Source of the DNA: Candidatus Omnitrophota bacterium
GTDB lineage: Bacteria; Omnitrophota; Gorgyraeia; Gygaellales; Profunditerraquicolaceae
DNA: 64,000 nt
Assembly (NCBI GenBank): GCA_022710715.1
Contig: JAKLGJ010000001.1
Location: 362,041-426,040, forward strand
Direction of reading: 5' to 3'
The notes beneath the pieces are model-generated. The model saw nothing but the letters and a program-made list of their open reading frames with translations, made no database searches and had not been told where the DNA came from. Shown piece after piece: positions 1 through 64,000 of this stretch (the first letter of the stretch is position 1; each line of letters opens with the position of its first letter). The position numbers and the translations under genes are program-made.

Positions 1-1
1 A

Positions 2-196
2 ATCACGGAATTAGCGGATCGTATCGGCGTCACTCCCAAGACGATTGTGCGCTGGGAGAAGTCCGGGAAGATCGGGCCGTCCAAACGCGACTGGCGAGGA
101 TGGCGGGTATACGAGAAAGACGACTTGAGGAAGCTCAAGCAATTCAAAGAGTCGATCTTTGTCGTGGAAGAAGTGGGGGCCAGACATGAAGCTTAA
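2..196 (+). CDS. 3' fragment of a MerR/excisionase-type HTH DNA-binding protein, cut by the window edge
   Basis: Frame-2 translation ITELADRIGVTPKTIVRWEKSGKIGPSKRDWRGWRVYEKDDLRKLK fits the MerR-type HTH pattern (GV..T.R.WE..G...P.R...G.R.Y...DL..L). Stop TAA at 194-196. Confidence 0.45.
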   Translation: MTELADRIGVTPKTIVRWEKSGKIGPSKRDWRGWRVYEKDDLRKLKQFKESIFVVEEVGARHEA

Positions 197-1082
197 TATA
201 CTGGTTTTCACGATCATGGTTTCCTTAATATGTAGCGCGGCTTTTGCCCAGACGCAGCCGACGGATCAGCCCACAGGAACGCAGTCCGCAGAAACGCAGT
301 CCGCAGAAGCTCAACCGTCTGTTCAGCAGGCTAGCGAGCAACCGCCCGCTACTACGCCCGTTATTACCGGCGATCAGCCCACCACAGCCGCGCCAGAGGC
401 TCCAGTAGCCCCGGCGCAGCTCCCGGCTGTAGTCACCGCCACCACCTCCAGCCATGACGAAGTGCTCTATACCCTCGGCCCGGACGACGTCATCGAGATC
501 ACCGTGCAGCGCCACCCGGAATTCAGCGGCACTTTTCCCATCAACCAGGAAGGCAAGATCCAGTATGAATTCGTGGGAGACTTGCAGGTGACCGGGATGA
601 CCAAGAAACAGCTGGAAGAGAGGCTGCGCCAGTTGATCTCCCGCTATGTGGCTAATCCTGTGGTCAACGTGACCATTACCGATTACCGCTCTAAATTTTA
701 CTTCGTCATCGGCGACGTCGGCCATCCGGGTAAATATTACATGCGCTCCGAGACTACTACCGTGCGCGACGCCATCGTGGAAGCCGGGCTTCCCACGCTT
801 TCCGCGGCGATCCGCAAAGTGCAGTTGATCACTCCGGACAAGAACGGCAGGCCGCGTAAAAAGGCGGTCAATCTGTACGCCATCCTTTACGCCGGCAACC
901 TCAAGCATAACATCGATGTTCGCCCCGGCGATGTGCTTTATATTCCGTCGACAGTGATGGCCAAGGTCTTCCGGACCATCGCTCCGATCACCGAGCCGGT
1001 AACTGCGGCGGCAGAAGCCCAGACCGGCGTAACTTCTTTAAATACCCGTCCGGAGAATCCCCGGCCACGCACAGGTAATTAA
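186..1082 (+). CDS. polysaccharide export outer-membrane protein (Wza/EpsA-like, Poly_export + SLBB)
   Basis: Signal peptide MKLNILVFTIMVSLICSAAFA. Segment YTLGPDDVIEITV...INQEGKIQYEFVGDLQVTGMTKKQLEERL...PVVNVTIT.YRS..YFVIGDV is typical of Poly_export domains. ATG at 186 preferred over the ORF-track start at 159 because of the signal peptide. Confidence 0.85.
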   Translation: MKLNILVFTIMVSLICSAAFAQTQPTDQPTGTQSAETQSAEAQPSVQQASEQPPATTPVITGDQPTTAAPEAPVAPAQLPAVVTATTSSHDEVLYTLGPDDVIEITVQRHPEFSGTFPINQEGKIQYEFVGDLQVTGMTKKQLEERLRQLISRYVANPVVNVTITDYRSKFYFVIGDVGHPGKYYMRSETTTVRDAIVEAGLPTLSAAIRKVQLITPDKNGRPRKKAVNLYAILYAGNLKHNIDVRPGDVLYIPSTVMAKVFRTIAPITEPVTAAAEAQTGVTSLNTRPENPRPRTGN

Positions 1083-1085
1083 TCT

Positions 1086-2396
1086 ATGGAAAACACAACT
1101 CCGAACACCAAATTTCAGAATCCTTTAAGCTATCTCAAGCTGTTCTTCCGCCGCAAATGGTTCTTTATCGCGCCGTTGTTCTTCGGGACAGTGTTTGGCG
1201 TGGTGGCGATGCTGGTTTTGCCGCCCACCTATCAGTCATCGACGGTAATCCTGGTGGAAGAGCAGGGCACGATCAACCCTTTGATCCAGAACCTGGCGGT
1301 AACCACCAGCGTGGCCCAGCGCGTGCAGACCTTGCGCGAGCAGATCTTAAGCTGGAACAATCTCAACGATCTGATCAAGCAGTTGAACCTGGACAAAAGC
1401 GTGGAGAATCCTTTGCAGTTCGAAGGTTTGATCGCGGACCTGCGCAAGCAGATCGTGGTGCAGATGAACGCGCAAAACGTTTTCCAGATCTCATACCGCA
1501 ACCAGGATCCCCAGATCACTTATCAGGTAGTTAAGAATCTTACCGACATCTTCATTCAGGAGAACATGCGTCGGGTGACCAAAGAAACCGACGTAGCCAT
1601 CGACTTCCTGAAAGAACAACTGCAGGTTTACAAGCGCAAAATGAAAGAGTCAGAGATCGCCAATATGGAAGATCAGCTGCGCACGTTGCTGGTCGATTCC
1701 ACCCCGGAACATCCCATGGTGCAGGAATTGCAGCGCAAGATCGACGACGCCAAAAAAGAAATGAATTCCGGCAATTATAAGGTAGAAGAGAAACCGGCCA
1801 GCGCGCAGGTGCGCGAGTTGCTCAAAAATGAATTAAATAAAATTACCCAGGATCAAGCCGCCAGCACTACGAACAGTCCAATGATGGACACGTTGAGTTC
1901 TAACGGCAATGATCAGTCCAATACCGCGCTTTACAAACTGTTTCTGATGGACAGGCTCGACCAATCCATGGCGAGGGATATGCAGGTGAATGAGCGGGTC
2001 TACAACATGCTCCTGGAACGCCTGGAAACGGCCAAGATCACCCAGCGTCTGGAAGCTTCCAAACAGGGCACCCGTTATACTATCGTCGATCCGCCGCGTT
2101 TGCCGTTGCGTCCGGTCAAACCGCCGACTTTAATGCTCATGCTGGGCATTTTTATGGGCGGGGCTTCCGGCGTAGGCCTGGTTTTCGGCCGGGAATTCCT
2201 GGATCAGTCTTTTATCGACATCGACGACGCCAAAGCCAGCCTGAACGGCCCGGTATTGGGAGCGATCTCTCGGATCACCACGCCGGATGAGATCAGACAC
2301 GAACGTCAGGCGCATATCATCTGGATCATGATTTCGCTGGTCCTGGGCAGCGGCCTGGTGGTTACCGCGGTCCTTTATTCATTATTGAGGAAATAA
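1086..2396 (+). CDS. polysaccharide chain-length determinant protein (Wzz/GumC-type, PEP-CTERM-locus EpsF-like)
   Basis: N-terminal TM helix then PPTYQSSTVILVEEQ Wzz motif, a long coiled-coil middle region, and a C-terminal TM helix (LMLMLGIFMGGASGVGLVFG). Confidence 0.8.
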   Translation: MENTTPNTKFQNPLSYLKLFFRRKWFFIAPLFFGTVFGVVAMLVLPPTYQSSTVILVEEQGTINPLIQNLAVTTSVAQRVQTLREQILSWNNLNDLIKQLNLDKSVENPLQFEGLIADLRKQIVVQMNAQNVFQISYRNQDPQITYQVVKNLTDIFIQENMRRVTKETDVAIDFLKEQLQVYKRKMKESEIANMEDQLRTLLVDSTPEHPMVQELQRKIDDAKKEMNSGNYKVEEKPASAQVRELLKNELNKITQDQAASTTNSPMMDTLSSNGNDQSNTALYKLFLMDRLDQSMARDMQVNERVYNMLLERLETAKITQRLEASKQGTRYTIVDPPRLPLRPVKPPTLMLMLGIFMGGASGVGLVFGREFLDQSFIDIDDAKASLNGPVLGAISRITTPDEIRHERQAHIIWIMISLVLGSGLVVTAVLYSLLRK

Positions 2397-3394
2397 TGTA
2401 CGAAAAATTTTACAATTTCAGCGAGAAACCTTTTAATACCACGCCGGACTCCAAGTTCTTTTTCCCGAGTCCCAAGCATACCGAGGCGTTGAACAGCCTG
2501 CTTTACGCGATCAACGAGCGCAAAGGGTTTGTGGTGATAACCGGCGAAATCGGCGCGGGCAAGACCACGGTGATCCGCACCGTGCTCAACAACTTGAGCC
2601 TGAACACCAAAGTGGCGATCATCACCAACACTCATTTGACCAATAAAGAGCTCATCGCCGAAGTCCTGGAAGAATTCGACGTGGAGCATACCGGCGGCAC
2701 CAAGCAGAAACTGCTCTCGCATCTGAATAAATTCCTCATCCAGCAACTGTCCGCGGATATGAACCTGGTATTGATCATCGATGAGGCGCAGAATTTAAGC
2801 ACCAAGGTCATGGAAGAAGTGCGCATGCTCTCCAACCTGGAGACGGAAAAAGAAAAGCTGATCCAGATCATCATGGTCGGCCAGCCGCAGCTCAAAGCAA
2901 AATTAGATAATCCCAAACTGGAGCAATTCAAACAGCGTATTTCGGTATTTTATCACCTGGCGCCGTTGAGCAGGAAAGAAACCGAGGAATATATCGTACA
3001 CCGCTTAAGCAAAGTCAGCACTAACGGCTATTCCGAGATCTTCACGTCCGAAGCCATCAAGTACGTCTTCGCTTATTCTAAAGGCGTGCCGCGCCTGATC
3101 AATCTGCTCTGCGACAGTTGTTTGCTCTCCGGATATGTCTATGAACGCAAACAGATCACCGGCGACATCGTCAGAGAAGTGATCAAAGAACGCGATTTCA
3201 ACTCGATCCCGGCTGAATCGTCGGAGGAGAGAGAAGGCGGCGCGCATAAAACTTATTGCTGCACTGCCTGCCAGCAATACAACAATTGCCCCTTGAAATG
3301 GATCCGGGGCACCCGGAATCAGGAGCAGCTTTGCTGCGATTCCTGCCAGGATTATTTACACTGCATGGTGAACAAGCCAGCATCGAAAGGTTAA
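2396..3394 (+). CDS. ExeA-like AAA ATPase of exosortase/EPS loci (TIGR03015-like) with a Cys-rich C-terminal tail
   Basis: Walker A GEIGAGKTT and Walker B LIIDEAQNL. taATG start overlaps the upstream stop. The tail carries a duplicated CCxxCQxYxxC motif. Confidence 0.75.
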   Translation: MYEKFYNFSEKPFNTTPDSKFFFPSPKHTEALNSLLYAINERKGFVVITGEIGAGKTTVIRTVLNNLSLNTKVAIITNTHLTNKELIAEVLEEFDVEHTGGTKQKLLSHLNKFLIQQLSADMNLVLIIDEAQNLSTKVMEEVRMLSNLETEKEKLIQIIMVGQPQLKAKLDNPKLEQFKQRISVFYHLAPLSRKETEEYIVHRLSKVSTNGYSEIFTSEAIKYVFAYSKGVPRLINLLCDSCLLSGYVYERKQITGDIVREVIKERDFNSIPAESSEEREGGAHKTYCCTACQQYNNCPLKWIRGTRNQEQLCCDSCQDYLHCMVNKPASKG

Positions 3395-3400
3395 ACTCTC

Positions 3401-4192
3401 ATGGGAAAAATTACCGACGCTTTGAAGAAAGCCACTGAAGAACGCATGACCCGTCTGGAAAAGCTCGATTCCCGGGACGAGGTCAAATACCAGTTTATCG
3501 CCCAGAAGACCGTCGATTCCAAGATCGACCCGCGCATCGTGGCGTTTTATGAGCCGGCCTCGCCGGTTGCCGAGCAATACCGCATACTGCGCACCAATAT
3601 TCTGGCTCTGGGCACCAACAAAATACTCAAAACCGTGGCCGTGACCAGCTCGATCCACAGCGAAGGTAAGACCATTTCCTGTATTAACTTCGCTATCTCC
3701 ATGGCCCAGGATTTGAACAAAAAGAAGATTTTATTGATCGACGCGGATATGCGCCGCGGCCGGATAAAGAGTTATTTAGGGATCAATACCGAACTGGGAT
3801 TATCCGATCTTCTGGCGGATAAAACCACCACCGAAGAGGAATTCATCAGTATCGGCGGTATTGAAAACCTCACGGTGCTGCCCTGCGGCAAATACCCGAA
3901 TAACCCGGCGGAACTTCTGGGCTCGATGAAATTTCGCAATCTTTTAAGCTTATTGAAGGAACGCTACGATTTTATCATCATCGATTGCCCGCCGATCATC
4001 CCGGTCACCGACGCTAATATCATCGGTCCTTTGACCGACGGCGTGGTCATGGCGGTGCAGGCAGGCAGAACTCAACGCGGGGTAGTCAAAAACAGCGAAG
4101 CCATCTTGAAACAGGCAAATACCAAGCTCCTGGGATACATCATTACCAACGTGCAATACCATATCCCGGCTTATATCTATCGTTACTTGTAA
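3401..4192 (+). CDS. BY-family protein tyrosine autokinase (EpsG/CpsD-like)
   Basis: Walker A SSIHSEGKT, Walker A' LLIDADMRRGR and Walker B DFIIIDCPP. C-terminal tyrosine cluster YHIPAYIYRYL. Confidence 0.8.
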   Translation: MGKITDALKKATEERMTRLEKLDSRDEVKYQFIAQKTVDSKIDPRIVAFYEPASPVAEQYRILRTNILALGTNKILKTVAVTSSIHSEGKTISCINFAISMAQDLNKKKILLIDADMRRGRIKSYLGINTELGLSDLLADKTTTEEEFISIGGIENLTVLPCGKYPNNPAELLGSMKFRNLLSLLKERYDFIIIDCPPIIPVTDANIIGPLTDGVVMAVQAGRTQRGVVKNSEAILKQANTKLLGYIITNVQYHIPAYIYRYL

Positions 4193-4200
4193 GGAGAACT

Positions 4201-5583
4201 ATGAAGACATTGATCAGAAACAGGCAGAAATTATTCGGCACCGACGGCATCCGCGGCACGCCCGGCGTCTATCCGTTGACCGACGACATGCTCGCGGTGA
4301 TCGCCCAGGCAGTGGCCCAGAAGATCATCTCTGAAAACGGCGCTACCCGTAAGAAACACCGCGTGGTCATCGGTAAAGATACCCGTTTAAGCGGCGACAA
4401 CATCGAAGGCATACTGGCGGACAGCATCCGCGCTTTCGGGGTGGACGTGCTGATCATCGGCACGATCACTACTCCCGGGCTTTCTTTCTTCGCCACCGAC
4501 CTTAAAGCCGACGTGGGGATCATGATCTCCGCGTCCCACAATAAAGCTACTGACAACGGGATCAAATTTTTCAATGGCCGCGGCCATAAATTCAGCCAGA
4601 CAGAAGAAGAGGCGGTCGAGGATATAATCTTCGAGGATCTGGTGACCAAACCGCATCCCAGGGCAAAGATTAAGGGTAAACTGATCAAAGTCAAAGACGC
4701 CCAGTCCCGCTACGGGAAATTCCTGGCTTCAACGGTCAAAGGCCTTGATCTGACCGGCTATAAAGTGGCTTTGGATTGCGCCTGGGGCGCAGCAGCTCCT
4801 TTTGCCAAGAAGATTTTTACTGACCTGGGGGCCAAAGTCGAAGCTATACACGACAAGCCTTCGGGAGATAAAGTCAATGAAGGCGGCGCTATCCATCCGG
4901 AACTGCTCAAGAAACTGGTCCTGGAGACGAAAGCGGATATCGGCGTGGCGGTGGACGGCGACGGCGACCGGGGCATCCTGGTGGATGAAACCGGCACGAT
5001 CGTAGACGGAGACTGTACCATCGCCATCGTGGCCCGTTACTTAAAGAAGAAAAATTGCCTGCGGGCGAATACCGTGGTCGGCACAGTGATGAGCAATCTG
5101 GGATTGAAAGTTTCCCTGGCCGAAGAAGGGATCAAGATCCTTTGCACCAATGTCGGCGACAAATACGTCCTGGAATCACTGCTGAAGAATAACCTGACCC
5201 TGGGCGGCGAACAGTCCGGCCACATCATTTTCCTGGACCATCTTTCCACGCCCGACGGATTGCTGACGGCATTGCAGATGCTGCGGGTGATGAAAGAAAA
5301 AGATATGTCTTTGAGTAAGCTATGCAAATGCATGACCAAATTTCCCCAGATACTGGTTAATGTGAAGGTTAAAGAACGCAAGCCTTTCGAAGAAATGCCC
5401 AAAGTGCATACCAAACTGCAGGATTATAACAGCCGGCTCAAAGAAGACGGCCGGATACTCCTGCGTTATTCCGGCACGGAACTGCTGGCCCGGGTAATGG
5501 TGGAAGGCAGGGACAGATCCGAGATCGAGACTATCGCCAATACTCTGGCCTCGGAGATCCGTCAGGAAATAGGAGCCGAATAA
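4201..5583 (+). CDS. glmM: phosphoglucosamine mutase
   Basis: GTDGIRG motif, active-site SASHNKATDNGIKFF, VDGDGDR metal site and GEQSGH sugar-binding loop. RBS AAGGAGA lies 5 nt upstream. Confidence 0.85.
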   Translation: MKTLIRNRQKLFGTDGIRGTPGVYPLTDDMLAVIAQAVAQKIISENGATRKKHRVVIGKDTRLSGDNIEGILADSIRAFGVDVLIIGTITTPGLSFFATDLKADVGIMISASHNKATDNGIKFFNGRGHKFSQTEEEAVEDIIFEDLVTKPHPRAKIKGKLIKVKDAQSRYGKFLASTVKGLDLTGYKVALDCAWGAAAPFAKKIFTDLGAKVEAIHDKPSGDKVNEGGAIHPELLKKLVLETKADIGVAVDGDGDRGILVDETGTIVDGDCTIAIVARYLKKKNCLRANTVVGTVMSNLGLKVSLAEEGIKILCTNVGDKYVLESLLKNNLTLGGEQSGHIIFLDHLSTPDGLLTALQMLRVMKEKDMSLSKLCKCMTKFPQILVNVKVKERKPFEEMPKVHTKLQDYNSRLKEDGRILLRYSGTELLARVMVEGRDRSEIETIANTLASEIRQEIGAE

Positions 5584-6177
5584 ATGACGAATAAACTTAA
5601 AGCAATCGCGGAATTGAGCAAACGGGACGAAGATCGTTTCAAACGGCTGTATGAACTTATCGCCAAAGGCGTGGATATCGTCGATCCTTTTACCACTTTT
5701 ATCGCCGAGGGCGTAAAAATAGGCAAAGGGACTACAATTTATCCTCTGACGGTGATCGAAGAAGATGTAATCATCGGCAAGAACTGCAAGATCGGGCCGT
5801 TCGCGCGCATCCGGCCGCATGTCCGGCTCAAAGATGAAGTGGTAGTGGGCAATTTTGTGGAAGTCAACCGCTCGACCATGGAAAAAGGCGCCAAAGCCAA
5901 ACATCTGACGTATCTGGGCGACACTACCGTCGGAGAAAAAGCCAATATCGGCGCCGGGACCATCGTGGCCAATTACGACGGCAAAGAAAAGCATAAGACT
6001 CTGGTCAAAAAAGGCGCATTCATCGGCAGTGGATCGATCTTAGTCGCTCCGGTAACGGTAGGCAGGAATGCCATGACCGGAGCCGGCGCAGTGGTTACCC
6101 GTAATCATAATGTTCCGGACAACTGTGTGGTGGTAGGAATTCCAGCCCGCGTATTCAAAAAAGGAGAGAAGAAATAA
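5584..6177 (+). CDS. hexapeptide-repeat acetyltransferase matching the C-terminal domain of GlmU only
   Basis: Aligns along its whole length to the E. coli GlmU C-terminal domain (NFVE..K...GKG.KA.HLTYLGD..IG...NIGAGTI..NYDG..K.KT.....FIGS...LVAPVT.G......AG..VTRN). No nucleotidyltransferase domain is present. Confidence 0.75.
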
Positions 6178-7481
6178 TGAACACCTACGAGCAACTCAAA
6201 TCCAAGATCAAAGATAAATCCGCGCAAGTTTGTATCGTCGGATTAGGTTATGTCGGCCTGCCTCTGGCAGTGGAATTTGCCAAAAAAGGCTATTTTGTCT
6301 ACGGTTACGACACTGATCCGCACCGCATCGAGAAACTGCGCACCGGCGAGAAATTCATCGTGGACGTGGATCCTAAAGAAGTCCTGGAATTGATGAAGAA
6401 CAACCGCTTCGTTCCGACCACAGACGACACGGTGATCAAAGATTCCGACGCGATCATCATCGCCGTGCCTACGCCGCTGCGTAAGGTCAAATTCCCGGAT
6501 GTTTCCTATGTGGTCAGCGCTTCTACTACCGTGAAAAAGAACATGCGCAAGGGGCAGTTGATCATCCTGGAAAGCACTTCTTATACTACGACTACCCGTA
6601 ATGTCACCCTTCCCATCCTGAAGAAATCCGGACTCAAGGAAGAACGCGATTTCTTCCTTTGTTTTTCTCCGGAGCGGGTCAATCCCGGGGATAAGAAATT
6701 CCCGGTGATCAAGATACCCAAAGCAGTGGGAGGGATGTCCGAACAGTCCACGGAATTAGCTTTCATGCTTTATTCGGTGATCATGGAAAAAGTATTCAAA
6801 GTTTCCAGCCCGGAAGTAGCGGAAACCTCGAAACTTCTGGAAAATACCTTTCGCCTGGTGAACATCGCTTTGATCAGCGAATTCGCCATCCTGTGCAATA
6901 AGCTGGGGATCAGCATCTGGGAAGTCATCGAATGCGCCAAGACCAAGCCCTTCGGGTTCATGCCGTTCTATCCCGGCCCGGGCATCGGCGGCCATTGCAT
7001 TCCCTGCGATCCGGTATTCCTTTCCTGGAAGGCTAAGAAGCTGGGCTACAAGACCAAAATGATCGATCTGGCATTGGAGATGAACCGCTACATGCCTAAA
7101 TATACGGTAGAGAGAGTCGTGGAGCTTCTGGCGTCGAAAAAGAAGCCGATCGAAAAAGCCAATATTCTGATCCTGGGCGTAACCTATAAGAAAGACGTCA
7201 AAGATCTGCGTGAATCTCCGGCTCTGGAGATCATCGAGCATTTCAAGCATAAAGCAGCCAAGGTCAGCTTCCACGATTCAATGATCCCTTACATCAAGAT
7301 CGACGGGATCAATATGGAAGGTACAGCCATTACGCCGGCGAACTTGAAGAAGTTCGACTGCGTGGTGCTGATCACCGACCACTCGGATGTGGATTACAGC
7401 TTCATCCAGAAGCACGCCAGACTCATCTTTGACGCGCGCAACGTGTATAAGGAAAAACACAGCAACGTAGTTAAACTTTAG
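6177..7481 (+). CDS. nucleotide-sugar dehydrogenase (UDP-GlcNAc/UDP-ManNAc 6-dehydrogenase, WbpA/TviB/WecC-like)
   Basis: N-terminal Rossmann motif VCIVGLGYVGLPLA and catalytic GGHCIPCDP. Length of 434 aa is typical for the family. Confidence 0.85.
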   Translation: MNTYEQLKSKIKDKSAQVCIVGLGYVGLPLAVEFAKKGYFVYGYDTDPHRIEKLRTGEKFIVDVDPKEVLELMKNNRFVPTTDDTVIKDSDAIIIAVPTPLRKVKFPDVSYVVSASTTVKKNMRKGQLIILESTSYTTTTRNVTLPILKKSGLKEERDFFLCFSPERVNPGDKKFPVIKIPKAVGGMSEQSTELAFMLYSVIMEKVFKVSSPEVAETSKLLENTFRLVNIALISEFAILCNKLGISIWEVIECAKTKPFGFMPFYPGPGIGGHCIPCDPVFLSWKAKKLGYKTKMIDLALEMNRYMPKYTVERVVELLASKKKPIEKANILILGVTYKKDVKDLRESPALEIIEHFKHKAAKVSFHDSMIPYIKIDGINMEGTAITPANLKKFDCVVLITDHSDVDYSFIQKHARLIFDARNVYKEKHSNVVKL

Positions 7482-7516
7482 TCATTGCGAGCCCCGAAGG
7501 GGCGAAGCAATCTTAA
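7481..7516. repeat. 36-bp palindromic repeat element, copy 1 (intergenic)
   Basis: gtcattgcgagccccgaaggggcgaagcaatcttaa is identical to 8240-8275. It contains the hairpin gcccc-gaa-ggggc flanked by ttgc/gcaa. Confidence 0.8.
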
Positions 7517-7530
7517 TAAAAGGAGTTCAC

Positions 7531-8532
7531 ATGCGTTTTCTCGTCACCGGCGGCGCCGGTTTCATCGGTTCCCATATCACCGACAAATTACTTAAAGACG
7601 GCCATTTTGTGCGCGTCCTGGATAATTTTTCTTCGGGTAAAGAAGAGAATCTGGAGTATGCTAAAGGCTACCCGGCCAACTTCGAGTTGATGCGCGGCGA
7701 CATCTGCGACAAGAATACCTGTTTGCAGGCGACTAAAGGCGTGGATGCGGTCTGCCATCAGGCGGCTTTGCGCAGCGTGCCTAAATCCATGACCATCCCG
7801 CACGAATATAATCGCGTGAATATCGACGGCACTCTGAATTTGCTCGAAGCCTGCCGCGAGAATAAGATCAAGCGTTTAGCTATGGCCTCATCCAGCTCGG
7901 TGTACGGCGATGTAACAAAATTCCCGGAAAAAGAAACCTTTTATCCGGAGCTGATCTCGCCTTATGCTTTGAGCAAATTGACTGACGAATACTATTGCCG
8001 CATCTTCTCCGAACATTTCGGGGTAGAAACGGTTTGCCTGCGCTATTTTAACGTATTCGGCCCGCGTCAGGCCCTGGATGACGAATATGCCGTGGTCATC
8101 CCAAAGTTCATTCACTGCGTGTTGAATGATCAGCAGCCGCCGATATTTGGCACCGGCAAGCAGTCCCGCGATTTCACCTATATCGACAACGTGGTCCAGG
8201 CGAATTACTTGTCTTTGACCAAAGATCTGTCTCTTTCCCGTCATTGCGAGCCCCGAAGGGGCGAAGCAATCTTAAAGGGGAAGGTCTTTCATGGCGTTTT
8301 CAACGTCGCCAACGGAAAAGATACTACAGTACTGCAGATTGTAGTCCTGTTGAACAAGATACTGGGAAAGAACATTCAGCCGAACTTCCTGCCGGTTCGC
8401 GCAGGAGACGTATTCCGCACCAATGCGGATATATCCAAGATAAAGAAAGCCCTGGGTTTCAAGCCCCAGGTTGGTTTCGAAGAAGGATTACGCAAGACAG
8501 TGGAGTGGTTTAAAGCTAAGTGGAATAAGTAA
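7531..8532 (+). CDS. NAD-dependent nucleotide-sugar epimerase/dehydratase (WbpP/TviC-like) carrying an in-frame repeat insertion
   Basis: LVTGGAGFIGSH Rossmann motif and YALSK catalytic Y..K. RBS AAGGAG is present. Residues SRHCEPRRGEAIL are encoded by the 36-bp repeat. Confidence 0.8.
   Translation: MRFLVTGGAGFIGSHITDKLLKDGHFVRVLDNFSSGKEENLEYAKGYPANFELMRGDICDKNTCLQATKGVDAVCHQAALRSVPKSMTIPHEYNRVNIDGTLNLLEACRENKIKRLAMASSSSVYGDVTKFPEKETFYPELISPYALSKLTDEYYCRIFSEHFGVETVCLRYFNVFGPRQALDDEYAVVIPKFIHCVLNDQQPPIFGTGKQSRDFTYIDNVVQANYLSLTKDLSLSRHCEPRRGEAILKGKVFHGVFNVANGKDTTVLQIVVLLNKILGKNIQPNFLPVRAGDVFRTNADISKIKKALGFKPQVGFEEGLRKTVEWFKAKWNK
8240..8275. repeat. 36-bp palindromic repeat element, copy 2 (in-frame inside the epimerase CDS)
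   Basis: Identical to 7481-7516. Its 36 bp preserve the reading frame of the epimerase. Confidence 0.8.
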
Positions 8533-8585
8533 AAATAATAACAATGCAGGGGTCAGATTAGCAGGAGGAGAAGGGAACATGCCCG

Positions 8586-8909
8586 ATGAAATCATCTTTT
8601 ACTCTAAGCAGATTATTGCCCCTGTTTATTCTTTTATTGATACTTCCGGGCTGTAAGCTCGGCGGCGGAGGTGGTGGCGGCGGCAGTTCTGCAGCCGGCA
8701 GTCCCGGCGCCGGGATCATCAGCGATATGCAGATGGTCAGCACGCAAGAGCTGACGACACAAAACGACAACCTGACACTTACCGAGAACTTCACCAATCA
8801 GTCTGCGCCGATCAACACCGCAGTCATTCCTGAACCGGCAACCATGGGGTTGCTGTTAGGCGGCGCAGCTTTGATTTTCATCAAAAATAATCGAGCGAAG
8901 GAGCAATAA
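8586..8909 (+). CDS. small lipoprotein with a C-terminal PEP-CTERM sorting signal
   Basis: Lipobox LILPGC followed by a G8 run. C-terminus VIPEPATMGLLLGGAALIFIKNNRAKEQ is PEP plus TM helix plus basic tail. An alternative ATG at 8579 is better placed to the AGGAGG RBS but gives only a featureless 25-aa ORF. Confidence 0.7.
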   Translation: MKSSFTLSRLLPLFILLLILPGCKLGGGGGGGGSSAAGSPGAGIISDMQMVSTQELTTQNDNLTLTENFTNQSAPINTAVIPEPATMGLLLGGAALIFIKNNRAKEQ

Positions 8910-8910
8910 A

Positions 8911-9189
8911 ATGGATCAGGCAAATCAACTAAGTGAAGCAGAGATCAAAGCAAAGATCAGAGGTTTTATCAAAGACAATTTCCTCCTGGGCAATGACGCT
9001 AAACTCCAGGATACGGATTCTTTGATGGAAAAGGGTATTGTGGATTCCACCGGTATCCTGGAAGTAGTCACCTTTGTGGAAGAGAACTTCGGCTTCAAAG
9101 TCGCAGACGAAGAGCTCCTGCCGGAGAATCTGGATTCGTTGAATCAACTCACGGCATATATACAGAAAAAGACGGTTGGAGGGGCGTAA
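8911..9189 (+). CDS. acyl carrier protein
   Basis: 92 aa, acidic, with phosphopantetheine-site DS motif (GIVDSTGILEVV). RBS GAAGGAG is present. Confidence 0.8.
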   Translation: MDQANQLSEAEIKAKIRGFIKDNFLLGNDAKLQDTDSLMEKGIVDSTGILEVVTFVEENFGFKVADEELLPENLDSLNQLTAYIQKKTVGGA

Positions 9190-9192
9190 GCA

Positions 9193-10272
9193 ATGATTAT
9201 GAATAATCCTTTAATTAGCATTATAGTTCCGACCTACAACGAAGCTCAAAATATTAACGAGTTGTTGAATCGTGTCCACGCTGCTTTAAATGGGATTGAG
9301 CATGAAATCATCGTTGTCGATGATGATTCACCGGATAAAACCTGGGAGATAGCAGAGAACAGAAGTAAAGCTGATTCATGGGTGCGGGTTATCAGACGTA
9401 AAGATCGTGGTTTAAGCAAAGCGGTGGTAGCGGGCTTTAATGAAGCTAAAGGAGAATTGTTAGGGGTTATTGACGCGGATTTGCAGCATGATGAACGTAT
9501 TTTGCCGGAAATGATAAAGAAAATCGAAGTAGCGCCTATAGTAGTCGGCTCCCGGTATGTGGAAGGCGGCGGAGTAGGCGATTGGAAGCTCGATCGGAAG
9601 ATCAAAAGCTGGTTAGCCACTAAAGTGGCTGCATTGATCTTGAATGTTTCAGTTAACGACCCGATGGCCGGTTTCTTTATCGTTAAGAAAGATGTTTACC
9701 AGAGAGTAAAAGAAAAAGTTAATCCACAAGGGTTTAAAATCCTGCTGGAGATTCTTTATCACGCTAACGTTGCTGTTGCCGAAGTTCCTTATCAGTTCAG
9801 GACCCGTCTGGCAGGAGAGAGTAAACTGTCTTCCAAGGTAGTTATTGAGTATTTTAAGCAAGTAATCCGGTTAAGAAGCACTAATCCGGTACCGGAAGGG
9901 CTTATTAAATATTCTATAGTGGGCGGCTCTGGTGTACTGGTTGATATGTTAGCTTTCGGCATCAGTTCGCATTTCCTAAAGATTCCGGTCGCCTTCTCTG
10001 GGATCATATCAAGTCAAGTTGCTATCTTTACAAATTTTATTCTCAATGATGTTTGGACTTTTGAAAGCCAGCGAGAGCAACCTTTATACGTGCGGTTTGC
10101 TAAATATGAGGCTACTTGCTTTATTGGGATCATCATTAAGTTTTTTGTTATACTTCTCACCGTAAATATATTTAGATTTAATCCTTATTTAGCGAATGGG
10201 ATAGGAATCATTCTTGTGGTCTTTAGCAACTTTATTTTTAGCAAATTATGGGTATGGAAAACACAAAAATAA
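9193..10272 (+). CDS. GT2 polyprenyl-phosphate glycosyltransferase (DPM1/ArnC-like) fused to a GtrA-like membrane domain
   Basis: ISIIVPTYNEAQNI...VVDDDSPDKT GT2 signature and DAD motif. C-terminal four-TM GtrA-like segment (IKYSIVGGSGVLVDMLAFG...). Confidence 0.8.
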   Translation: MIMNNPLISIIVPTYNEAQNINELLNRVHAALNGIEHEIIVVDDDSPDKTWEIAENRSKADSWVRVIRRKDRGLSKAVVAGFNEAKGELLGVIDADLQHDERILPEMIKKIEVAPIVVGSRYVEGGGVGDWKLDRKIKSWLATKVAALILNVSVNDPMAGFFIVKKDVYQRVKEKVNPQGFKILLEILYHANVAVAEVPYQFRTRLAGESKLSSKVVIEYFKQVIRLRSTNPVPEGLIKYSIVGGSGVLVDMLAFGISSHFLKIPVAFSGIISSQVAIFTNFILNDVWTFESQREQPLYVRFAKYEATCFIGIIIKFFVILLTVNIFRFNPYLANGIGIILVVFSNFIFSKLWVWKTQK

Positions 10273-11795
10273 ATACTACACAACTAAAAAAACACCATTC
10301 CGCCTGGCTCCTGGCGGCGATTCTTTTGCTTGCTCTTGGCATTAGGCTTGGAACTATGAATAATCATGGTGTTTGGATTGATGAAACCTGGGTAGTCACT
10401 ACTCCCAACTTTCATCTTGATTCAAAAGATATATTCCCTAAGTTTTTTGAGTATCCGCAAGTAAAAGAGCTTGCCGAATCAAAACAAGCATTGTTGAAGA
10501 AAGTATATAATATTCATCCGGTGGTACAAATATGTTTTATGCTTATCTCCGATATGCATCCGCCGTTTTACTATATAGTTTCGTACTTTTGGACTCGTCA
10601 TTTTGGCGAATCGTTATTTGCAATACGTGCATTGCCTTTATTATTCGGTTTGCTTACCATTGTATGTACTTACCTTATAGCTAAATCGCTCTTTGGGAAG
10701 AAAGTTGCTTTAATCGCAGCTTTATTTCTGGCTGTCTCACCTATGCACGTGCATTTCTCCCAAATGGCCAGAAATTTTTCCCTGATGACGTTCTTAGTAA
10801 CATTCAGTTATCTTGTTTTGCTGACTAAGCTTTTCAAAAGATTCGAACTCAAGTATGCCATTCTTTATGGCATTAGTGGATTTCTCGCTTTGCTTACCCA
10901 CTATTACTCGGTATTTTTTATCTTTACGCAGATAATCATGATAATTTTATGGGAGATCAAGGGCAAGAAGCGCTTCTTAAGATGGTTCGTAATTTTTCTT
11001 CTGATTGCGCTATTTTATACTCCTTGGCTGCCGGCCGTATATATCCAGATGTTTTTACGTAATCCTACGACTCAAAGTCAGCTGACTTCCACCAACTTGA
11101 ACACTGTTTTATCACAAATGTATGCCGTAGGTTTTATACCCTCGGTTACAACTAAATTCTTTTCTGGCGCTGTGGTAAATTTTCTAAAGATAATAAATTT
11201 GGTTGTAATCGTTTTTTTAGTTTTCTGTGGGGGTAATAAACTTAAAGCTCATGATCGTATGGCTTTTCGCTGGATATTGGTATGGTGCGGTATGCCGATT
11301 TTTTTACTTTCATGTCTTTCGTTGTTGAAACCTCTCTATTCAATCAAAAGTTTATTGCCGATTTTACCTGCTTTTTTTATTCTCTATGCGTTCGTACTCG
11401 CAAGGCTAAAAAACAAAGTTTTACTTAGTTTTATCTTGGTTTGTTTGTCCAGTATTATGTTGATTTCCCAGCTTGTCTGGCCCACTTATCCCGGGATTGA
11501 ATCGACAGAAGATACGAGAGGGGCAGTTGCACAGTTAAAAAGTTCAATAAGCTCTGAAGATATCGTAGCGGTTCAGCCGGGATTTTACAGGGACGGTTTA
11601 TGGTATTATTTACCAAGAGATTGTATGCTTTTAGACGAAGATCAAACTATTTTAATCCCGAGAGATAAAAATATTTGGTTATTCCGTTTTTGGGATAGGA
11701 ATAAATCAATACCTGAGATTGAACATGCTAATCCTGATTCAACTTATAAGTTTTTCGGAGTTTCTGCCTATTTATGGAAAAAGAGTTCCTTATGA
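10248..11795 (+). CDS. GT-C fold glycosyltransferase (ArnT/PMT-like, GT39/GT83)
   Basis: Multi-TM protein with a PMT_2/ArnT-like N-terminal region (IDETW, HPPFYYIVSYFW). Overlaps the preceding GT2 gene. Confidence 0.7.
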   Translation: MGMENTKINTTQLKKHHSAWLLAAILLLALGIRLGTMNNHGVWIDETWVVTTPNFHLDSKDIFPKFFEYPQVKELAESKQALLKKVYNIHPVVQICFMLISDMHPPFYYIVSYFWTRHFGESLFAIRALPLLFGLLTIVCTYLIAKSLFGKKVALIAALFLAVSPMHVHFSQMARNFSLMTFLVTFSYLVLLTKLFKRFELKYAILYGISGFLALLTHYYSVFFIFTQIIMIILWEIKGKKRFLRWFVIFLLIALFYTPWLPAVYIQMFLRNPTTQSQLTSTNLNTVLSQMYAVGFIPSVTTKFFSGAVVNFLKIINLVVIVFLVFCGGNKLKAHDRMAFRWILVWCGMPIFLLSCLSLLKPLYSIKSLLPILPAFFILYAFVLARLKNKVLLSFILVCLSSIMLISQLVWPTYPGIESTEDTRGAVAQLKSSISSEDIVAVQPGFYRDGLWYYLPRDCMLLDEDQTILIPRDKNIWLFRFWDRNKSIPEIEHANPDSTYKFFGVSAYLWKKSSL

Positions 11796-13246
11796 CACTG
11801 AAAGATATACTCTCAAATAGCGCAAGGAAATATTCTGACAACCAGGCAGTGATTTATCAGAAAGAACGTCTTTCCTATGCCGAATTGGAATCGCTTTCCG
11901 ACTTTATGGCTTGCCAGTTACTGGATAGAGGAGTTAGAAAAGCGGATAGAGTAGGGTTACTCCTGGAGAATTCGCCTTTATACGTGATCGCATTTTTCTC
12001 TGTGCTTAAAGCCGGGGCAGTAGTAGTTCCGATCAACACTCAACTGGTAACCCGGGAATTGGAAAGTATCATTTCGGATTGCCAACCGTCGATGATCATT
12101 ACGGATGACAGCCATAAACAATCCCTGGATACTTTCAAGGATATATCGATTTTCTCGGTAAGTTCCATCCGCTATACGCCTGTCGCCAGCCTGCAGTCTA
12201 TTCCGGCTAAGGAATCCGATCCGGCAATGATCATTTATACTTCCGGGACTACCGGTAAGCCCAAAGGCGTGATGCTTTCCCATCGTAACTTGGTAGCCAA
12301 TGCCGAGTCTATTGTTGATTACTTAAAACTATCTTCATCCGATTCGATGATGGTTATTTTGCCTTTTTATTATTCCTACGGTAATTCATTGCTTACCACC
12401 CATATCATGGTCGGTGCGACGTTAGTCATAGATAACCGTTTTGTTTTCCCTAACGTTGTTCTGGAAACCATGGAAAAAGAGAAAGTAACCGGGTTTGCTG
12501 GCGTCCCGTCTCATTACGCCATACTTTTGCGCAAATCAGCTTTACGCAATTATAAACTAACCAGCTTGCGTTATGTGACTCAAGCCGGGGGTGGAATGCC
12601 GGCTTCGATGATCAAGGAATTTACCGAAGTTGTGCCGCATGCGCAGTTTTTTGTGATGTATGGACAGACTGAAGCCACTGCCCGGTTGACCTATCTTGCG
12701 CCGGAGCATCTACGATCAAAATTAGGATCTATCGGTAAAGCTATTCCGGGAGTTGAGCTGGATGTGTTGAATGAGCAGGGCCAGCCGGTTCAGAATGGTG
12801 AAGTAGGCGAGATTGTGGCTCGCGGTAATAATATCATGCTAGGGTATTGGAATGCTGCTGAAGAAACCGGGAAAGTTAAGAGAAAAGAAGGCCTCTGGAC
12901 CGGGGATATGGCCAAAGTCGATAGCGATGGTTTTATCTATCTTATCAGCCGCAAGAAAGAGATGATCAAAAGCGGCGCCAATCGCATCAGCCCGTTGGAG
13001 ATCGAGGATGTAGTAAGCCGTTTGCCTGGCGTAGTAGAATGCGCGGCTGTAGGCGTTCCGGATGAGATTTTGGGTGAATCGATCAAGCTTTGCGTGGTTA
13101 AAAATGGAGTTCCCTTAACCAATAACGATATTCTCCTGCATTGCAAACAGCATTTAGCTCCCTTTAAGATGCCTAAAGAAGTGGCATTTGTGGCGTCTTT
13201 ACCCAAGACCAGTACAGGTAAGATCAAACGAAGCGAGTTAAAATGA
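11792..13246 (+). CDS. AMP-dependent acyl-CoA/acyl-ACP ligase (exosortase-locus ligase-like)
   Basis: AMP-binding motif IIYTSGTTGKPKGVMLSHRN, YGQTE and a C-terminal lysine motif. ATGA overlap with the upstream stop favours start 11792 over 11774. Confidence 0.85.
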   Translation: MTLKDILSNSARKYSDNQAVIYQKERLSYAELESLSDFMACQLLDRGVRKADRVGLLLENSPLYVIAFFSVLKAGAVVVPINTQLVTRELESIISDCQPSMIITDDSHKQSLDTFKDISIFSVSSIRYTPVASLQSIPAKESDPAMIIYTSGTTGKPKGVMLSHRNLVANAESIVDYLKLSSSDSMMVILPFYYSYGNSLLTTHIMVGATLVIDNRFVFPNVVLETMEKEKVTGFAGVPSHYAILLRKSALRNYKLTSLRYVTQAGGGMPASMIKEFTEVVPHAQFFVMYGQTEATARLTYLAPEHLRSKLGSIGKAIPGVELDVLNEQGQPVQNGEVGEIVARGNNIMLGYWNAAEETGKVKRKEGLWTGDMAKVDSDGFIYLISRKKEMIKSGANRISPLEIEDVVSRLPGVVECAAVGVPDEILGESIKLCVVKNGVPLTNNDILLHCKQHLAPFKMPKEVAFVASLPKTSTGKIKRSELK

Positions 13247-14208
13247 GCTTCCACAAAGAGATATTGAGGATAGACTGCACGAAGGAAGCTGAAAGAATAT
13301 GTGAATTTATTCGTCAGCAGACTTTGCGCTTGAAGCGCGACGGCGCGGTGATCGGTTTAAGCGGCGGTATCGATTCTGCTTTGAGCGCGGCCTTGTGCGT
13401 TAAAGCCTTGGGCAAAGACAAAGTATTCGGCTTGATGCTTCCGGACAAAGAATCCAGCCCGCAAAGTGAAGAATTCGCGGTTAAACATGCCAAACAGCTG
13501 GGTATCAGAGCTGAAACGGTGAGTATTACGCCGGTTCTGGAAGCTTTCGGTACTTATGAGAAGCGCGATGCGGTCGCCAAGTCAATCTTTTCGGAATTTG
13601 ACAACACCTATAAACTCAAGATCACCTTACCGGCAGATCTGCTGAACAAAGACTCTTATAACTTTTTTACTTTAACTATTGTGGATGACAAAGGTAATAC
13701 CAAATCTTCCCGGTTAAACAACGCCCAAGCTAAAGGCATTATCGCTGCCACTTGCACCAAGCATCGCACCCGGATGATGACCCAGTATTACTACGCCGAG
13801 AAAATGAACTATTTTGTCTGCGGCACCACTAATAAAAGCGAAGCTTTGCAGGGTTTGTTTGTGAAATACGGCGATGGTGGGGTGGATATAGAGCCTATCG
13901 CGCATTTGTTCAAAGCACAGATATTCCAATTGAGCGAGTATATGGGCGTGATCAGCGAGATCCTGCAGCGCAAACCCTGCCCGGACACCTACAGCGCCCC
14001 GGTTACCGATGAAGAGTGGTATTTTCGCATGCCTTATGGCATACTTGACCTATTGCTTTATGCCTGGGGAAAAAAAGTTGATATCTCTGAAGTCTGCAAA
14101 GTTATGAATTTAACCCAAGATCAGGTGGACCGTGTATTTAAGGATTTTAGTAATAAATTCAATGCTACAAAACATCTAAACGAAATTCCCCCGACAGTAG
14201 GAGCTTAA
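13243..14208 (+). CDS. PP-loop ATP pyrophosphatase, NAD synthetase (NadE)-like
   Basis: SGGIDS PP-loop plus a NadE-like block CGTTNKSEALQGLFVKYGDGGVDIEPIAHLFKAQIFQLSEYMGV. Confidence 0.65.
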   Translation: MSFHKEILRIDCTKEAERICEFIRQQTLRLKRDGAVIGLSGGIDSALSAALCVKALGKDKVFGLMLPDKESSPQSEEFAVKHAKQLGIRAETVSITPVLEAFGTYEKRDAVAKSIFSEFDNTYKLKITLPADLLNKDSYNFFTLTIVDDKGNTKSSRLNNAQAKGIIAATCTKHRTRMMTQYYYAEKMNYFVCGTTNKSEALQGLFVKYGDGGVDIEPIAHLFKAQIFQLSEYMGVISEILQRKPCPDTYSAPVTDEEWYFRMPYGILDLLLYAWGKKVDISEVCKVMNLTQDQVDRVFKDFSNKFNATKHLNEIPPTVGA

Positions 14209-14210
14209 CT

Positions 14211-15206
14211 ATGAAAATCTGCACTAAATGTATTCTTCCCGAAACATTCCCGGGTATCCACTTTGATAAGGAAGGCGTTTGCAATTTCTGCAGAGATTTC
14301 AAAGGCGAAGAAGCTTTGGAGACCGAAAAAAAAGAATATCACGAGAAATTTCTTAAATTGATCGAAGAAATCAAGGGGAAGAGTGCTTACGACTGTACTT
14401 TAGCATATTCCGGCGGAAAAGATAGCACATATACACTCTATTTGTTGAAAGAAGTTTTTAATTTAAGACCGCTCACCATTACTTTTGATAACGGTTTTAT
14501 ATCCGATCAAGCATTTAAGAATATTCGAACCGTAACCGAGACTTTAGGTGTAGATAACATTGTTTTCAAGGCTGATTTCCAATTATTAAAGAAAATATTC
14601 ATTGCAGGGATAGAGAATACTATGTATTCGGCCAAAGCTCTTGAGAGAGCTAGCACTATTTGCACATCCTGTATTGGTTTTGTTAAGTTTACTGTATTAA
14701 AAATTGCTCTGGAAAAGCATATCCCGCTTATGGCCTGGGGGTGGTCGCCGGGGCAAGCACCTATCAGATCTTCAATAATGAAAGTTAATGCGGCTTTGTT
14801 TAAAACAACTCAAGAAATGTATCGTAAACCAATGTTTGAAGTTGCTGGTGAACAAGTTAATAGATATTTTTTGACTGATGAACAGTTTATGTCCATCAAT
14901 TTTCCTTATAATGTTAGCCCGTTAGCTTTCATGGATTATGATGAGGAAAAAATCAAAGAGAAAATTAAAGATTTTGGATGGGAGATCCCAGGTGGCTTAG
15001 ATGCAAATTCAACTAATTGTTTGCTAAATACCTTTGCTAATCATGTCCATATCAAGAAACACAATTTCCATCCCTATGCCTTTGAGATTGCTGGGATGGT
15101 GCGGTCCGGAATAATTGAAAGGCAAGAAGGATTGAATAAGTTTGGAGAAGAAGCAAGTAGTATTAAAAATCTGGAATACATCAAAAAGAAACTAAGGATT
15201 TTTTGA
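14211..15206 (+). CDS. N-acetyl sugar amidotransferase (WbuX/PseA-like PP-loop enzyme)
   Basis: N-terminal zinc ribbon CTKC...CNFC followed by the SGGKDS PP-loop. Confidence 0.75.
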   Translation: MKICTKCILPETFPGIHFDKEGVCNFCRDFKGEEALETEKKEYHEKFLKLIEEIKGKSAYDCTLAYSGGKDSTYTLYLLKEVFNLRPLTITFDNGFISDQAFKNIRTVTETLGVDNIVFKADFQLLKKIFIAGIENTMYSAKALERASTICTSCIGFVKFTVLKIALEKHIPLMAWGWSPGQAPIRSSIMKVNAALFKTTQEMYRKPMFEVAGEQVNRYFLTDEQFMSINFPYNVSPLAFMDYDEEKIKEKIKDFGWEIPGGLDANSTNCLLNTFANHVHIKKHNFHPYAFEIAGMVRSGIIERQEGLNKFGEEASSIKNLEYIKKKLRIF

Positions 15207-15252
15207 TTGGACTTTGTGAAGTGAAAAATAAAAACTTAAAAAGAGGTAAGGA

Positions 15253-16065
15253 GTGAGAAATTCTATTAAGATGGTGAGTTTATTATTGATTGTTTTTTCT
15301 TCTTATGGGGGAGCCATGAAAGAGGATGACGCAACATGTGCAGGGATGGAGCAGATATTGACTGAGGTGTCGAAGAAGAAAATTTTCTTTGGTCATCAGT
15401 CGGTTGGCAATAATATTATAGGTGGGATAAGTCGAATCCTAGAAAGTTGTTCTGATAATCGGTTGGTGATTAAAGAGACGTCTGATGCTAACGATCTTAA
15501 TCTTCCAATTTTCGCTCATGCAAGACTTGGCCGTAATCTTGACCCCAAGCTTAAATGTGATGAATTTAAAAGAGTTTTGGATAGCGGGATTGGCAATCAA
15601 GTCGATGTGGCGATGTTAAAATTTTGTTATGCGGATATTGATGAAAATACAAACATTAAAGAGGTGTTCAAATACTACCGTGCAACCTTTTTATATTTGG
15701 AAAAAAAGTATCCCAGAGTTAGATTTATCCATTTAACTGTGCCGGTAACAGTTAGTCAGAATCCATTAGGATTAAAAGCCAGGATTAAAAGATTATTCAG
15801 AAAAGAACTTTATGGGGAGAAAGGAAACGTAAATAGAAATAAATTCAATGCTTTATTAACCAGTTTTTATAATAAAAATAACTTAATTTTCGATCTTGCG
15901 AAAATTGAGGCTACTAAGCCAGACGGGAGTTTGAACATCTTTAAGGCTGGTGACGGCTATAAATATTATGTACTTGTTGAAAGCTATTCCGATGATGGTG
16001 AACATCTGAATTATGTGGGTGGAAAAATTGTTGCTAAAGAATTATTGAAATTCATTACGGAGTAG
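15253..16065 (+). CDS. hypothetical secreted protein
   Basis: GTG start with an AAGAGG RBS, or ATG at 15271. Signal peptide MVSLLLIVFSSYGGA. No motif I recognise. Confidence 0.5.
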   Translation: MRNSIKMVSLLLIVFSSYGGAMKEDDATCAGMEQILTEVSKKKIFFGHQSVGNNIIGGISRILESCSDNRLVIKETSDANDLNLPIFAHARLGRNLDPKLKCDEFKRVLDSGIGNQVDVAMLKFCYADIDENTNIKEVFKYYRATFLYLEKKYPRVRFIHLTVPVTVSQNPLGLKARIKRLFRKELYGEKGNVNRNKFNALLTSFYNKNNLIFDLAKIEATKPDGSLNIFKAGDGYKYYVLVESYSDDGEHLNYVGGKIVAKELLKFITE

Positions 16066-16068
16066 AGA

Positions 16069-16887
16069 ATGGAAGAATTTAAATTTATTAATAATAGAGT
16101 GGGGAAGAAGCTGTATGGAGTTCTACATTTTCCTGCTAACCGAGAATCAAAAGAAGTTTTTGTTTTTTCTTCCCCGACTTTTGGCGAAAAAACTAAGTCT
16201 TATCGTGTCTTGGGCAACTTTGCCAGGCTTTTGGCTTTAAATGGTTATTGGGTATTTAGATTTGACTTTATGGGTGAGGGGGATAGTGAAGGAGACTTTA
16301 AAGAGGCTTCTATTAGAACCAGGATAGAAGATCTTTATTCGGTCATTGATTACCTTCAGAGTGAAATTAAACAACAAGATATTGTATACAATATCTTTGG
16401 TGCAAGGCTAGGAGCAACAATTGCTTCAGCATTCGCGCGCGAAAAATTAGTGAAAATCGGAAAATTAGTTATGTGGGATCCGGTTATTGATCCTGCTCAA
16501 TATTTATTGGAATTCTTGCGGGGAAATTTATCCAATCAATTGTTGATACATAGAAAAATTCTGCTGAATCGGGAAGATCTTGTTAATCAAATTAAATCAG
16601 GATTAGAGGTTAATGTTGATGGTTGGATTGTTGGAAAGGAGCTTTGGGAGCAGGCAGCGACAATGAATTTGTTTGTGGATTTAGAGAGAATCACTATCCC
16701 TTGTTTCATAAGCTTATCCTTGGGATTAGATAAAAAACTATTCGGCGCAGAAAAAAACGTTCATAGATCAAATTTTACTTTGTTTAATGCACCGCAAGAA
16801 TTTACATGGAGTGATTGGAAAAACTATAATCCTTCTCCTGAGATTATATTTGATAAAACACTTAATTGGATAAACGAGAATAAATGA
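16069..16887 (+). CDS. alpha/beta-hydrolase-fold protein (exosortase-associated hydrolase-like) with an atypical nucleophile elbow GARLG
   Basis: Size, secondary-structure pattern and position suggest an alpha/beta hydrolase. The nucleophile position holds Arg instead of Ser or Cys. Confidence 0.55.
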   Translation: MEEFKFINNRVGKKLYGVLHFPANRESKEVFVFSSPTFGEKTKSYRVLGNFARLLALNGYWVFRFDFMGEGDSEGDFKEASIRTRIEDLYSVIDYLQSEIKQQDIVYNIFGARLGATIASAFAREKLVKIGKLVMWDPVIDPAQYLLEFLRGNLSNQLLIHRKILLNREDLVNQIKSGLEVNVDGWIVGKELWEQAATMNLFVDLERITIPCFISLSLGLDKKLFGAEKNVHRSNFTLFNAPQEFTWSDWKNYNPSPEIIFDKTLNWINENK

Positions 16888-17834
16888 TGGAAGAGATCGT
16901 AACCTTCAATAATAAAGATAATTTGCGACTTGTAGGCATTGAAACAATTCCTGTTGCTCCTAATCCTGTTAGGAAAGGAGTTATCCTTCTGAATACAGGA
17001 GTAAATTATAGGATTGCTTGGCATCGTCTCAATGTTAAATTAGCCAAATTTTTGTCAGAAGAAGGTTTTTTTGTATTAAGATTCGATACCCATGGCATTG
17101 GAGATAGCGAAGGTGAGTTAAAAAGGGGCAATATTGTAGATATTTTTGAAGCTATTCAAAAGGGTTTGTTTGTTGATGATACAATCAAGGCGATCAAGTA
17201 TTTCAAGGAAAAAGAGAAATTAAATAAAATATATTTATTAGGTTTGTGTGGAGGCGCTCTGACAGCAATGTATGCAGCTTCAAAGGTTAGAGAAGTCGAA
17301 GGCATTATTCATATTGCTGGCCCGATAACGCTTTCTTCTGAACACCATCTTGAGAATAAGCACCCTTGGGAAGCAAGGAATACTTTGCTCCAGTATGGCC
17401 ATAAAATCATTAGTTTTAATGCATGGTTACGGTTTTTCTCCGGGGCAAGTGAGTATAAAACGATACACACTTCGTTAAAGACTTTATTTGGTTCATTCCT
17501 TCGAACGAAGCGTCTTAAGAAGTTTAGTAAATTCAAGAAAGATGTAGAGAACGAGCAAGATAATAAATCTTGGGATAATTTGAATATCGATTTTATAGAA
17601 AGCTTTAAAAATTATTGTGCTTCTGGCAGGAAAATATTATTCATCTTTGCTGATAAAGATGCTGCGACTTGGGAATTTCGCACCATGTTTTTGAATACTT
17701 TATTGAAGAAAGAAAAGTATAAAAAGAACTATAAATATTCTGAAATCAATGATACCAATCACATTTTTTCCTCCACAACTTCACAGGAAACGCTGAAAGT
17801 ATTGATTAAAACTTGGTTTATTGATAATGCGTAA
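16884..17834 (+). CDS. alpha/beta-hydrolase-fold protein with a Cys nucleophile elbow (GLCGG), dienelactone-hydrolase-like
   Basis: LGLCGGALTAMYAAS nucleophile elbow. Paired with the preceding hydrolase-like gene. Confidence 0.6.
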   Translation: MMEEIVTFNNKDNLRLVGIETIPVAPNPVRKGVILLNTGVNYRIAWHRLNVKLAKFLSEEGFFVLRFDTHGIGDSEGELKRGNIVDIFEAIQKGLFVDDTIKAIKYFKEKEKLNKIYLLGLCGGALTAMYAASKVREVEGIIHIAGPITLSSEHHLENKHPWEARNTLLQYGHKIISFNAWLRFFSGASEYKTIHTSLKTLFGSFLRTKRLKKFSKFKKDVENEQDNKSWDNLNIDFIESFKNYCASGRKILFIFADKDAATWEFRTMFLNTLLKKEKYKKNYKYSEINDTNHIFSSTTSQETLKVLIKTWFIDNA

Positions 17835-17844
17835 GGAGACAACT

Positions 17845-18840
17845 ATGGAGACCATGCTCCATAAAAGTCCTTTAGTTAGTGTTATAATTCCCACTTATAA
17901 TCGAGCAATGTTTATTGTAGAAGCCGTTAAGAGTGTTTTGAATCAAACATTCAAGGATTACGAGTTAATTATTGTTGATGATGGATCGAAAGATAAAACG
18001 AAAGAGATTCTTGAACCATATAAAGCACAAATCCGCTATGTATATCAAAATAACAAGGGGCATGCATCGGCGCGAAATACTGGGATTAGAATGGCTGTCG
18101 GGAAATATATAGCGTTTAATGATTCTGATGATATTTTGCTGCCGAACACTTTAGAGATTTTGGTTGATTTTATGCAGCGGGTGAACGATGTGGGATTAAC
18201 TTTCGTTGATATGGAAGTTTTTGAAGGTGATAAGATAGTCAATCCATCTTTTTTATCAAACAAAACTCATCTTAGACGTATTCCATTCCTTCCTTATCCT
18301 AATAAAGCGAGATTACTAAATCAGAATAGTTTTAATGAGCAGATAAAAGAATACTTTATTCCTTCTCCTGGAACAATGATAAGAAAAGAGGTATTTGAAC
18401 AAGTAGGGCTTTTTGACGAGTCTCTGTTTAATCAGGCTGATCGAGATATGTGGTTCAGGATTAGTCGCAACTATAAAATTGCTTATATTAATGATATTTT
18501 AGTGAGATGCCGACAACACGGGGGTAATTTTAGAGTTAATACGGAATTTATTATCAAATCGCATATACAGCTTTTTTTGAAAGTTATTGGAACCTATGTC
18601 GGGATTTCAAATAAAACCAGGAATATTATTCTCAAGAAGCTTTCTTTAGAATATTACGAATTAGGTTACTACTACTATTCCCGACAACAAATGAAACTGG
18701 CTAGAAGTGCTTTTCTAACCAGTTTGCACTATGATGCAAACAATTTGAAATCGGGATTATACTATACACTCACTTATCTTCACCCCGGAATTCTAGAAAA
18801 AATTAAGAGATTCAGAAAATTGTACGTTACTCCACATTAA
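17845..18840 (+). CDS. GT2 family glycosyltransferase
   Basis: VSVIIPTYNRAMFI...IIVDDGSKDKT and DSDD motif. RBS AAGGAGA lies 5 nt before the ATG at 17845. Confidence 0.85.
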   Translation: METMLHKSPLVSVIIPTYNRAMFIVEAVKSVLNQTFKDYELIIVDDGSKDKTKEILEPYKAQIRYVYQNNKGHASARNTGIRMAVGKYIAFNDSDDILLPNTLEILVDFMQRVNDVGLTFVDMEVFEGDKIVNPSFLSNKTHLRRIPFLPYPNKARLLNQNSFNEQIKEYFIPSPGTMIRKEVFEQVGLFDESLFNQADRDMWFRISRNYKIAYINDILVRCRQHGGNFRVNTEFIIKSHIQLFLKVIGTYVGISNKTRNIILKKLSLEYYELGYYYYSRQQMKLARSAFLTSLHYDANNLKSGLYYTLTYLHPGILEKIKRFRKLYVTPH

Positions 18841-18856
18841 GCATTTCGAAAAACCA

Positions 18857-20371
18857 ATGATTAATAAAGGATTACAATTAGTTAAAGGCTCGGTTTTTAA
18901 GCTAATAGAATTCTTCTTAGGGGCTATTCTAGGCTTGTTTCTAATGCCATTTATAATAGAGACTTTAGGGGAAGCTTCTTATGGTTTATGGATATTGGTA
19001 GGGTCTTTCATAGGGTATTATTCGCTCATGGAGCTTGGTTTAACTTCGGCTATTCAAAGATTTGTCTCAAGGGCAATTGGACAACGTGATGAACTAACTA
19101 TAAACAAAGTAGTAAATACAACTTTAAGTATCTTTTTATTTCTAGGTTTTTGTGTTTTTATCCTAACCTTTCTCTTAGCAATTTTTGTACCTAGGGTTAT
19201 TAAGAATATAGACGATATTCGAAGTTTTAGGTTCGTAATCCTTATCTTAGGATGGACTTTTGCAATTAGTCTACCAGGAAAAGTCTTCTCAGGAATATTG
19301 GCTGCCAATATAAGATTTGATTTAACAGCCATAATAGAAATTATTAGACTATCGATTAGAACAATACTTATAATAATATTCCTTAAAAAAGGTGAAGGGA
19401 TAATTGCCTTGACGATAATATCTGCCGTTACGGAATTGGGTTGCAGTCTGGCTAAATTTATCTGTGTGAAGAAGCTGTATGGCTATATTATTTTATCTCA
19501 TAAGTTCATTGAGATTAAAAGGATAAAGGAACTCTTTAGCTACAGTATAAATACATTTCTATCAACGATTGCAGATCAATTAAGATTTAATGTTGACAAT
19601 CTAGTGTTAGTTAATTTTATAGGTTTATCATCAATTACTATGTTTTCAATTGGGGCAAGATTGATTCAGTACTTTAAAGAATTTATGCTGAGTTTATTGG
19701 GTTCGACAATACCAATATTTAGTCAATATGAAGGGCAGGGAGATTATGATTCGATAAGAGAAAAGTTCATTTTTTTAACAAAAATCAGTATCTACTTTTC
19801 AATAACAATCGGTGGTTTATTGATTGTATTGGGAAAAGCTTTCATTCTAAAATGGGTTGGTATGGGTTATGTTCAATCTTATACTATTCTGCTGATCCTA
19901 CTTATTCCTACCCTGTTTGACACAATTTTGATCCCGGGTGGAGGGCTTCTGTATGGATTGTCTAAACATAGATATTATATGTTTTCTAATATTGGAGAAG
20001 GTGTCCTAAATCTCTTTCTGAGTATACTGTTAGTAAAGAACTTTGGTATATATGGTGTTGCTTTGGGAACGGCTATCCCAATGATGATAACCAAGATTTT
20101 CATTCAACCGATATACACTTGTCGAATAATACAACTTAGTATTAAAGATTTCTATTGCCGCCATTTTTTGCCAGTTTTAGGGTTATCAAGTGCAGTTTTG
20201 CTAATATTTTGGATGATTATCAAGAATCTTATTCTAAGAGACTATCTTAATCTTCTATTATTGTCTATCGCTGGATTGTGCTTGATGCTTGCAACCTTTT
20301 TCCTGTTTGGGTTTTCCAAAGATGAAAAGGGATATTTAATTGAGTTAGCATCAAAAGTATATAAAAAGTAA
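18857..20371 (+). CDS. oligosaccharide flippase (Wzx/MOP superfamily polysaccharide biosynthesis protein)
   Basis: About 14 predicted TM helices across 504 aa. Typical polysaccharide-biosynthesis (PST) family architecture. Confidence 0.75.
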   Translation: MINKGLQLVKGSVFKLIEFFLGAILGLFLMPFIIETLGEASYGLWILVGSFIGYYSLMELGLTSAIQRFVSRAIGQRDELTINKVVNTTLSIFLFLGFCVFILTFLLAIFVPRVIKNIDDIRSFRFVILILGWTFAISLPGKVFSGILAANIRFDLTAIIEIIRLSIRTILIIIFLKKGEGIIALTIISAVTELGCSLAKFICVKKLYGYIILSHKFIEIKRIKELFSYSINTFLSTIADQLRFNVDNLVLVNFIGLSSITMFSIGARLIQYFKEFMLSLLGSTIPIFSQYEGQGDYDSIREKFIFLTKISIYFSITIGGLLIVLGKAFILKWVGMGYVQSYTILLILLIPTLFDTILIPGGGLLYGLSKHRYYMFSNIGEGVLNLFLSILLVKNFGIYGVALGTAIPMMITKIFIQPIYTCRIIQLSIKDFYCRHFLPVLGLSSAVLLIFWMIIKNLILRDYLNLLLLSIAGLCLMLATFFLFGFSKDEKGYLIELASKVYKK

Positions 20372-20486
20372 AGTAATTGAGCTTAGTGCAATACCAACAA
20401 GGAAAGTACAAGAAGTTGGCGTTTTTTTGATCGTCATAATAACCAATCTAAACTTGTGCAAATTCTTATTTGGTTGGAGGTGATTG

Positions 20487-22394
20487 ATGCAAGGAATATT
20501 CGGTTGTTTTAAGAAAAAAGATATTTCTTGTTTGTCTGCTAGGTCACTCATCGAGAAGATGAGTGCGATTTTGGGGGAGGGGCAATCTTTACAGCCGAAA
20601 AGAATCTATATTAACAAAAAGACAGAACTTTCTTTTTATGGAAATTCTAGCAATTTCAAGGCGCGCACTTTTAAAACTCATGAACAAGTTTTGCATATTA
20701 TCTTACACGGAAAAATTTTTAATTTCACCTCGGATGCTTTAATCTCGTATAGAAGCGATGGGATGGATGATTTAGAAAAAATTAGAGATCTCTATGAGAA
20801 ACACAAAGAGAACACTGGTTTATTCTTGGATGGAGAGTTCAATGTAGTCATATATGATGAGTTTTTGGGCCGTCTTACAATCCTCAACGATCGGTTTGGA
20901 TTTAAAAACCTGTATTTCTATGAAGACGAGAATTTATTCATTTTTGGTCCTACAATCGCTTCTCTTTTAGTGTATGCTCATACTAATAAGAGAATTGATA
21001 TCTCATCTGTGTCCGACTTCTTTCACTATGGATATCTTCTAAGCAATAAAACGCTCTTTAAAGAAATAAAAATGTTAAGAGGTGGATCAGTTTTAATCAT
21101 AGACTCGGATAACCCCGGTGTTACTAAACAATATTGGGATTTTCATTCTGTAGACAAAAATTCTTCAGGTACCCTTCAATCTTGCGCCGAGAAAACCTTT
21201 TCTCTGCTTTCGGCTGCTGTTAAAAAGAGAGTAGAGGGGAACTCTAGGATTATTGTTCAAATTAGCGGCGGTCTTGATTCCAGAATGATCGCAGCTTTGG
21301 TTAGAGCAGCTGGGCGTGAATTTGCAGCGGTAACTTTTGGAGCAAGAAAATGTCGTGAAGTGTTACTTGCCCGAGAAGTTGTTGTTAAATTGCGCTGTGA
21401 TAGCCATTTAATAAAAGAAATAAGGCCTCAAGGATTCGTTGGTTCGATTATGGAAACTTTGAAAAATACTGAATGTCAATGTGAAAGCTTAGGATTGTCA
21501 GGTCCATATAGCACAATGAAAGAGACATTGGCTAACAATCAATTTGATTTGCTTCTAGGAGGGTTTTGTGGGGATTTAATACTAGGAGGAAGTTTCCTTA
21601 GGAGAGATGGAGTAATAAATAGTAATGAGAATTTAGATCAAGTAGCACAGTATTTGTTTAATCTCATGGAAGGTCCAGAACTCGCTCCTTTTCAAGCCTC
21701 AATCTTTACGGAAGTTATGCAAGAAAACTTTACACGCTACCGACTTTCAAATATTAAAAACGAGTTAAAGATAATCAGTGATAAAGTCGATTCCTATGGG
21801 GATCTGTTGGACTGGTTTATAATAACAAACAAAATTTTTCACTTTATTAACTATGCACAGAGAAATAATACTATTCATGTTAAAGAGTTTTACCCGTTTT
21901 TTGATTACGAATTTTTCGATTTTGTTTACTCTCTTCCGTTGTCGATGAGAAAGAAGCACCGGATCTATAAGGAAATCTACAAAATGCAGTTTCCGGAATT
22001 GGCGGAAATTCCTTGGTTGAAGAGCGGAGTTAATCTATATTCGAATCCAGGAAAATTAAGGACTTTTATTCGTAAGCAGGTAATCAGTTTTTCTCAGGCT
22101 GTAAGCCGTTTGAGTTTTGGTAAGATGAATATCGATAATCCGTATGCATATGCTAATTACGACAATTGGTTTCGAACGGATAAGACTTTTAGACAAATTA
22201 TTGAAAAGGTTCTGATGGATCCCAGAACGATTGAGCGTGGGTATTACTCAAAAACCGGTCTGAGGAATCTATTAAACATGCAGAAGAATGGGAAAAACTA
22301 TTTTACTTTAATAGATAGGTTATTTACTTTCGAAATGTGGAATCGCTTGTTTATTGATAATCAAGGTGTTGGCAATTCTATGAATGCTTTCTAG
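20487..22394 (+). CDS. asparagine synthase family amidotransferase paralog lacking the N-terminal Cys nucleophile
   Basis: SGGLDS PP-loop and an AsnB-like C-terminal domain. N-terminus is MQGIFGC instead of MCGI. RBS GGAGGTG is present. Confidence 0.75.
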   Translation: MQGIFGCFKKKDISCLSARSLIEKMSAILGEGQSLQPKRIYINKKTELSFYGNSSNFKARTFKTHEQVLHIILHGKIFNFTSDALISYRSDGMDDLEKIRDLYEKHKENTGLFLDGEFNVVIYDEFLGRLTILNDRFGFKNLYFYEDENLFIFGPTIASLLVYAHTNKRIDISSVSDFFHYGYLLSNKTLFKEIKMLRGGSVLIIDSDNPGVTKQYWDFHSVDKNSSGTLQSCAEKTFSLLSAAVKKRVEGNSRIIVQISGGLDSRMIAALVRAAGREFAAVTFGARKCREVLLAREVVVKLRCDSHLIKEIRPQGFVGSIMETLKNTECQCESLGLSGPYSTMKETLANNQFDLLLGGFCGDLILGGSFLRRDGVINSNENLDQVAQYLFNLMEGPELAPFQASIFTEVMQENFTRYRLSNIKNELKIISDKVDSYGDLLDWFIITNKIFHFINYAQRNNTIHVKEFYPFFDYEFFDFVYSLPLSMRKKHRIYKEIYKMQFPELAEIPWLKSGVNLYSNPGKLRTFIRKQVISFSQAVSRLSFGKMNIDNPYAYANYDNWFRTDKTFRQIIEKVLMDPRTIERGYYSKTGLRNLLNMQKNGKNYFTLIDRLFTFEMWNRLFIDNQGVGNSMNAF

Positions 22395-22435
22395 AACATG
22401 CCTGTTCTTCTGCTTAAGGGAGTGCTATTTACAAT

Positions 22436-23599
22436 ATGACATTTTTCAGAGAGTACAGCAGCTTATTACTATTGATTCTATTACTATTCGTTGCAATCAA
22501 ACTTAATAGATATAGATGGTTACCCTTGTATTGTGCGAAGCGTTCTTTTTCTTTAAAGAAAAAACAAGGAAACGGCTTAATACACATTATTGTGTGTATA
22601 GTTGATCATTTTGAACCAGCGAATGGCAATGCTACATTAAACACTCAAAGGTTGAGAATTGATACGTGGTGTGAATGCTATCCCCGGATGGCAAAGCAAT
22701 TTAGGGATTCAGATGGTAAAGTTCCCCAACACACCTGGTTTTATCCACCGCATCATCAAGAAGCTTTTCTCGAAGATTTAGTGACGCTATGCAAAAAGGG
22801 TTTTGGGGAGATCGAGATGCACATGCATCATAACCGAATGAATCCCTTTCCGGAAATAAATGATAGTTTCAGAGTTAAGTTATTGAAATGCGTAGAAGAT
22901 TATTCAAAATATGGAATTTTTTGCTTACCCGATGGTTCAAAAAAATTTGGATTTATTCATGGCGATTGGTCATTGGATAATGCGCGGGGTGAAAAGTTCT
23001 GCGGAGTCAATAACGAGATCCAACTGTTGAAAGAGTGTGGATGTTATGCTGATTTTACTTTTCCTACAATTGAAATAGCTCAACCCAGGATGATTAACAA
23101 AATGTACTATGCCAATGATAACCCTTTAAAATCAAAATCTTATGATGTTGGAAATGAGATAGTAGTTCATGGCGAGGTTTCAGGAGATTTGATGATAGTT
23201 CAAGGAATATTGGGGTTAAGATGGGGATCAAAAAGATTCTTCCTGAAGCCTACAATTGAGACATCGAATCTTGACTTTAACGAAGAACCGACAATAGCTA
23301 GGACAGACTTTTGGGTGAAGAATGCGATTGTTGTTAAAGGACGTCCGCAGTGGAGATTTATAAAGCTTCATACACATGGAGCGAGGGAGGAAACCTGGGA
23401 TTCATTATTTGGTAGTTCGGCAGAGAGTATGTTTAATCATTTGAGTCAGGTATATAATGACAAAGAACGGTATTCGCTCCATTATGTGACAGCTAGAGAA
23501 ATGTATAATATTGTCAAAGCGGCAGAAGCTGGGAAAGAAGGTAATCCTAATCAGTTCAGGGATTTTATTATCCCACGGTACATCTATTTAGAGAAATAA
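22436..23599 (+). CDS. hypothetical protein (His-rich, possibly a metal-dependent deacetylase or hydrolase fold)
   Basis: 387-aa ORF with coding periodicity. Motifs VDHFEP and HMHHNRMNP. Confidence 0.45.
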   Translation: MTFFREYSSLLLLILLLFVAIKLNRYRWLPLYCAKRSFSLKKKQGNGLIHIIVCIVDHFEPANGNATLNTQRLRIDTWCECYPRMAKQFRDSDGKVPQHTWFYPPHHQEAFLEDLVTLCKKGFGEIEMHMHHNRMNPFPEINDSFRVKLLKCVEDYSKYGIFCLPDGSKKFGFIHGDWSLDNARGEKFCGVNNEIQLLKECGCYADFTFPTIEIAQPRMINKMYYANDNPLKSKSYDVGNEIVVHGEVSGDLMIVQGILGLRWGSKRFFLKPTIETSNLDFNEEPTIARTDFWVKNAIVVKGRPQWRFIKLHTHGAREETWDSLFGSSAESMFNHLSQVYNDKERYSLHYVTAREMYNIVKAAEAGKEGNPNQFRDFIIPRYIYLEK

Positions 23600-23601
23600 T
23601 T

Positions 23602-24849
23602 ATGCTTTTTTTCTGTCTTCTTCTTTTTATAGTCATTACATATATTCAACCGCAGGATTTTATTCCAATCGTCAAGGGCTTGCCCATTGTATATTTTCTT
23701 TTAATGTTCCTCGGTATACTTTGGTCTTTTCGATTATTAACAAAAGGAGATTTAAAGTTAGGAAAAGCACCACAAAATATCCTTATGTTTTTATTCTGGA
23801 TAGCTATTACTCTTTCAACCCTTAAGGTCGCTTGGTTTCCGTATACTCTTGAGATATTTTTAGAATGGTCTAAAGTAATAATAATTTATTGTTTTGTTGT
23901 TACTATAGTTAATTCGGAAGAAAAATTAATAGCGACTAATTGGGCAATCGTTCTTTCAATATTAATAACGGCTTGGTTGGGGATTTTGCAAAACTTTGGA
24001 TTGGATTTTACTGGTTTGGGAACTCATCTAGCAGGCCGGATTAGAGGTGTGGGGATTTTTGGAACCAACCAGTTGGCTTACGCCATGTGTTTTACTCTTC
24101 CTTTGGTCTTTTATTTATTTAGAATAACTCCCAAAATACTTCCCAGAATTTTGCTTATCCTAACAGCTATCTCTTTGGGCTACTGCACTTTTCTTACACA
24201 ATCCAGGGGTGGATTGCTATGTTTTTCGATAGTGATTTTACTCACTTTTATCTCATTTACGAAGAAAAAAAGAATTAAATTATTAGGAATTGTTTTAAGT
24301 ATCGCTATATTCATTCTCCTAATAAAATTCGCTCCGCGGTTCTCAAGCACTTTTGAATATCAGGAAGATGCGTCTGCAGTCAATAGGTTGAATGCTTGGG
24401 CTGATGGGTTAAGTATGGCCAAGGAAAATCCATTATTTGGAATTGGGAAGAATCAATTTGTTGAGACTTTTAAAATAGCCGCACATAATTCATTTATTGA
24501 GACATTAACTGAAGTGGGATTTGTCGGTTTATTTATCTGGTTAGGACTTTTCTCCCTTACGCTAAGGAATTTACGTGCAATATTTAAAAATGATACTAAT
24601 AATTCAACCGCAATGAGGATTTACAGCAAGTATCTTTCAATAAGCTTTTATGCTTATCTGATTGGTTCTTATTTTTCTGCGAGTTCTTATTATATTCCTC
24701 TTTATATCTTGTTTGCATTGAGTGTTATTCTTCAGAATTTATTATACCGTGAAGAATTAAGTTATATTCGTTGGAAGGATTTAGGCAACATTGCTTTTAT
24801 TGAAATTGGAGTGTTAATCTTCATTCATTTAGTAGCGAGGTTTTCTTAG
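23602..24849 (+). CDS. O-antigen ligase / Wzy-like polymerase family membrane protein
   Basis: About 10-12 TM helices and a periplasmic loop containing AAHNSFIETLTEVGFVGL (Wzy_C-like). Confidence 0.75.
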   Translation: MLFFCLLLFIVITYIQPQDFIPIVKGLPIVYFLLMFLGILWSFRLLTKGDLKLGKAPQNILMFLFWIAITLSTLKVAWFPYTLEIFLEWSKVIIIYCFVVTIVNSEEKLIATNWAIVLSILITAWLGILQNFGLDFTGLGTHLAGRIRGVGIFGTNQLAYAMCFTLPLVFYLFRITPKILPRILLILTAISLGYCTFLTQSRGGLLCFSIVILLTFISFTKKKRIKLLGIVLSIAIFILLIKFAPRFSSTFEYQEDASAVNRLNAWADGLSMAKENPLFGIGKNQFVETFKIAAHNSFIETLTEVGFVGLFIWLGLFSLTLRNLRAIFKNDTNNSTAMRIYSKYLSISFYAYLIGSYFSASSYYIPLYILFALSVILQNLLYREELSYIRWKDLGNIAFIEIGVLIFIHLVARFS

Positions 24850-24850
24850 A

Positions 24851-26212
24851 ATGGCTCTGACAAGTTCTGATGCTAATAAAGTGTTAATCGTTTCTTACAA
24901 CTTCCCACCAGTTAATAGTCCTGGGGTCTACAGAATAATTGGTTTCCTGAAGCACTTAAAAACATTTGGCTATGAGCCGATTGTGCTCACAGTTAAAAAC
25001 CCTTTTGGCGATGTTGTTGATGAATCAATGACGAGTTGTATACCTGTCGGTACGGAAGTCCATAGAGTTTTTTCTTTCGAAATTGATCGGCTAAAAACAA
25101 ACATTATTGATTTCTTAAAGAATGCAGGATCCCGTTCATGCCGAGGCGGTTCTGATTCTAATTCCGCGCGAGGTCGCGGGAGTAATATTTTTTCTTCTTA
25201 TTTGAAGGATATTGAAAAATTCCTTTTCCTGCCAGATCGAAAGATTGGATGTATCCCTCAATTGTGCTTGTGCGCTCTTTGGATTTGTTGGCTGAAGAAG
25301 GTAAAATTTATTTTTATTTCTTCTCCGCCGCATTCTCTGCATCTCGTCGGTGTGTTCTTAAAAAAAGTTCTCGGGGTTAACGTAATTTCTGATTTTCGGG
25401 ATCCATGGGGCAATGAATTGATTTCTCGATCTGTGTTTGCCCGTTGTATCAATCTTGCAATTGAGAAAACTGTTTTGAAGAACAGCGATTGTGTGATTGC
25501 TAATACAGATGGCTTGAAGCTGAAAATTAAGAATAAACACACGTGGCTTGAAGAAGATAAAATTGAAGTTATCACAAATGGTTTCGATAGAAACGAAATG
25601 CAGAGCTATGAGATGAAAGAAATTCCTGCGCCGATTAAAAGAGGAGATAAGCTCTCTTTGGTTTTTATTGGCACTATTTATCCCGGGATGATTGACGGAT
25701 TTATTAAGGCGCTTGAGGAATTATACAATTCTAATAAAGAGATTTCTACATTGATTCGAATTACCTTTGCTGGAACTCTTTCGGAAAGCGATATAGGGCA
25801 GTTTGATAAAGTCGGATTACGTGATATGGTTAGCTATCTCGGTTTCATTTCTAGAAAAGCCTCAATAAAGTGTATTCAAGAGTCTGATATTCTGCTGCTT
25901 TTTCTTCCAGATAATGAACAGTTTAATTCTTGTATACCCAGTAAAGTTTTTGATTATATTTTAACTGCGAAGCCCATCTTTGCATTAATACCGGAAGGGG
26001 ATACAACGAGGTTTTTGCAAAAAACTAAGACCGGAATATGCATTGCACCAAATAATGTCAACGAGATTAAAACCATAATTTTGCGTCTTTTAGATGATTT
26101 TCATGCAGATAAAATCAAGATTGATCCGGATTGGTGTGAAATTGAAAAATTTAATAGGTATGATCTAACTAAAAAGTTAGTGAGGATCTTTGATCTTTTA
26201 AAGAGCAAGTGA
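24851..26212 (+). CDS. glycosyltransferase (GT4-like)
   Basis: N-terminus VLIVSYNFPPVNSPGVYRI is typical of GT4 N-terminal domains. C-terminal Rossmann-like domain. Confidence 0.6.
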   Translation: MALTSSDANKVLIVSYNFPPVNSPGVYRIIGFLKHLKTFGYEPIVLTVKNPFGDVVDESMTSCIPVGTEVHRVFSFEIDRLKTNIIDFLKNAGSRSCRGGSDSNSARGRGSNIFSSYLKDIEKFLFLPDRKIGCIPQLCLCALWICWLKKVKFIFISSPPHSLHLVGVFLKKVLGVNVISDFRDPWGNELISRSVFARCINLAIEKTVLKNSDCVIANTDGLKLKIKNKHTWLEEDKIEVITNGFDRNEMQSYEMKEIPAPIKRGDKLSLVFIGTIYPGMIDGFIKALEELYNSNKEISTLIRITFAGTLSESDIGQFDKVGLRDMVSYLGFISRKASIKCIQESDILLLFLPDNEQFNSCIPSKVFDYILTAKPIFALIPEGDTTRFLQKTKTGICIAPNNVNEIKTIILRLLDDFHADKIKIDPDWCEIEKFNRYDLTKKLVRIFDLLKSK

Positions 26213-26243
26213 TTATCAGAAGTGCTAAGATTATGCAAATAAT

Positions 26244-27419
26244 ATGAAAAAGAGAATTTTGGTTGTCGAAGATTTGGATATGAAGAAAGTTGATTCTTGG
26301 ATTGAGTTCCATCGGAGTTTTTTAATTGCCGCAAAAGCTAGAAATATCGAGGTCCATTTTGTTCTACCTAAAGAGCCTTGTGAAAACGTAATAAGCAGAT
26401 TGAGGGATGTTGACTTTCGTTATATAGTGTTTGACAATTGGTGGAATAAGCATAATGCAGAGAGAAGAAACAACATCGCATTGGCACTGGTTGTTACAAG
26501 AATACTTTTAAAAGGTGATTATGATTTAGTTGAGTTCGATTTTTGTTATGAACTCTCTGTTTTCTTAATTACTATTTTCGCAAAATTAATGTTCAAAAAA
26601 ACAAGATTCATTTGGAGACAACATTCTCAAAGTGGTATGATGAGGAACCAGCGTAAATTGTCAGAGGTAATAAAACGCTATTGTTCTAAAATGAGGGTTA
26701 TTTCTTGGCTAATTGACCAGGTCATAGTTTTATCTGAATGCCAAAAACAGGTTTTTGTAAAGAGAGGAATTCTTGCTAAGAAAATACAAGTTGTGCCAAC
26801 TGGTATTAATCTGGATAAATATGTGAGTGTTCGAAACGGGCAGCTCTTGATGAAGCAATTTGATTTGAGCAATTTTCAATTTGCAATTATGACCGTTGCT
26901 TCTTTAATACCTGATAAAGGGATAAACTTTCTTTTAGATGCCGCTCAGATTGTTCTAAAAAAGTATAGCAAAGTTTGTTTTCTTATAGTGGGGGATGGTC
27001 CGGAAGCGCATAATTTGAAAGCGCAAGCGAAGCGTTTAAAAATTGAAAACAATGTAATTTTTATGGGATTGCGCAATGATATCCCTGAATTGCTTTCGAC
27101 TGCTGATATTTTTGTGCTTCCTACTCTGGCTGAAGCTATGTCGTTCTCTATATTAGAAGCGATGTCTTCGGGCAAACCTATCATTGCTTCTGACGTTGGA
27201 GGGATTCCTGAAGTGGTCCAACACCAATATAATGGTTTTTTAATCCCTCCCAAACATCCTGAAGTTTTAGCCGATCATCTTTTGCTATTAATCGATAATT
27301 CTAACCTAAGGGAAATAATGGGCAAAAGGAGTATTCAAATAGTTGAACAAAAATTTAATTTGAATTCTTCTATTGAGCGAACTTGGAAAATATTCGATTT
27401 TTGTTTAGCAAAACTTTAA
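26244..27419 (+). CDS. GT4 family glycosyltransferase
   Basis: EX7E motif EAMSFSILEAMSSGKPIIASDVGGIPE. Confidence 0.85.
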   Translation: MKKRILVVEDLDMKKVDSWIEFHRSFLIAAKARNIEVHFVLPKEPCENVISRLRDVDFRYIVFDNWWNKHNAERRNNIALALVVTRILLKGDYDLVEFDFCYELSVFLITIFAKLMFKKTRFIWRQHSQSGMMRNQRKLSEVIKRYCSKMRVISWLIDQVIVLSECQKQVFVKRGILAKKIQVVPTGINLDKYVSVRNGQLLMKQFDLSNFQFAIMTVASLIPDKGINFLLDAAQIVLKKYSKVCFLIVGDGPEAHNLKAQAKRLKIENNVIFMGLRNDIPELLSTADIFVLPTLAEAMSFSILEAMSSGKPIIASDVGGIPEVVQHQYNGFLIPPKHPEVLADHLLLLIDNSNLREIMGKRSIQIVEQKFNLNSSIERTWKIFDFCLAKL

Positions 27420-27442
27420 TGAAATCTGGAGCGTGTGTGATG

Positions 27443-28117
27443 AGTGTTATGAGAAAAATTATAGATATAATTTTGAACCCGCATCTTGCGAATACATTTA
27501 TTCAGGAGCGAGAAATCAAGAAAATGATCAAAAAGTTAGGCGGTAATGCTTTGATTCTGAATATTGGTTCAAAGAATGTTAGATTCCCCAGCAATGTCCT
27601 AAATCTTGATTTAGCCCATAGTCCTCAGGTTGATGTGGTTGGCGATGCGCATTGTTTACCCTTTAAGGACGAATGTGTTGATGGCGTAATTGTCACTGCT
27701 TTATTGGAGATTGTTGAAAATCCAGAAAAGGTTGTTAATGAGATACATCGAGTTCTCAACCCCCAAGGAGTAATACTAGCTACTTTGCCTTTTTTGCAAA
27801 CATATCACCCTGATCCAACTGATTTTAGAAGATTTACTAAAGAAGGAGTTGAGAAACTATTTAAAAATTTTAAGAAGGAAAAGATTATTAATACGAGAGG
27901 GTTATTCTCCTCTTTTTTATGGATATTAAGAGATTTTCTAGCAATACTATTCTCTTTTAATAATTTTAAACTATGGTGTATATGGAATATAATTTTTGGT
28001 TGGTTACTCTATCCATTTAAATTTCTTGATTATATGTTTTATGATTTTAAATTTCAGTATTATATATCATCAAGTTTTCTTTATCTGGGGGAAAAAAGAG
28101 AAAGCGGGATATCTTAA
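27443..28117 (+). CDS. class I SAM-dependent methyltransferase
   Basis: LNIGSKN...LDL...DVVGDAHCLPF...DGVI, Methyltransf_11-like. Start at 27443 avoids overlap with the upstream gene. Confidence 0.65.
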   Translation, partial: SVMRKIIDIILNPHLANTFIQEREIKKMIKKLGGNALILNIGSKNVRFPSNVLNLDLAHSPQVDVVGDAHCLPFKDECVDGVIVTALLEIVENPEKVVNEIHRVLNPQGVILATLPFLQTYHPDPTDFRRFTKEGVEKLFKNFKKEKIINTRGLFSSFLWILRDFLAILFSFNNFKLWCIWNIIFGWLLYPFKFLDYMFYDFKFQYYISSSFLYLGEKRESGIS

Positions 28118-28213
28118 TCCAGTAAGTTTGTTAACATCCAAGTTTATATAGAGTTTTAGCAGGTCTTGTTTTCTAATATAATAGGACCTGTTAATGCAAT
28201 AAGGCTAGATTAA

Positions 28214-29341
28214 ATGAGTAATAAAAAGATCAATGTGATGCATATTCAAGAATCGTTAGATGTTGGTGGAATGGAAAATGGGATTGTCAATCTAGCCAAT
28301 CATCTAAATGGAGAATATTTTAAGGTTACGTTGTGCTGTCTTAACAAAATGGGTTCTTTATGCAATAGAGTAAATGACAAAAGGGTGAGAATTATTAATA
28401 TGGAACAGAAAGAGGGATTGGCACTGTTTTTGGTTTTTAAATTAATCAAAGTTCTTAGAAAAGAGAAGATAGGGATTGTGCACACGCATAACTTTTACAG
28501 TGGTTTATATGGAATTATTGCGGCTCGATTAGCTGGTATTCACGTCGTAATTCATGGCGAACATGGGACAACGATCTTAAACAAGCCAATTAGAATTCTG
28601 GCAATGCGTTTTCTCTCCCGATGTGTTGATAAGTTATTTGCTGTTTCTCATGACTTGAAGGAAGAATTGATGAAAAAGTTAAATATATCCGGCACTAAGA
28701 TAGATGTTCTTGTTAATGGAGTAGATATTGAGCACTTTAGAGCTGCTAAAGAGGCGTGGAATTTAAAAAATGATCTGGGAATCCCGGTCTCCAACTTTAT
28801 AGTTGGGAGCGTCGGGCGGCTTGTCCCTATAAAGAACTTTAAGTTGTTGATTGGTGTTAAGAAAAAACTTGATCTCGCTGGGTTTAATACTAGTTGTATA
28901 ATAATAGGAGCTGGACCCTGCAGAGCAGAACTGGAAAATTATGCCAAAGAGATCGGCACAGAGATTTTGTTTTTGGGGGAACGTGATGATATCTCCGACC
29001 TTTTGGCGATTTTTGATCTTTTTGTACTGACTTCTTTGAATGAAGGAATGTCAAATACCATTCTCGAAGCTATGGCTTGTGGAAAACCAGTGATTGCAAC
29101 TCAAGTGGGGGGGAATTTGGAGCTGGTAGAAGAAAACAAAACCGGATTTCTGGTCCCGTCAGATAATCTTGAAGAATTATTTAATGCCATTGTAAAGCTC
29201 ATAAATAACAAAAAGTTGCTTGCTCATTTTGGTCGCTGTGCTAGAGATACGGTAGAACAAAAATTTTCTCTGCAAGCGATGGTTAAGAATTACGAGCATG
29301 CATATTTAACACTTGCCCAAAAGAAAGGGTTATTGGATTAA
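28214..29341 (+). CDS. GT4 family glycosyltransferase
   Basis: EX7E motif EGMSNTILEAMACGKPVIATQVGGNLE. Confidence 0.85.
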   Translation: MSNKKINVMHIQESLDVGGMENGIVNLANHLNGEYFKVTLCCLNKMGSLCNRVNDKRVRIINMEQKEGLALFLVFKLIKVLRKEKIGIVHTHNFYSGLYGIIAARLAGIHVVIHGEHGTTILNKPIRILAMRFLSRCVDKLFAVSHDLKEELMKKLNISGTKIDVLVNGVDIEHFRAAKEAWNLKNDLGIPVSNFIVGSVGRLVPIKNFKLLIGVKKKLDLAGFNTSCIIIGAGPCRAELENYAKEIGTEILFLGERDDISDLLAIFDLFVLTSLNEGMSNTILEAMACGKPVIATQVGGNLELVEENKTGFLVPSDNLEELFNAIVKLINNKKLLAHFGRCARDTVEQKFSLQAMVKNYEHAYLTLAQKKGLLD

Positions 29342-29343
29342 AC

Positions 29344-31227
29344 ATGTGCGGTATTTGTGGGTTGATAAATCTTGATAAAAGGTGTCTTTTTGATGAGCGC
29401 GTTGTTAGTGCAATGACGGATACATTTAAACATCGTGGCCCGGATGATGCAGGTTCTTTTATCCATAATGCAGTTAATCTTGGACATAGGCGCTTAAGTA
29501 TCATTGATTTAGCTACCGGCCATCAGCCGCTTTCTAATGAGGATGGCAGTTGCACCATTATTCTGAACGGAGAGATCTACAATTATCGGGAATTGCAAAA
29601 GGATTTGCAGCATAAAGGACATGCTTTTAAGACGCATTCGGATACGGAAGTAATCGTTCATGCCTACGAAGAATATGGATTTAAATGCATTGAAATGTTT
29701 CGGGGTATGTTTGCTTTTGCTCTCTGGGATGAAAAGAAGCAGATTCTTTTCCTGGCCCGAGACCGTTTAGGGAAAAAACCGCTTTATTACTATGCAGATT
29801 CACTGCGTTTGATTTTTGCTTCAGAGATCAAAGCGCTTCTTAAAACGGGTCTTATGAAGGCGGAGGTTAACCACGCGGCGATTGATGAGTTCCTTTCTCT
29901 GGGATATGTTATTGCTCCGAATACTTTGTTTAAAAATATCAAGAAGGTTTTGCCTGGGAATATTGTTGTTGTCAAAGAGGGGAAGTTTACGCAGCAGCCA
30001 TATTGGAATTTAGAGGAGGTTCAGAACGAGAATCGTTCTTTTAATGCTTTTCAGGTAGAGTTGAGAGCAGTCTTGGATGAATCTGTACGGTTGCGGATGA
30101 TCAGCGATGTTCCTCTTGGAGCTTTTTTAAGCGGCGGGATTGATTCCAGTATTATTGTCGGTATTATGAGCAAGTTTTCTAAGCAGCCAGTGAAGACATT
30201 CTCCGTAGGGTATAAAAATCAGGAAGAGTTCAGCGAACTTAGTTATGCCAAGATTGTCGCTGATTTCTTCAAGACAGAGCATCATGAGATATTTCTTGAG
30301 CCTGTAGATTTTTATGAAGCTATCCCACGAATGGTTTGGCATCTGGATGAGCCGATAGCTGATCAGGCATGCATTCCTTTATGGCTTATGTCTAAGGAAG
30401 CAAAGAAATACGTTACGGTTTTGCTTTCCGGAGAAGGTTCCGATGAGTTATTTGCCGGTTATCCTATTTATTCTCTAATGCTGGGATTGGAACAGTATCA
30501 GCATATTCCTCAGTGGATGCGTATTCATTGTATCGATCCGCTGATCCCCCGTATCTTGGGAGAAAGGCGCGGGCAAAAATACGTGGAGTGGTCTCGTTTG
30601 CCGCTGGAAGAAAGATTTCTGGGAGATATGGCGGATTTTTCTACCCATCTCAGACAGCAGCTGTATTCCGCAGATTTTCTAAATTTTTCTTCAAAAAATG
30701 ATTTTCGGAGCGTGATTCGCTCTTTTTACGATAAGGTTCACGGAAGGGATGTTCTGGACAGGATGCAGTACCTGGATATGAAAACATGGCTTGTTGATGA
30801 TCTGCTACTTAAAGCAGATAAAATGACCATGGCTGCTTCGGTGGAGTTGAGATGTCCTTTTCTGGATCATAAGCTGGTTGAATTAAGCCGGAAAATTCCT
30901 TCAAGGTTGAAGCTTAAAGGTGTGACAACCAAGTACATCCTTAAAGAAACCTATAAGGATTTTCTTCCGAAGGATATTGCTTACAGAAAAAAAAGGGGTT
31001 TCCCTGTGCCTTTGACCAGTTGGTTCCAAGGGGATTTGAACAAACAGATTGAGACTGTTTTGCTGGATAAACGCTCCCAAGAGAGGAATTTTTTTAATAG
31101 TAATTTTATCAAAGAGATAATTGAGAAACAATCCGGTGGAAAAGAAGATTATAGCAAATTGTTATGGAGTTTGCTGGTTTTAGAGTATTGGCATCGTGTC
31201 TTTATAGATGGAGATCCTATTGAGTAA
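29344..31227 (+). CDS. asparagine synthase (glutamine-hydrolysing), AsnB-like; candidate exosortase-associated amidotransferase
   Basis: MCGICG N-terminal Cys nucleophile, HRGPDD, SGGIDSS PP-loop and the full AsnB C-terminal domain. Confidence 0.85.
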   Translation: MCGICGLINLDKRCLFDERVVSAMTDTFKHRGPDDAGSFIHNAVNLGHRRLSIIDLATGHQPLSNEDGSCTIILNGEIYNYRELQKDLQHKGHAFKTHSDTEVIVHAYEEYGFKCIEMFRGMFAFALWDEKKQILFLARDRLGKKPLYYYADSLRLIFASEIKALLKTGLMKAEVNHAAIDEFLSLGYVIAPNTLFKNIKKVLPGNIVVVKEGKFTQQPYWNLEEVQNENRSFNAFQVELRAVLDESVRLRMISDVPLGAFLSGGIDSSIIVGIMSKFSKQPVKTFSVGYKNQEEFSELSYAKIVADFFKTEHHEIFLEPVDFYEAIPRMVWHLDEPIADQACIPLWLMSKEAKKYVTVLLSGEGSDELFAGYPIYSLMLGLEQYQHIPQWMRIHCIDPLIPRILGERRGQKYVEWSRLPLEERFLGDMADFSTHLRQQLYSADFLNFSSKNDFRSVIRSFYDKVHGRDVLDRMQYLDMKTWLVDDLLLKADKMTMAASVELRCPFLDHKLVELSRKIPSRLKLKGVTTKYILKETYKDFLPKDIAYRKKRGFPVPLTSWFQGDLNKQIETVLLDKRSQERNFFNSNFIKEIIEKQSGGKEDYSKLLWSLLVLEYWHRVFIDGDPIE

Positions 31228-31234
31228 GAATCCG

Positions 31235-32392
31235 ATGAATATACTTATAGTTACGATGTTATTTCCAAACTCGAAGGAGCCTACGAAAGCTCCTTTTAAC
31301 TTGGAGATAGCTAAAGCATTATCTAAAGTAGCGCAACTTTATGTTGTTGCTCCGGTTCGGATACTGCCTGGGAGAGGGGTAAAAGATGTCCCGGTAAAGG
31401 AGTTTATCGAAGGGATCCCGGTTTTTCATCCTCGAATTTTTCTGCCTCCGAAGATCTGTATTTTTCTTCATGGGTGGATTTATTATCTGGTGATCAAGAC
31501 ATGGTTACGGAAAGTTATCCGCGAGTTCGATTTTGATATTATCTTGTCGCCTTATTTATTCCCGGATGGGTTCGCCGGGGCATTACTGGGAAAGTCCTTT
31601 GCCAGACCTGTGGTACTCGAGGCATTGGGTTGTGACGTCAATCTGTTGACGAAGCTGGTTGTAAGAAGCAAGTTGATCAAGAAGGCTTGTTTGTTATCTG
31701 AGAGAGTGATCAGCGTGAATCAGGATATGAAGAGAACCCTGGTATCTCTCGGCGTTCCGGAAGGCAGAATTCAAGTGATCTATAATGGAGTTGATAAGTC
31801 GAAATTCCAAGTTTTGGACAAAGATTCTTGCCGATATCAGTTAAAGCTTCCTGCTGAAAAACGAATTTTCTTATTCGTGGGAAGCTTGGAAATAGTTAAG
31901 GGCGTATATACTCTCCTGAAAGCCTGGAAACTTTTTGTCGTCACTGCCGGTAAAGAAAACTTGCTGGTTATCGTTGGAAATGGGAGAGAGCAGGTGGGGA
32001 TGGAAGAATTTATTCGGCAGAAAGGGTTATCCGATTCGATTTTTATGGCTGGAGCCAGATCTCATGCTGAAATTCCTGTTTGGATGAACGCCAGTGATAT
32101 TTTCTGTCTTCCAAGTATTCGTGAGGGATATCCGAATGTATTGGTTGAAGCTTTAAGCTGCGGGAAATTCGTGGTTGCAAGCGCAGTGGGTGGCATCCCA
32201 GAGATTATCGTTTCGCCGGCCCAGGGAGCATTGGTTGCTCCGAATCAGCCTGAAGCATTGAAAGAGGCTTTTGAGAAATCCCTGCGAATGGTAACAGATG
32301 GAACAACAGCAGTCTCGTCAGTTATGTCCTGGGAAGAATCGGCTCTGCAACGATATAGGCTGTTTCAGGATATACTCCAAAAAAGAAAGTAA
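31235..32392 (+). CDS. GT4 family glycosyltransferase
   Basis: EX7E motif EGYPNVLVEALSCGKFVVASAVGGIPE. MNILIVT start preferred over the overlapping 31208. Confidence 0.8.
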   Translation: MNILIVTMLFPNSKEPTKAPFNLEIAKALSKVAQLYVVAPVRILPGRGVKDVPVKEFIEGIPVFHPRIFLPPKICIFLHGWIYYLVIKTWLRKVIREFDFDIILSPYLFPDGFAGALLGKSFARPVVLEALGCDVNLLTKLVVRSKLIKKACLLSERVISVNQDMKRTLVSLGVPEGRIQVIYNGVDKSKFQVLDKDSCRYQLKLPAEKRIFLFVGSLEIVKGVYTLLKAWKLFVVTAGKENLLVIVGNGREQVGMEEFIRQKGLSDSIFMAGARSHAEIPVWMNASDIFCLPSIREGYPNVLVEALSCGKFVVASAVGGIPEIIVSPAQGALVAPNQPEALKEAFEKSLRMVTDGTTAVSSVMSWEESALQRYRLFQDILQKRK

Positions 32393-32396
32393 AACA

Positions 32397-33179
32397 ATGA
32401 GCAATTTGTTCTTTTCCCTTTATCTGCTGAATCTTCAGGCTGGGGTTAGGCCTTTTCTGAAAGGATTTGACTATTTTCGCCTTAGAGAATATTTAATGAC
32501 TTCCCGGCAGATTTTGGATTGTTTCTCAGTAATAAGGAAGTCTAAAACCTTACTTGATATTGGTTGTGGCGAGGAGATATGGGGGATATTTGCCTCTACT
32601 TTCTTGGGTTTTGAAGTTACAGGAATCGATATTGATCAGGGGAGGATTGATTTGCAAAGAAAATACTCCCGGAGATTAAAACCGCCTGTATTCAAGTCCC
32701 TATATGTCGATGCAGCAAGAATGCCTTTTCCTAGCGAGTCATTTGATGTAGTTAACTGTTTTGCGGTTCTGCCTTTGATCCCCGGGGATGGAGACAGTAG
32801 CGTGATGCGTGAGGTCGGGCGTGTATTGAAAAGAGGAGGCAGAGCGTACATTACTGTTGGTTATGATGTGGCGTATCTGGAACAGAATGATACCCCCAGT
32901 ACAAAAGGTTTCTCTAGGGTTTACGATGAGAAAGCTTTGGAGGACCGATTGATAAAGCCTTCAGGCTTACGATTGGAGAAACGGTTGTATTTTGTCGAGC
33001 CTTTTATTAACTTCAGCAACTTTTGGTACCGTTTGCCCTTTATTTTGAGACTATTTTTTCGTGCTTGGGCGTTGCCATTGCTGTCGTTGTTTTTCTTAAA
33101 AGAATTCGATCCATCAAAGGGACGAACTATTGATATAAAGAAGATTGGCGGAGTGTTGCTTGTTTTGGAGAAACAATAA
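32397..33179 (+). CDS. class I SAM-dependent methyltransferase
   Basis: LLDIGCGEE motif I and DVVNCF motif. Internal ATG at 32397 avoids overlap with the upstream gene. Confidence 0.65.
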   Translation: MSNLFFSLYLLNLQAGVRPFLKGFDYFRLREYLMTSRQILDCFSVIRKSKTLLDIGCGEEIWGIFASTFLGFEVTGIDIDQGRIDLQRKYSRRLKPPVFKSLYVDAARMPFPSESFDVVNCFAVLPLIPGDGDSSVMREVGRVLKRGGRAYITVGYDVAYLEQNDTPSTKGFSRVYDEKALEDRLIKPSGLRLEKRLYFVEPFINFSNFWYRLPFILRLFFRAWALPLLSLFFLKEFDPSKGRTIDIKKIGGVLLVLEKQ

Positions 33180-34325
33180 ATGAAAGATCAGCATATTATC
33201 TATTTTTCTTCCGATGAATGGAACAGCGGGTTGAAGACCAGTCAGTATCATATTGCAGTTCGTTTAGCCCGTGAGAACAAGGTTTTATACGTCAATTCCA
33301 TAGGGTTGCGTAAACCAACTGTCTCTAAAGCTGATTTCTTGAGAATCGTTGATAAATTAAAACGTTGCTTTAGAGGGGTACAGCGGATAGACCGCAATCT
33401 TTATGTTTTTACTCCGATTGTTCTGCCTTTTCACGGGATACCCTGGGTTAATGCATTCAACCGGTTTTTGTTAATGATGTTTATCCGATATTTTCAAATA
33501 AGACTAGGATTAGACAAGCCATATATCGTCACTTTTCTGCCCAATACAGTAGATATTTTAGGGCGGTTTGGGGAAAGAAAAGTGATCTATTATTGTGCTG
33601 ATCAGGTTAGTTCTTTTAAGGGCGTAGACACGGCAAAGATTGAAGAGATGGAAAAAAGATTGCTGCTTCAGGCAGATTATATCTTTGTAACTTCCCGGCA
33701 GCTTTATGAGCAGAAAAAAAACTTCAGTTCTAGAGTTGTTTATTTGCCTCATGGGGTTGATACAGAATTATTCAATAAGGCGCTGAAGCCGGAAACAGAA
33801 GTTCCGTCTGATGTTAGTCAGCTTAGAGAGCCAATTATTGGTTTCTTTGGCCATGTTTCCCGGGACTGGGTGGATTTTGAGATTGTGACTTTTTTGGCGC
33901 AAAAACATCCGGAATGGTCAATTCTGCTTATCGGAAAGGTGGCTGCGGATATTCCGGAGCTGAGTGTTTATAAGAATATTACACTTCTGGGTTCAAGAGA
34001 ATACACCTCATTGCCGAATTATTCCAAGGCGTTTTCAGTAGCGGTTATTCCCTTTGTAGACTCTATGTTGACGCGCAATTCCAATCCGTTGAAGCTGAAG
34101 GAGTATCTTGCTGCTGGTCGGCCGGTTGTTTCTACTCCAATTCCAGAATTGTTAAATTTTTCTGATATTATCAAGATAGCATCCGGGAAAGAAGCTTTTC
34201 TTGCTGCTGTTGAAGAATATGTGGAATCGGACAGTGAAGAAAATCGACTCAAACGGAGTAAATTAATGGAGCGGGAAACTTGGGATCAGAGGTTTGCTTT
34301 TTTTGTCGAGATAATTAAGAGATAG
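33180..34325 (+). CDS. GT4-like glycosyltransferase (TuaH-like)
   Basis: N-terminus IIYFSSDEWNSGLKTSQYHIAVRLA resembles TuaH-type GT4 enzymes. Confidence 0.65.
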   Translation: MKDQHIIYFSSDEWNSGLKTSQYHIAVRLARENKVLYVNSIGLRKPTVSKADFLRIVDKLKRCFRGVQRIDRNLYVFTPIVLPFHGIPWVNAFNRFLLMMFIRYFQIRLGLDKPYIVTFLPNTVDILGRFGERKVIYYCADQVSSFKGVDTAKIEEMEKRLLLQADYIFVTSRQLYEQKKNFSSRVVYLPHGVDTELFNKALKPETEVPSDVSQLREPIIGFFGHVSRDWVDFEIVTFLAQKHPEWSILLIGKVAADIPELSVYKNITLLGSREYTSLPNYSKAFSVAVIPFVDSMLTRNSNPLKLKEYLAAGRPVVSTPIPELLNFSDIIKIASGKEAFLAAVEEYVESDSEENRLKRSKLMERETWDQRFAFFVEIIKR

Positions 34326-34326
34326 T

Positions 34327-35241
34327 ATGCCATTGCTTACTGATTTTATCGTTAAACAGAACGTAAATCCGCTGATAATTGCGGCAGGGACTTTTTTATT
34401 CCCGAAATGGCTGCATAGGCAATTTCTTTTACCGAATCTTAATAAACAGATTGGATGGAAGCAAAAATCTGCTTGTTTAACGATTTCTTTTGATTGCGAT
34501 TATCCGAGGGATGCTGAAGCTTTGCCGCAAGTCCTTAATATTTTCTCTGCGTACGCTTTTAAAGCTTCTTTTGCTTGTGTCGGCCACTGGATTGAGAAGT
34601 ATCCGATTGAGCATAAATTGATTGTCGAACATGGCCATGAAATTATCAATCATACCTATTCCCATCCGGATAACGAGATCTTGAATCCCGGCAGGAAATT
34701 CCGGCTGATCAGCAGGCAGGAAAAAATCGAAGAGATCAGCCGGTGTCATGATATTTGCCGGACTATTCTTGGTGTTTCTCCAACAGGCTGCAGAATACCG
34801 CATTTTAAGACGCTTTTTACGCCGGATATTTATTCTATCTTGAAAGAACTGGGGTATGCTTATTCTTCTTCGACTTGGTTAACTAGCACGTATTCCCATG
34901 GGATGCCATTTATTGCGTCAGATGGTATCATTGAGTTTCCGGTTTCAACTTGTCCTAAACATCCCTTTACTGTTTTTGACACGTGGCACTCTTTGAATTC
35001 TCCTAAATTGTTATATCGACTTGGCCATCGTTCAGCAGTAGAATACATCTCGTTGGCGAAGTATCTGGTGCAGTTGGCCATTGAGACGCACTCATATATA
35101 AACATCTATATCGATCCGTTCGATGTGATCAATATGCCTGGATTTAACGATCTGCTTGCTTATATTGCTTCCTTGAAAGACTCTCTGGAAGTATTGACAT
35201 ATACTGAGATCGTAAGCAGGTCTAAGAAAGAGGCGATTTGA
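34327..35241 (+). CDS. polysaccharide deacetylase (CE4 / NodB fold)
   Basis: ISFDCDYPRD (Asp-Asp motif) and HTYSHP (His-His motif). Confidence 0.75.
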   Translation: MPLLTDFIVKQNVNPLIIAAGTFLFPKWLHRQFLLPNLNKQIGWKQKSACLTISFDCDYPRDAEALPQVLNIFSAYAFKASFACVGHWIEKYPIEHKLIVEHGHEIINHTYSHPDNEILNPGRKFRLISRQEKIEEISRCHDICRTILGVSPTGCRIPHFKTLFTPDIYSILKELGYAYSSSTWLTSTYSHGMPFIASDGIIEFPVSTCPKHPFTVFDTWHSLNSPKLLYRLGHRSAVEYISLAKYLVQLAIETHSYINIYIDPFDVINMPGFNDLLAYIASLKDSLEVLTYTEIVSRSKKEAI

Positions 35242-36353
35242 TGAAGAGGAAGAAGATCCTTGTTGTTTTTGGTACGCGGCCTGAAGCCATTAAAATGGCC
35301 CCGGTAGTTAAAGAGTTGAGGAAAGAAAAGAGCAGTTTTCAGACAGTGGTTTGCGTGACCGGACAGCATCGGCATATGCTCGATCAGGTCTTGAAGCTTT
35401 TTAAGATCAGGCCGGATATGGATTTGAATCTAATGCAGGAAAATCAAAGCTTGCCCTCACTGACTGCCAGGGCTTTGGTTATCTTAACTGAAACGTTACA
35501 GCGAGTAAAGCCCGACCTTGTCCTGGTTCAGGGAGATACGACTACAGCTATGGTTGCTGCTCTCGCTGCTTTTTACCAGAAAATCCCTGTAGGGCATGTT
35601 GAGGCTGGTTTGAGAACACACGATATTTACAATCCTTTTCCTGAAGAGGTTAACCGATGTATTATTTCTGCTATGGCCAGCTTTAATTTTGCGCCCACTC
35701 GGATATCTTATCAGGCTTTAATCGATCAGGGAATTAGCAAGCAAAGGGTATTATTAACAGGAAATACTGTTGTCGATGCGCTCAGAATGATCGTGAAATC
35801 CGGGAAATTCGCTAAAGTCAATATTGCTCTCAAGAAGAACTCTCGGCTTATCTTGGTTACTGCCCATCGCAGGGAAAATTTTGGCCGGCCTCTCGAACAA
35901 ATATGCGATGCTTTGAATGCTATCGTGAAAAGAAATCCAGATGTTGAGGTGGTTTATCCTGTGCATCTTAATCCCAATGTAAAGAACACTGTTTATGAAA
36001 GATTGGCTGGCAAAGAACGCATTCATCTGATCGCTCCTACTGAATATGACCAGCTGGTATATTTGATCAAAAACGCTTATCTGATATTAACAGATTCCGG
36101 TGGGATTCAGGAAGAGGCACCGGCATTTGGCAAACCTGTTCTGGTTATGCGAGAAGAGACAGAGCGTCCCGAAGGGATTGAAGCAGGAGTGGCTAGATTG
36201 GTAGGAACAAATACGGCGATTATTGTTAAAGAAGTCGAGAAGTTATTGACTCGAGAAGCAGTATACAACAAAATGTCAAGAGCTGTTTCTCCTTATGGCG
36301 ATGGCAAGGCAGCTGAGCGGATTATTAAGCATTTAAAATTTCATCTGGGGTAG
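35238..36353 (+). CDS. wecB: UDP-N-acetylglucosamine 2-epimerase (non-hydrolysing)
   Basis: KILVVFGTRPEAIKMAPV, HVEAGLRT and DSGGIQEEAP signatures. ATGA overlap with the upstream stop. Confidence 0.9.
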   Translation: MMKRKKILVVFGTRPEAIKMAPVVKELRKEKSSFQTVVCVTGQHRHMLDQVLKLFKIRPDMDLNLMQENQSLPSLTARALVILTETLQRVKPDLVLVQGDTTTAMVAALAAFYQKIPVGHVEAGLRTHDIYNPFPEEVNRCIISAMASFNFAPTRISYQALIDQGISKQRVLLTGNTVVDALRMIVKSGKFAKVNIALKKNSRLILVTAHRRENFGRPLEQICDALNAIVKRNPDVEVVYPVHLNPNVKNTVYERLAGKERIHLIAPTEYDQLVYLIKNAYLILTDSGGIQEEAPAFGKPVLVMREETERPEGIEAGVARLVGTNTAIIVKEVEKLLTREAVYNKMSRAVSPYGDGKAAERIIKHLKFHLG

Positions 36354-36355
36354 GC

Positions 36356-37501
36356 ATGAATTTTCTTTTTCCATATATGGCTCGCTGGAAGAGCGTTAAC
36401 TGGACGAGGTATCACCAGATTTTCACAGAACTGGCCAGGGAAGGCCATAATGTTCATGTTATTCAGACTCCGCCTCAGGTTTCCAGAGAGACAAATTTCC
36501 AGGAAATCGAGGTGGAGATTCCCGAGAAACTTTTTCTGCACGAAATCGGAGTGGATCCCTTCATCTGGCAGGCGCAGCTACCTTTGAATAAGCTTATAAA
36601 AAAGGGATATTACAGTTATAAGTGTATCAAGGAAGTCAAGCGTATGGTTAAGGAATACGCTATTGATGTGCTCTTTTTATATAATATTCCTCAATTACCG
36701 CTTATGGATGTAAAAGGTTGTGTTAAGATCTTTGATTTTGCAGATGATTATACCGCGATGTTGAAGCAGGAGTTAGGGCCATTGTCTAATCCATTGGTAA
36801 TGAAGATAGGTCAATCAATGCTGAACAGCATGGTAGAAAAAAGCGATCTGACTTTAGCCGTATCCAAAGTTTTGGCTGATTCTATACAGAGTAAAGATCC
36901 GAGAAAAATCCATGTGCTGCCCAATGGGGTTGACTTAGATCCTCTTCGGATAGGAACCGGTAAAGACATCAGGGCGAAGTATAAAAAACCGATTATCGGT
37001 TTTATCGGATCATTCGAGTATTTTATAGATTTTGAATTAATTTTGGAGGGAGCGCGTAGATTTTTGGAATACACTTTTTTGTTGGTCGGTGGAGGGAGAG
37101 ATTTCGCTCGGGTTAAGCAGCAGGTGGAGAAAGACGGTTTGAACAATGTAGTTCTGACTGGTGGAGTTCCGCATGCAGACATCTATAAATATATTGATGC
37201 GATGGACGTTTGTTTGAATATTTTTAAGCCTATCAGGATTTCGCATGCCGCTTGTCCAATCAAGCTGTTTGAGTATCTTTCGATGAAGAAGCCTGTTATC
37301 AGTACACGGTTGGAAGAACTGAAGTATATCGATCAGAATTTCTTGTTTTATGCGGATAATGCAGACGAATTAGTCAAAGCAGTAAATACGATTTTGCAAG
37401 ACAAAGCAGACACTCTAAGAAAGATTGAAGTTGGTTTTCGTCTTGTTGAAAATAACTATCAATGGTCGGAGATTGCCTCGCGATTGCTTGATATGTTGTA
37501 A
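36356..37501 (+). CDS. glycosyltransferase (GT4-like)
   Basis: Two Rossmann-like halves and a C-terminal GT1/4-type domain. Confidence 0.65.
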   Translation: MNFLFPYMARWKSVNWTRYHQIFTELAREGHNVHVIQTPPQVSRETNFQEIEVEIPEKLFLHEIGVDPFIWQAQLPLNKLIKKGYYSYKCIKEVKRMVKEYAIDVLFLYNIPQLPLMDVKGCVKIFDFADDYTAMLKQELGPLSNPLVMKIGQSMLNSMVEKSDLTLAVSKVLADSIQSKDPRKIHVLPNGVDLDPLRIGTGKDIRAKYKKPIIGFIGSFEYFIDFELILEGARRFLEYTFLLVGGGRDFARVKQQVEKDGLNNVVLTGGVPHADIYKYIDAMDVCLNIFKPIRISHAACPIKLFEYLSMKKPVISTRLEELKYIDQNFLFYADNADELVKAVNTILQDKADTLRKIEVGFRLVENNYQWSEIASRLLDML

Positions 37502-37542
37502 CCTCGTGCAATGACTCGAGTATTTTTATTAAGAAGGGATAT

Positions 37543-38586
37543 ATGTCAGATATCAAGAAGGGAAGAATTACAAGCATTGATTCTTTTAAAGTGATAGCAA
37601 TTTTTGCAGTCATTTGTATTCACACGCGGCCATTTAAGTACAGTGGCATTTCTTATTTGAATGATAATCTTTTATTTATTTCAAAACTTATTAATGTTTC
37701 TTGCCGTTTTGCGGTTCCTTTTTTCTTTATTGTTACTGGTTATTTCTGGGGTGAAGCTTTAAAACAGGGAGAAAAAATTGAAGGTCTTCTAAAGAAGACG
37801 GTTTTAAAATTAGTCAAATCATATTTATTCTGGATGACGGTATATGCTTTTTTCCCCGAAGGTTTCATGGACGCTATTTTAAAAGACGGATTACTAATCG
37901 GTTTGAAAAAATCTTTTGAAGCCAATACTTTAGTATTAATTAAAGAGCATCTCCTTGGTTTTGTCCTTCGCGGTACTTCTTTTCATCTATGGTTTATTCC
38001 TGCTCTTTTATTTGCTGTGATTTTTTTGGCGTTATGTATTAAGTTACGTAAGGCAATCTATATTCTTCCAATTTCGATTGCCTTATATGTTTTGGGTTTA
38101 GTTGGAGGTACTTATTCAAAATTCTTTAGTGGATTGCCATTTACCTACGATACTCGTAACGGACCTTTTATGGGGACTCTTTTTGTAGCTTTAGGATGGG
38201 TGTTTTCTTATTATGGAGTTAAGAAGTATGTAAATTGGTATTGTGCTTTTCTCGTTCTTTGCGTAGGATTAGTTATGCAGTTAATTGAATTCAAAATGAG
38301 CGGATTCCTCTTTGATTATGCAATTGGCACAGTTCCCTATGCTTCTGGTTTTTTTCTTTTAGCTTTGTCAAAACCCGAAATGAAGTTCTTTATTTATAAT
38401 CTGGGTAGATTTACTGCAGGGATTTACTTCGCGCATATCTTTTTTCTTAATCTTTTCCTTCCTTTTCAGGTGTTTGTCTTGCCTTGGGTGTGGGATTTGA
38501 CCTTTTGTTTTGTTATTATGTTTGCCACTTCTGGTGCTGTATTATTAATGCAGAAGAATAAGCTACTCAAACAATTTGTCCTCTAA
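37543..38586 (+). CDS. acyltransferase family 3 membrane O-acyltransferase (OatA/WecH-like)
   Basis: IDSFKVIAIFAVICIHT motif and about 10 TM helices. Confidence 0.8.
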   Translation: MSDIKKGRITSIDSFKVIAIFAVICIHTRPFKYSGISYLNDNLLFISKLINVSCRFAVPFFFIVTGYFWGEALKQGEKIEGLLKKTVLKLVKSYLFWMTVYAFFPEGFMDAILKDGLLIGLKKSFEANTLVLIKEHLLGFVLRGTSFHLWFIPALLFAVIFLALCIKLRKAIYILPISIALYVLGLVGGTYSKFFSGLPFTYDTRNGPFMGTLFVALGWVFSYYGVKKYVNWYCAFLVLCVGLVMQLIEFKMSGFLFDYAIGTVPYASGFFLLALSKPEMKFFIYNLGRFTAGIYFAHIFFLNLFLPFQVFVLPWVWDLTFCFVIMFATSGAVLLMQKNKLLKQFVL

Positions 38587-38674
38587 CTCTTTTAAAAATA
38601 TTATAGGTCATTGAGTTTTTTTATATAATAGTGTTCAGCGTTGAAATGATTAATGCTGAAAGGAAGGAGACAGT

Positions 38675-40210
38675 ATGGTCAATATTTTTAAAGAAAAACA
38701 GAATAAAATAACTTTCTTTGTTTTTATCTCGTTGCTTTTCATTTCCTTGATCCCACTTTTTGCTACGAAAGTATTACCTCTTTACGACTATCCGAATCAT
38801 ATGGTTCGGTTGCATATAATACATAATATCAATACTAATCCTGTTTTAGGCCAATTTTATACTGTGAATTGGCAATTATTGCCTAATCTTGCTTTTGATA
38901 TAATAGGTTTGTTTTTTACTATGATATTCGGCGCAGACACTGCTGGTCGAATTTTTGTCGGTCTTATATTTATCATTATATCTACGGGAACGGTTGCTTT
39001 ACACTATGCGTTGTATAAGAAAGTGTCGCCATGGATATTAATTGTATTCCTTTTTCTCTACAATGAAGTCTTGCTTGTGGCAAATTTGTCTTATTTATTT
39101 AGCGTTGGCTTTTTCTTGTGGGTGACCGCTTTATGGATTATATTCCGTAAACAAAAAACTTGGGTGAATATCGCAGTTTTTTCAACAATAACATTTCTGC
39201 TCTTTATCAGTCATTTGTATGGTTTTTGTCTTTATGGTCTAGTTGTGGTTGGATATGAACTCAAACAGCATCAAAATGCTAAAAAATCGTTCTTCAGGCC
39301 TTCGAAATATCTTATTTTATCAATTGCGCAGTTTGTTCCTTCATTATTGCTTTATTTCTTTGTAAGCCCTACATCTACTTCAGCAGGGTCGCATAGAATT
39401 GGTTTTGCAAGCTTGATTGAAAAAGTAATAAGCTGGTCATATATCATTGATTTCTATCATCCACCTCTTCAATTAGTCGTGGCGTGTTTACTACTCTTGG
39501 GTGGAGCATATTTAATCTGGCGACGAGATATTGTATTCGCTAAAGACATGTTGTTTTCTGCTATTATTCTTTTCGTGGCATTTTTGTTTGCCCCAACAGG
39601 AATTATCGGTACTTATTTTGTATCGCAGCGATTGCCTGTAGCTATAACCTTTTTTCTTATCGCATGTATTTCTATTCCACATTTTAATACCCGCTTTCGT
39701 AGGATAATCCCTTTTGCGATAAGTTTGCTTGTTATAATCCATACGGGATTTATATATTCCAAATGGCAATCTTTTCAGCCTATTTATGAAGATTTTTTTA
39801 ATGCGATGAATAAGGTTGAACGGGCCTCGACAATTATAACGGTAATTGCGAATAATGGTTCGTGGCATAAAACTTTAGAACCGTCATTGTTATATGCGAG
39901 CTGTTTTTCAGTTATTGAAAAACCAATTTTTGTTTCATCGCTATTTGTTTATAAAACGCAGCAGCCTCTTAACGTTAAACCTGCTTACGAATCTCTTGTG
40001 GTTGATGGAATTATTTTCACAGAAGGGACGCTTAAACAAGTGCAACAAGAAGGTGCTCGAAGTTCAAGAAATCCTTTGCAAAACGATTTACTTATGAAAT
40101 ATGATTATGTTCTTATTGTCAATGAAGAGTTTTTTCCTTTTCCTATATCGGATAATTTTGAAAGAAAATATGCATCTGAAAAAATAAAGTTGTATCAAAA
40201 AAAGAAATAA
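38675..40210 (+). CDS. hypothetical polytopic membrane protein (possibly GT-C-like); not exosortase-like
   Basis: RBS GGAAGGAGA. About 12 TM helices in the N-terminal 380 aa, then a soluble C-terminal domain. Confidence 0.55.
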   Translation: MVNIFKEKQNKITFFVFISLLFISLIPLFATKVLPLYDYPNHMVRLHIIHNINTNPVLGQFYTVNWQLLPNLAFDIIGLFFTMIFGADTAGRIFVGLIFIIISTGTVALHYALYKKVSPWILIVFLFLYNEVLLVANLSYLFSVGFFLWVTALWIIFRKQKTWVNIAVFSTITFLLFISHLYGFCLYGLVVVGYELKQHQNAKKSFFRPSKYLILSIAQFVPSLLLYFFVSPTSTSAGSHRIGFASLIEKVISWSYIIDFYHPPLQLVVACLLLLGGAYLIWRRDIVFAKDMLFSAIILFVAFLFAPTGIIGTYFVSQRLPVAITFFLIACISIPHFNTRFRRIIPFAISLLVIIHTGFIYSKWQSFQPIYEDFFNAMNKVERASTIITVIANNGSWHKTLEPSLLYASCFSVIEKPIFVSSLFVYKTQQPLNVKPAYESLVVDGIIFTEGTLKQVQQEGARSSRNPLQNDLLMKYDYVLIVNEEFFPFPISDNFERKYASEKIKLYQKKK

Positions 40211-40294
40211 TTTGCAATGTTAAGCTTTTTTATTGCATTACGCTAAATGTTTTCTGGCGTTCCTTAACAATATTGCGTTCGATTTTTTACGTTA

Positions 40295-40323
40295 TTGGCA
40301 AGATTGACTTTTTATGTTATAGT
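40295..40323 (+). promoter_or_regulatory. sigma70-like promoter of the short beta-helix gene
   Basis: TTGGCA, 17-nt spacer, TATAGT. Its downstream part is duplicated exactly at 42300-42328. Confidence 0.5.
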
Positions 40324-40374
40324 CTAGTAGAAGAAAAAAATTAGCCAGATCATTATCATAATTCTTGCAGAACT

Positions 40375-42180
40375 ATGAAAACAATCAAAATCTTGCTTAT
40401 AGTGCTGGTAACCCAGTTGTTGTTCTTGTCTTCATTTGTTTATGCAGCCACATACTATGTAGATGGGGCTGTGGCTACGGATAGCGGCAATGGAAGTCAA
40501 TCTTCCCCCAAGAAATATATTAAATCCGGTATCGCTCTTATGTCTGGGGGAGATACGCTTATTATAGCTGACGGTACATACACAGGTACGCAGAATAATA
40601 TGTGTACCGATGGCGGGTGGGATTGGACGGGTATTCCTGATGGATCGTCAGGGGCATACACTACCATTAAAGCAGCTAATGACTTTGGTGTCATTATTGA
40701 TGGTGGCGGGACACTTACTGGATTATATCCTAACGGATTGAGCTACGCGGTCATACAGGGGATAATTTTCCAGAATGGCGGTTCCAATGTATATCTTACT
40801 CATTGCGATCATGTGAAAATTATTAAGTGCGGTGGTGTTGATGCTGCCGCTGGGAATGTATGTAATTTTAATTCAGCTGACGGTGATTATATTTTGTTTG
40901 AAGATTGCTTTTCGTGGGGGAGGGGTAGATATAAATTTCTTATAGGAGGCGGATCAACGTATACTGTGTTGCGGCGGTGTGTAGGGCGATATGACTATCA
41001 CGATGCCGAAAATCCTCATGGCGTTTTTTCCTTTTATGGCGGCTCTACTGCGGATTGCTATGTTCAAAATTGCATTGCTATTGATGGTCTTGCTGTGTCC
41101 GGGTCAAATACACAAGCTCTTTATGCTCCGAACGGATCGACTCGGTTGACTTTTGATTCTTGTATTGTTCTGAATAATGGCGGACCTGGAAACTTTTTTG
41201 AGTCATCTGCAACCTCACCAACCTTAAAAAATAGCGTTATTTGGTATGGGACTGCAACTGATACTGCTGCCTCGCAATCATACACGCCGCCCTCAAGCGA
41301 GACTGTTATTGGTTGTACTCTAGGTAGATTCCCTTATGGGATTATTGCACAAGGGACAACAGTTACCAATTCTATATTTTATGGAATGACACACGATGGT
41401 ATTTCCTGGGCAACTAACGATTATTGTAATTTATACGGTAACGGAAATGCTTATTCAAGCACTACTGGTGGATCGCATAATACATTAGTTAATCCACTTG
41501 TCAACGGTTTGACATATTTACCGCGTATAGAATCTGGATCGACACTTAAAACAGCAGGTTCTTCTGGTGGTCAGATCGGTGCGCAAATAGAATATAAATT
41601 GGGAACCTCAGGATCTCTCTACGGAGAAACCGGATGGAATACGTTAACCAGTGATTCCTTATGGCCATTTCCGAATGAAGATGTGATTCGGGAAAGAATG
41701 CGGGTATATAATCTACATGATGTTAATGGTGCTCGTGGTTTTTGCGCTGACGGCCAGACCCTCACCAAATACATCTGGGAATATTTAGGGAATACCATAC
41801 CTGTGGAAATCTATGAGAGCGGGCGAGATTCCGCGGAAAGTACTTCTGGTAATAATGCCAATAGTGTGAGTTCAGTTGAATCTCCCATTTCCAATCCAGT
41901 TGTAGGTGGTAGTAACAGTGGAGGAGGAGGTGGTGGTGGAAGTTGTTTTATAGCTTCAGCTGTTTATGGCGCAAACGCCAATGAAACGAAAACTTTAAGA
42001 GAGTTTAGAGATGGTTATTTATTAAAATCAAAACTTGGGAATGTTTTAGTAAAGTTATACTACATATCTACTCCTCCAATAGCGCATTATTTAGAAAAAA
42101 GAATTTGGGCGAAGAATGTAATGCGTAAAGTATTAAATCCTCTCGTTGCGTTGGTTAATCAAGAATTAAATAAACGATAG
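40375..42180 (+). CDS. secreted right-handed parallel beta-helix (pectin-lyase-fold) protein with a Gly-run + Cys-initiated conserved C-terminal module
   Basis: Signal peptide, then [45 protein letters not shown] typical of beta-helix proteins. G7-S-CFIASAVYG... C-terminal domain. Confidence 0.8.
   Translation: MKTIKILLIVLVTQLLFLSSFVYAATYYVDGAVATDSGNGSQSSPKKYIKSGIALMSGGDTLIIADGTYTGTQNNMCTDGGWDWTGIPDGSSGAYTTIKAANDFGVIIDGGGTLTGLYPNGLSYAVIQGIIFQNGGSNVYLTHCDHVKIIKCGGVDAAAGNVCNFNSADGDYILFEDCFSWGRGRYKFLIGGGSTYTVLRRCVGRYDYHDAENPHGVFSFYGGSTADCYVQNCIAIDGLAVSGSNTQALYAPNGSTRLTFDSCIVLNNGGPGNFFESSATSPTLKNSVIWYGTATDTAASQSYTPPSSETVIGCTLGRFPYGIIAQGTTVTNSIFYGMTHDGISWATNDYCNLYGNGNAYSSTTGGSHNTLVNPLVNGLTYLPRIESGSTLKTAGSSGGQIGAQIEYKLGTSGSLYGETGWNTLTSDSLWPFPNEDVIRERMRVYNLHDVNGARGFCADGQTLTKYIWEYLGNTIPVEIYESGRDSAESTSGNNANSVSSVESPISNPVVGGSNSGGGGGGGSCFIASAVYGANANETKTLREFRDGYLLKSKLGNVLVKLYYISTPPIAHYLEKRIWAKNVMRKVLNPLVALVNQELNKR
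41944..42177 (+). other. conserved C-terminal module (short paralog)
   Basis: CFIASAVYGA...LREFRDGYLL...VKLYYISTPPIAHYLEKR...LNPLVALV aligns with 51812-52042. Confidence 0.6.
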
Positions 42181-42299
42181 CAATATCTTTCAAGATCAAT
42201 CCTAAAGTAAATTTCCCGCCAAAACAAATTTTAATTAAAACATTGTTATAGAATAACTTACAAACATAAATAATTTGTTTAAAAATATTCAACGTGATA

Positions 42300-42328
42300 T
42301 TGACAAGATTAACTTTTTATGTTATAGT
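42300..42328 (+). promoter_or_regulatory. sigma70-like promoter of the giant beta-helix gene (duplicate)
   Basis: TTGACA, 17-nt spacer, TATAGT. Sequence is identical to 40310 onward. Confidence 0.5.
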
Positions 42329-42379
42329 CTAGTAGAAGAAAAAAATTAGCCAGATCATTATCATAATTCTTGCAGAACT

Positions 42380-45300
42380 ATGAAAACAATCAAAATCTTG
42401 CTTATAGTGCTGGTAACCCAGTTGTTGTTCTTGTCTTCATTTGTTTATGCAGCCACATACTATGTAGATGGGGCTGTGGCTACGGATAGCGGCAATGGAA
42501 GTCAATCTTCCCCCAAGAAATATATTAAATCCGGTATCGCTCTTATGTCTGGGGGAGATACGCTTATTATAGCTGACGGTACATACACAGGTACGCAGAA
42601 TAATATGTGTACCGATGGCGGGTGGGATTGGACGGGTATTCCTGATGGATCGTCAGGGGCATACACTACCATTAAAGCAGCTAATGACTTTGGTGTCATT
42701 ATTGATGGTGGCGGGACACTTACTGGATTATATCCTAACGGATTGAGCTACGCGGTCATACAGGGGATAATTTTTCAAAATGGCGGTTCCAATGTATATC
42801 TTACTAATTGCGACCATGTAAAAATTTTAAAATGCGCTGGAGTTGATGCTGCCGCTGGGAATGTGTGTAATTTTAATTCAGCTGACGGTGATTATATTTT
42901 GTTTGAAGATTGCTTTTCTTGGGGGAGAGGCCGGTATAAGTTTCTGATTGGAGGAGGTTCAACATATACTATCTTGCGAAGATGTGTAGGGCGATATGAT
43001 TATCATGATGCCGAGAATCCTCACGGAGTTTTTTCTTTTTATGGGGGTTCTTCGACTGATTGTTACGTGCAAAATTGTATTGCTGTTGATGGTCTTGCTG
43101 CTTCTGGTTATGGAACTACCGCATTGTATGCTCCTAATGGGTCCACAAGATTAACTTTTGATTCTTGTATTGTTCTGAATAATGGAGGTGCGGGCAATTT
43201 CTTTGAATCCGGAGCGACATCCCCAACATTGAAGAATAGCGTTATTTGGTATGGCACTTCAGCAGGTACGGCGGCTTCTCAATCATATAGTGAACCATCT
43301 AATGAAACCGTTATAAATTGCACTCTTGGTAGATTCCCATATGGAATTATATCAGCCCATACGAGCGTATCTAACAGTATATTCTATGGCATGACGAGTG
43401 ATGCGATCTCTTGGTCTACAAATAATTATTGTAATTTGTATGGCAATGGTAATAACTATTCAAGCACAACCGGAGGAGTAAATAATGTTGTGTATTCGCC
43501 ACTAACCAATGGTTTAAGATACCTCCCTAGAATAGAATCCAGTTCAACTCTTAAGACCGCTGGTTCATCTGGTGGTCAAATTGGAGCACAGATTATTTAT
43601 CGTCTGGGTGTTTCGGGTACTCTTTACGGAGAGACTGGGTGGAATACGCTAACTGATGAGAATCTATGGCCATTTCCGAATGAAGATGTGATTCGAGAAA
43701 AAATGCGTGTATATAATTTGCATGATGTTAATGGTACTCGCGGTTTTTGCGCGGATGGCCAGACCCTCACCAAGTACATCTGGGAATATTTAGGGAATAC
43801 CATCCCTCCGGAAATTTATGGTGCGCCGGCGACGCCGACGATCAGCACGAGTTCTTTAGCCGGGGGGACAACCGGGACAGCGTACAGCCAGACTTTAGCG
43901 GTTTCCGGCGGGACTTCGCCTTATTCCTGGACCGTTGCTTCCGGTTCGTTGCCTGCGGGCTTGAGCCTGAATATTTCTACCGGAGTTATCTCCGGCACGC
44001 CTTCGGCTGTCGGGACTTCGAGCTTTACCGTGCAGGTGATGGATGCCGAGACGGTGACTGATACCCAGGCGCTTTCTATCGTGGTCAGCGCTCCGGATTT
44101 GACCGCGCCCACGATTTCCTCAATCGCTGCGGGAAGTATTACCGGTTCAGGCGCTGCGATCACCTGGACGACCAATGAAGCGGCTACTTCGCGGGTGGAA
44201 TACGGCACGAGCGTTGCTTATGGTTCACAGACTACTTTGGATAGTACCTTGGTTACCAGCCATTCGGTGAATCTTACCGGCTTGAGCGCTAATACTACCT
44301 ATCATTACCGGGTGAAGAGCCAGGATGCGGCGGCTAATGAAACAGTATCCGCGGACAATTCTTTTACTACCGGTGGTTCTACGGATTACGTCAGCCCCAG
44401 CCCGGACGTAAACTTAACTGATTTTGAATCGGTTCCCGAAGAAGGGACAATGACCGTGAATATTCCGGTTGATCCTTCCACGGCTACTTCTGCAGCGATC
44501 ATTTTAACTATTTATGACGCGGAGAATCCCAATGAAGGCAACTTCTATATCAACGGCAACGGAGAGACTGCGATTCCGTACGGCGATTCTTATGATTCCG
44601 TAGATCATACTTTTGCCCCGATCACGATTAACAAGTCTTATCTGGTGCAGGGCGATAATACCATCAGGTTTACCCATTTAGCTACCAGCGGATTTATTGT
44701 CAGGGATGTGACTATTCGTTTGACCTTTACCGGGTCAAGCGATACTACCGCGCCTTCAGCCGTCAGCACCCTGGCTGCTGCTACCGGCACGAACCGGGGG
44801 ACGGTGAATCTGACCTGGACCTCGCCCGGGGATGATGCTGCTACCGGCACAGCCACCAGCTATACCATCAAGTATTCCACTTCCCAGATCACCAATGACG
44901 CGCAGTTTACCGCGGCTACGGATGTGACCGGTGAACCCGCGCCGGCAGTAGCCGGGACTTCGCAATCGATGACGGTTACCGGTTTGACTCCGGGGACGAC
45001 TTATTATTTCGCGATCAAGACCACAGATGAAGCCGGCAATACCGCCACGATCTCCAATTCTCCCGGCGCGCAGGCTAAGCCCAATGTTCTTCCGGTTTTA
45101 GCTGCGATCGGCGCCAAGAGCGTGAATGAGAATGCCGCGCTTTCCTTTACTATCAGCGCTACTGACGCGGATGGCGACGCGATCACTTATTCTGCCAGCG
45201 GTTTGCCTTCCGGAGCCACGTTCACTGCCGGTACCCGGACATTTGCCTGGACGCCTGCGTACACCCAGGCGGGTTCCTATTCCGTAACCTTTACCGCCAC

Positions 45301-48300
45301 TGATACCCAGTCAGCCAGCGATTCCGAAACCGTCACTATTACCGTAGCTAATGTCAACCGCGCGCCGGTATTGGCGGCGATCGGGGCAAAGAGCGGGTCG
45401 GAAAATACTTTATTGACCTTTACTTTGAGCGCTACGGATGCTGACAGCGATGCTTTGACCTATTCCTGCACTAATCTGCCTTCCGGATCGACTTTGAATG
45501 AATCGACCGGCGTGTTCAGCTGGACCCCGTCATATACCCAGGCAGCCACGTACGGGGCGGTGCATTTCGTGGTTTCCGACGGTAGTCTGACGGATACCGA
45601 GAATATCACCATTACCATCGCTAATACCAACCGCGCGCCGGTGCTTGATGCTATCGGTAATAAGTCGGTCAATGAAAACAGCGCTTTGAGTTTTGACCTT
45701 AATGCCACGGATGCGGATGATGATATCGTAGCTTACAGCGCTTCAGGTTTACCTGCCGGCGCGGTTTTCGACGCGGGGAACTTCAGCTGGACTCCGACGT
45801 ACTCCCAAGCAGGCACATACACCGTGACTTTTACCGCGGATGATCTTAGCGGCGGGACTGATTCCGAGACGATCACTATCACTGTGGGCAATCTGAACCG
45901 CGTGCCGGTGTTAGCGGCTATCGGGAATAAGGCCGTGGATGAGAATGCGCTGTTGAGTTTTGTGATCAGCGCTACTGATGCGGATAGCGATACCTTGACT
46001 TATTCCGCCACGAATTTGCCTTCGGGCGCTACTTTTACCGCCGGGACCAGGACTTTCGCCTGGACGCCGGGCGGCACGCAGGCCGGTAATTACAGTGTAT
46101 CTTTCAGCGTGACCGATCCTAACGGCGGCATCGATTCCGAGACGATCACTATTACCGTAGGCGATGTGAATGCTCCTCCGGTTCTGGCAGCTATCGGCGC
46201 TAAATCGGTGAATGAGAATGCGGCATTGAGCTTTGTGATCAGCGCTACTGATGGTGATGGCGACGCGTTGACCTATGCTGCCGCTAATCTGCCTTCCGGC
46301 GCTACTTTTACCGCCGGGACCAGGACTTTCGCCTGGACGCCGTCGTATACCCAGTCCGGTTCGTATACCGTGACTTTCAGCGTGGATGACGGTCTGGGCG
46401 GGACGGATTCCGAAGCGGTGGTGATTACTGTGGCTAATATGAATCGCGCGCCGGTGCTGGGAGCGGTGGGGAACAAAGCCGTGAATGAGAATGCGGCGTT
46501 GAGCTTTACGTTGAGCGCTACCGATGCGGACAGCGATACTTTAGTTTATTCTGCCACAGGTTTACCTGTCGGCGCTACTTTAGACAGCGCGACCGGGTCT
46601 TTTGCCTGGACGCCGACCTACGCGCAGTCGGGCAACTACAGCGTGACCTTCAGTGTCAGCGACGGCAACGGCGGGACGGATTCGGAAACCATCGGTATCG
46701 CGGTGAATAATGTCAACCGGGTGCCGGTGCTGGACGCGGTAGGCGCGAAATCGGTAGATGAAGGGGTAGCTTTGACTTTTACTTTGAACGCTGCTGACGC
46801 GGATAGCGATACTCTGACTTACGCGGCTGCTAATTTGCCTTCCGGCGCCACGTTTACCGCCGGCACGCGCACTTTCGCCTGGACGCCGGGCGGCACGCAA
46901 TCCGGAACTTACAATGTGACTTTCAGCGTGGATGACGGCAACGGCGGCACAGATTCGGAAACAATCGCGATTACCGTAAATAATGTCAATGTCGCGCCGG
47001 TGTTGAGCGCGATCGGCGCCAAGAGTGTGAATGAGAACGCGGCATTGAGTTTTGTGATCAGCGCTACGGATAGCGATGGAGACGCGATAACCTGCGCGGC
47101 TTCCAATCTACCCGCAGGCGCTACTTTTACCGCCGGGACCAGGACATTCGCCTGGACGCCGTCGTATACACAGTCCGGATCTTACACCGTGACTTTCAGC
47201 GTGGATGACGGTTTGGGCGGGACGGATTCCGAAGCGGTGGCGATTACGGTGGCTAATGTGAATCGCGTTCCGGTATTGGCGGCTGTGGGCAACAAAAACG
47301 TGGATGAAAACGTGGCGTTGAGTTTCAGCTTGAGCGCCACTGACGCAGATAGCGATACTTTGACATATTCCGGTGCCGGGATGCCTGTGGGCGCGACTTT
47401 TAATAGTGCCAACGGAGCGTTCAGCTGGACGCCGACCTATACCCAGGCCGGAAGCTATAGCGTAACTTTCAGCGCCAGCGACGGTAACGGCGGCGAGGAT
47501 TCCGAGGCTATCACTATTACTGTCGCGAATGTAAATCGCGTTCCGGTGTTGGCGGCAATCGGGGCAAAGAGCGTGGACGAGGGAACGGGTTTGAGCTTTA
47601 CGGTCAGCGCGACGGATGCGGATAACGATACCTTGACTTATACGGCTGCGGATGTGCCGGCTGGAGCGAGTTTCACTGCCGGAACCAGGACGTTCAGCTG
47701 GACTCCCAGTTGTCTGCAGTCGGGTGTGTATACGGTGACTTTCAGCGTGGATGACGGCAATGGCGGCACAGATTCCGAAGCGGTGGTTATCAGCGTGAAC
47801 AACGTGAATTGTCCGCCGGTGTTAGCGGCGATCGGCGCAAAGAGCGTTAACGAGAACGCGCAGTTGCAGTTTACGGTCAGCGCCACGGATCCGGAAGGCG
47901 ACAGCTTAACTTATTCCGCGGCGGGATTACCGGCGGGAGCGACTTTTGCGGGTTCGACATTTACCTGGACGCCGTCATATAGTCAGGCGGGTTCTGCTAC
48001 AGTGACGATTACTGCCGACGACGGTAACGGCGGCACGGATTCCGAAGCTGTGGTTATCAGCGTGGCGGATGTGAACCGCTCGCCGATCCTGGATCTGACC
48101 GGCAATAAGACGGTGAATGAGAACAGCGTTTTGAGTTTTGATATCAACGCGACTGATCCGGATGGCGACGTGGTGGCTTATAGCGCGACCGGTGTTCCTG
48201 CGGGCGCGGTATTCAGCGCGGGCAGCTTTAGCTGGACACCGTCATATACCCAGGCCGGTTCCTATACTGTGGTCTTTACCGCGGATGATCTCAATGGCGG

Positions 48301-51300
48301 GGAAGATTCGGAAACGATCACCATTACCGTGAATAATGTGAATCGCGCGCCGGTGCTGGCGGCGATCGGGAATAAGAGCGTGAATGAAGCCGCCGCTCTG
48401 GTTTTCAGCGTCAGCTCAACCGACGCAGACGGCCAGGCTTTGACTTTGTCCGCTGCGAACCTGCCTGCGGGCGCTACTTTTAACGCCGGGACCGGGGTGT
48501 TCAGCTGGACTCCTTCGTATTCCCAGGCCGGCGCATTTGCCGGGGTGCATTTCGAAGTTACCGACGGCGCGGCCACGGATAGCGAAGATATTACCATTAC
48601 GGTGAGCAATGTGAACCGGGAACCGGTTCTGGCCGCCATCGGCGCTAAAACGGTGAATGAAAACGTGCAATTGCAGTTTACCGGTTCCGCGACCGATGCG
48701 GACGGCGATGTTTTGACTTACAGCGCTACCGGATTGCCGGCAGGAGCGACCTTCGCGGGTTCGACTTTTACCTGGACGCCGACGTACGCGCAGTCCGGGA
48801 ATTTCACCGTGACCATCAGCGTGGCGGATACTAACGGCGGGACGGATTCCGAAGCGGTGACGATTTCCGTAGGTAACGTGAACCGGCCGCCGGTATTGGC
48901 TGCGGTGGGGAATAAGACTGTAGCCGAGAATGCGGCGTTAGGATTTACGGTCAACGCTACGGATCCGGACGGTGATGCAGTGACGCTATCTGCAGCGAAT
49001 CTGCCTTCCGGCGCGACGTTTAACGCTGCGACGGGCGCGTTCAGCTGGACTCCGGGTTACGCGCAAGCCGGGGCATACGCGACCGTGCAATTCGCAGCCA
49101 GTGATGGCTCTTTGAGTGATGCGGAAACCATTACGATCACTGTTACAAACACTGATACCACACCGGTTTTAGCGGCTATCGGAAACAAGACGGTGACGGA
49201 AAATGCGGCGCTGTCGTTTACGGTCAGCGCTGTTGACGTAGATGGCGACGCTTTGACGTATGCTGCGGCCGGATTGCCGGCCGGGGCTTCGTTCGCCAGC
49301 CAGGCATTTAACTGGACCCCGGGTTATGATCAGGCGGGTACCTATACGGTGACATTCTCGGTGGAGGATGGGGCGGGCAATAGCGATTCCGAAGCGGTTA
49401 CGATTACGGTGAGCAATGTTAACCGCGCGCCGGCGATGGCTGCGATCGGGAATAAGTCGGTGGTGGCTAAGTCCGAACTGACCTTTACCGTCAGCGCTAC
49501 TGATGCCGACGGCGACGCGGTGACTTATGCGGCTTCAGGTTTGTCGGCCGGTGCGACGTTTAATGCCGATTCCGGTGTGTTCAGCTGGATCCCGACCAAT
49601 GCCGACGCCGGGAATCATACCATTACTTTCAGCGCGACGGATGGTTTAGCTTCCGCTACCGAGGCGATCACCGTGGCAGTGGATGTCCTGGATGAAGAGC
49701 CGCCGTATCTGGATTCATTGAATCCGGAAGAGGGCGAAGTGCAGGTTTCGCGCGATTCCGACGTGTTCTTCTACCTGAAGGACGCGCTTAAGGGGGTCAA
49801 TAAGGATACGATCAATTTGAGCATCAAGCGCGAAGGCGACGCCGCGGCGACCAATGTTATCGTCAACGGGGTAAATCAGCTCTCATCGTATCCGAATAAC
49901 GTGATCCTCCAGAGCAGCAGCGGCAATTACGCGGTAAAGTACGATCCTCCGACCAGCCGCGACTATCGCTTTAAATACGAGCAGAAGATCACGGTGACAG
50001 TCAGCGGCCGCGACCTGGCCGGCAATCAGCTGGCGCCGTACACCTATGATTTCACTACCGCCATGCTGCTTAAGGGGCCGAACAAGAGGGTGAGTACCAC
50101 CACTACGACTACGGCTGAACCTGCTCCGGCGCCGGCAGGCGGCGTGGATGGCGCGGTGCAGCCGCCGGCTGCGACCCAGGTGGTGAATAAAGATAATTCC
50201 TGTCTGGTGATGAATAAATCCAGCAACAAAGTGTATATGGTCTGGCAGGACGACGCCGGACAGATCTGGTTCAATAAATCCGAGGACCGGGGGGTGACTT
50301 TTATCCAGGATACCCAGTTGACCGGCGCTTTGACCGGAACGAACCGCAATCCGCAGATGGCCGTGGATGATCCTGGGAACTTGTATGTGATCTGGGAGAA
50401 CGTGCAGACGGATAATTCGTCGGATCTGTATTTTGCCCGGCTGGATAATAACAGCGCTGCCTGGCAGATCGCGGTGATCCCGGCGGATATCGCGCTGGGC
50501 GTTGCGGCGAATCAGGCGCAGCCGTCTTTAGACGTAACTTCGAGCGGCACGGTGGTGATCGCCTGGGTCAACGGCGCTTCCGGTGTATATTATGCCCGGT
50601 CGACGGATCAGGGCGATAGTTTATGGAATCTGACTGCCGCGCAGACCAAACGGGTGGACGACGGGACTGCGGCGGCGTTTGCTTATCCGGAAATCAAGTT
50701 GAGCGTGAATAGTCAGAATAAGTATGTGGTCTGGAGCGCGGAGAAAAATAGCGAGCGCAATATTTATTTCAACGCTTTGAATAATCAGAATAATCGGGTT
50801 TACGCCCAGGATATTCAGATCAACGACGCGAATAGCGGCACTGCGGCGGACCGGCCGAGTCTGGCCATGCGGCCGGAAGTCGGCGGCGGCGGGCAGAAGG
50901 TGGGTATTTGCGCGGCCTGGGAAAATACCGGCGCTGACGGCGATACGGATATTTATTTCGACAAATCGGTTACCGGCGAGGTGTGGGGCGCGGATATTCA
51001 GGTCAACGAAGACGCGCAGACGCCGCAGGCGCAGAAAGAGCCGGCGCTGGCCATGGATGCCGACGGAAGTATTTTTGCGGTGTGGAGCGATTACCGCAAC
51101 GGCGAATGGGATATTTATTACGCCAATTGCCTGGATAACGGGTTGACTTTCAAGACGAATATTCTGGTGAATGCCGATTCCGGCACCGCGGTGCAGGATA
51201 AACCTTCCTTGTACTTGAGCGCGGACGGCAACCACGTGTGCATCTCCTGGACGGATTATCGTGACGGTAACGGAGCGATCTATTTTAACCGCAACTCCTA

Positions 51301-52045
51301 TGTGGATGAGGACACGACTGAAGAGTCTTTTGTGGATGATTCCGCCGGCGGGACGTTGACGGCCACCGGCAATGCGGATATTCAGCGGGCTTCGGTGGTG
51401 CTGCCGGGCAATGTGCTGGAAGTGCCTACGACCGTGACCATCACCAAAGTGGAATGCCCGCCGCCGGATGCCAACGAGTCGATCGCCGAGAAGGCGGTGG
51501 ATTTCGGGCCCAGCGGTACGGTATTCAAACAGCCGGTAACGATCAAAGTGCCGTATACCGCGGCGGATATGAGCGCGGTGGGGATCACCGATGCGCGGCG
51601 GCTGCGGCTGTTCTACTATAACCTGAAGACGTTGATGTGGGAAAAGCTGGCGGATTCGTATGTGGATACTACGAATCAGCTGATCTGCGCCGAGGTGCTG
51701 CATTTCTCGATCTACGGCGCGGGAGACGGCGGGCCGATCGCGCAGGCTGCGACTACGGGCAGCTCGGCTGCGCCTGCGGGCGGCGGTGGTGGCGGCGGCG
51801 GTGGCGGCGGGTGTTTCATCGCTACGGCTGCGTACGGTTCGTATGATGAGCCTAATGTGAAGATACTGCGGGTATTCAGAGATAAATGTTTGATGACCAA
51901 AGAGTGGGGCCGGAAGTTCGTGAAGTTCTATTATCGCCACAGCCCGGCGATCGCGGATTACATTGAGAGCCGCGAAGGGCTGAAGCTGATGGTGCGCTGG
52001 GCGCTCAAGCCGCTGGTGCTGGCTGCGCGCTCCGCCCTCCGCTAA
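42380..52045 (+). CDS. giant (3221 aa) secreted surface protein: beta-helix domain, He_PIG Ig, two FN3, 17 cadherin-like ~90-aa repeats, Ig-like, BNR/Asp-box propeller, and a Gly-run + Cys C-terminal module
   Basis: Single uninterrupted ORF with coding periodicity. N-terminal 143 aa identical to the 601-aa paralog. Asp-box motifs [17 protein letters not shown] and LDNGLTF. C-terminus G11[10 protein letters not shown]... Confidence 0.8.
45086..49700 (+). repeat. intragenic array of 17 tandem ~270-bp (~90-aa) cadherin-like / He_PIG-like Ig repeats
   Basis: Consensus [41 protein letters not shown]...[40 protein letters not shown]. Several units are about 90% identical at the nucleotide level. 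Confidence 0.85.
51812..52042 (+). other. conserved C-terminal module (giant paralog)
   Basis: [76 protein letters not shown], preceded by G11. Confidence 0.6.
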
Positions 52046-52125
52046 AGGGGACAGGTCCACCCAAAACGGCTCGTCGAGAAAATCGGACAGATGTGTCCCC
52101 TTTGAGATTTGCTGTGTCCCCTTTT
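52044..52125 (+). repeat. ~80-nt structured gene-end element, copy A, directly after the stop codon of the giant gene
   Basis: aggggacaggtccaccc...ggacagatgtgtcccct...tgtgtcccctttt. Its reverse complement recurs at 62636-62714. Confidence 0.8.
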
Positions 52126-52213
52126 AGGGACGGTGTGATGTGCGAGTTGTGAATGGAACCCCTGGGCAGTCTTCGTCCACGTTTTACTTTCCTTCGACTG
52201 ACTGCCATTCTGA

Positions 52214-52257
52214 TGCGGGGATGCTTCCGGGCAGAAGCATCCCCGGCTTTTTTTTTG
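52214..52257 (+). terminator. rho-independent terminator
   Basis: Stem cggggatgcttc / gaagcatccccg with loop cgggca, followed by T9. Confidence 0.75.
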
Positions 52258-52717
52258 AAGGACGCTCCCACAAAAAATGATTTACAGTACGGAATATAAG
52301 GTATAAAATACCAATATAAAGAGCGGAGTCCATGGATGCGGACAATATACGGTAGTGCTTAGGCAACTCTGAAAAAGGGTTGTCATTTTTTTTGATAGTC
52401 AGTATTTGACACGGTTGGCGCGAAATGTTGCAGCATTTGCATTACTGAAGTATCATTTGTTTTAATCTCGCAACAATAACTTATTGGTATGCTGGAGGTT
52501 ATTGTTAAAGTAGAAAAAAGATAGTTTTCAGAACACTTAGTCAGTTCAATGGTTAGCGTAATAGATTAATAATCTTAAGCTTGTGTCAGAAAGACGGTAT
52601 GAATTATGCTTATTTTAATGGGATGGGTTTTTTTGTGCCCAGAATAACCAGGGTGAAATTTTAGTCTATTCTACCTGGTCTGGTGGCGAATATGCTCCAG
52701 AATCTAAAAAATAAATA

Positions 52718-55700
52718 ATGACAAAAGAAGATCGGTTCTTTCCCCGTATTCTATTTTGTACGGCAATTCTTGCTGTTGTTTCATTTATTCCTGCCTATAT
52801 TTTTTCTGTTTCAGCCAATGAATCTGCCACGTCTTCCTGCCAGCATAATCAAGGAACTTGTTCCAAAGAGCCTCATTGTCCTGGAAAACCCAGTTATCCC
52901 AACCCTCCACCCGGTTGTCCCCAAAAGAAGTATTGCAGTCTTTATCCTATTGCGTTAAATGTAACAGTCATTAGTAATGCCAAGGTTGGAGACCGCATAC
53001 CTGATATCCTTAATGAGGGTGGCCCGGGCAATCTGGGTTGGCTTAGCTGGAATGGTAATAATAGCACTGCGATGTTAGTCAGGAGCTTAATCCCGCCTGG
53101 CGCAAGCTTATTGTACAGAAATCCTTATGATGAGCGCGATCATGTAGTTTCTCAAGGAGACTGGATCAGGGGAATGCCGGGTGATCATAATGGCAGCGCA
53201 ATACGGATTGCTCTAAATATGTTAAAAACCCAGCACGTAACTATACCCGTTTGGGATACTGTTAAAAAGCAGAAGGGAGAACTTCTGTATCATGTATCTG
53301 GATTCGCGAAGGTGCAGATAATTGATTTCAATTTAAGCAAAGACAAACGTATATCGGCGATTTATCTTGGCAAGGTGACGTGTGGTGACGAACAAAACCA
53401 ATCTCCAGTTGCTCATGCCGGAGTTGACCAGCAGGTAGCAATTGGCAGTACTGTTACTTTAGACGCCTCGGCTTCTTCTGATCCCGATGGTGATAATCTT
53501 ACCTATAAATGGGCTATTCTGACCAAACCAGATGAGAGTAGCGCTGTGCTTGTGAATGCTGATCAAGCTAATCCTACTTTCATCGCCGATAAATCCGGAC
53601 AATATACTGTCCAGCTCATTGTTAATGACGGTAAAGTCGATAGCCAACCGGCTGCAGTTACAATAAGCACTATCAATCGTCAGCCGGTTGCTAACGCAGG
53701 AGAGAATGTTTCTGCGCAAGTTGGCTCTGAAGTGAATTTGGATGGCAGCGGGTCTAGTGACCCAGATGGCGATCTCTTAAGCTACCTATGGAGTATTACA
53801 ACCAAGCCCCAGAACAGTAACGCGGTATTAGATCATACCGATATTGTAAAACCTTCCTTTGTTGCTGATGTAGGAGGGCAGTATACCGTTCAACTTATCG
53901 TTAACGACGGTAAACTCGACAGTGCTCCTGCTGTGGCAGTTATCAATACCTTAAATCAAGCGCCAATAGCAAATGCAGGCGCTGATGTCAATGTATTTGT
54001 CGGCGCGCTCATTAAACTGGATGGGAGCAATTCCAATGATCCCGATGGGGATCAATTAACCTATTCATGGAGTATTGTAAGCCAACCCGATGGAAGCAAT
54101 GCTGTGTTGCTGGATCCGGCTACAGCTACGCCGTCATTAACTCCCGATAAAGCCGGAACGTATGTAGTGCAATTGATCGTAAGCGACGGACAATTGGACA
54201 GTGTAGCGACAATAATCCGCGTAATCACGGAAAACCGCTCTCCGGCAGCTAATGCCGGGCAGGATATGAGCGTTAATCTCGGGCAGGTGGTGATTCTGGA
54301 TGGAAGCGCCTCCAGTGATCCTGACGGCGATCCGTTGACTTATATATGGAGTATTACGAATAAACCAGAGGGAAGTGGTACTGCTCTTGCCAATGCAGCT
54401 ACTTCAGCACCATCAATGACTCCCGATTTTATTGGGACATACGATGTGCAATTAATAGTTAATGATGGTAAAGTTGATAGCTCGACTTCAGTTGTGCATG
54501 TTACAGCTATTTCCGTCAATAAACCGCCCGAAGTTCATGCCGGTGACGATGTGACAATTACTTTCTCAGTCGATAGAGCAAATCTCAACGGTTCCGCAAG
54601 CGATGATGGGTTACCGTCAGGCGGTACATTAACAGTCTTGTGGAGTGAGGTAAGCGGGCCAGGCGCGGTTACTTTTGAAGACGCGACGTCTTTAATGACC
54701 ACAGCTAGTTTTTCTCAGGCTGGGACCTATGTTTTAAGGCTAACAGCCAGCGATTCTGTCCTTTCAACCAGCAGCGATATGACTGTAACGGTTACTATGG
54801 CTCCTCGGTGCCTTGCTGATCGCGATATACCGCCTCCGAGCGTCGATGGAAGCGGATCATGGGGATGGATCAACCAGGCTTCTTTGATAAATGCTCGTTC
54901 TGAACATACCGCGACACTTTTGCCGTCCGGAAAGGTCCTTGTTGTCGGGAGTAGTTCGAATGGAGGGGCGACTGCAGAGTTGTATGATCCGGCGACCCAA
55001 CGCTGGACTGAAGTAGCGTCTATGCATTATCCCCGTTTTGCGCATACTGCGACATTGCTGCCTGATGGGAAGGTATTGATTACAGGTGGATGGTCAGGTT
55101 CGAATTCGTATGCTTCTGCGGAAGTTTATGACCCTGCAACGAACACGTGGGCGGACGCCGCGCCGATGAACTCTGCTCGAAGCTGGCATACGGCGAATCT
55201 GTTGAGCACGGGTAAGGTTCTGGTTGTTGGGGGGAACGCAGGGACGGCAGCAGAACTTTACGATCCCGCGACGGATTCATGGGCTTCCGCCGGTTCTCTC
55301 AGCTTGAGCCATGTAGGTCATTCAGCAACAACATTAGCGAACGGCGATGTGCTTGTCATGGGAGGCCGTCCCGTGAATAATGCGACCGAGATCTATCATG
55401 TCGCGAGTAATTCGTGGGAACGTTTGAGCGATGCTCCCGTGGCCTGTGCTTTCTACAGGGCGGTGCTCCTGCCTGGCGGAAGGGTCCTGGTTACCGGCGG
55501 GTATAACGATTCCCAGAGATTGAAGGCCGTGCAGCTTTTCGATCCCTCGGTGAACCAGTGGACACGGGTCAAGGACATGAGTGTCGAGCGTGCCGATCAT
55601 GCTATCGCTATTCTTCCAGACGGGAAGGTGATGGTCGGTGGGGGGTACACCAATACGGATATTACCGATACTGTTGAGTTGTATGACGTTGTTGCCGATC

Positions 55701-58700
55701 AATGGACTAATGAGACCAGTTTGCCTTTAGCAAAAGCTTATTCCACCTGGACGCAATTCTCTGACGGGTCGATTTTGTCCGCGGGTGGATATCATGGCGG
55801 AGCTTTGTCCTCAACGGAAATTCTCGCAAAGGGGATCGCCGGATGGCGTAAGATTGCGTCTATGGGTTCGCCTCGATGGAATCATACTACCACGGCTCTT
55901 GCCGATGGCCGCGTTCTTGTCGCGGGCGGCGCCACGGTATGGAGTAATGCGCCGACCCAGGATGCTTTGGATACAGCCGAAATATATGACCCGGCAACAT
56001 CTCAGTGGTCAGCAACGGGATTAATGAATTTCAAGCGTTTCCGTTTCCAATCGGTTTTGCTTTGTGACGGCAGAGTATTGGCAGCAGGAGGGTATGAAAT
56101 GAATGGGAATAGCCTTGCTCAACCCACTGCCGAGATTTTTGATCCCGTAGCAAACGTTTGGACTAGAGTTGCTGATATGCATTATCCTAGAGGGCATGAA
56201 GCAATCGCGCTTTTGCGTGACGGAAGAGCTTTGATCGTCGGAGCTGTATTGGAAAACGGCGATGAGTTTATCACAAAGACCGCGGAAATTTATGAGCCCG
56301 GCCTTAATACGTGGATATTGACCAGTCCTATGCATGACGTGCGCGAGCATCCGCAGGTAACAACATTGAAAGATGGTCGGGTTTTGGTAACAGGGGGTGC
56401 TTATGTATGGTCAATTCCATCCGGGGTTGATATCTCGGCACAGTCTACCGCAGAGATTTATGATCCTTTGTCTGACCAATGGACATTAACAGCTCCGATG
56501 CATCGCCATCTTTCCGGCCACGAGTCAGTTTTACTCTCAGATGGCCGGGTAATGGTTATGGGTGGGATGAGTTATCCTGAGGGAGTGATTACCAGTGGTG
56601 CGGAGATTTACGATCCGGTCAGTGACACATGGACCGAAGTTGCGCCAATGTCCCAGGGACGTCTTGGTTTTTCTGCCGAGCTTTTGGGCGATGGCCGGAT
56701 TCTGGTCACCGGCGGTGGATCAGCTAACTGGTCTTTGGCTGAGATTTATGATCCTGTGACTAATGTTTGGCATGCGATTCCTTCTATGTTCCAGGGGCAT
56801 GGTTTTCTCTCTAATGGGGGAGCTGTTTTAAATGACGGTAGAGTCATGATCGCAGGAGGATGCAGCGGGTCGACCAGTGGTATAACCGAGCACGTCACTG
56901 GAGTCTTGTCGGAGGTTGAAATCTACGATCCCAATACCAGAAATTTGCCGCCGGCAGTAACCGCTGGCGCGGATCAAAGGATTGTTCTATCTAATAACGC
57001 CGTTTTGACCGGTACTGTCAGTGACGATGGCTTGCCCAGAGGGAATAGTGTTGCCGTCTCTTGGAGCCAATTAAGTGGACCGGCAGGTGTAAGTATTCTA
57101 GATCAACATTCGCAGGTCGCTCAGGCGAGTTTTTCGCAAGAAGGCACGTATGTTTTCCGGCTTACTGCTACGGATGGTGAATTGACCTCTTTTGATGAAG
57201 TGGTGATTACTGTTTTGCCTGTAGCTTCGGATGTTACCCCGCCTGATGTGTCGGTATCCGTCAGTCCTGGAAGCACGATCAACACTGGTGATGTCGTTCA
57301 GATCCGGGTCAGGGCTACGGATAATGTCGGTATTACCGCCTTGCAACTGACAGTTAACGGCAGCGTTTTGGCCCTGCAGCCTGATCCCCAGGATTCGGCT
57401 ATTCAGCAGGCGAGTTTTTCTTCCGAAGTCGCTGGGGTTTTCACTGCTTTAGCAGTTGCCCAAGACGCTGCTGGAAATCAGGGCCAGGCTTCATTGCAGA
57501 TCACCGTTAATGAGCAGACTACGCCTCCGCAGCCGCCGATAGTGGAAATTTCTTCGCCGGCAGACGGTGCACATCTTAGTATGACGCAGACATTCGTTGG
57601 AACAGTATTTTCGTCGAACTTGGTGAGTTACACTCTCGAATACTCGTTTGTCGGTGAGGATAACTTTATTACGTTCGCTACGGGGACTAATGCTGTCAAT
57701 CATGACGTTCTGGGGATTTTGAATACCAATGTTCTAATGAATGGATTCTACGATATCAGATTGACTGCGACAGATGCCAGCGGTCTTACAGTATCAATTA
57801 CAATGCGATACAGTGTCCAGAGTGATCTAAAGATAGGGCAATTCGGGTTTAGCCAGCAGGATCTGGTTATTCCGGTCAATGGTATGCCGCTATCCGTGAT
57901 CCGGACGTATAGTTCATTGAATCCGAATGCCGGTGATTTTGGGTATTCCTGGACGTATGCCATCCAGGATATGAATGTGCAATTCAATGAGTATCGGTCT
58001 GATAATAACGTTGAGTCATTTAGTCAGCGCACGGGTGGAAGCCGGGATATTTCCTTGACTCTGCCGGATGGCCGCCGGACGACATTCACGTATAATCTTC
58101 AAATGGAATCTGTTTTCGGCACGCCGAACTTACAAACAATACGGCAGCTAGCGGTCTGGACACCTCCTCCGGGCGTATATGATACCTTGACCCCGATCGT
58201 ATCCAATCGGCTGATTACTTTGTACAGCACTATAGAAAATACGAGAATTTCTTATTGGGAAGCTGATCCGCAGATGGGGAATATGGATGTTTATGATTTC
58301 CCGGCTTTTATATTGACAACGAAAGAAGGCGTTAAATATTTGATCACCAGGGAAGACCTCGGGAGCCATATGACGGACAGCGCTATTACGGTCCACGCGT
58401 ATGGTAAAGCCCATTTGAGCAGGATTACGGATAGGAATGGGAACTGGACCGAGATAGCTGCTTCGCGGATCGACAGTTACAATGCTCAAGGTGTCAATAC
58501 CCGTTCGGTCATTTTTCAAAGGGACAGTCAAAACCGTATTATATCAGTCACCGATCCTAATAGTCAGTCTAACGGTGGCCCGGCAGCAGTCACCTACGAT
58601 TATGACAGCTCAGGGAATTTGTTCCACGTCAACCGTTTAGTCAGTAATGAGTCCGGTCATGCCCCGGTATATGAGACCACTACATTTCTATACCTTAATC

Positions 58701-61700
58701 CTAACTATCCGCATTACATAACCGATATCCAGGATCCGCGCGGGTTAACTCCGTTAAGGACTGTTTATGACAGCGAAGGCAGGCTTATTGGAACTATCGA
58801 TGCTCAAGGTAATCAGATCAGGCTTACCCATGATATTGCCGGTCATAGTGAAACTGTATATGACCGGCTGGGAAATCCAACTATCCACACATACGACGAC
58901 CGGGGTAATGTTATAGCTACCGTTGATGCGTTGGGCAATACGGTTGAATGCCAATACGACGATAACAACAATTTGATCGCAGAAATCGATGCTTTGGGCC
59001 ACTCGACTATTTATACCTATGATGACCGGGGAAACCAACTGACACGTCGCGACCCCTTAGGCAATGTCACCACTTTGACGTATGATTCTTTAGGGAATAT
59101 TTTAACAGAAACTGATCCGCTTGGTTATGTGACTGAAAATACGTATGATGCGCACGGGAATCTGTTGACGGTCAAAGATGCAATGGGCAACATTACGACT
59201 AATACGTACGATGACAACGGGAATCTGGCAACATCTACCAATGCGCTGGGCAGGACGACTTCTTATCAATATGATAATGCCGGGCATATGATTCAGCAAA
59301 CTGACGCGTTGGGGAATGCGGCGACGTTTACCTACGATTCTAACGGGAATAAACTCACTCAAACCGTAAATCGCGTGAACGGCAGTGAGGCTGAAGCTAT
59401 AACCACCCAATATGTGTACGATTCAGAGAATAGAGTTGTAAGAACCGTTTATCCTGATAGCACCAGCACACAAACTGTGTATAACAACATCGGTAAACAG
59501 GCGGCGGTTATTGATCAATCAGGCAGGCAGACGGCATTCGAGTATGATTCTACCGGTAATCTGGTGAAGACTACGTATCCGGACGATACAACTCAGACTT
59601 CAACGTATGATGTCAATGGCCGGCAATTAAGTACGACTGACGCTGCCGGCCATGTAGTTAGTTTCCACTATGACGCTGTGGGGCAGTTGATACGGACTAC
59701 GTATCCGGATAATACATTCTCGACAACAACATATGACCCTGCCGGACGCACAATCGCGGTTACTGATGCCAAAGGCAACACCACGACGTATTTCTATGAT
59801 AATGCCAATCGTCAGATTTCGATACAATTCGCCGATAACACTGCGCAGGCTACTGAGTATGATGCTTCGGGCAGGATGATCTCTAAGACTGATCAAACTG
59901 GCCTTCAGACCCGGTATGAGTATGACTCTTTGGGCCGGCTGATTAGAGTAACCGACGCGTTGGAGAATGTTACCAGTTATACCTATGATCAAATAGGCAA
60001 TCAACTTACCCAGACAGATGCCAATGGGCATACGACGACCTTTACGTATGACGCCGTGGGGCATCGAATCAGGAGGACTTTGCCTCTGGGGATGTTCGAG
60101 ACGTATCAGTATGACTCAACCGGACAGATGGTTCAGAAAACCGATTTTAACGGAAGAACCACGACGTACAGTTATGATATCATGAATCGTTTAGTCCAGA
60201 AGATACCTGATCCCAGTTTCGGTGCGCCGGCCATTTCATTTATTTATAATAGCTTGGGCCAGCGTATATCCATGAATGACGCGAGTGGCACGACGACCTA
60301 TACGTATGATAACCGCAATCGGTTACTGACAAAATCTACTCCTGAAGGAACGCTAACCTATACGTATGACGTGGTGGGTAATGTCCGGAGTATACGATCG
60401 TCGCATAGTAACGGCGTTTCAGTTGACTACAGCTATGATGTTATGAATCGGCTTGCCACCGTTGCAGATAACCTGTTGCCAGATAATAAAGTGACGAGCT
60501 ATTCGTATGATCAGGTGGGGAATGTGCAGAGTTATATTTATCCCAACGGGGTGCAGTCTGCGTATACGTATAATAATTTGAACCGACTGACAAATTTAAC
60601 GGTGGCTCGATCTTCAACCCTCGCTTCATATACCTATACGCTGGGACCTGCCGGGAATCGACTTTCTGTAGCGGAGTCGGCTGGTCGACGGGTAAATTAT
60701 TCCTATGATGCAACCTATAAATTAACCGGAGAATCCATTTCAGGTGATAATAACGGCGGCAATGGTTCGATATCATATACTTATGACCCTGTAGGCAATC
60801 GCTTGGCCCGGTCTTCGAGTGTTTCGGCTATTTCCAGCCAGGGTTTTACTTATGACGCCAACGATCGGTTGTCTATCGATGGCTATGATGCCAACGGCAG
60901 CACCGTTTCGTCAGGGTCAGATACTTATACGTATGATTTTGAGAATCGTCTCATCAGTTCTACGGCTGGCGGGGGCGTGAGATTTGTTTACGATGGCGAC
61001 GGCAATCGTGTAGCGAAGACTTCGGGAGGGGCTACGATCCAATATCTGGTCGATGACCGAAATCTTACCGGATATGCACAGGTAATGGAAGAGATTGCGG
61101 GGGGAACCGTACAGAAGAGTTATACTTATGGCCTGGCGCGGATCTGCCAGAATCAGGGCGGCACGGTGAGTTTCTATGGTTATGACGGGCATGGGAATGT
61201 GCGGGTACTGACCGATTCCAATGGGGCCGTGACGGATACGTATGATTATGATGCGTTTGGGAATATGATTCAACATGTTGGAGATACTGCCAATATGTTT
61301 TTATATTCCGGTGAACAACTAGATTCGAATGTTGGCTTTTATTTCTTACGCGCTCGGTACATGAATCCTTTTAATGGACGATTCTTAACATTAGATAGTT
61401 ACATGGGTGATATGTGGTTGCCATTATCGTTGCATAAATATTTTTATGCATATAATAATGCGATTAATGCTGTTGATCCCTCTGGTCAAATAACTTATTT
61501 GGATGTAATGTCGATAGATGACCTGATTGACGCTCCCATTTTTATTAAATCTAATAGAGTGAGTGATAAATCAATTATTATGAAGTCTAAGGCGAAAAGC
61601 CTTTTATCTGTGGTAGAATCGAGGGCTCAAGAATGGTTTGGAAGACCTTACGAATTTGGAGCAAAAGGTGATAAAGAACCTGATTACGCCATAGATTGTA

Positions 61701-62026
61701 GTCATTTTATTCAAAAGGTTTATAAAACACATGAATGCGGTACAGCCAATTATCATCTGCACAAAGACGAATGGGAGCGTTTAACAGCTTTAGAATCTTC
61801 TAAGCCCGAAGATTGTTTATTGCCTGCCGACATAATCGTATGGCAGGGGAAAAATAGTAAGGGTGATTATGTTGGGCATGTTGCTATTTGGACAGGATGG
61901 GGTGGGGGTGTGGCATTGCTTCATGCGAATTTGTCCTATGGCATGGTCTTACATACACCCAATTATGTTGACCAAATGTCCCAATTTACTGTTAGAAAGT
62001 ACTATCGGTATATAAAAGCAAGGTAG
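52718..62026 (+). CDS. RHS/YD-repeat polymorphic toxin (3102 aa): N-terminal unknown domain, ~6 PKD-like domains, ~20 Kelch blades, Ig/PKD domains, YD repeats, RHS core, and an NlpC/P60-like C-terminal toxin domain
   Basis: Kelch motifs (ARSEHTATLLPSGKVLVVGG...YDPAT..W). YD repeats (YTYDDRGNQLT, YQYDNAGHMIQ...). RHS core RARYMNPFNGRFLTLDSY...YAYNNAINAVDPSGQ. C-terminal DCSHF / GHVAIW / LLHAN. Confidence 0.85.
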   Translation: MTKEDRFFPRILFCTAILAVVSFIPAYIFSVSANESATSSCQHNQGTCSKEPHCPGKPSYPNPPPGCPQKKYCSLYPIALNVTVISNAKVGDRIPDILNEGGPGNLGWLSWNGNNSTAMLVRSLIPPGASLLYRNPYDERDHVVSQGDWIRGMPGDHNGSAIRIALNMLKTQHVTIPVWDTVKKQKGELLYHVSGFAKVQIIDFNLSKDKRISAIYLGKVTCGDEQNQSPVAHAGVDQQVAIGSTVTLDASASSDPDGDNLTYKWAILTKPDESSAVLVNADQANPTFIADKSGQYTVQLIVNDGKVDSQPAAVTISTINRQPVANAGENVSAQVGSEVNLDGSGSSDPDGDLLSYLWSITTKPQNSNAVLDHTDIVKPSFVADVGGQYTVQLIVNDGKLDSAPAVAVINTLNQAPIANAGADVNVFVGALIKLDGSNSNDPDGDQLTYSWSIVSQPDGSNAVLLDPATATPSLTPDKAGTYVVQLIVSDGQLDSVATIIRVITENRSPAANAGQDMSVNLGQVVILDGSASSDPDGDPLTYIWSITNKPEGSGTALANAATSAPSMTPDFIGTYDVQLIVNDGKVDSSTSVVHVTAISVNKPPEVHAGDDVTITFSVDRANLNGSASDDGLPSGGTLTVLWSEVSGPGAVTFEDATSLMTTASFSQAGTYVLRLTASDSVLSTSSDMTVTVTMAPRCLADRDIPPPSVDGSGSWGWINQASLINARSEHTATLLPSGKVLVVGSSSNGGATAELYDPATQRWTEVASMHYPRFAHTATLLPDGKVLITGGWSGSNSYASAEVYDPATNTWADAAPMNSARSWHTANLLSTGKVLVVGGNAGTAAELYDPATDSWASAGSLSLSHVGHSATTLANGDVLVMGGRPVNNATEIYHVASNSWERLSDAPVACAFYRAVLLPGGRVLVTGGYNDSQRLKAVQLFDPSVNQWTRVKDMSVERADHAIAILPDGKVMVGGGYTNTDITDTVELYDVVADQWTNETSLPLAKAYSTWTQFSDGSILSAGGYHGGALSSTEILAKGIAGWRKIASMGSPRWNHTTTALADGRVLVAGGATVWSNAPTQDALDTAEIYDPATSQWSATGLMNFKRFRFQSVLLCDGRVLAAGGYEMNGNSLAQPTAEIFDPVANVWTRVADMHYPRGHEAIALLRDGRALIVGAVLENGDEFITKTAEIYEPGLNTWILTSPMHDVREHPQVTTLKDGRVLVTGGAYVWSIPSGVDISAQSTAEIYDPLSDQWTLTAPMHRHLSGHESVLLSDGRVMVMGGMSYPEGVITSGAEIYDPVSDTWTEVAPMSQGRLGFSAELLGDGRILVTGGGSANWSLAEIYDPVTNVWHAIPSMFQGHGFLSNGGAVLNDGRVMIAGGCSGSTSGITEHVTGVLSEVEIYDPNTRNLPPAVTAGADQRIVLSNNAVLTGTVSDDGLPRGNSVAVSWSQLSGPAGVSILDQHSQVAQASFSQEGTYVFRLTATDGELTSFDEVVITVLPVASDVTPPDVSVSVSPGSTINTGDVVQIRVRATDNVGITALQLTVNGSVLALQPDPQDSAIQQASFSSEVAGVFTALAVAQDAAGNQGQASLQITVNEQTTPPQPPIVEISSPADGAHLSMTQTFVGTVFSSNLVSYTLEYSFVGEDNFITFATGTNAVNHDVLGILNTNVLMNGFYDIRLTATDASGLTVSITMRYSVQSDLKIGQFGFSQQDLVIPVNGMPLSVIRTYSSLNPNAGDFGYSWTYAIQDMNVQFNEYRSDNNVESFSQRTGGSRDISLTLPDGRRTTFTYNLQMESVFGTPNLQTIRQLAVWTPPPGVYDTLTPIVSNRLITLYSTIENTRISYWEADPQMGNMDVYDFPAFILTTKEGVKYLITREDLGSHMTDSAITVHAYGKAHLSRITDRNGNWTEIAASRIDSYNAQGVNTRSVIFQRDSQNRIISVTDPNSQSNGGPAAVTYDYDSSGNLFHVNRLVSNESGHAPVYETTTFLYLNPNYPHYITDIQDPRGLTPLRTVYDSEGRLIGTIDAQGNQIRLTHDIAGHSETVYDRLGNPTIHTYDDRGNVIATVDALGNTVECQYDDNNNLIAEIDALGHSTIYTYDDRGNQLTRRDPLGNVTTLTYDSLGNILTETDPLGYVTENTYDAHGNLLTVKDAMGNITTNTYDDNGNLATSTNALGRTTSYQYDNAGHMIQQTDALGNAATFTYDSNGNKLTQTVNRVNGSEAEAITTQYVYDSENRVVRTVYPDSTSTQTVYNNIGKQAAVIDQSGRQTAFEYDSTGNLVKTTYPDDTTQTSTYDVNGRQLSTTDAAGHVVSFHYDAVGQLIRTTYPDNTFSTTTYDPAGRTIAVTDAKGNTTTYFYDNANRQISIQFADNTAQATEYDASGRMISKTDQTGLQTRYEYDSLGRLIRVTDALENVTSYTYDQIGNQLTQTDANGHTTTFTYDAVGHRIRRTLPLGMFETYQYDSTGQMVQKTDFNGRTTTYSYDIMNRLVQKIPDPSFGAPAISFIYNSLGQRISMNDASGTTTYTYDNRNRLLTKSTPEGTLTYTYDVVGNVRSIRSSHSNGVSVDYSYDVMNRLATVADNLLPDNKVTSYSYDQVGNVQSYIYPNGVQSAYTYNNLNRLTNLTVARSSTLASYTYTLGPAGNRLSVAESAGRRVNYSYDATYKLTGESISGDNNGGNGSISYTYDPVGNRLARSSSVSAISSQGFTYDANDRLSIDGYDANGSTVSSGSDTYTYDFENRLISSTAGGGVRFVYDGDGNRVAKTSGGATIQYLVDDRNLTGYAQVMEEIAGGTVQKSYTYGLARICQNQGGTVSFYGYDGHGNVRVLTDSNGAVTDTYDYDAFGNMIQHVGDTANMFLYSGEQLDSNVGFYFLRARYMNPFNGRFLTLDSYMGDMWLPLSLHKYFYAYNNAINAVDPSGQITYLDVMSIDDLIDAPIFIKSNRVSDKSIIMKSKAKSLLSVVESRAQEWFGRPYEFGAKGDKEPDYAIDCSHFIQKVYKTHECGTANYHLHKDEWERLTALESSKPEDCLLPADIIVWQGKNSKGDYVGHVAIWTGWGGGVALLHANLSYGMVLHTPNYVDQMSQFTVRKYYRYIKAR
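61491..62023 (+). other. C-terminal toxin domain after the RHS core, NlpC/P60-like papain-fold (predicted peptidoglycan hydrolase)
   Basis: Cys-His-His arrangement in the order typical of NlpC/P60: AIDCSHFIQKVY ... GDYVGHVAIWTG ... LLHAN. Confidence 0.45.
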
Positions 62027-62220
62027 CAAATGGTGAACAAGGGAACTGGTCCGACGATTTTGTCTCGTTGACAATAGTGGCAAAAGTGCTGGATCAAGGT
62101 ACAATAGTGGACGCTCCTGAAGGTGTCACCCTTGCTGGTTCTGCCGCGTGAGGACGATCAGCTGGGGCACTCCCTCACAAAAAATGATTTACAGGTAGAG
62201 GGAAAAAGCAAAAATAGTTG

Positions 62221-62248
62221 TTGACAAATCCGGGAATGCTGGTACAAT
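62221..62248 (+). promoter_or_regulatory. sigma70-like promoter of the cold-shock gene
   Basis: TTGACA, 16-nt spacer, TACAAT. Confidence 0.5.
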
Positions 62249-62367
62249 TATCAATGTAGTAAACAAAGATTAGAAGTCGAAAGCCGAAAAGCAAAGAAGT
62301 CTAGCCTTTCGGTTTTTTTATTTTCTACTTCGTTTACTATAATCTTAGAAGAAAAGGAGGTTACACA

Positions 62368-62568
62368 ATGGTAAAAGGAAAAGTAAAGTGGTTCTCTAAC
62401 GAGAAGGGTTATGGATTTATAACTCCTGAGTCCGGTAAAGATGTATTCGTACATCATAGCGTCATTCAGGGTGAGGGATATAAAACACTCACCGAGGGAC
62501 AGGATGTTGAGATGGAAATCACCCAGGGCCCTAAAGGTGAGCAAGCTTCGAAAGTAATCAAGCTGTAA
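62368..62568 (+). CDS. cspA: cold-shock protein (CspA family)
   Basis: 66 aa with [16 protein letters not shown] (RNP1) and VFVHHS (RNP2). Strong RBS AAGGAGG. Confidence 0.9.
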
Positions 62569-62591
62569 TCTGAAGTTTTCACCACGAAAAA

Positions 62592-62627
62592 TGGCTCGGC
62601 AGGAAACTGCCGGGCCATTTTTTTTTA
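62592..62627 (+). terminator. rho-independent terminator after the csp gene
   Basis: Stem ggctcggcag / ctgccgggcc with loop gaaa, followed by T9. Confidence 0.7.
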
Positions 62628-62635
62628 AGATGGGC

Positions 62636-62714
62636 AAAGGGGACACAGCAAATTGCGAAGGGGACACATCTGTCCGATTTTCTCGACGAGCCCAAAAGGG
62701 TGGACCTGTCCCCT
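62636..62714 (-). repeat. ~80-nt structured gene-end element, copy B (inverted), directly after the stop codon of the minus-strand response-regulator gene
   Basis: The reverse complement matches 52046-52125 apart from a flipped loop (aaaac/ttttg) and a few substitutions. Confidence 0.8.
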
Positions 62715-63069
62715 ATTTCAGGGCGAGTTCGACGGATTGGACCAGGGTGTCAGTGGGCACGGGTTTGGTCAGGTAATCTACGATGTTGTATTTGACCGCT
62801 TCTTTCTTGATCTCGGGGCTGGCAAAGGCGCTGACAAAGATGATCTTGACCAGCTTGTCGAAACCGCGCACTTCCCGGGCGACTTCCAGGCCGTCGATCT
62901 TGGGCATGCGGATGTCCAGCAGGATCAGGTCCGGTTTGAACGATTTGGCCTGGTCGATGGCGCTTTTGCCGTCGGAAACAGAGGAAACTTCGTAATTGCG
63001 CTTGGAAAAAATGTTCTGTAAGGAATTCTGTGCGTCTTGTTCGTCTTCGCAGATCAGTATACGCTTCAT
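62713..63069 (-). CDS. single-domain CheY-like response-regulator receiver
   Basis: MKRILICEDEQ (acidic pocket), LLDIRMP (phospho-Asp), FVSAF and YLTKP. RBS GGGAGG is present. Confidence 0.8.
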   Translation of the reverse strand: MKRILICEDEQDAQNSLQNIFSKRNYEVSSVSDGKSAIDQAKSFKPDLILLDIRMPKIDGLEVAREVRGFDKLVKIIFVSAFASPEIKKEAVKYNIVDYLTKPVPTDTLVQSVELALK

Positions 63070-63125
63070 TGGGCCTCCCGTAAAAGTTATCCACAGGCAG
63101 TCCGGGACTCCCTGTGGATAAGTGG

Positions 63126-63680
63126 TTAGAGGACCGGCGGGGAGCTGATGCACAGCGCCCGGGCTACGGTTGAGCCGGTGTTCTTCAATGTATGTCTCTG
63201 CAGGCTGGTGGAGTAGAGGCTGTCGCCTTTTTCTGCATGGCCGTCTTTTTTGAGCCGATATGTTTTGCCTTCCATGGAAACTTCCATTTCCCCGTCTAAT
63301 ACATAAATAAACCGTTCCACCTTTTTGATGGTTTCTTCCAAGTACTGGGATTCCCCGGGTTTGAGAGAGATAAAGGTGGGGAGCATTTTCTTGGCCAGCG
63401 GGATAGTAGTCAGGATTTCCAGGAATTCCAGATAGATATCCTGTTTAACATTTCCGGCGCGGAATTCCGCCGGTTCCGGCAACTCATTTTCCATGTAAGC
63501 GTAGAACTCGGATAGTTTCAGCCCGAATACTTCAGCCAGCTTGCGATGGCATTCTACGGTGCCGGTCATTTTTCCGGATTCGATCTTGCTCACAATGGCT
63601 TTGTCCACATCAGAGCGTTTAGCGAGCTCGGTAAGAGTCATGTTTCCGCGTAACAATTTCAGTTTTGAGCCGATGTCCAT
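63126..63680 (-). CDS. XRE-family HTH transcriptional regulator with a C-terminal cupin domain
   Basis: LKLLRGNMTLTELAKRSDVDKAIVSKIE HTH, then a cupin-like C-terminal half. GGAG RBS lies before the ATG at 63680; an alternative start is at 63692. Confidence 0.7.
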   Translation of the reverse strand: MDIGSKLKLLRGNMTLTELAKRSDVDKAIVSKIESGKMTGTVECHRKLAEVFGLKLSEFYAYMENELPEPAEFRAGNVKQDIYLEFLEILTTIPLAKKMLPTFISLKPGESQYLEETIKKVERFIYVLDGEMEVSMEGKTYRLKKDGHAEKGDSLYSTSLQRHTLKNTGSTVARALCISSPPVL

Positions 63681-63950
63681 AACTTTCTCCATTCTCTGTT
63701 GGTGCCTGCGCCCGGTTTTATGTGAGTTGGCGCGGGTCTTTCGCTAACAGCAAGAAAAGCAGATAGTTATAACAGACATAAGAAATATAGCATAAACTGT
63801 GCAATTTGTCAATAAAAAATTGAAGAAAAATCACTTTATTTGAATGGGCAAGTAAAATATTTTTTGATTAAAAAGGCGTATTATTCATAACATATTGATA
63901 TTAAATAACTTGATATGTTGAAAATAGCGGGAATAAAATTCAACAAAGTG

Positions 63951-63979
63951 TTGACAAGCGGGGATTTATATGTTATATT
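63951..63979 (+). promoter_or_regulatory. sigma70-like promoter facing out of the window
   Basis: TTGACA, 17-nt spacer ending ttatatgt, then TATATT. Same architecture as the beta-helix gene promoters. Confidence 0.4.
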
Positions 63980-64000
63980 TTATGTGTAGCAACAAGAATG

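Follow-up and report, generated by a model that had tools for sequence, protein, structure and literature searches.

The window analyzed here, a 64,000-nt stretch of the MAG of an uncultured Candidatus Omnitrophota bacterium, contains on its forward strand an ATG-initiated ORF (52718..62026) that encodes an RHS protein of 3102 amino acids, with the same span, strand and length as in the initial annotation. The protein is identical in seven retrieved assemblies (exact-protein look-ups and BLAST), and is entered at NCBI as HOW42795.1, a "PKD domain-containing protein" of Candidatus Omnitrophota bacterium. Based on scanning with Pfam and NCBIfam models, the N-terminal half comprises, in order, a predicted Sec-type signal peptide, a Cys/Pro linker, a conserved N-terminal domain, five PKD domains and fourteen Kelch blades; the C-terminal half comprises PKD/Ig domains, DUF6531, an RHS/YD shell, a complete RHS core, and a 178-aa C-terminal domain. 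The presence of the repeats, the complete RHS-associated core, and a variable C-terminal domain is in accord with the earlier identification of the gene as an RHS polymorphic toxin. The gene adjoins an exopolysaccharide cluster and a giant gene whose product is an adhesin-like CFI-box-CTERM protein; the other neighbors are csp, regulators, and GspC- and GspG-like genes, both of which are located 2 to 10 kb downstream. No PAAR or VgrG fusion was identified in the protein in the Pfam scan, and no T6SS, EagR or VgrG genes occur among the neighbors; a signal peptide is present in place of these features of T6SS-delivered Rhs effectors. A foreign origin inferred from composition is not convincing (gene GC content 0.39–0.52, against 0.41 over the first 42 kb of the window). 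The GC outlier in the window is the upstream giant gene (0.54).

Residues 1–33 (52718..52816, forward strand; MTKEDRFFPR-ILFCTAILAVVSFIPAYIF-SVSA, followed by NES) were read from the sequence as a putative cleavable signal peptide, and homologues possess cleavable-looking AXA signal peptides directly before a conserved Cys. What had been described as a Cys/Pro-rich unknown domain consists of two parts: a Cys/Pro-rich linker (aa 34–72), which is not conserved, and a conserved domain of about 150 aa (aa 73–222, mapped as aa 73–223; 52934..53386, forward strand) that shares 39–47% identity with the N-termini of six giant RHS proteins. This domain has the pattern CxLYPIAL...PGNFGWLSW...GDWV..PG...VPVWD...GFA...FLG..CG, in which Cys73 and Cys222 are invariant; it has no match in Pfam, NCBIfam or PDB sequences, and a profile of the domain likewise gave nothing significant against PDB sequences and NCBIfam. 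It is followed by five tandem PKD or K319L-like PKD domains (aa ~226–700; 53393..54817, forward strand; Pfam; repeat family D1, with a 279-nt period), and then by the Kelch region (aa ~720–1410; 54875..56947, forward strand), which was recognized by Pfam Kelch_1, Kelch_6 and related models and contains fourteen AE[IL]YDP-type motifs between aa 753 and 1400, spaced 44–59 aa apart. This motif count gives fourteen blades rather than the approximately 20 proposed initially, and these most likely form two seven-bladed beta-propellers. A further region (56948..57817, forward strand; Pfam) encodes a K319L-like PKD unit (aa 1416–1499) and Ig-like domains (Big_7 at aa 1516–1552), and is 36–48% identical to many RHS homologues. 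Of the six K319L/PKD-like units in total, five precede the Kelch region and one follows it. The notion that an N-terminus with Kelch and PKD domains is unusual for RHS proteins is only half right: among the 120 best homologues PKD domains are found in 119, whereas Kelch domains are also present in only seven.

DUF6531 (aa 1704–1758) and the RHS/YD-repeat shell (aa ~1760–2843) are encoded at 57818..61246 on the forward strand, as supported by Pfam, NCBIfam and PDB matches. RHS_repeat (PF05593) matches 18 stretches (E = 4e-117) and the YD repeat model TIGR01643 matches 14, so that the tandem repeats are long enough for a shell; the region matches the solved Rhs shells 8h8a and 7q97 among PDB sequences (E = 3e-51), and the bacterial teneurin-like protein 9pt5 over ~900 residues (E = 4e-39). 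The RHS-associated core (aa 2844–2924; 61247..61489, forward strand) matches TIGR03696 over its full length (46.8 bits; cut-off 32.5). The core motifs reported earlier lie at aa 2878–2895 and 2918–2924, and, by the motif logic of PMC13018210, Arg2880, Asp2893 and Asp2920 correspond to the three catalytic residues (one Arg, two Asp) of the self-cleaving aspartyl protease. Cleavage is predicted after Gln2924. The catalytic Arg and both Asp residues are accounted for, but the first Asp motif reads LDSYMG in place of the canonical DPxG, and the two Asp residues lie 27 rather than ~22 residues apart; self-cleavage could be impaired by these departures.

The C-terminal toxin domain (aa 2925–3102; 61490..62023, forward strand; delimited by Pfam, PDB alignments and AlphaFold2) consists of a linker of ~45 aa, predicted with low confidence, and an NlpC/P60 core (aa 2975–3081; nt 61640–61960). 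It thus provides the variable domain that follows the core in polymorphic toxins, and its GC content is 0.386 compared with 0.464 for the shell. PF00877 (NLPC_P60) matches at 28.8 bits when the domain is scanned alone and at 25.3 bits within the whole protein (cut-off 23). The motifs DCSHF, GHVAIW and LLHAN begin at aa 2993, 3053 and 3067, respectively, and Cys2994, His3054 and His3069, in the canonical, non-permuted order, align with the catalytic triads of 4fdy, 7cfl and 4xcm in PDB sequence matches; Cys70 and His130 (domain numbering) do not vary in an alignment of 23 NlpC/P60 sequences. An AlphaFold2 model built from this 23-sequence alignment (pLDDT 74, pTM 0.70) has a predicted papain-like alpha+beta fold, and its top Foldseek matches in the PDB are MepS/Spr, CwlO and 4fdy (E = 6e-6 to 3e-4), with probability 1.00 for MepS, Spr and CwlO, and TM-scores of 0.6–0.7 normalized by target length. 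As that alignment was itself assembled from NlpC/P60 homologues, the structural match depends in part on the sequence match; a single-sequence prediction without an alignment was unusable (pLDDT 31.5). No known Tse1 or Tae entry is recognizable among the 50 Foldseek matches listed or among the PDB sequence matches. A close relationship to Tse1/Tae and an adjacent Tai immunity gene, both expected of Tae1–4 effectors, were not found. Hence, of the proposed "NlpC/P60 or Tae-type" tip with its Cys...His...His arrangement, the likeness to housekeeping P60-type endopeptidases is upheld and that to T6SS Tae effectors is not; the Pfam score above threshold, the canonical Cys–His–His order, and the AlphaFold match to MepS/Spr and CwlO, which are peptidoglycan DL-endopeptidases, support the hydrolase assignment. 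The domain belongs to the NlpC/P60 family by sequence and predicted fold, and we infer that it would cut peptidoglycan stem peptides.

The C-terminal domain represents an NlpC/P60 subfamily that is very rare: when 1.84 billion representatives were searched exhaustively with HMMER, the domain recovered only 27 matches at E ≤ 1e-3, and a word-index homologue search recovered none. The close relatives are P0122 (E = 2e-12) and P0123 (E = 3e-11); the C-terminal tail of the subfamily (NYVD...YYRYxK), which is common only to toxin relatives, also occurs in P0135 (E = 1.7e-4) and in the relatives at loci L009 and L010. P0135, at locus L007, stands after an RHS core motif. Interrogation of 185,579 species-representative genomes (a set that does not include the source MAG) with the subfamily alignment returned only housekeeping NlpC/P60 lipoproteins, such as that of Chryseobacterium, and a scan of viral contigs returned nothing. 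At all five metagenomic loci of these relatives, a gene for a protein of 183–208 aa with a hydrophobic N-terminus begins no more than 21 nt after the toxin gene, and these downstream genes are likely immunity genes. The proteins encoded downstream at L005 and L007 are homologues of each other (E = 3e-10), while that of L004 has no significant pairwise similarity to either. The candidate immunity family comprises six proteins, all with hydrophobic N-termini, for which Pfam gave only sub-threshold hints (e.g., DUF3828 at E = 0.002–0.008). These signal-like N-termini fit an extracytoplasmic target, equally a wall or a membrane.

No equivalent gene accompanies the Omnitrophota RHS gene, as had been noted. 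The gap between its end and csp (62368..62568) is 341 nt (62027..62367) and contains a strong promoter-like site (62221..62248; 11 of 12 matches); a search for small ORFs, as previously advised, found only ones of 27 and 33 aa with TTG or GTG starts, none of them a credible immunity gene. We rejected csp itself as the immunity gene: its product is an ordinary cold-shock domain protein of 66 aa, it has a promoter of its own, and it is also present in a genome that lacks the RHS gene. The six proteins of the immunity family have no counterpart in a six-frame translation of the window plus a further 8 kb (tblastn and HMM; best E = 2.7), a search that covered 72 kb in a source genome whose largest contig is 1.62 Mb. 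This absence is the more meaningful because a tightly linked downstream gene is present at every one of the five relative loci.

Comparison with a sister genome (L023) and a genome fragment (L025) indicates that the RHS gene is strain-specific: in both, the flanks are 96–98% identical and the RHS gene is absent. In blastn alignments at 95–96% identity, L023 positions 3340–3438 correspond to 52156..52254 of the window and 4202–5577 to 62202..63597, with no match to the window between these flanks. As L023 lacks the RHS gene and yet has 96% identical flanks, the intervening ~9.95 kb (52246..62206, with edges placed to within ~10 nt by reading the junctions) constitutes a single-gene accessory cassette, which holds nothing besides the RHS gene and that gene's own promoter, leader and 3' tail. 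At the same site L023 has a segment of 0.76 kb with two small genes, which resemble a toxin–antitoxin pair in layout, with a sub-threshold match to YhaV (E = 0.045). Just inside the cassette ends are two exact copies of the 19-mer CACAAAAAATGATTTACAG, at 52269..52287 and, 174 nt upstream of csp, at 62176..62194 (both forward strand). The 19-mer is part of a 26-nt direct repeat, and its first copy overlaps the -35 hexamer of a promoter-like site (52281..52309). By chance 0.01 copies would be expected in the window, and the 19-mer is absent from L023. A 79-nt inverted repeat that flanks the RHS gene and csp (52046..52124 and 62636..62714) was rejected as the mark of a mobile or invertible element: the cassette edges are elsewhere (~52246 and ~62206), L023 has the right arm and lacks the left, and the repeat is also found at unrelated sites (L008; L019, 19713–19796). 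A metagenome scan for the repeat, in a collection without the source contig, found one unrelated locus only.

These findings indicate that the gene probably encodes a Sec-exported RHS/YD polymorphic toxin with a caged NlpC/P60 peptidoglycan peptidase, carried as a single-gene cassette without linked immunity. The signal peptide would carry the protein across the inner membrane, and the N-terminal array (the conserved domain, six PKD units, fourteen Kelch blades, and Ig domains) may hold it at the cell surface and bind the target cell. Judging from the solved Rhs shells to which the region is homologous, DUF6531 and the RHS repeats would wrap the C-terminal 178 residues in a closed shell, and the core, using Arg2880, Asp2893 and Asp2920, would cut after Gln2924. 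The domain thereby released, a predicted canonical P60-type NlpC/P60 cysteine peptidase (Cys2994, His3054, His3069), would then attack the envelope of a bacterial target by cutting peptidoglycan stem peptides; its activity would most likely be that of a gamma-D-Glu-diamino-acid endopeptidase or related amidase. As the host is presumably diderm, the protein would have to cross an outer membrane as well, for which the GspC- and GspG-like genes would be the only nearby candidates. A producer without a linked immunity gene would therefore rely on encapsulation of the toxin during export, on an unlinked protector, or on a target range that excludes itself.

The toxin may act as described while its immunity protein is unlinked or of an unrecognizable family, or while the producer's peptidoglycan chemistry is resistant, which we consider possible, at rather less than even chances. 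Some form of protection is to be expected, because Omnitrophota keep a complete peptidoglycan pathway (10.64898/2026.06.07.730766), and a distant gene would have escaped a search of the window plus 8 kb when the source genome is outside the scanned metagenome and species-representative collections; immunity families also diverge fast, as illustrated by the L004 protein, which could not be linked pairwise to those of L005 and L007. Set against this, the immunity gene is directly downstream at five of five relative loci and at almost all teneurin-like RHS loci (PMC13018210), and the L023 comparison leaves only the RHS gene in the whole variable cassette. Alternatively, the protein might not be a weapon at all, but a surface-anchored adhesin whose NlpC/P60 end serves the producer itself, for example in wall remodeling, cell separation or anchoring, or in local digestion of wall during attachment to a partner cell, such that immunity would be unneeded. 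The lack of an immunity gene in the searched region would follow naturally, in structure the domain comes nearest to housekeeping endopeptidases (MepS, CwlO) rather than dedicated effectors, the gene adjoins the giant adhesin-like CFI-box-CTERM gene and the exopolysaccharide cluster, and a role in adhesion and wall degradation has been suggested for the giant proteins of Omnitrophota (PMC10066038; 10.1101/2023.11.21.568195). We nevertheless regard this function as improbable: the closest relatives of the domain are in toxin–immunity pairs, one of them after an RHS core; confinement of an enzyme within an RHS shell, behind a complete self-cleavage core, is characteristic of delivered toxins and not of housekeeping enzymes; and the gene is dispensable, being absent from the sister genome.

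The substrate might also be other than peptidoglycan, either a lipid or acyl bond, as for the T6SS toxins Tox-Act1 and TseH, or a non-peptidoglycan amide bond in archaea or eukaryotes. The subfamily is very divergent, as is evident from its few matches, and the one cultured Omnitrophota predator attacks archaea, which have no peptidoglycan (cited in 10.64898/2026.06.07.730766). However, lipid-directed members of the superfamily are circularly permuted, with His before Cys, whereas the Cys-before-His order marks the peptidoglycan-directed branch (PMC12994826), and here Cys2994 precedes His3054; in addition, the best matches of the domain are peptidoglycan endopeptidases, and a different substrate is accordingly very unlikely.

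WapA of Bacillus subtilis is reportedly a Sec-dependent, wall-associated RHS toxin. It is a tRNase, with the adjacent immunity gene wapI and a monoderm host. Like the Omnitrophota protein, WapA has a signal peptide, surface-binding domains, an RHS shell and a C-terminal toxin, with T6SS parts absent; a homologue with Kelch, PKD and RHS regions (P0077) is annotated as CWBP200, the old name of WapA. The Omnitrophota protein differs in having a wall-hydrolase toxin, no adjacent immunity gene, and a presumably diderm host. The T6SS effectors Tae1–4/Tse1 likewise belong to the NlpC/P60 superfamily and kill bacteria by cleaving peptidoglycan peptides in the periplasm of the target, but they are small and stand-alone, whereas here no T6SS, PAAR or VgrG element is seen and no immunity gene is linked; Tai immunity proteins are periplasmic, and for the relatives' downstream proteins the same location is suggested by their hydrophobic N-termini. 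MepS/Spr of Escherichia coli and CwlO of B. subtilis, the best structural matches, have the same Cys–His–His triad order, although identity is only 17–22%, and the domain is here fused behind an RHS cage.

A Tox-NLPC/P60 class of RHS toxins was catalogued in 2012 by Zhang, Aravind and colleagues (PMC3482391), exemplified by Hoch_2166 of Haliangium, in which a papain-like NlpC/P60 peptidase with a predicted role in degrading the target wall lies C-terminal to the RHS repeats, as here; thus, the combination is not new in kind. That catalogue lists Bacteroidetes and deltaproteobacteria, delivery by T6SS, PVC or TcdB/TcaC-type systems, and no immunity family for the class, whereas the present case is from Omnitrophota, has a Sec signal peptide only, and belongs to a very rare subfamily with a candidate immunity family in its relatives. 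Bacterial teneurin-like proteins (Raoelijaona et al., 2026; PMC13018210; 9pt5, 9ifo) have a homologous YD shell and an equivalent Arg/Asp/Asp motif for self-cleavage; they also possess Sec signal peptides and modules for adhesion at the N-terminus, and their polymorphic C-terminal domains measure ~15 kDa. They are defined by an FN-plug, NHL and YD-shell superfold (PMC13018210), and Pfam identified no NHL domain in the Omnitrophota protein, which therefore lies outside that definition; its Kelch propellers are far upstream, with PKD/Ig domains between them and the shell, and it has no directly downstream immunity gene, unlike almost all teneurin-like loci. Within the same phylum, giant surface proteins (West-Roberts et al., 2023, preprint; Seymour et al., 2023) are also large, exported, multi-domain and located beside type II secretion-like genes, and have been proposed to function in prey adhesion and wall digestion (PMC10066038; 10.1101/2023.11.21.568195). 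However, these giants exceed 20,000–30,000 aa, have many transmembrane helices, are mostly unannotated, and are described only as resembling RHS folds, in contrast to the present 3102-aa bona fide RHS toxin with a recognizable hydrolase tip. PKD-rich giant RHS proteins are abundant; what is unusual is mainly that the gene stands alone on a strain-specific cassette without an immunity gene. No earlier description of an RHS toxin in Omnitrophota was found in the searchable literature, and this appears to be the first explicit one.

A use of the toxin in predation on bacteria is conjectural, and the cultured predator mentioned above attacks archaea. We tentatively raise, as a rather unlikely prospect, that ultra-small and possibly episymbiotic or predatory Omnitrophota direct an immunity-less RHS cassette against bacterial hosts or prey rather than kin, exporting the toxin by Sec and a type II secretion-like route and protecting themselves by encapsulation and target specificity in place of a cognate immunity protein; if so, polymorphic-toxin hardware would have been repurposed as a tool for predation or attachment. 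Views on Omnitrophota biology derive almost wholly from genome sequences, and the leading hypothesis on the giant surface proteins of the phylum is that they attack the walls of other cells. For Tox-NLPC/P60 the immunity column of the 2012 catalogue was empty; the six proteins found here downstream of the toxin relatives are a candidate immunity family. The cassette itself is a clean natural case of a toxin without linked immunity, and with a sister genome that lacks it, the means by which such a producer avoids self-lysis are directly testable.

The initial annotation described a giant RHS toxin with an NlpC/P60 tip, and this reading is supported. The ORF at 52718–62026 (+) has an ATG start, encodes 3102 aa and is far longer than any other frame there. 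The protein is identical in seven retrieved assemblies (L001, L002, L003, L017, L019, L022, and L024; exact-protein look-up and BLAST), including NCBI MAG GCA_035390565.1 and a 1.62 Mb JGI contig, and its NCBI entry is HOW42795.1, [quoted passage not shown]. Based on Pfam and NCBIfam scans and direct reading of the sequence, the protein begins with a Sec-type signal peptide (aa 1–33; charged residues at the start, followed by a hydrophobic core of 19 residues and SVSA immediately before an N), a Cys/Pro-rich linker without conservation among homologues (aa 34–72), and an N-terminal domain (aa 73–223) with invariant Cys73 and Cys222; this domain has 39–47% identity to the very N-terminal ends of six further giant RHS proteins and no match in Pfam, NCBIfam, or PDB. 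There follow five PKD/K319L-like domains (aa ~226–700), fourteen Kelch blades recognized by AE[IL]YDP motifs (aa 753 to 1400), which probably form two seven-bladed propellers, a further PKD domain (aa 1416–1499) together with Ig-like domains, DUF6531 (aa 1704–1758), eighteen stretches of RHS_repeat (E = 4e-117), a complete RHS-associated core (aa 2844–2924; TIGR03696, 46.8 bits vs. a cut-off of 32.5), and a 178-aa C-terminal domain (aa 2925–3102). The blade count, initially given as about 20, is the sole correction required to the ORF as first described.

The RHS shell region is homologous to the solved Rhs cages 8h8a and 7q97 (E ~1e-51, PDB sequences), and also matches 9pt5, a bacterial teneurin-like protein (E = 4e-39). 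Arg2880, Asp2893, and Asp2920 coincide in position with the Arg/Asp/Asp self-cleavage apparatus known from RHS and teneurin-like proteins (PMC13018210), and the core is predicted to self-cleave after Gln2924; the first Asp motif is DSYMG, not DPxG, and the Asp–Asp distance is 27 residues. A search with the full-length protein returned 2649 matches at E ≤ 1e-10, and PKD domains are present in 119 of the best 120 of these, with Kelch as well in only seven; PKD-rich giant RHS proteins are plentiful in metagenomes. Such an N-terminal architecture is thus no novelty but a minority variant: the PKD part of the region initially regarded as unusual is commonplace, and only the Kelch part belongs to a minority.

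The C-terminal domain alone matches Pfam NlpC/P60 (28.8 bits vs. a threshold of 23), with CHAP and C92 as weaker-scoring relatives. A PDB sequence search retrieved the NlpC/P60 enzymes 4fdy, 7cfl, and 4xcm (E = 0.003–0.005), with whose catalytic Cys, His, and His the motifs DCSHF, GHVAIW, and LLHAN line up, so that the canonical triad is intact. An AlphaFold2 model from the single sequence (pLDDT 31.5) was discarded; one built on an alignment of 23 sequences scored pLDDT 74 and pTM 0.70, its first ~34 residues being disordered. Foldseek matched this model to MepS/Spr, CwlO, and 4fdy in the PDB (probability 1.00, E = 6e-6 to 3e-4) and to further peptidoglycan DL-endopeptidases (probability 1.00); no recognized T6SS Tae/Tse1 entry was among the 50 matches listed. 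Given these NlpC/P60 matches and the triad order, the domain does not have the non-hydrolase fold that would have contradicted the initial annotation. The catalytic Cys precedes the His, which places the domain in the canonical, peptidoglycan-directed branch, unlike the lipid-directed toxins Tox-Act1 and TseH, which are circularly permuted (PMC12994826). GC content is 0.386 in the toxin domain (third-position 0.33) vs. 0.464 in the shell (third-position 0.48), a difference consistent with the recombinational exchange that toxin tips usually undergo.

A word-index search with the C-terminal domain found zero homologues, and exhaustive HMMER among 1.84 billion representatives found only 27 matches at E ≤ 1e-3, one of them a fragment of the RHS protein itself. 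Two are close relatives (P0122, E = 2e-12; P0123, E = 3e-11), and P0135, with a weaker E-value (1.7e-4), groups with them by common motifs; the other matches are ordinary NlpC/P60 proteins. The relatives and the C-terminal domain have in common the distinctive tail ...KGxYxGHxA...LLH...NYV...YYRYxK; the domain is a member of their subfamily. The P0122 frame is still open where its contig begins, P0135 is preceded by an RHS core motif (...NRYMYVGGNPIIYKDPTGY), and P0123 is a 303-aa stand-alone protein. Each of the three genes has, −1 to 21 nt 3′ of it, a gene for a 183–208-aa protein whose N-terminus is hydrophobic and signal-like or lipoprotein-like; those of loci L005 and L007 are homologous (E = 3e-10). 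We consider these proteins immunity candidates because their genes all lie immediately 3′ of a toxin gene of the NlpC/P60 subfamily. A profile built from the three recovered a family of only six in 5.8 billion sequences, previously unannotated and with a faint DUF3828 match as its sole family hint. The two new members likewise sit directly 3′ of the same toxin subfamily, such that toxin and candidate immunity gene are paired at five of five independent loci (candidate genes at L004 511–1137, L005 960–1511, L007 1212–1784, L009 722–1339, and L010 179–799). This arrangement is the signature of a toxin–immunity module with extracytoplasmic action. In L007, the next gene after the candidate immunity gene encodes an ankyrin-repeat protein whose N-terminus is hydrophobic.

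The window locus has no linked immunity gene, as initially noted. In the 341-nt gap 3′ of the RHS gene, the only ORFs start with TTG/GTG and are 27 and 33 aa long; csp comes next, then the genes for a response regulator and an HTH-cupin regulator, and six-frame tblastn and HMM searches of the window plus 8 kb downstream found no relative of the six immunity proteins (best E = 2.7). Omnitrophota are reported to retain a complete peptidoglycan pathway (10.64898/2026.06.07.730766), and the producer should therefore be sensitive in principle to a loose periplasmic wall hydrolase. At teneurin-like loci almost every toxin is followed by an immunity gene, and in chimeric constructs in Escherichia coli the shell gave expressing cells no protection (PMC13018210); the missing gene is thus a genuine, if small, oddity. 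No terminator was found from the RHS stop codon to csp, so read-through into csp is possible. The csp gene and leader (62262–62621) give a sub-threshold Rfam match to the cspA thermoregulator (39.7 bits, gathering score 78, E = 1e-8).

The exact csp protein led, in public assemblies, to an RHS-less sister genome (L023, GCA_025490955.1) and a fragment (L025), with flanks of 96–98% identity to the window. The order in L023 is a giant CFI-box-CTERM gene with terminator, a 0.76 kb segment, the same csp promoter as in the window, csp, the response regulator, and the HTH-cupin gene. Homology between the window and L023 ends at ~52246–52254 and restarts at ~62202–62206, leaving ~9.95 kb that is specific to the strain and comprises only the RHS promoter, a ~400-nt leader, the ORF, and a ~180-nt 3′ tail. 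The RHS gene is therefore a single-gene accessory cassette. In its place, the L023 segment carries two overlapping small genes (114 and 98 aa; L023 3543–4180, L025 31–327), laid out like a type II toxin–antitoxin pair, with sub-threshold YhaV (E = 0.045) as the sole family hint.

Just inside both cassette ends is an exact 19-mer, CACAAAAAATGATTTACAG (52269–52287 and 62176–62194), each copy overlapping a −35-like TTTACA. The RHS-less L023 locus lacks this 19-mer, which could have arisen as a scar of recombination or by duplication of a csp-type promoter/UP element. The RHS leader has a promoter-like site (52281–52309, 10/12 matches) and, only ~55 nt on, a terminator-like hairpin with a T8 run (52362–52384). 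Region 52281–52384 has no Rfam match and could provide a short leader transcript or attenuator before the ~400-nt AT-rich leader. RHS and csp are also flanked by a 79-nt inverted repeat whose arms are 90% complementary (52046–52124 and 62636–62714). These arms might be taken for the terminal repeats of a mobile element; L023 lacks the left arm and has the right, and more copies lie at unrelated places (L008 1–71, L019 19713–19796), which argues against such a role. The repeat is instead a small dispersed MITE- or REP-like element of ~80 nt with three GGGGACA motifs per copy, and it looks like one aimed at gene ends: three of four copies start at or overlap the adjacent gene’s stop codon, and insertion of the left copy (a 126-nt indel vs. 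L023, 52030–52155) altered the last residues of the upstream giant protein. Between the response-regulator and HTH-cupin genes lies a perfect palindrome of two DnaA-box consensus nonamers (63087–63121; TTATCCACA-N17-TGTGGATAA), and a similar palindrome adjoins the dispersed repeat at the unrelated L008 locus (~95–132).

The giant gene upstream (42380–52045; GC 0.54, well above 0.41 for the rest of the window) encodes a 3221-aa protein with 18 He_PIG stretches, 15–17 stretches each for Big_9 and cadherin-like models, PKD domains, a BNR-like region, and, after a Gly11 run, a C-terminal CFI-box-CTERM sorting domain (NF041770, 105 bits, cut-off 40). It is preceded by a long exopolysaccharide or cell-surface biosynthesis cluster with its genes on one strand (1–42180), including several GT1/GT4 glycosyltransferases, asparagine synthase, polysaccharide deacetylase, UDP-GlcNAc 2-epimerase, and acyltransferase; its last two proteins (511 and 601 aa) have no family match. 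Beyond the regulators and the window’s right end (L001 21428–29309; L018/L019 11778–20201) are genes for a GspC-like protein (T2SSC + PDZ; 29.3 bits vs. 27), unannotated proteins of 304–311 and 1842–1869 aa, and a GspG-like pseudopilin, resembling the type II secretion-like loci reported beside Omnitrophota giant genes (10.1101/2023.11.21.568195).

Among known systems, “Tox-NLPC/P60” is already listed as an RHS-borne toxin domain with no immunity family assigned (Zhang et al., 2012, PMC3482391). A T6SS Rhs is ruled out, as the protein has no PAAR or VgrG element, and it lies outside the teneurin-like family as defined because no NHL domain was detected (PMC13018210); the Sec-dependent WapA class is closest in working. 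That the protein serves as an immunity-free, wall-breaching weapon of an episymbiotic nanobacterium against bacterial hosts seems to us rather unlikely. As a general mechanism, we propose that the protein would be exported by Sec and displayed on the surface by the PKD/Kelch array, which would also bind the target; the RHS shell would encapsulate the toxin domain, and the core would release it by cutting itself after Gln2924. Delivered into a bacterial envelope, the NlpC/P60 domain would then cleave peptidoglycan stem peptides.
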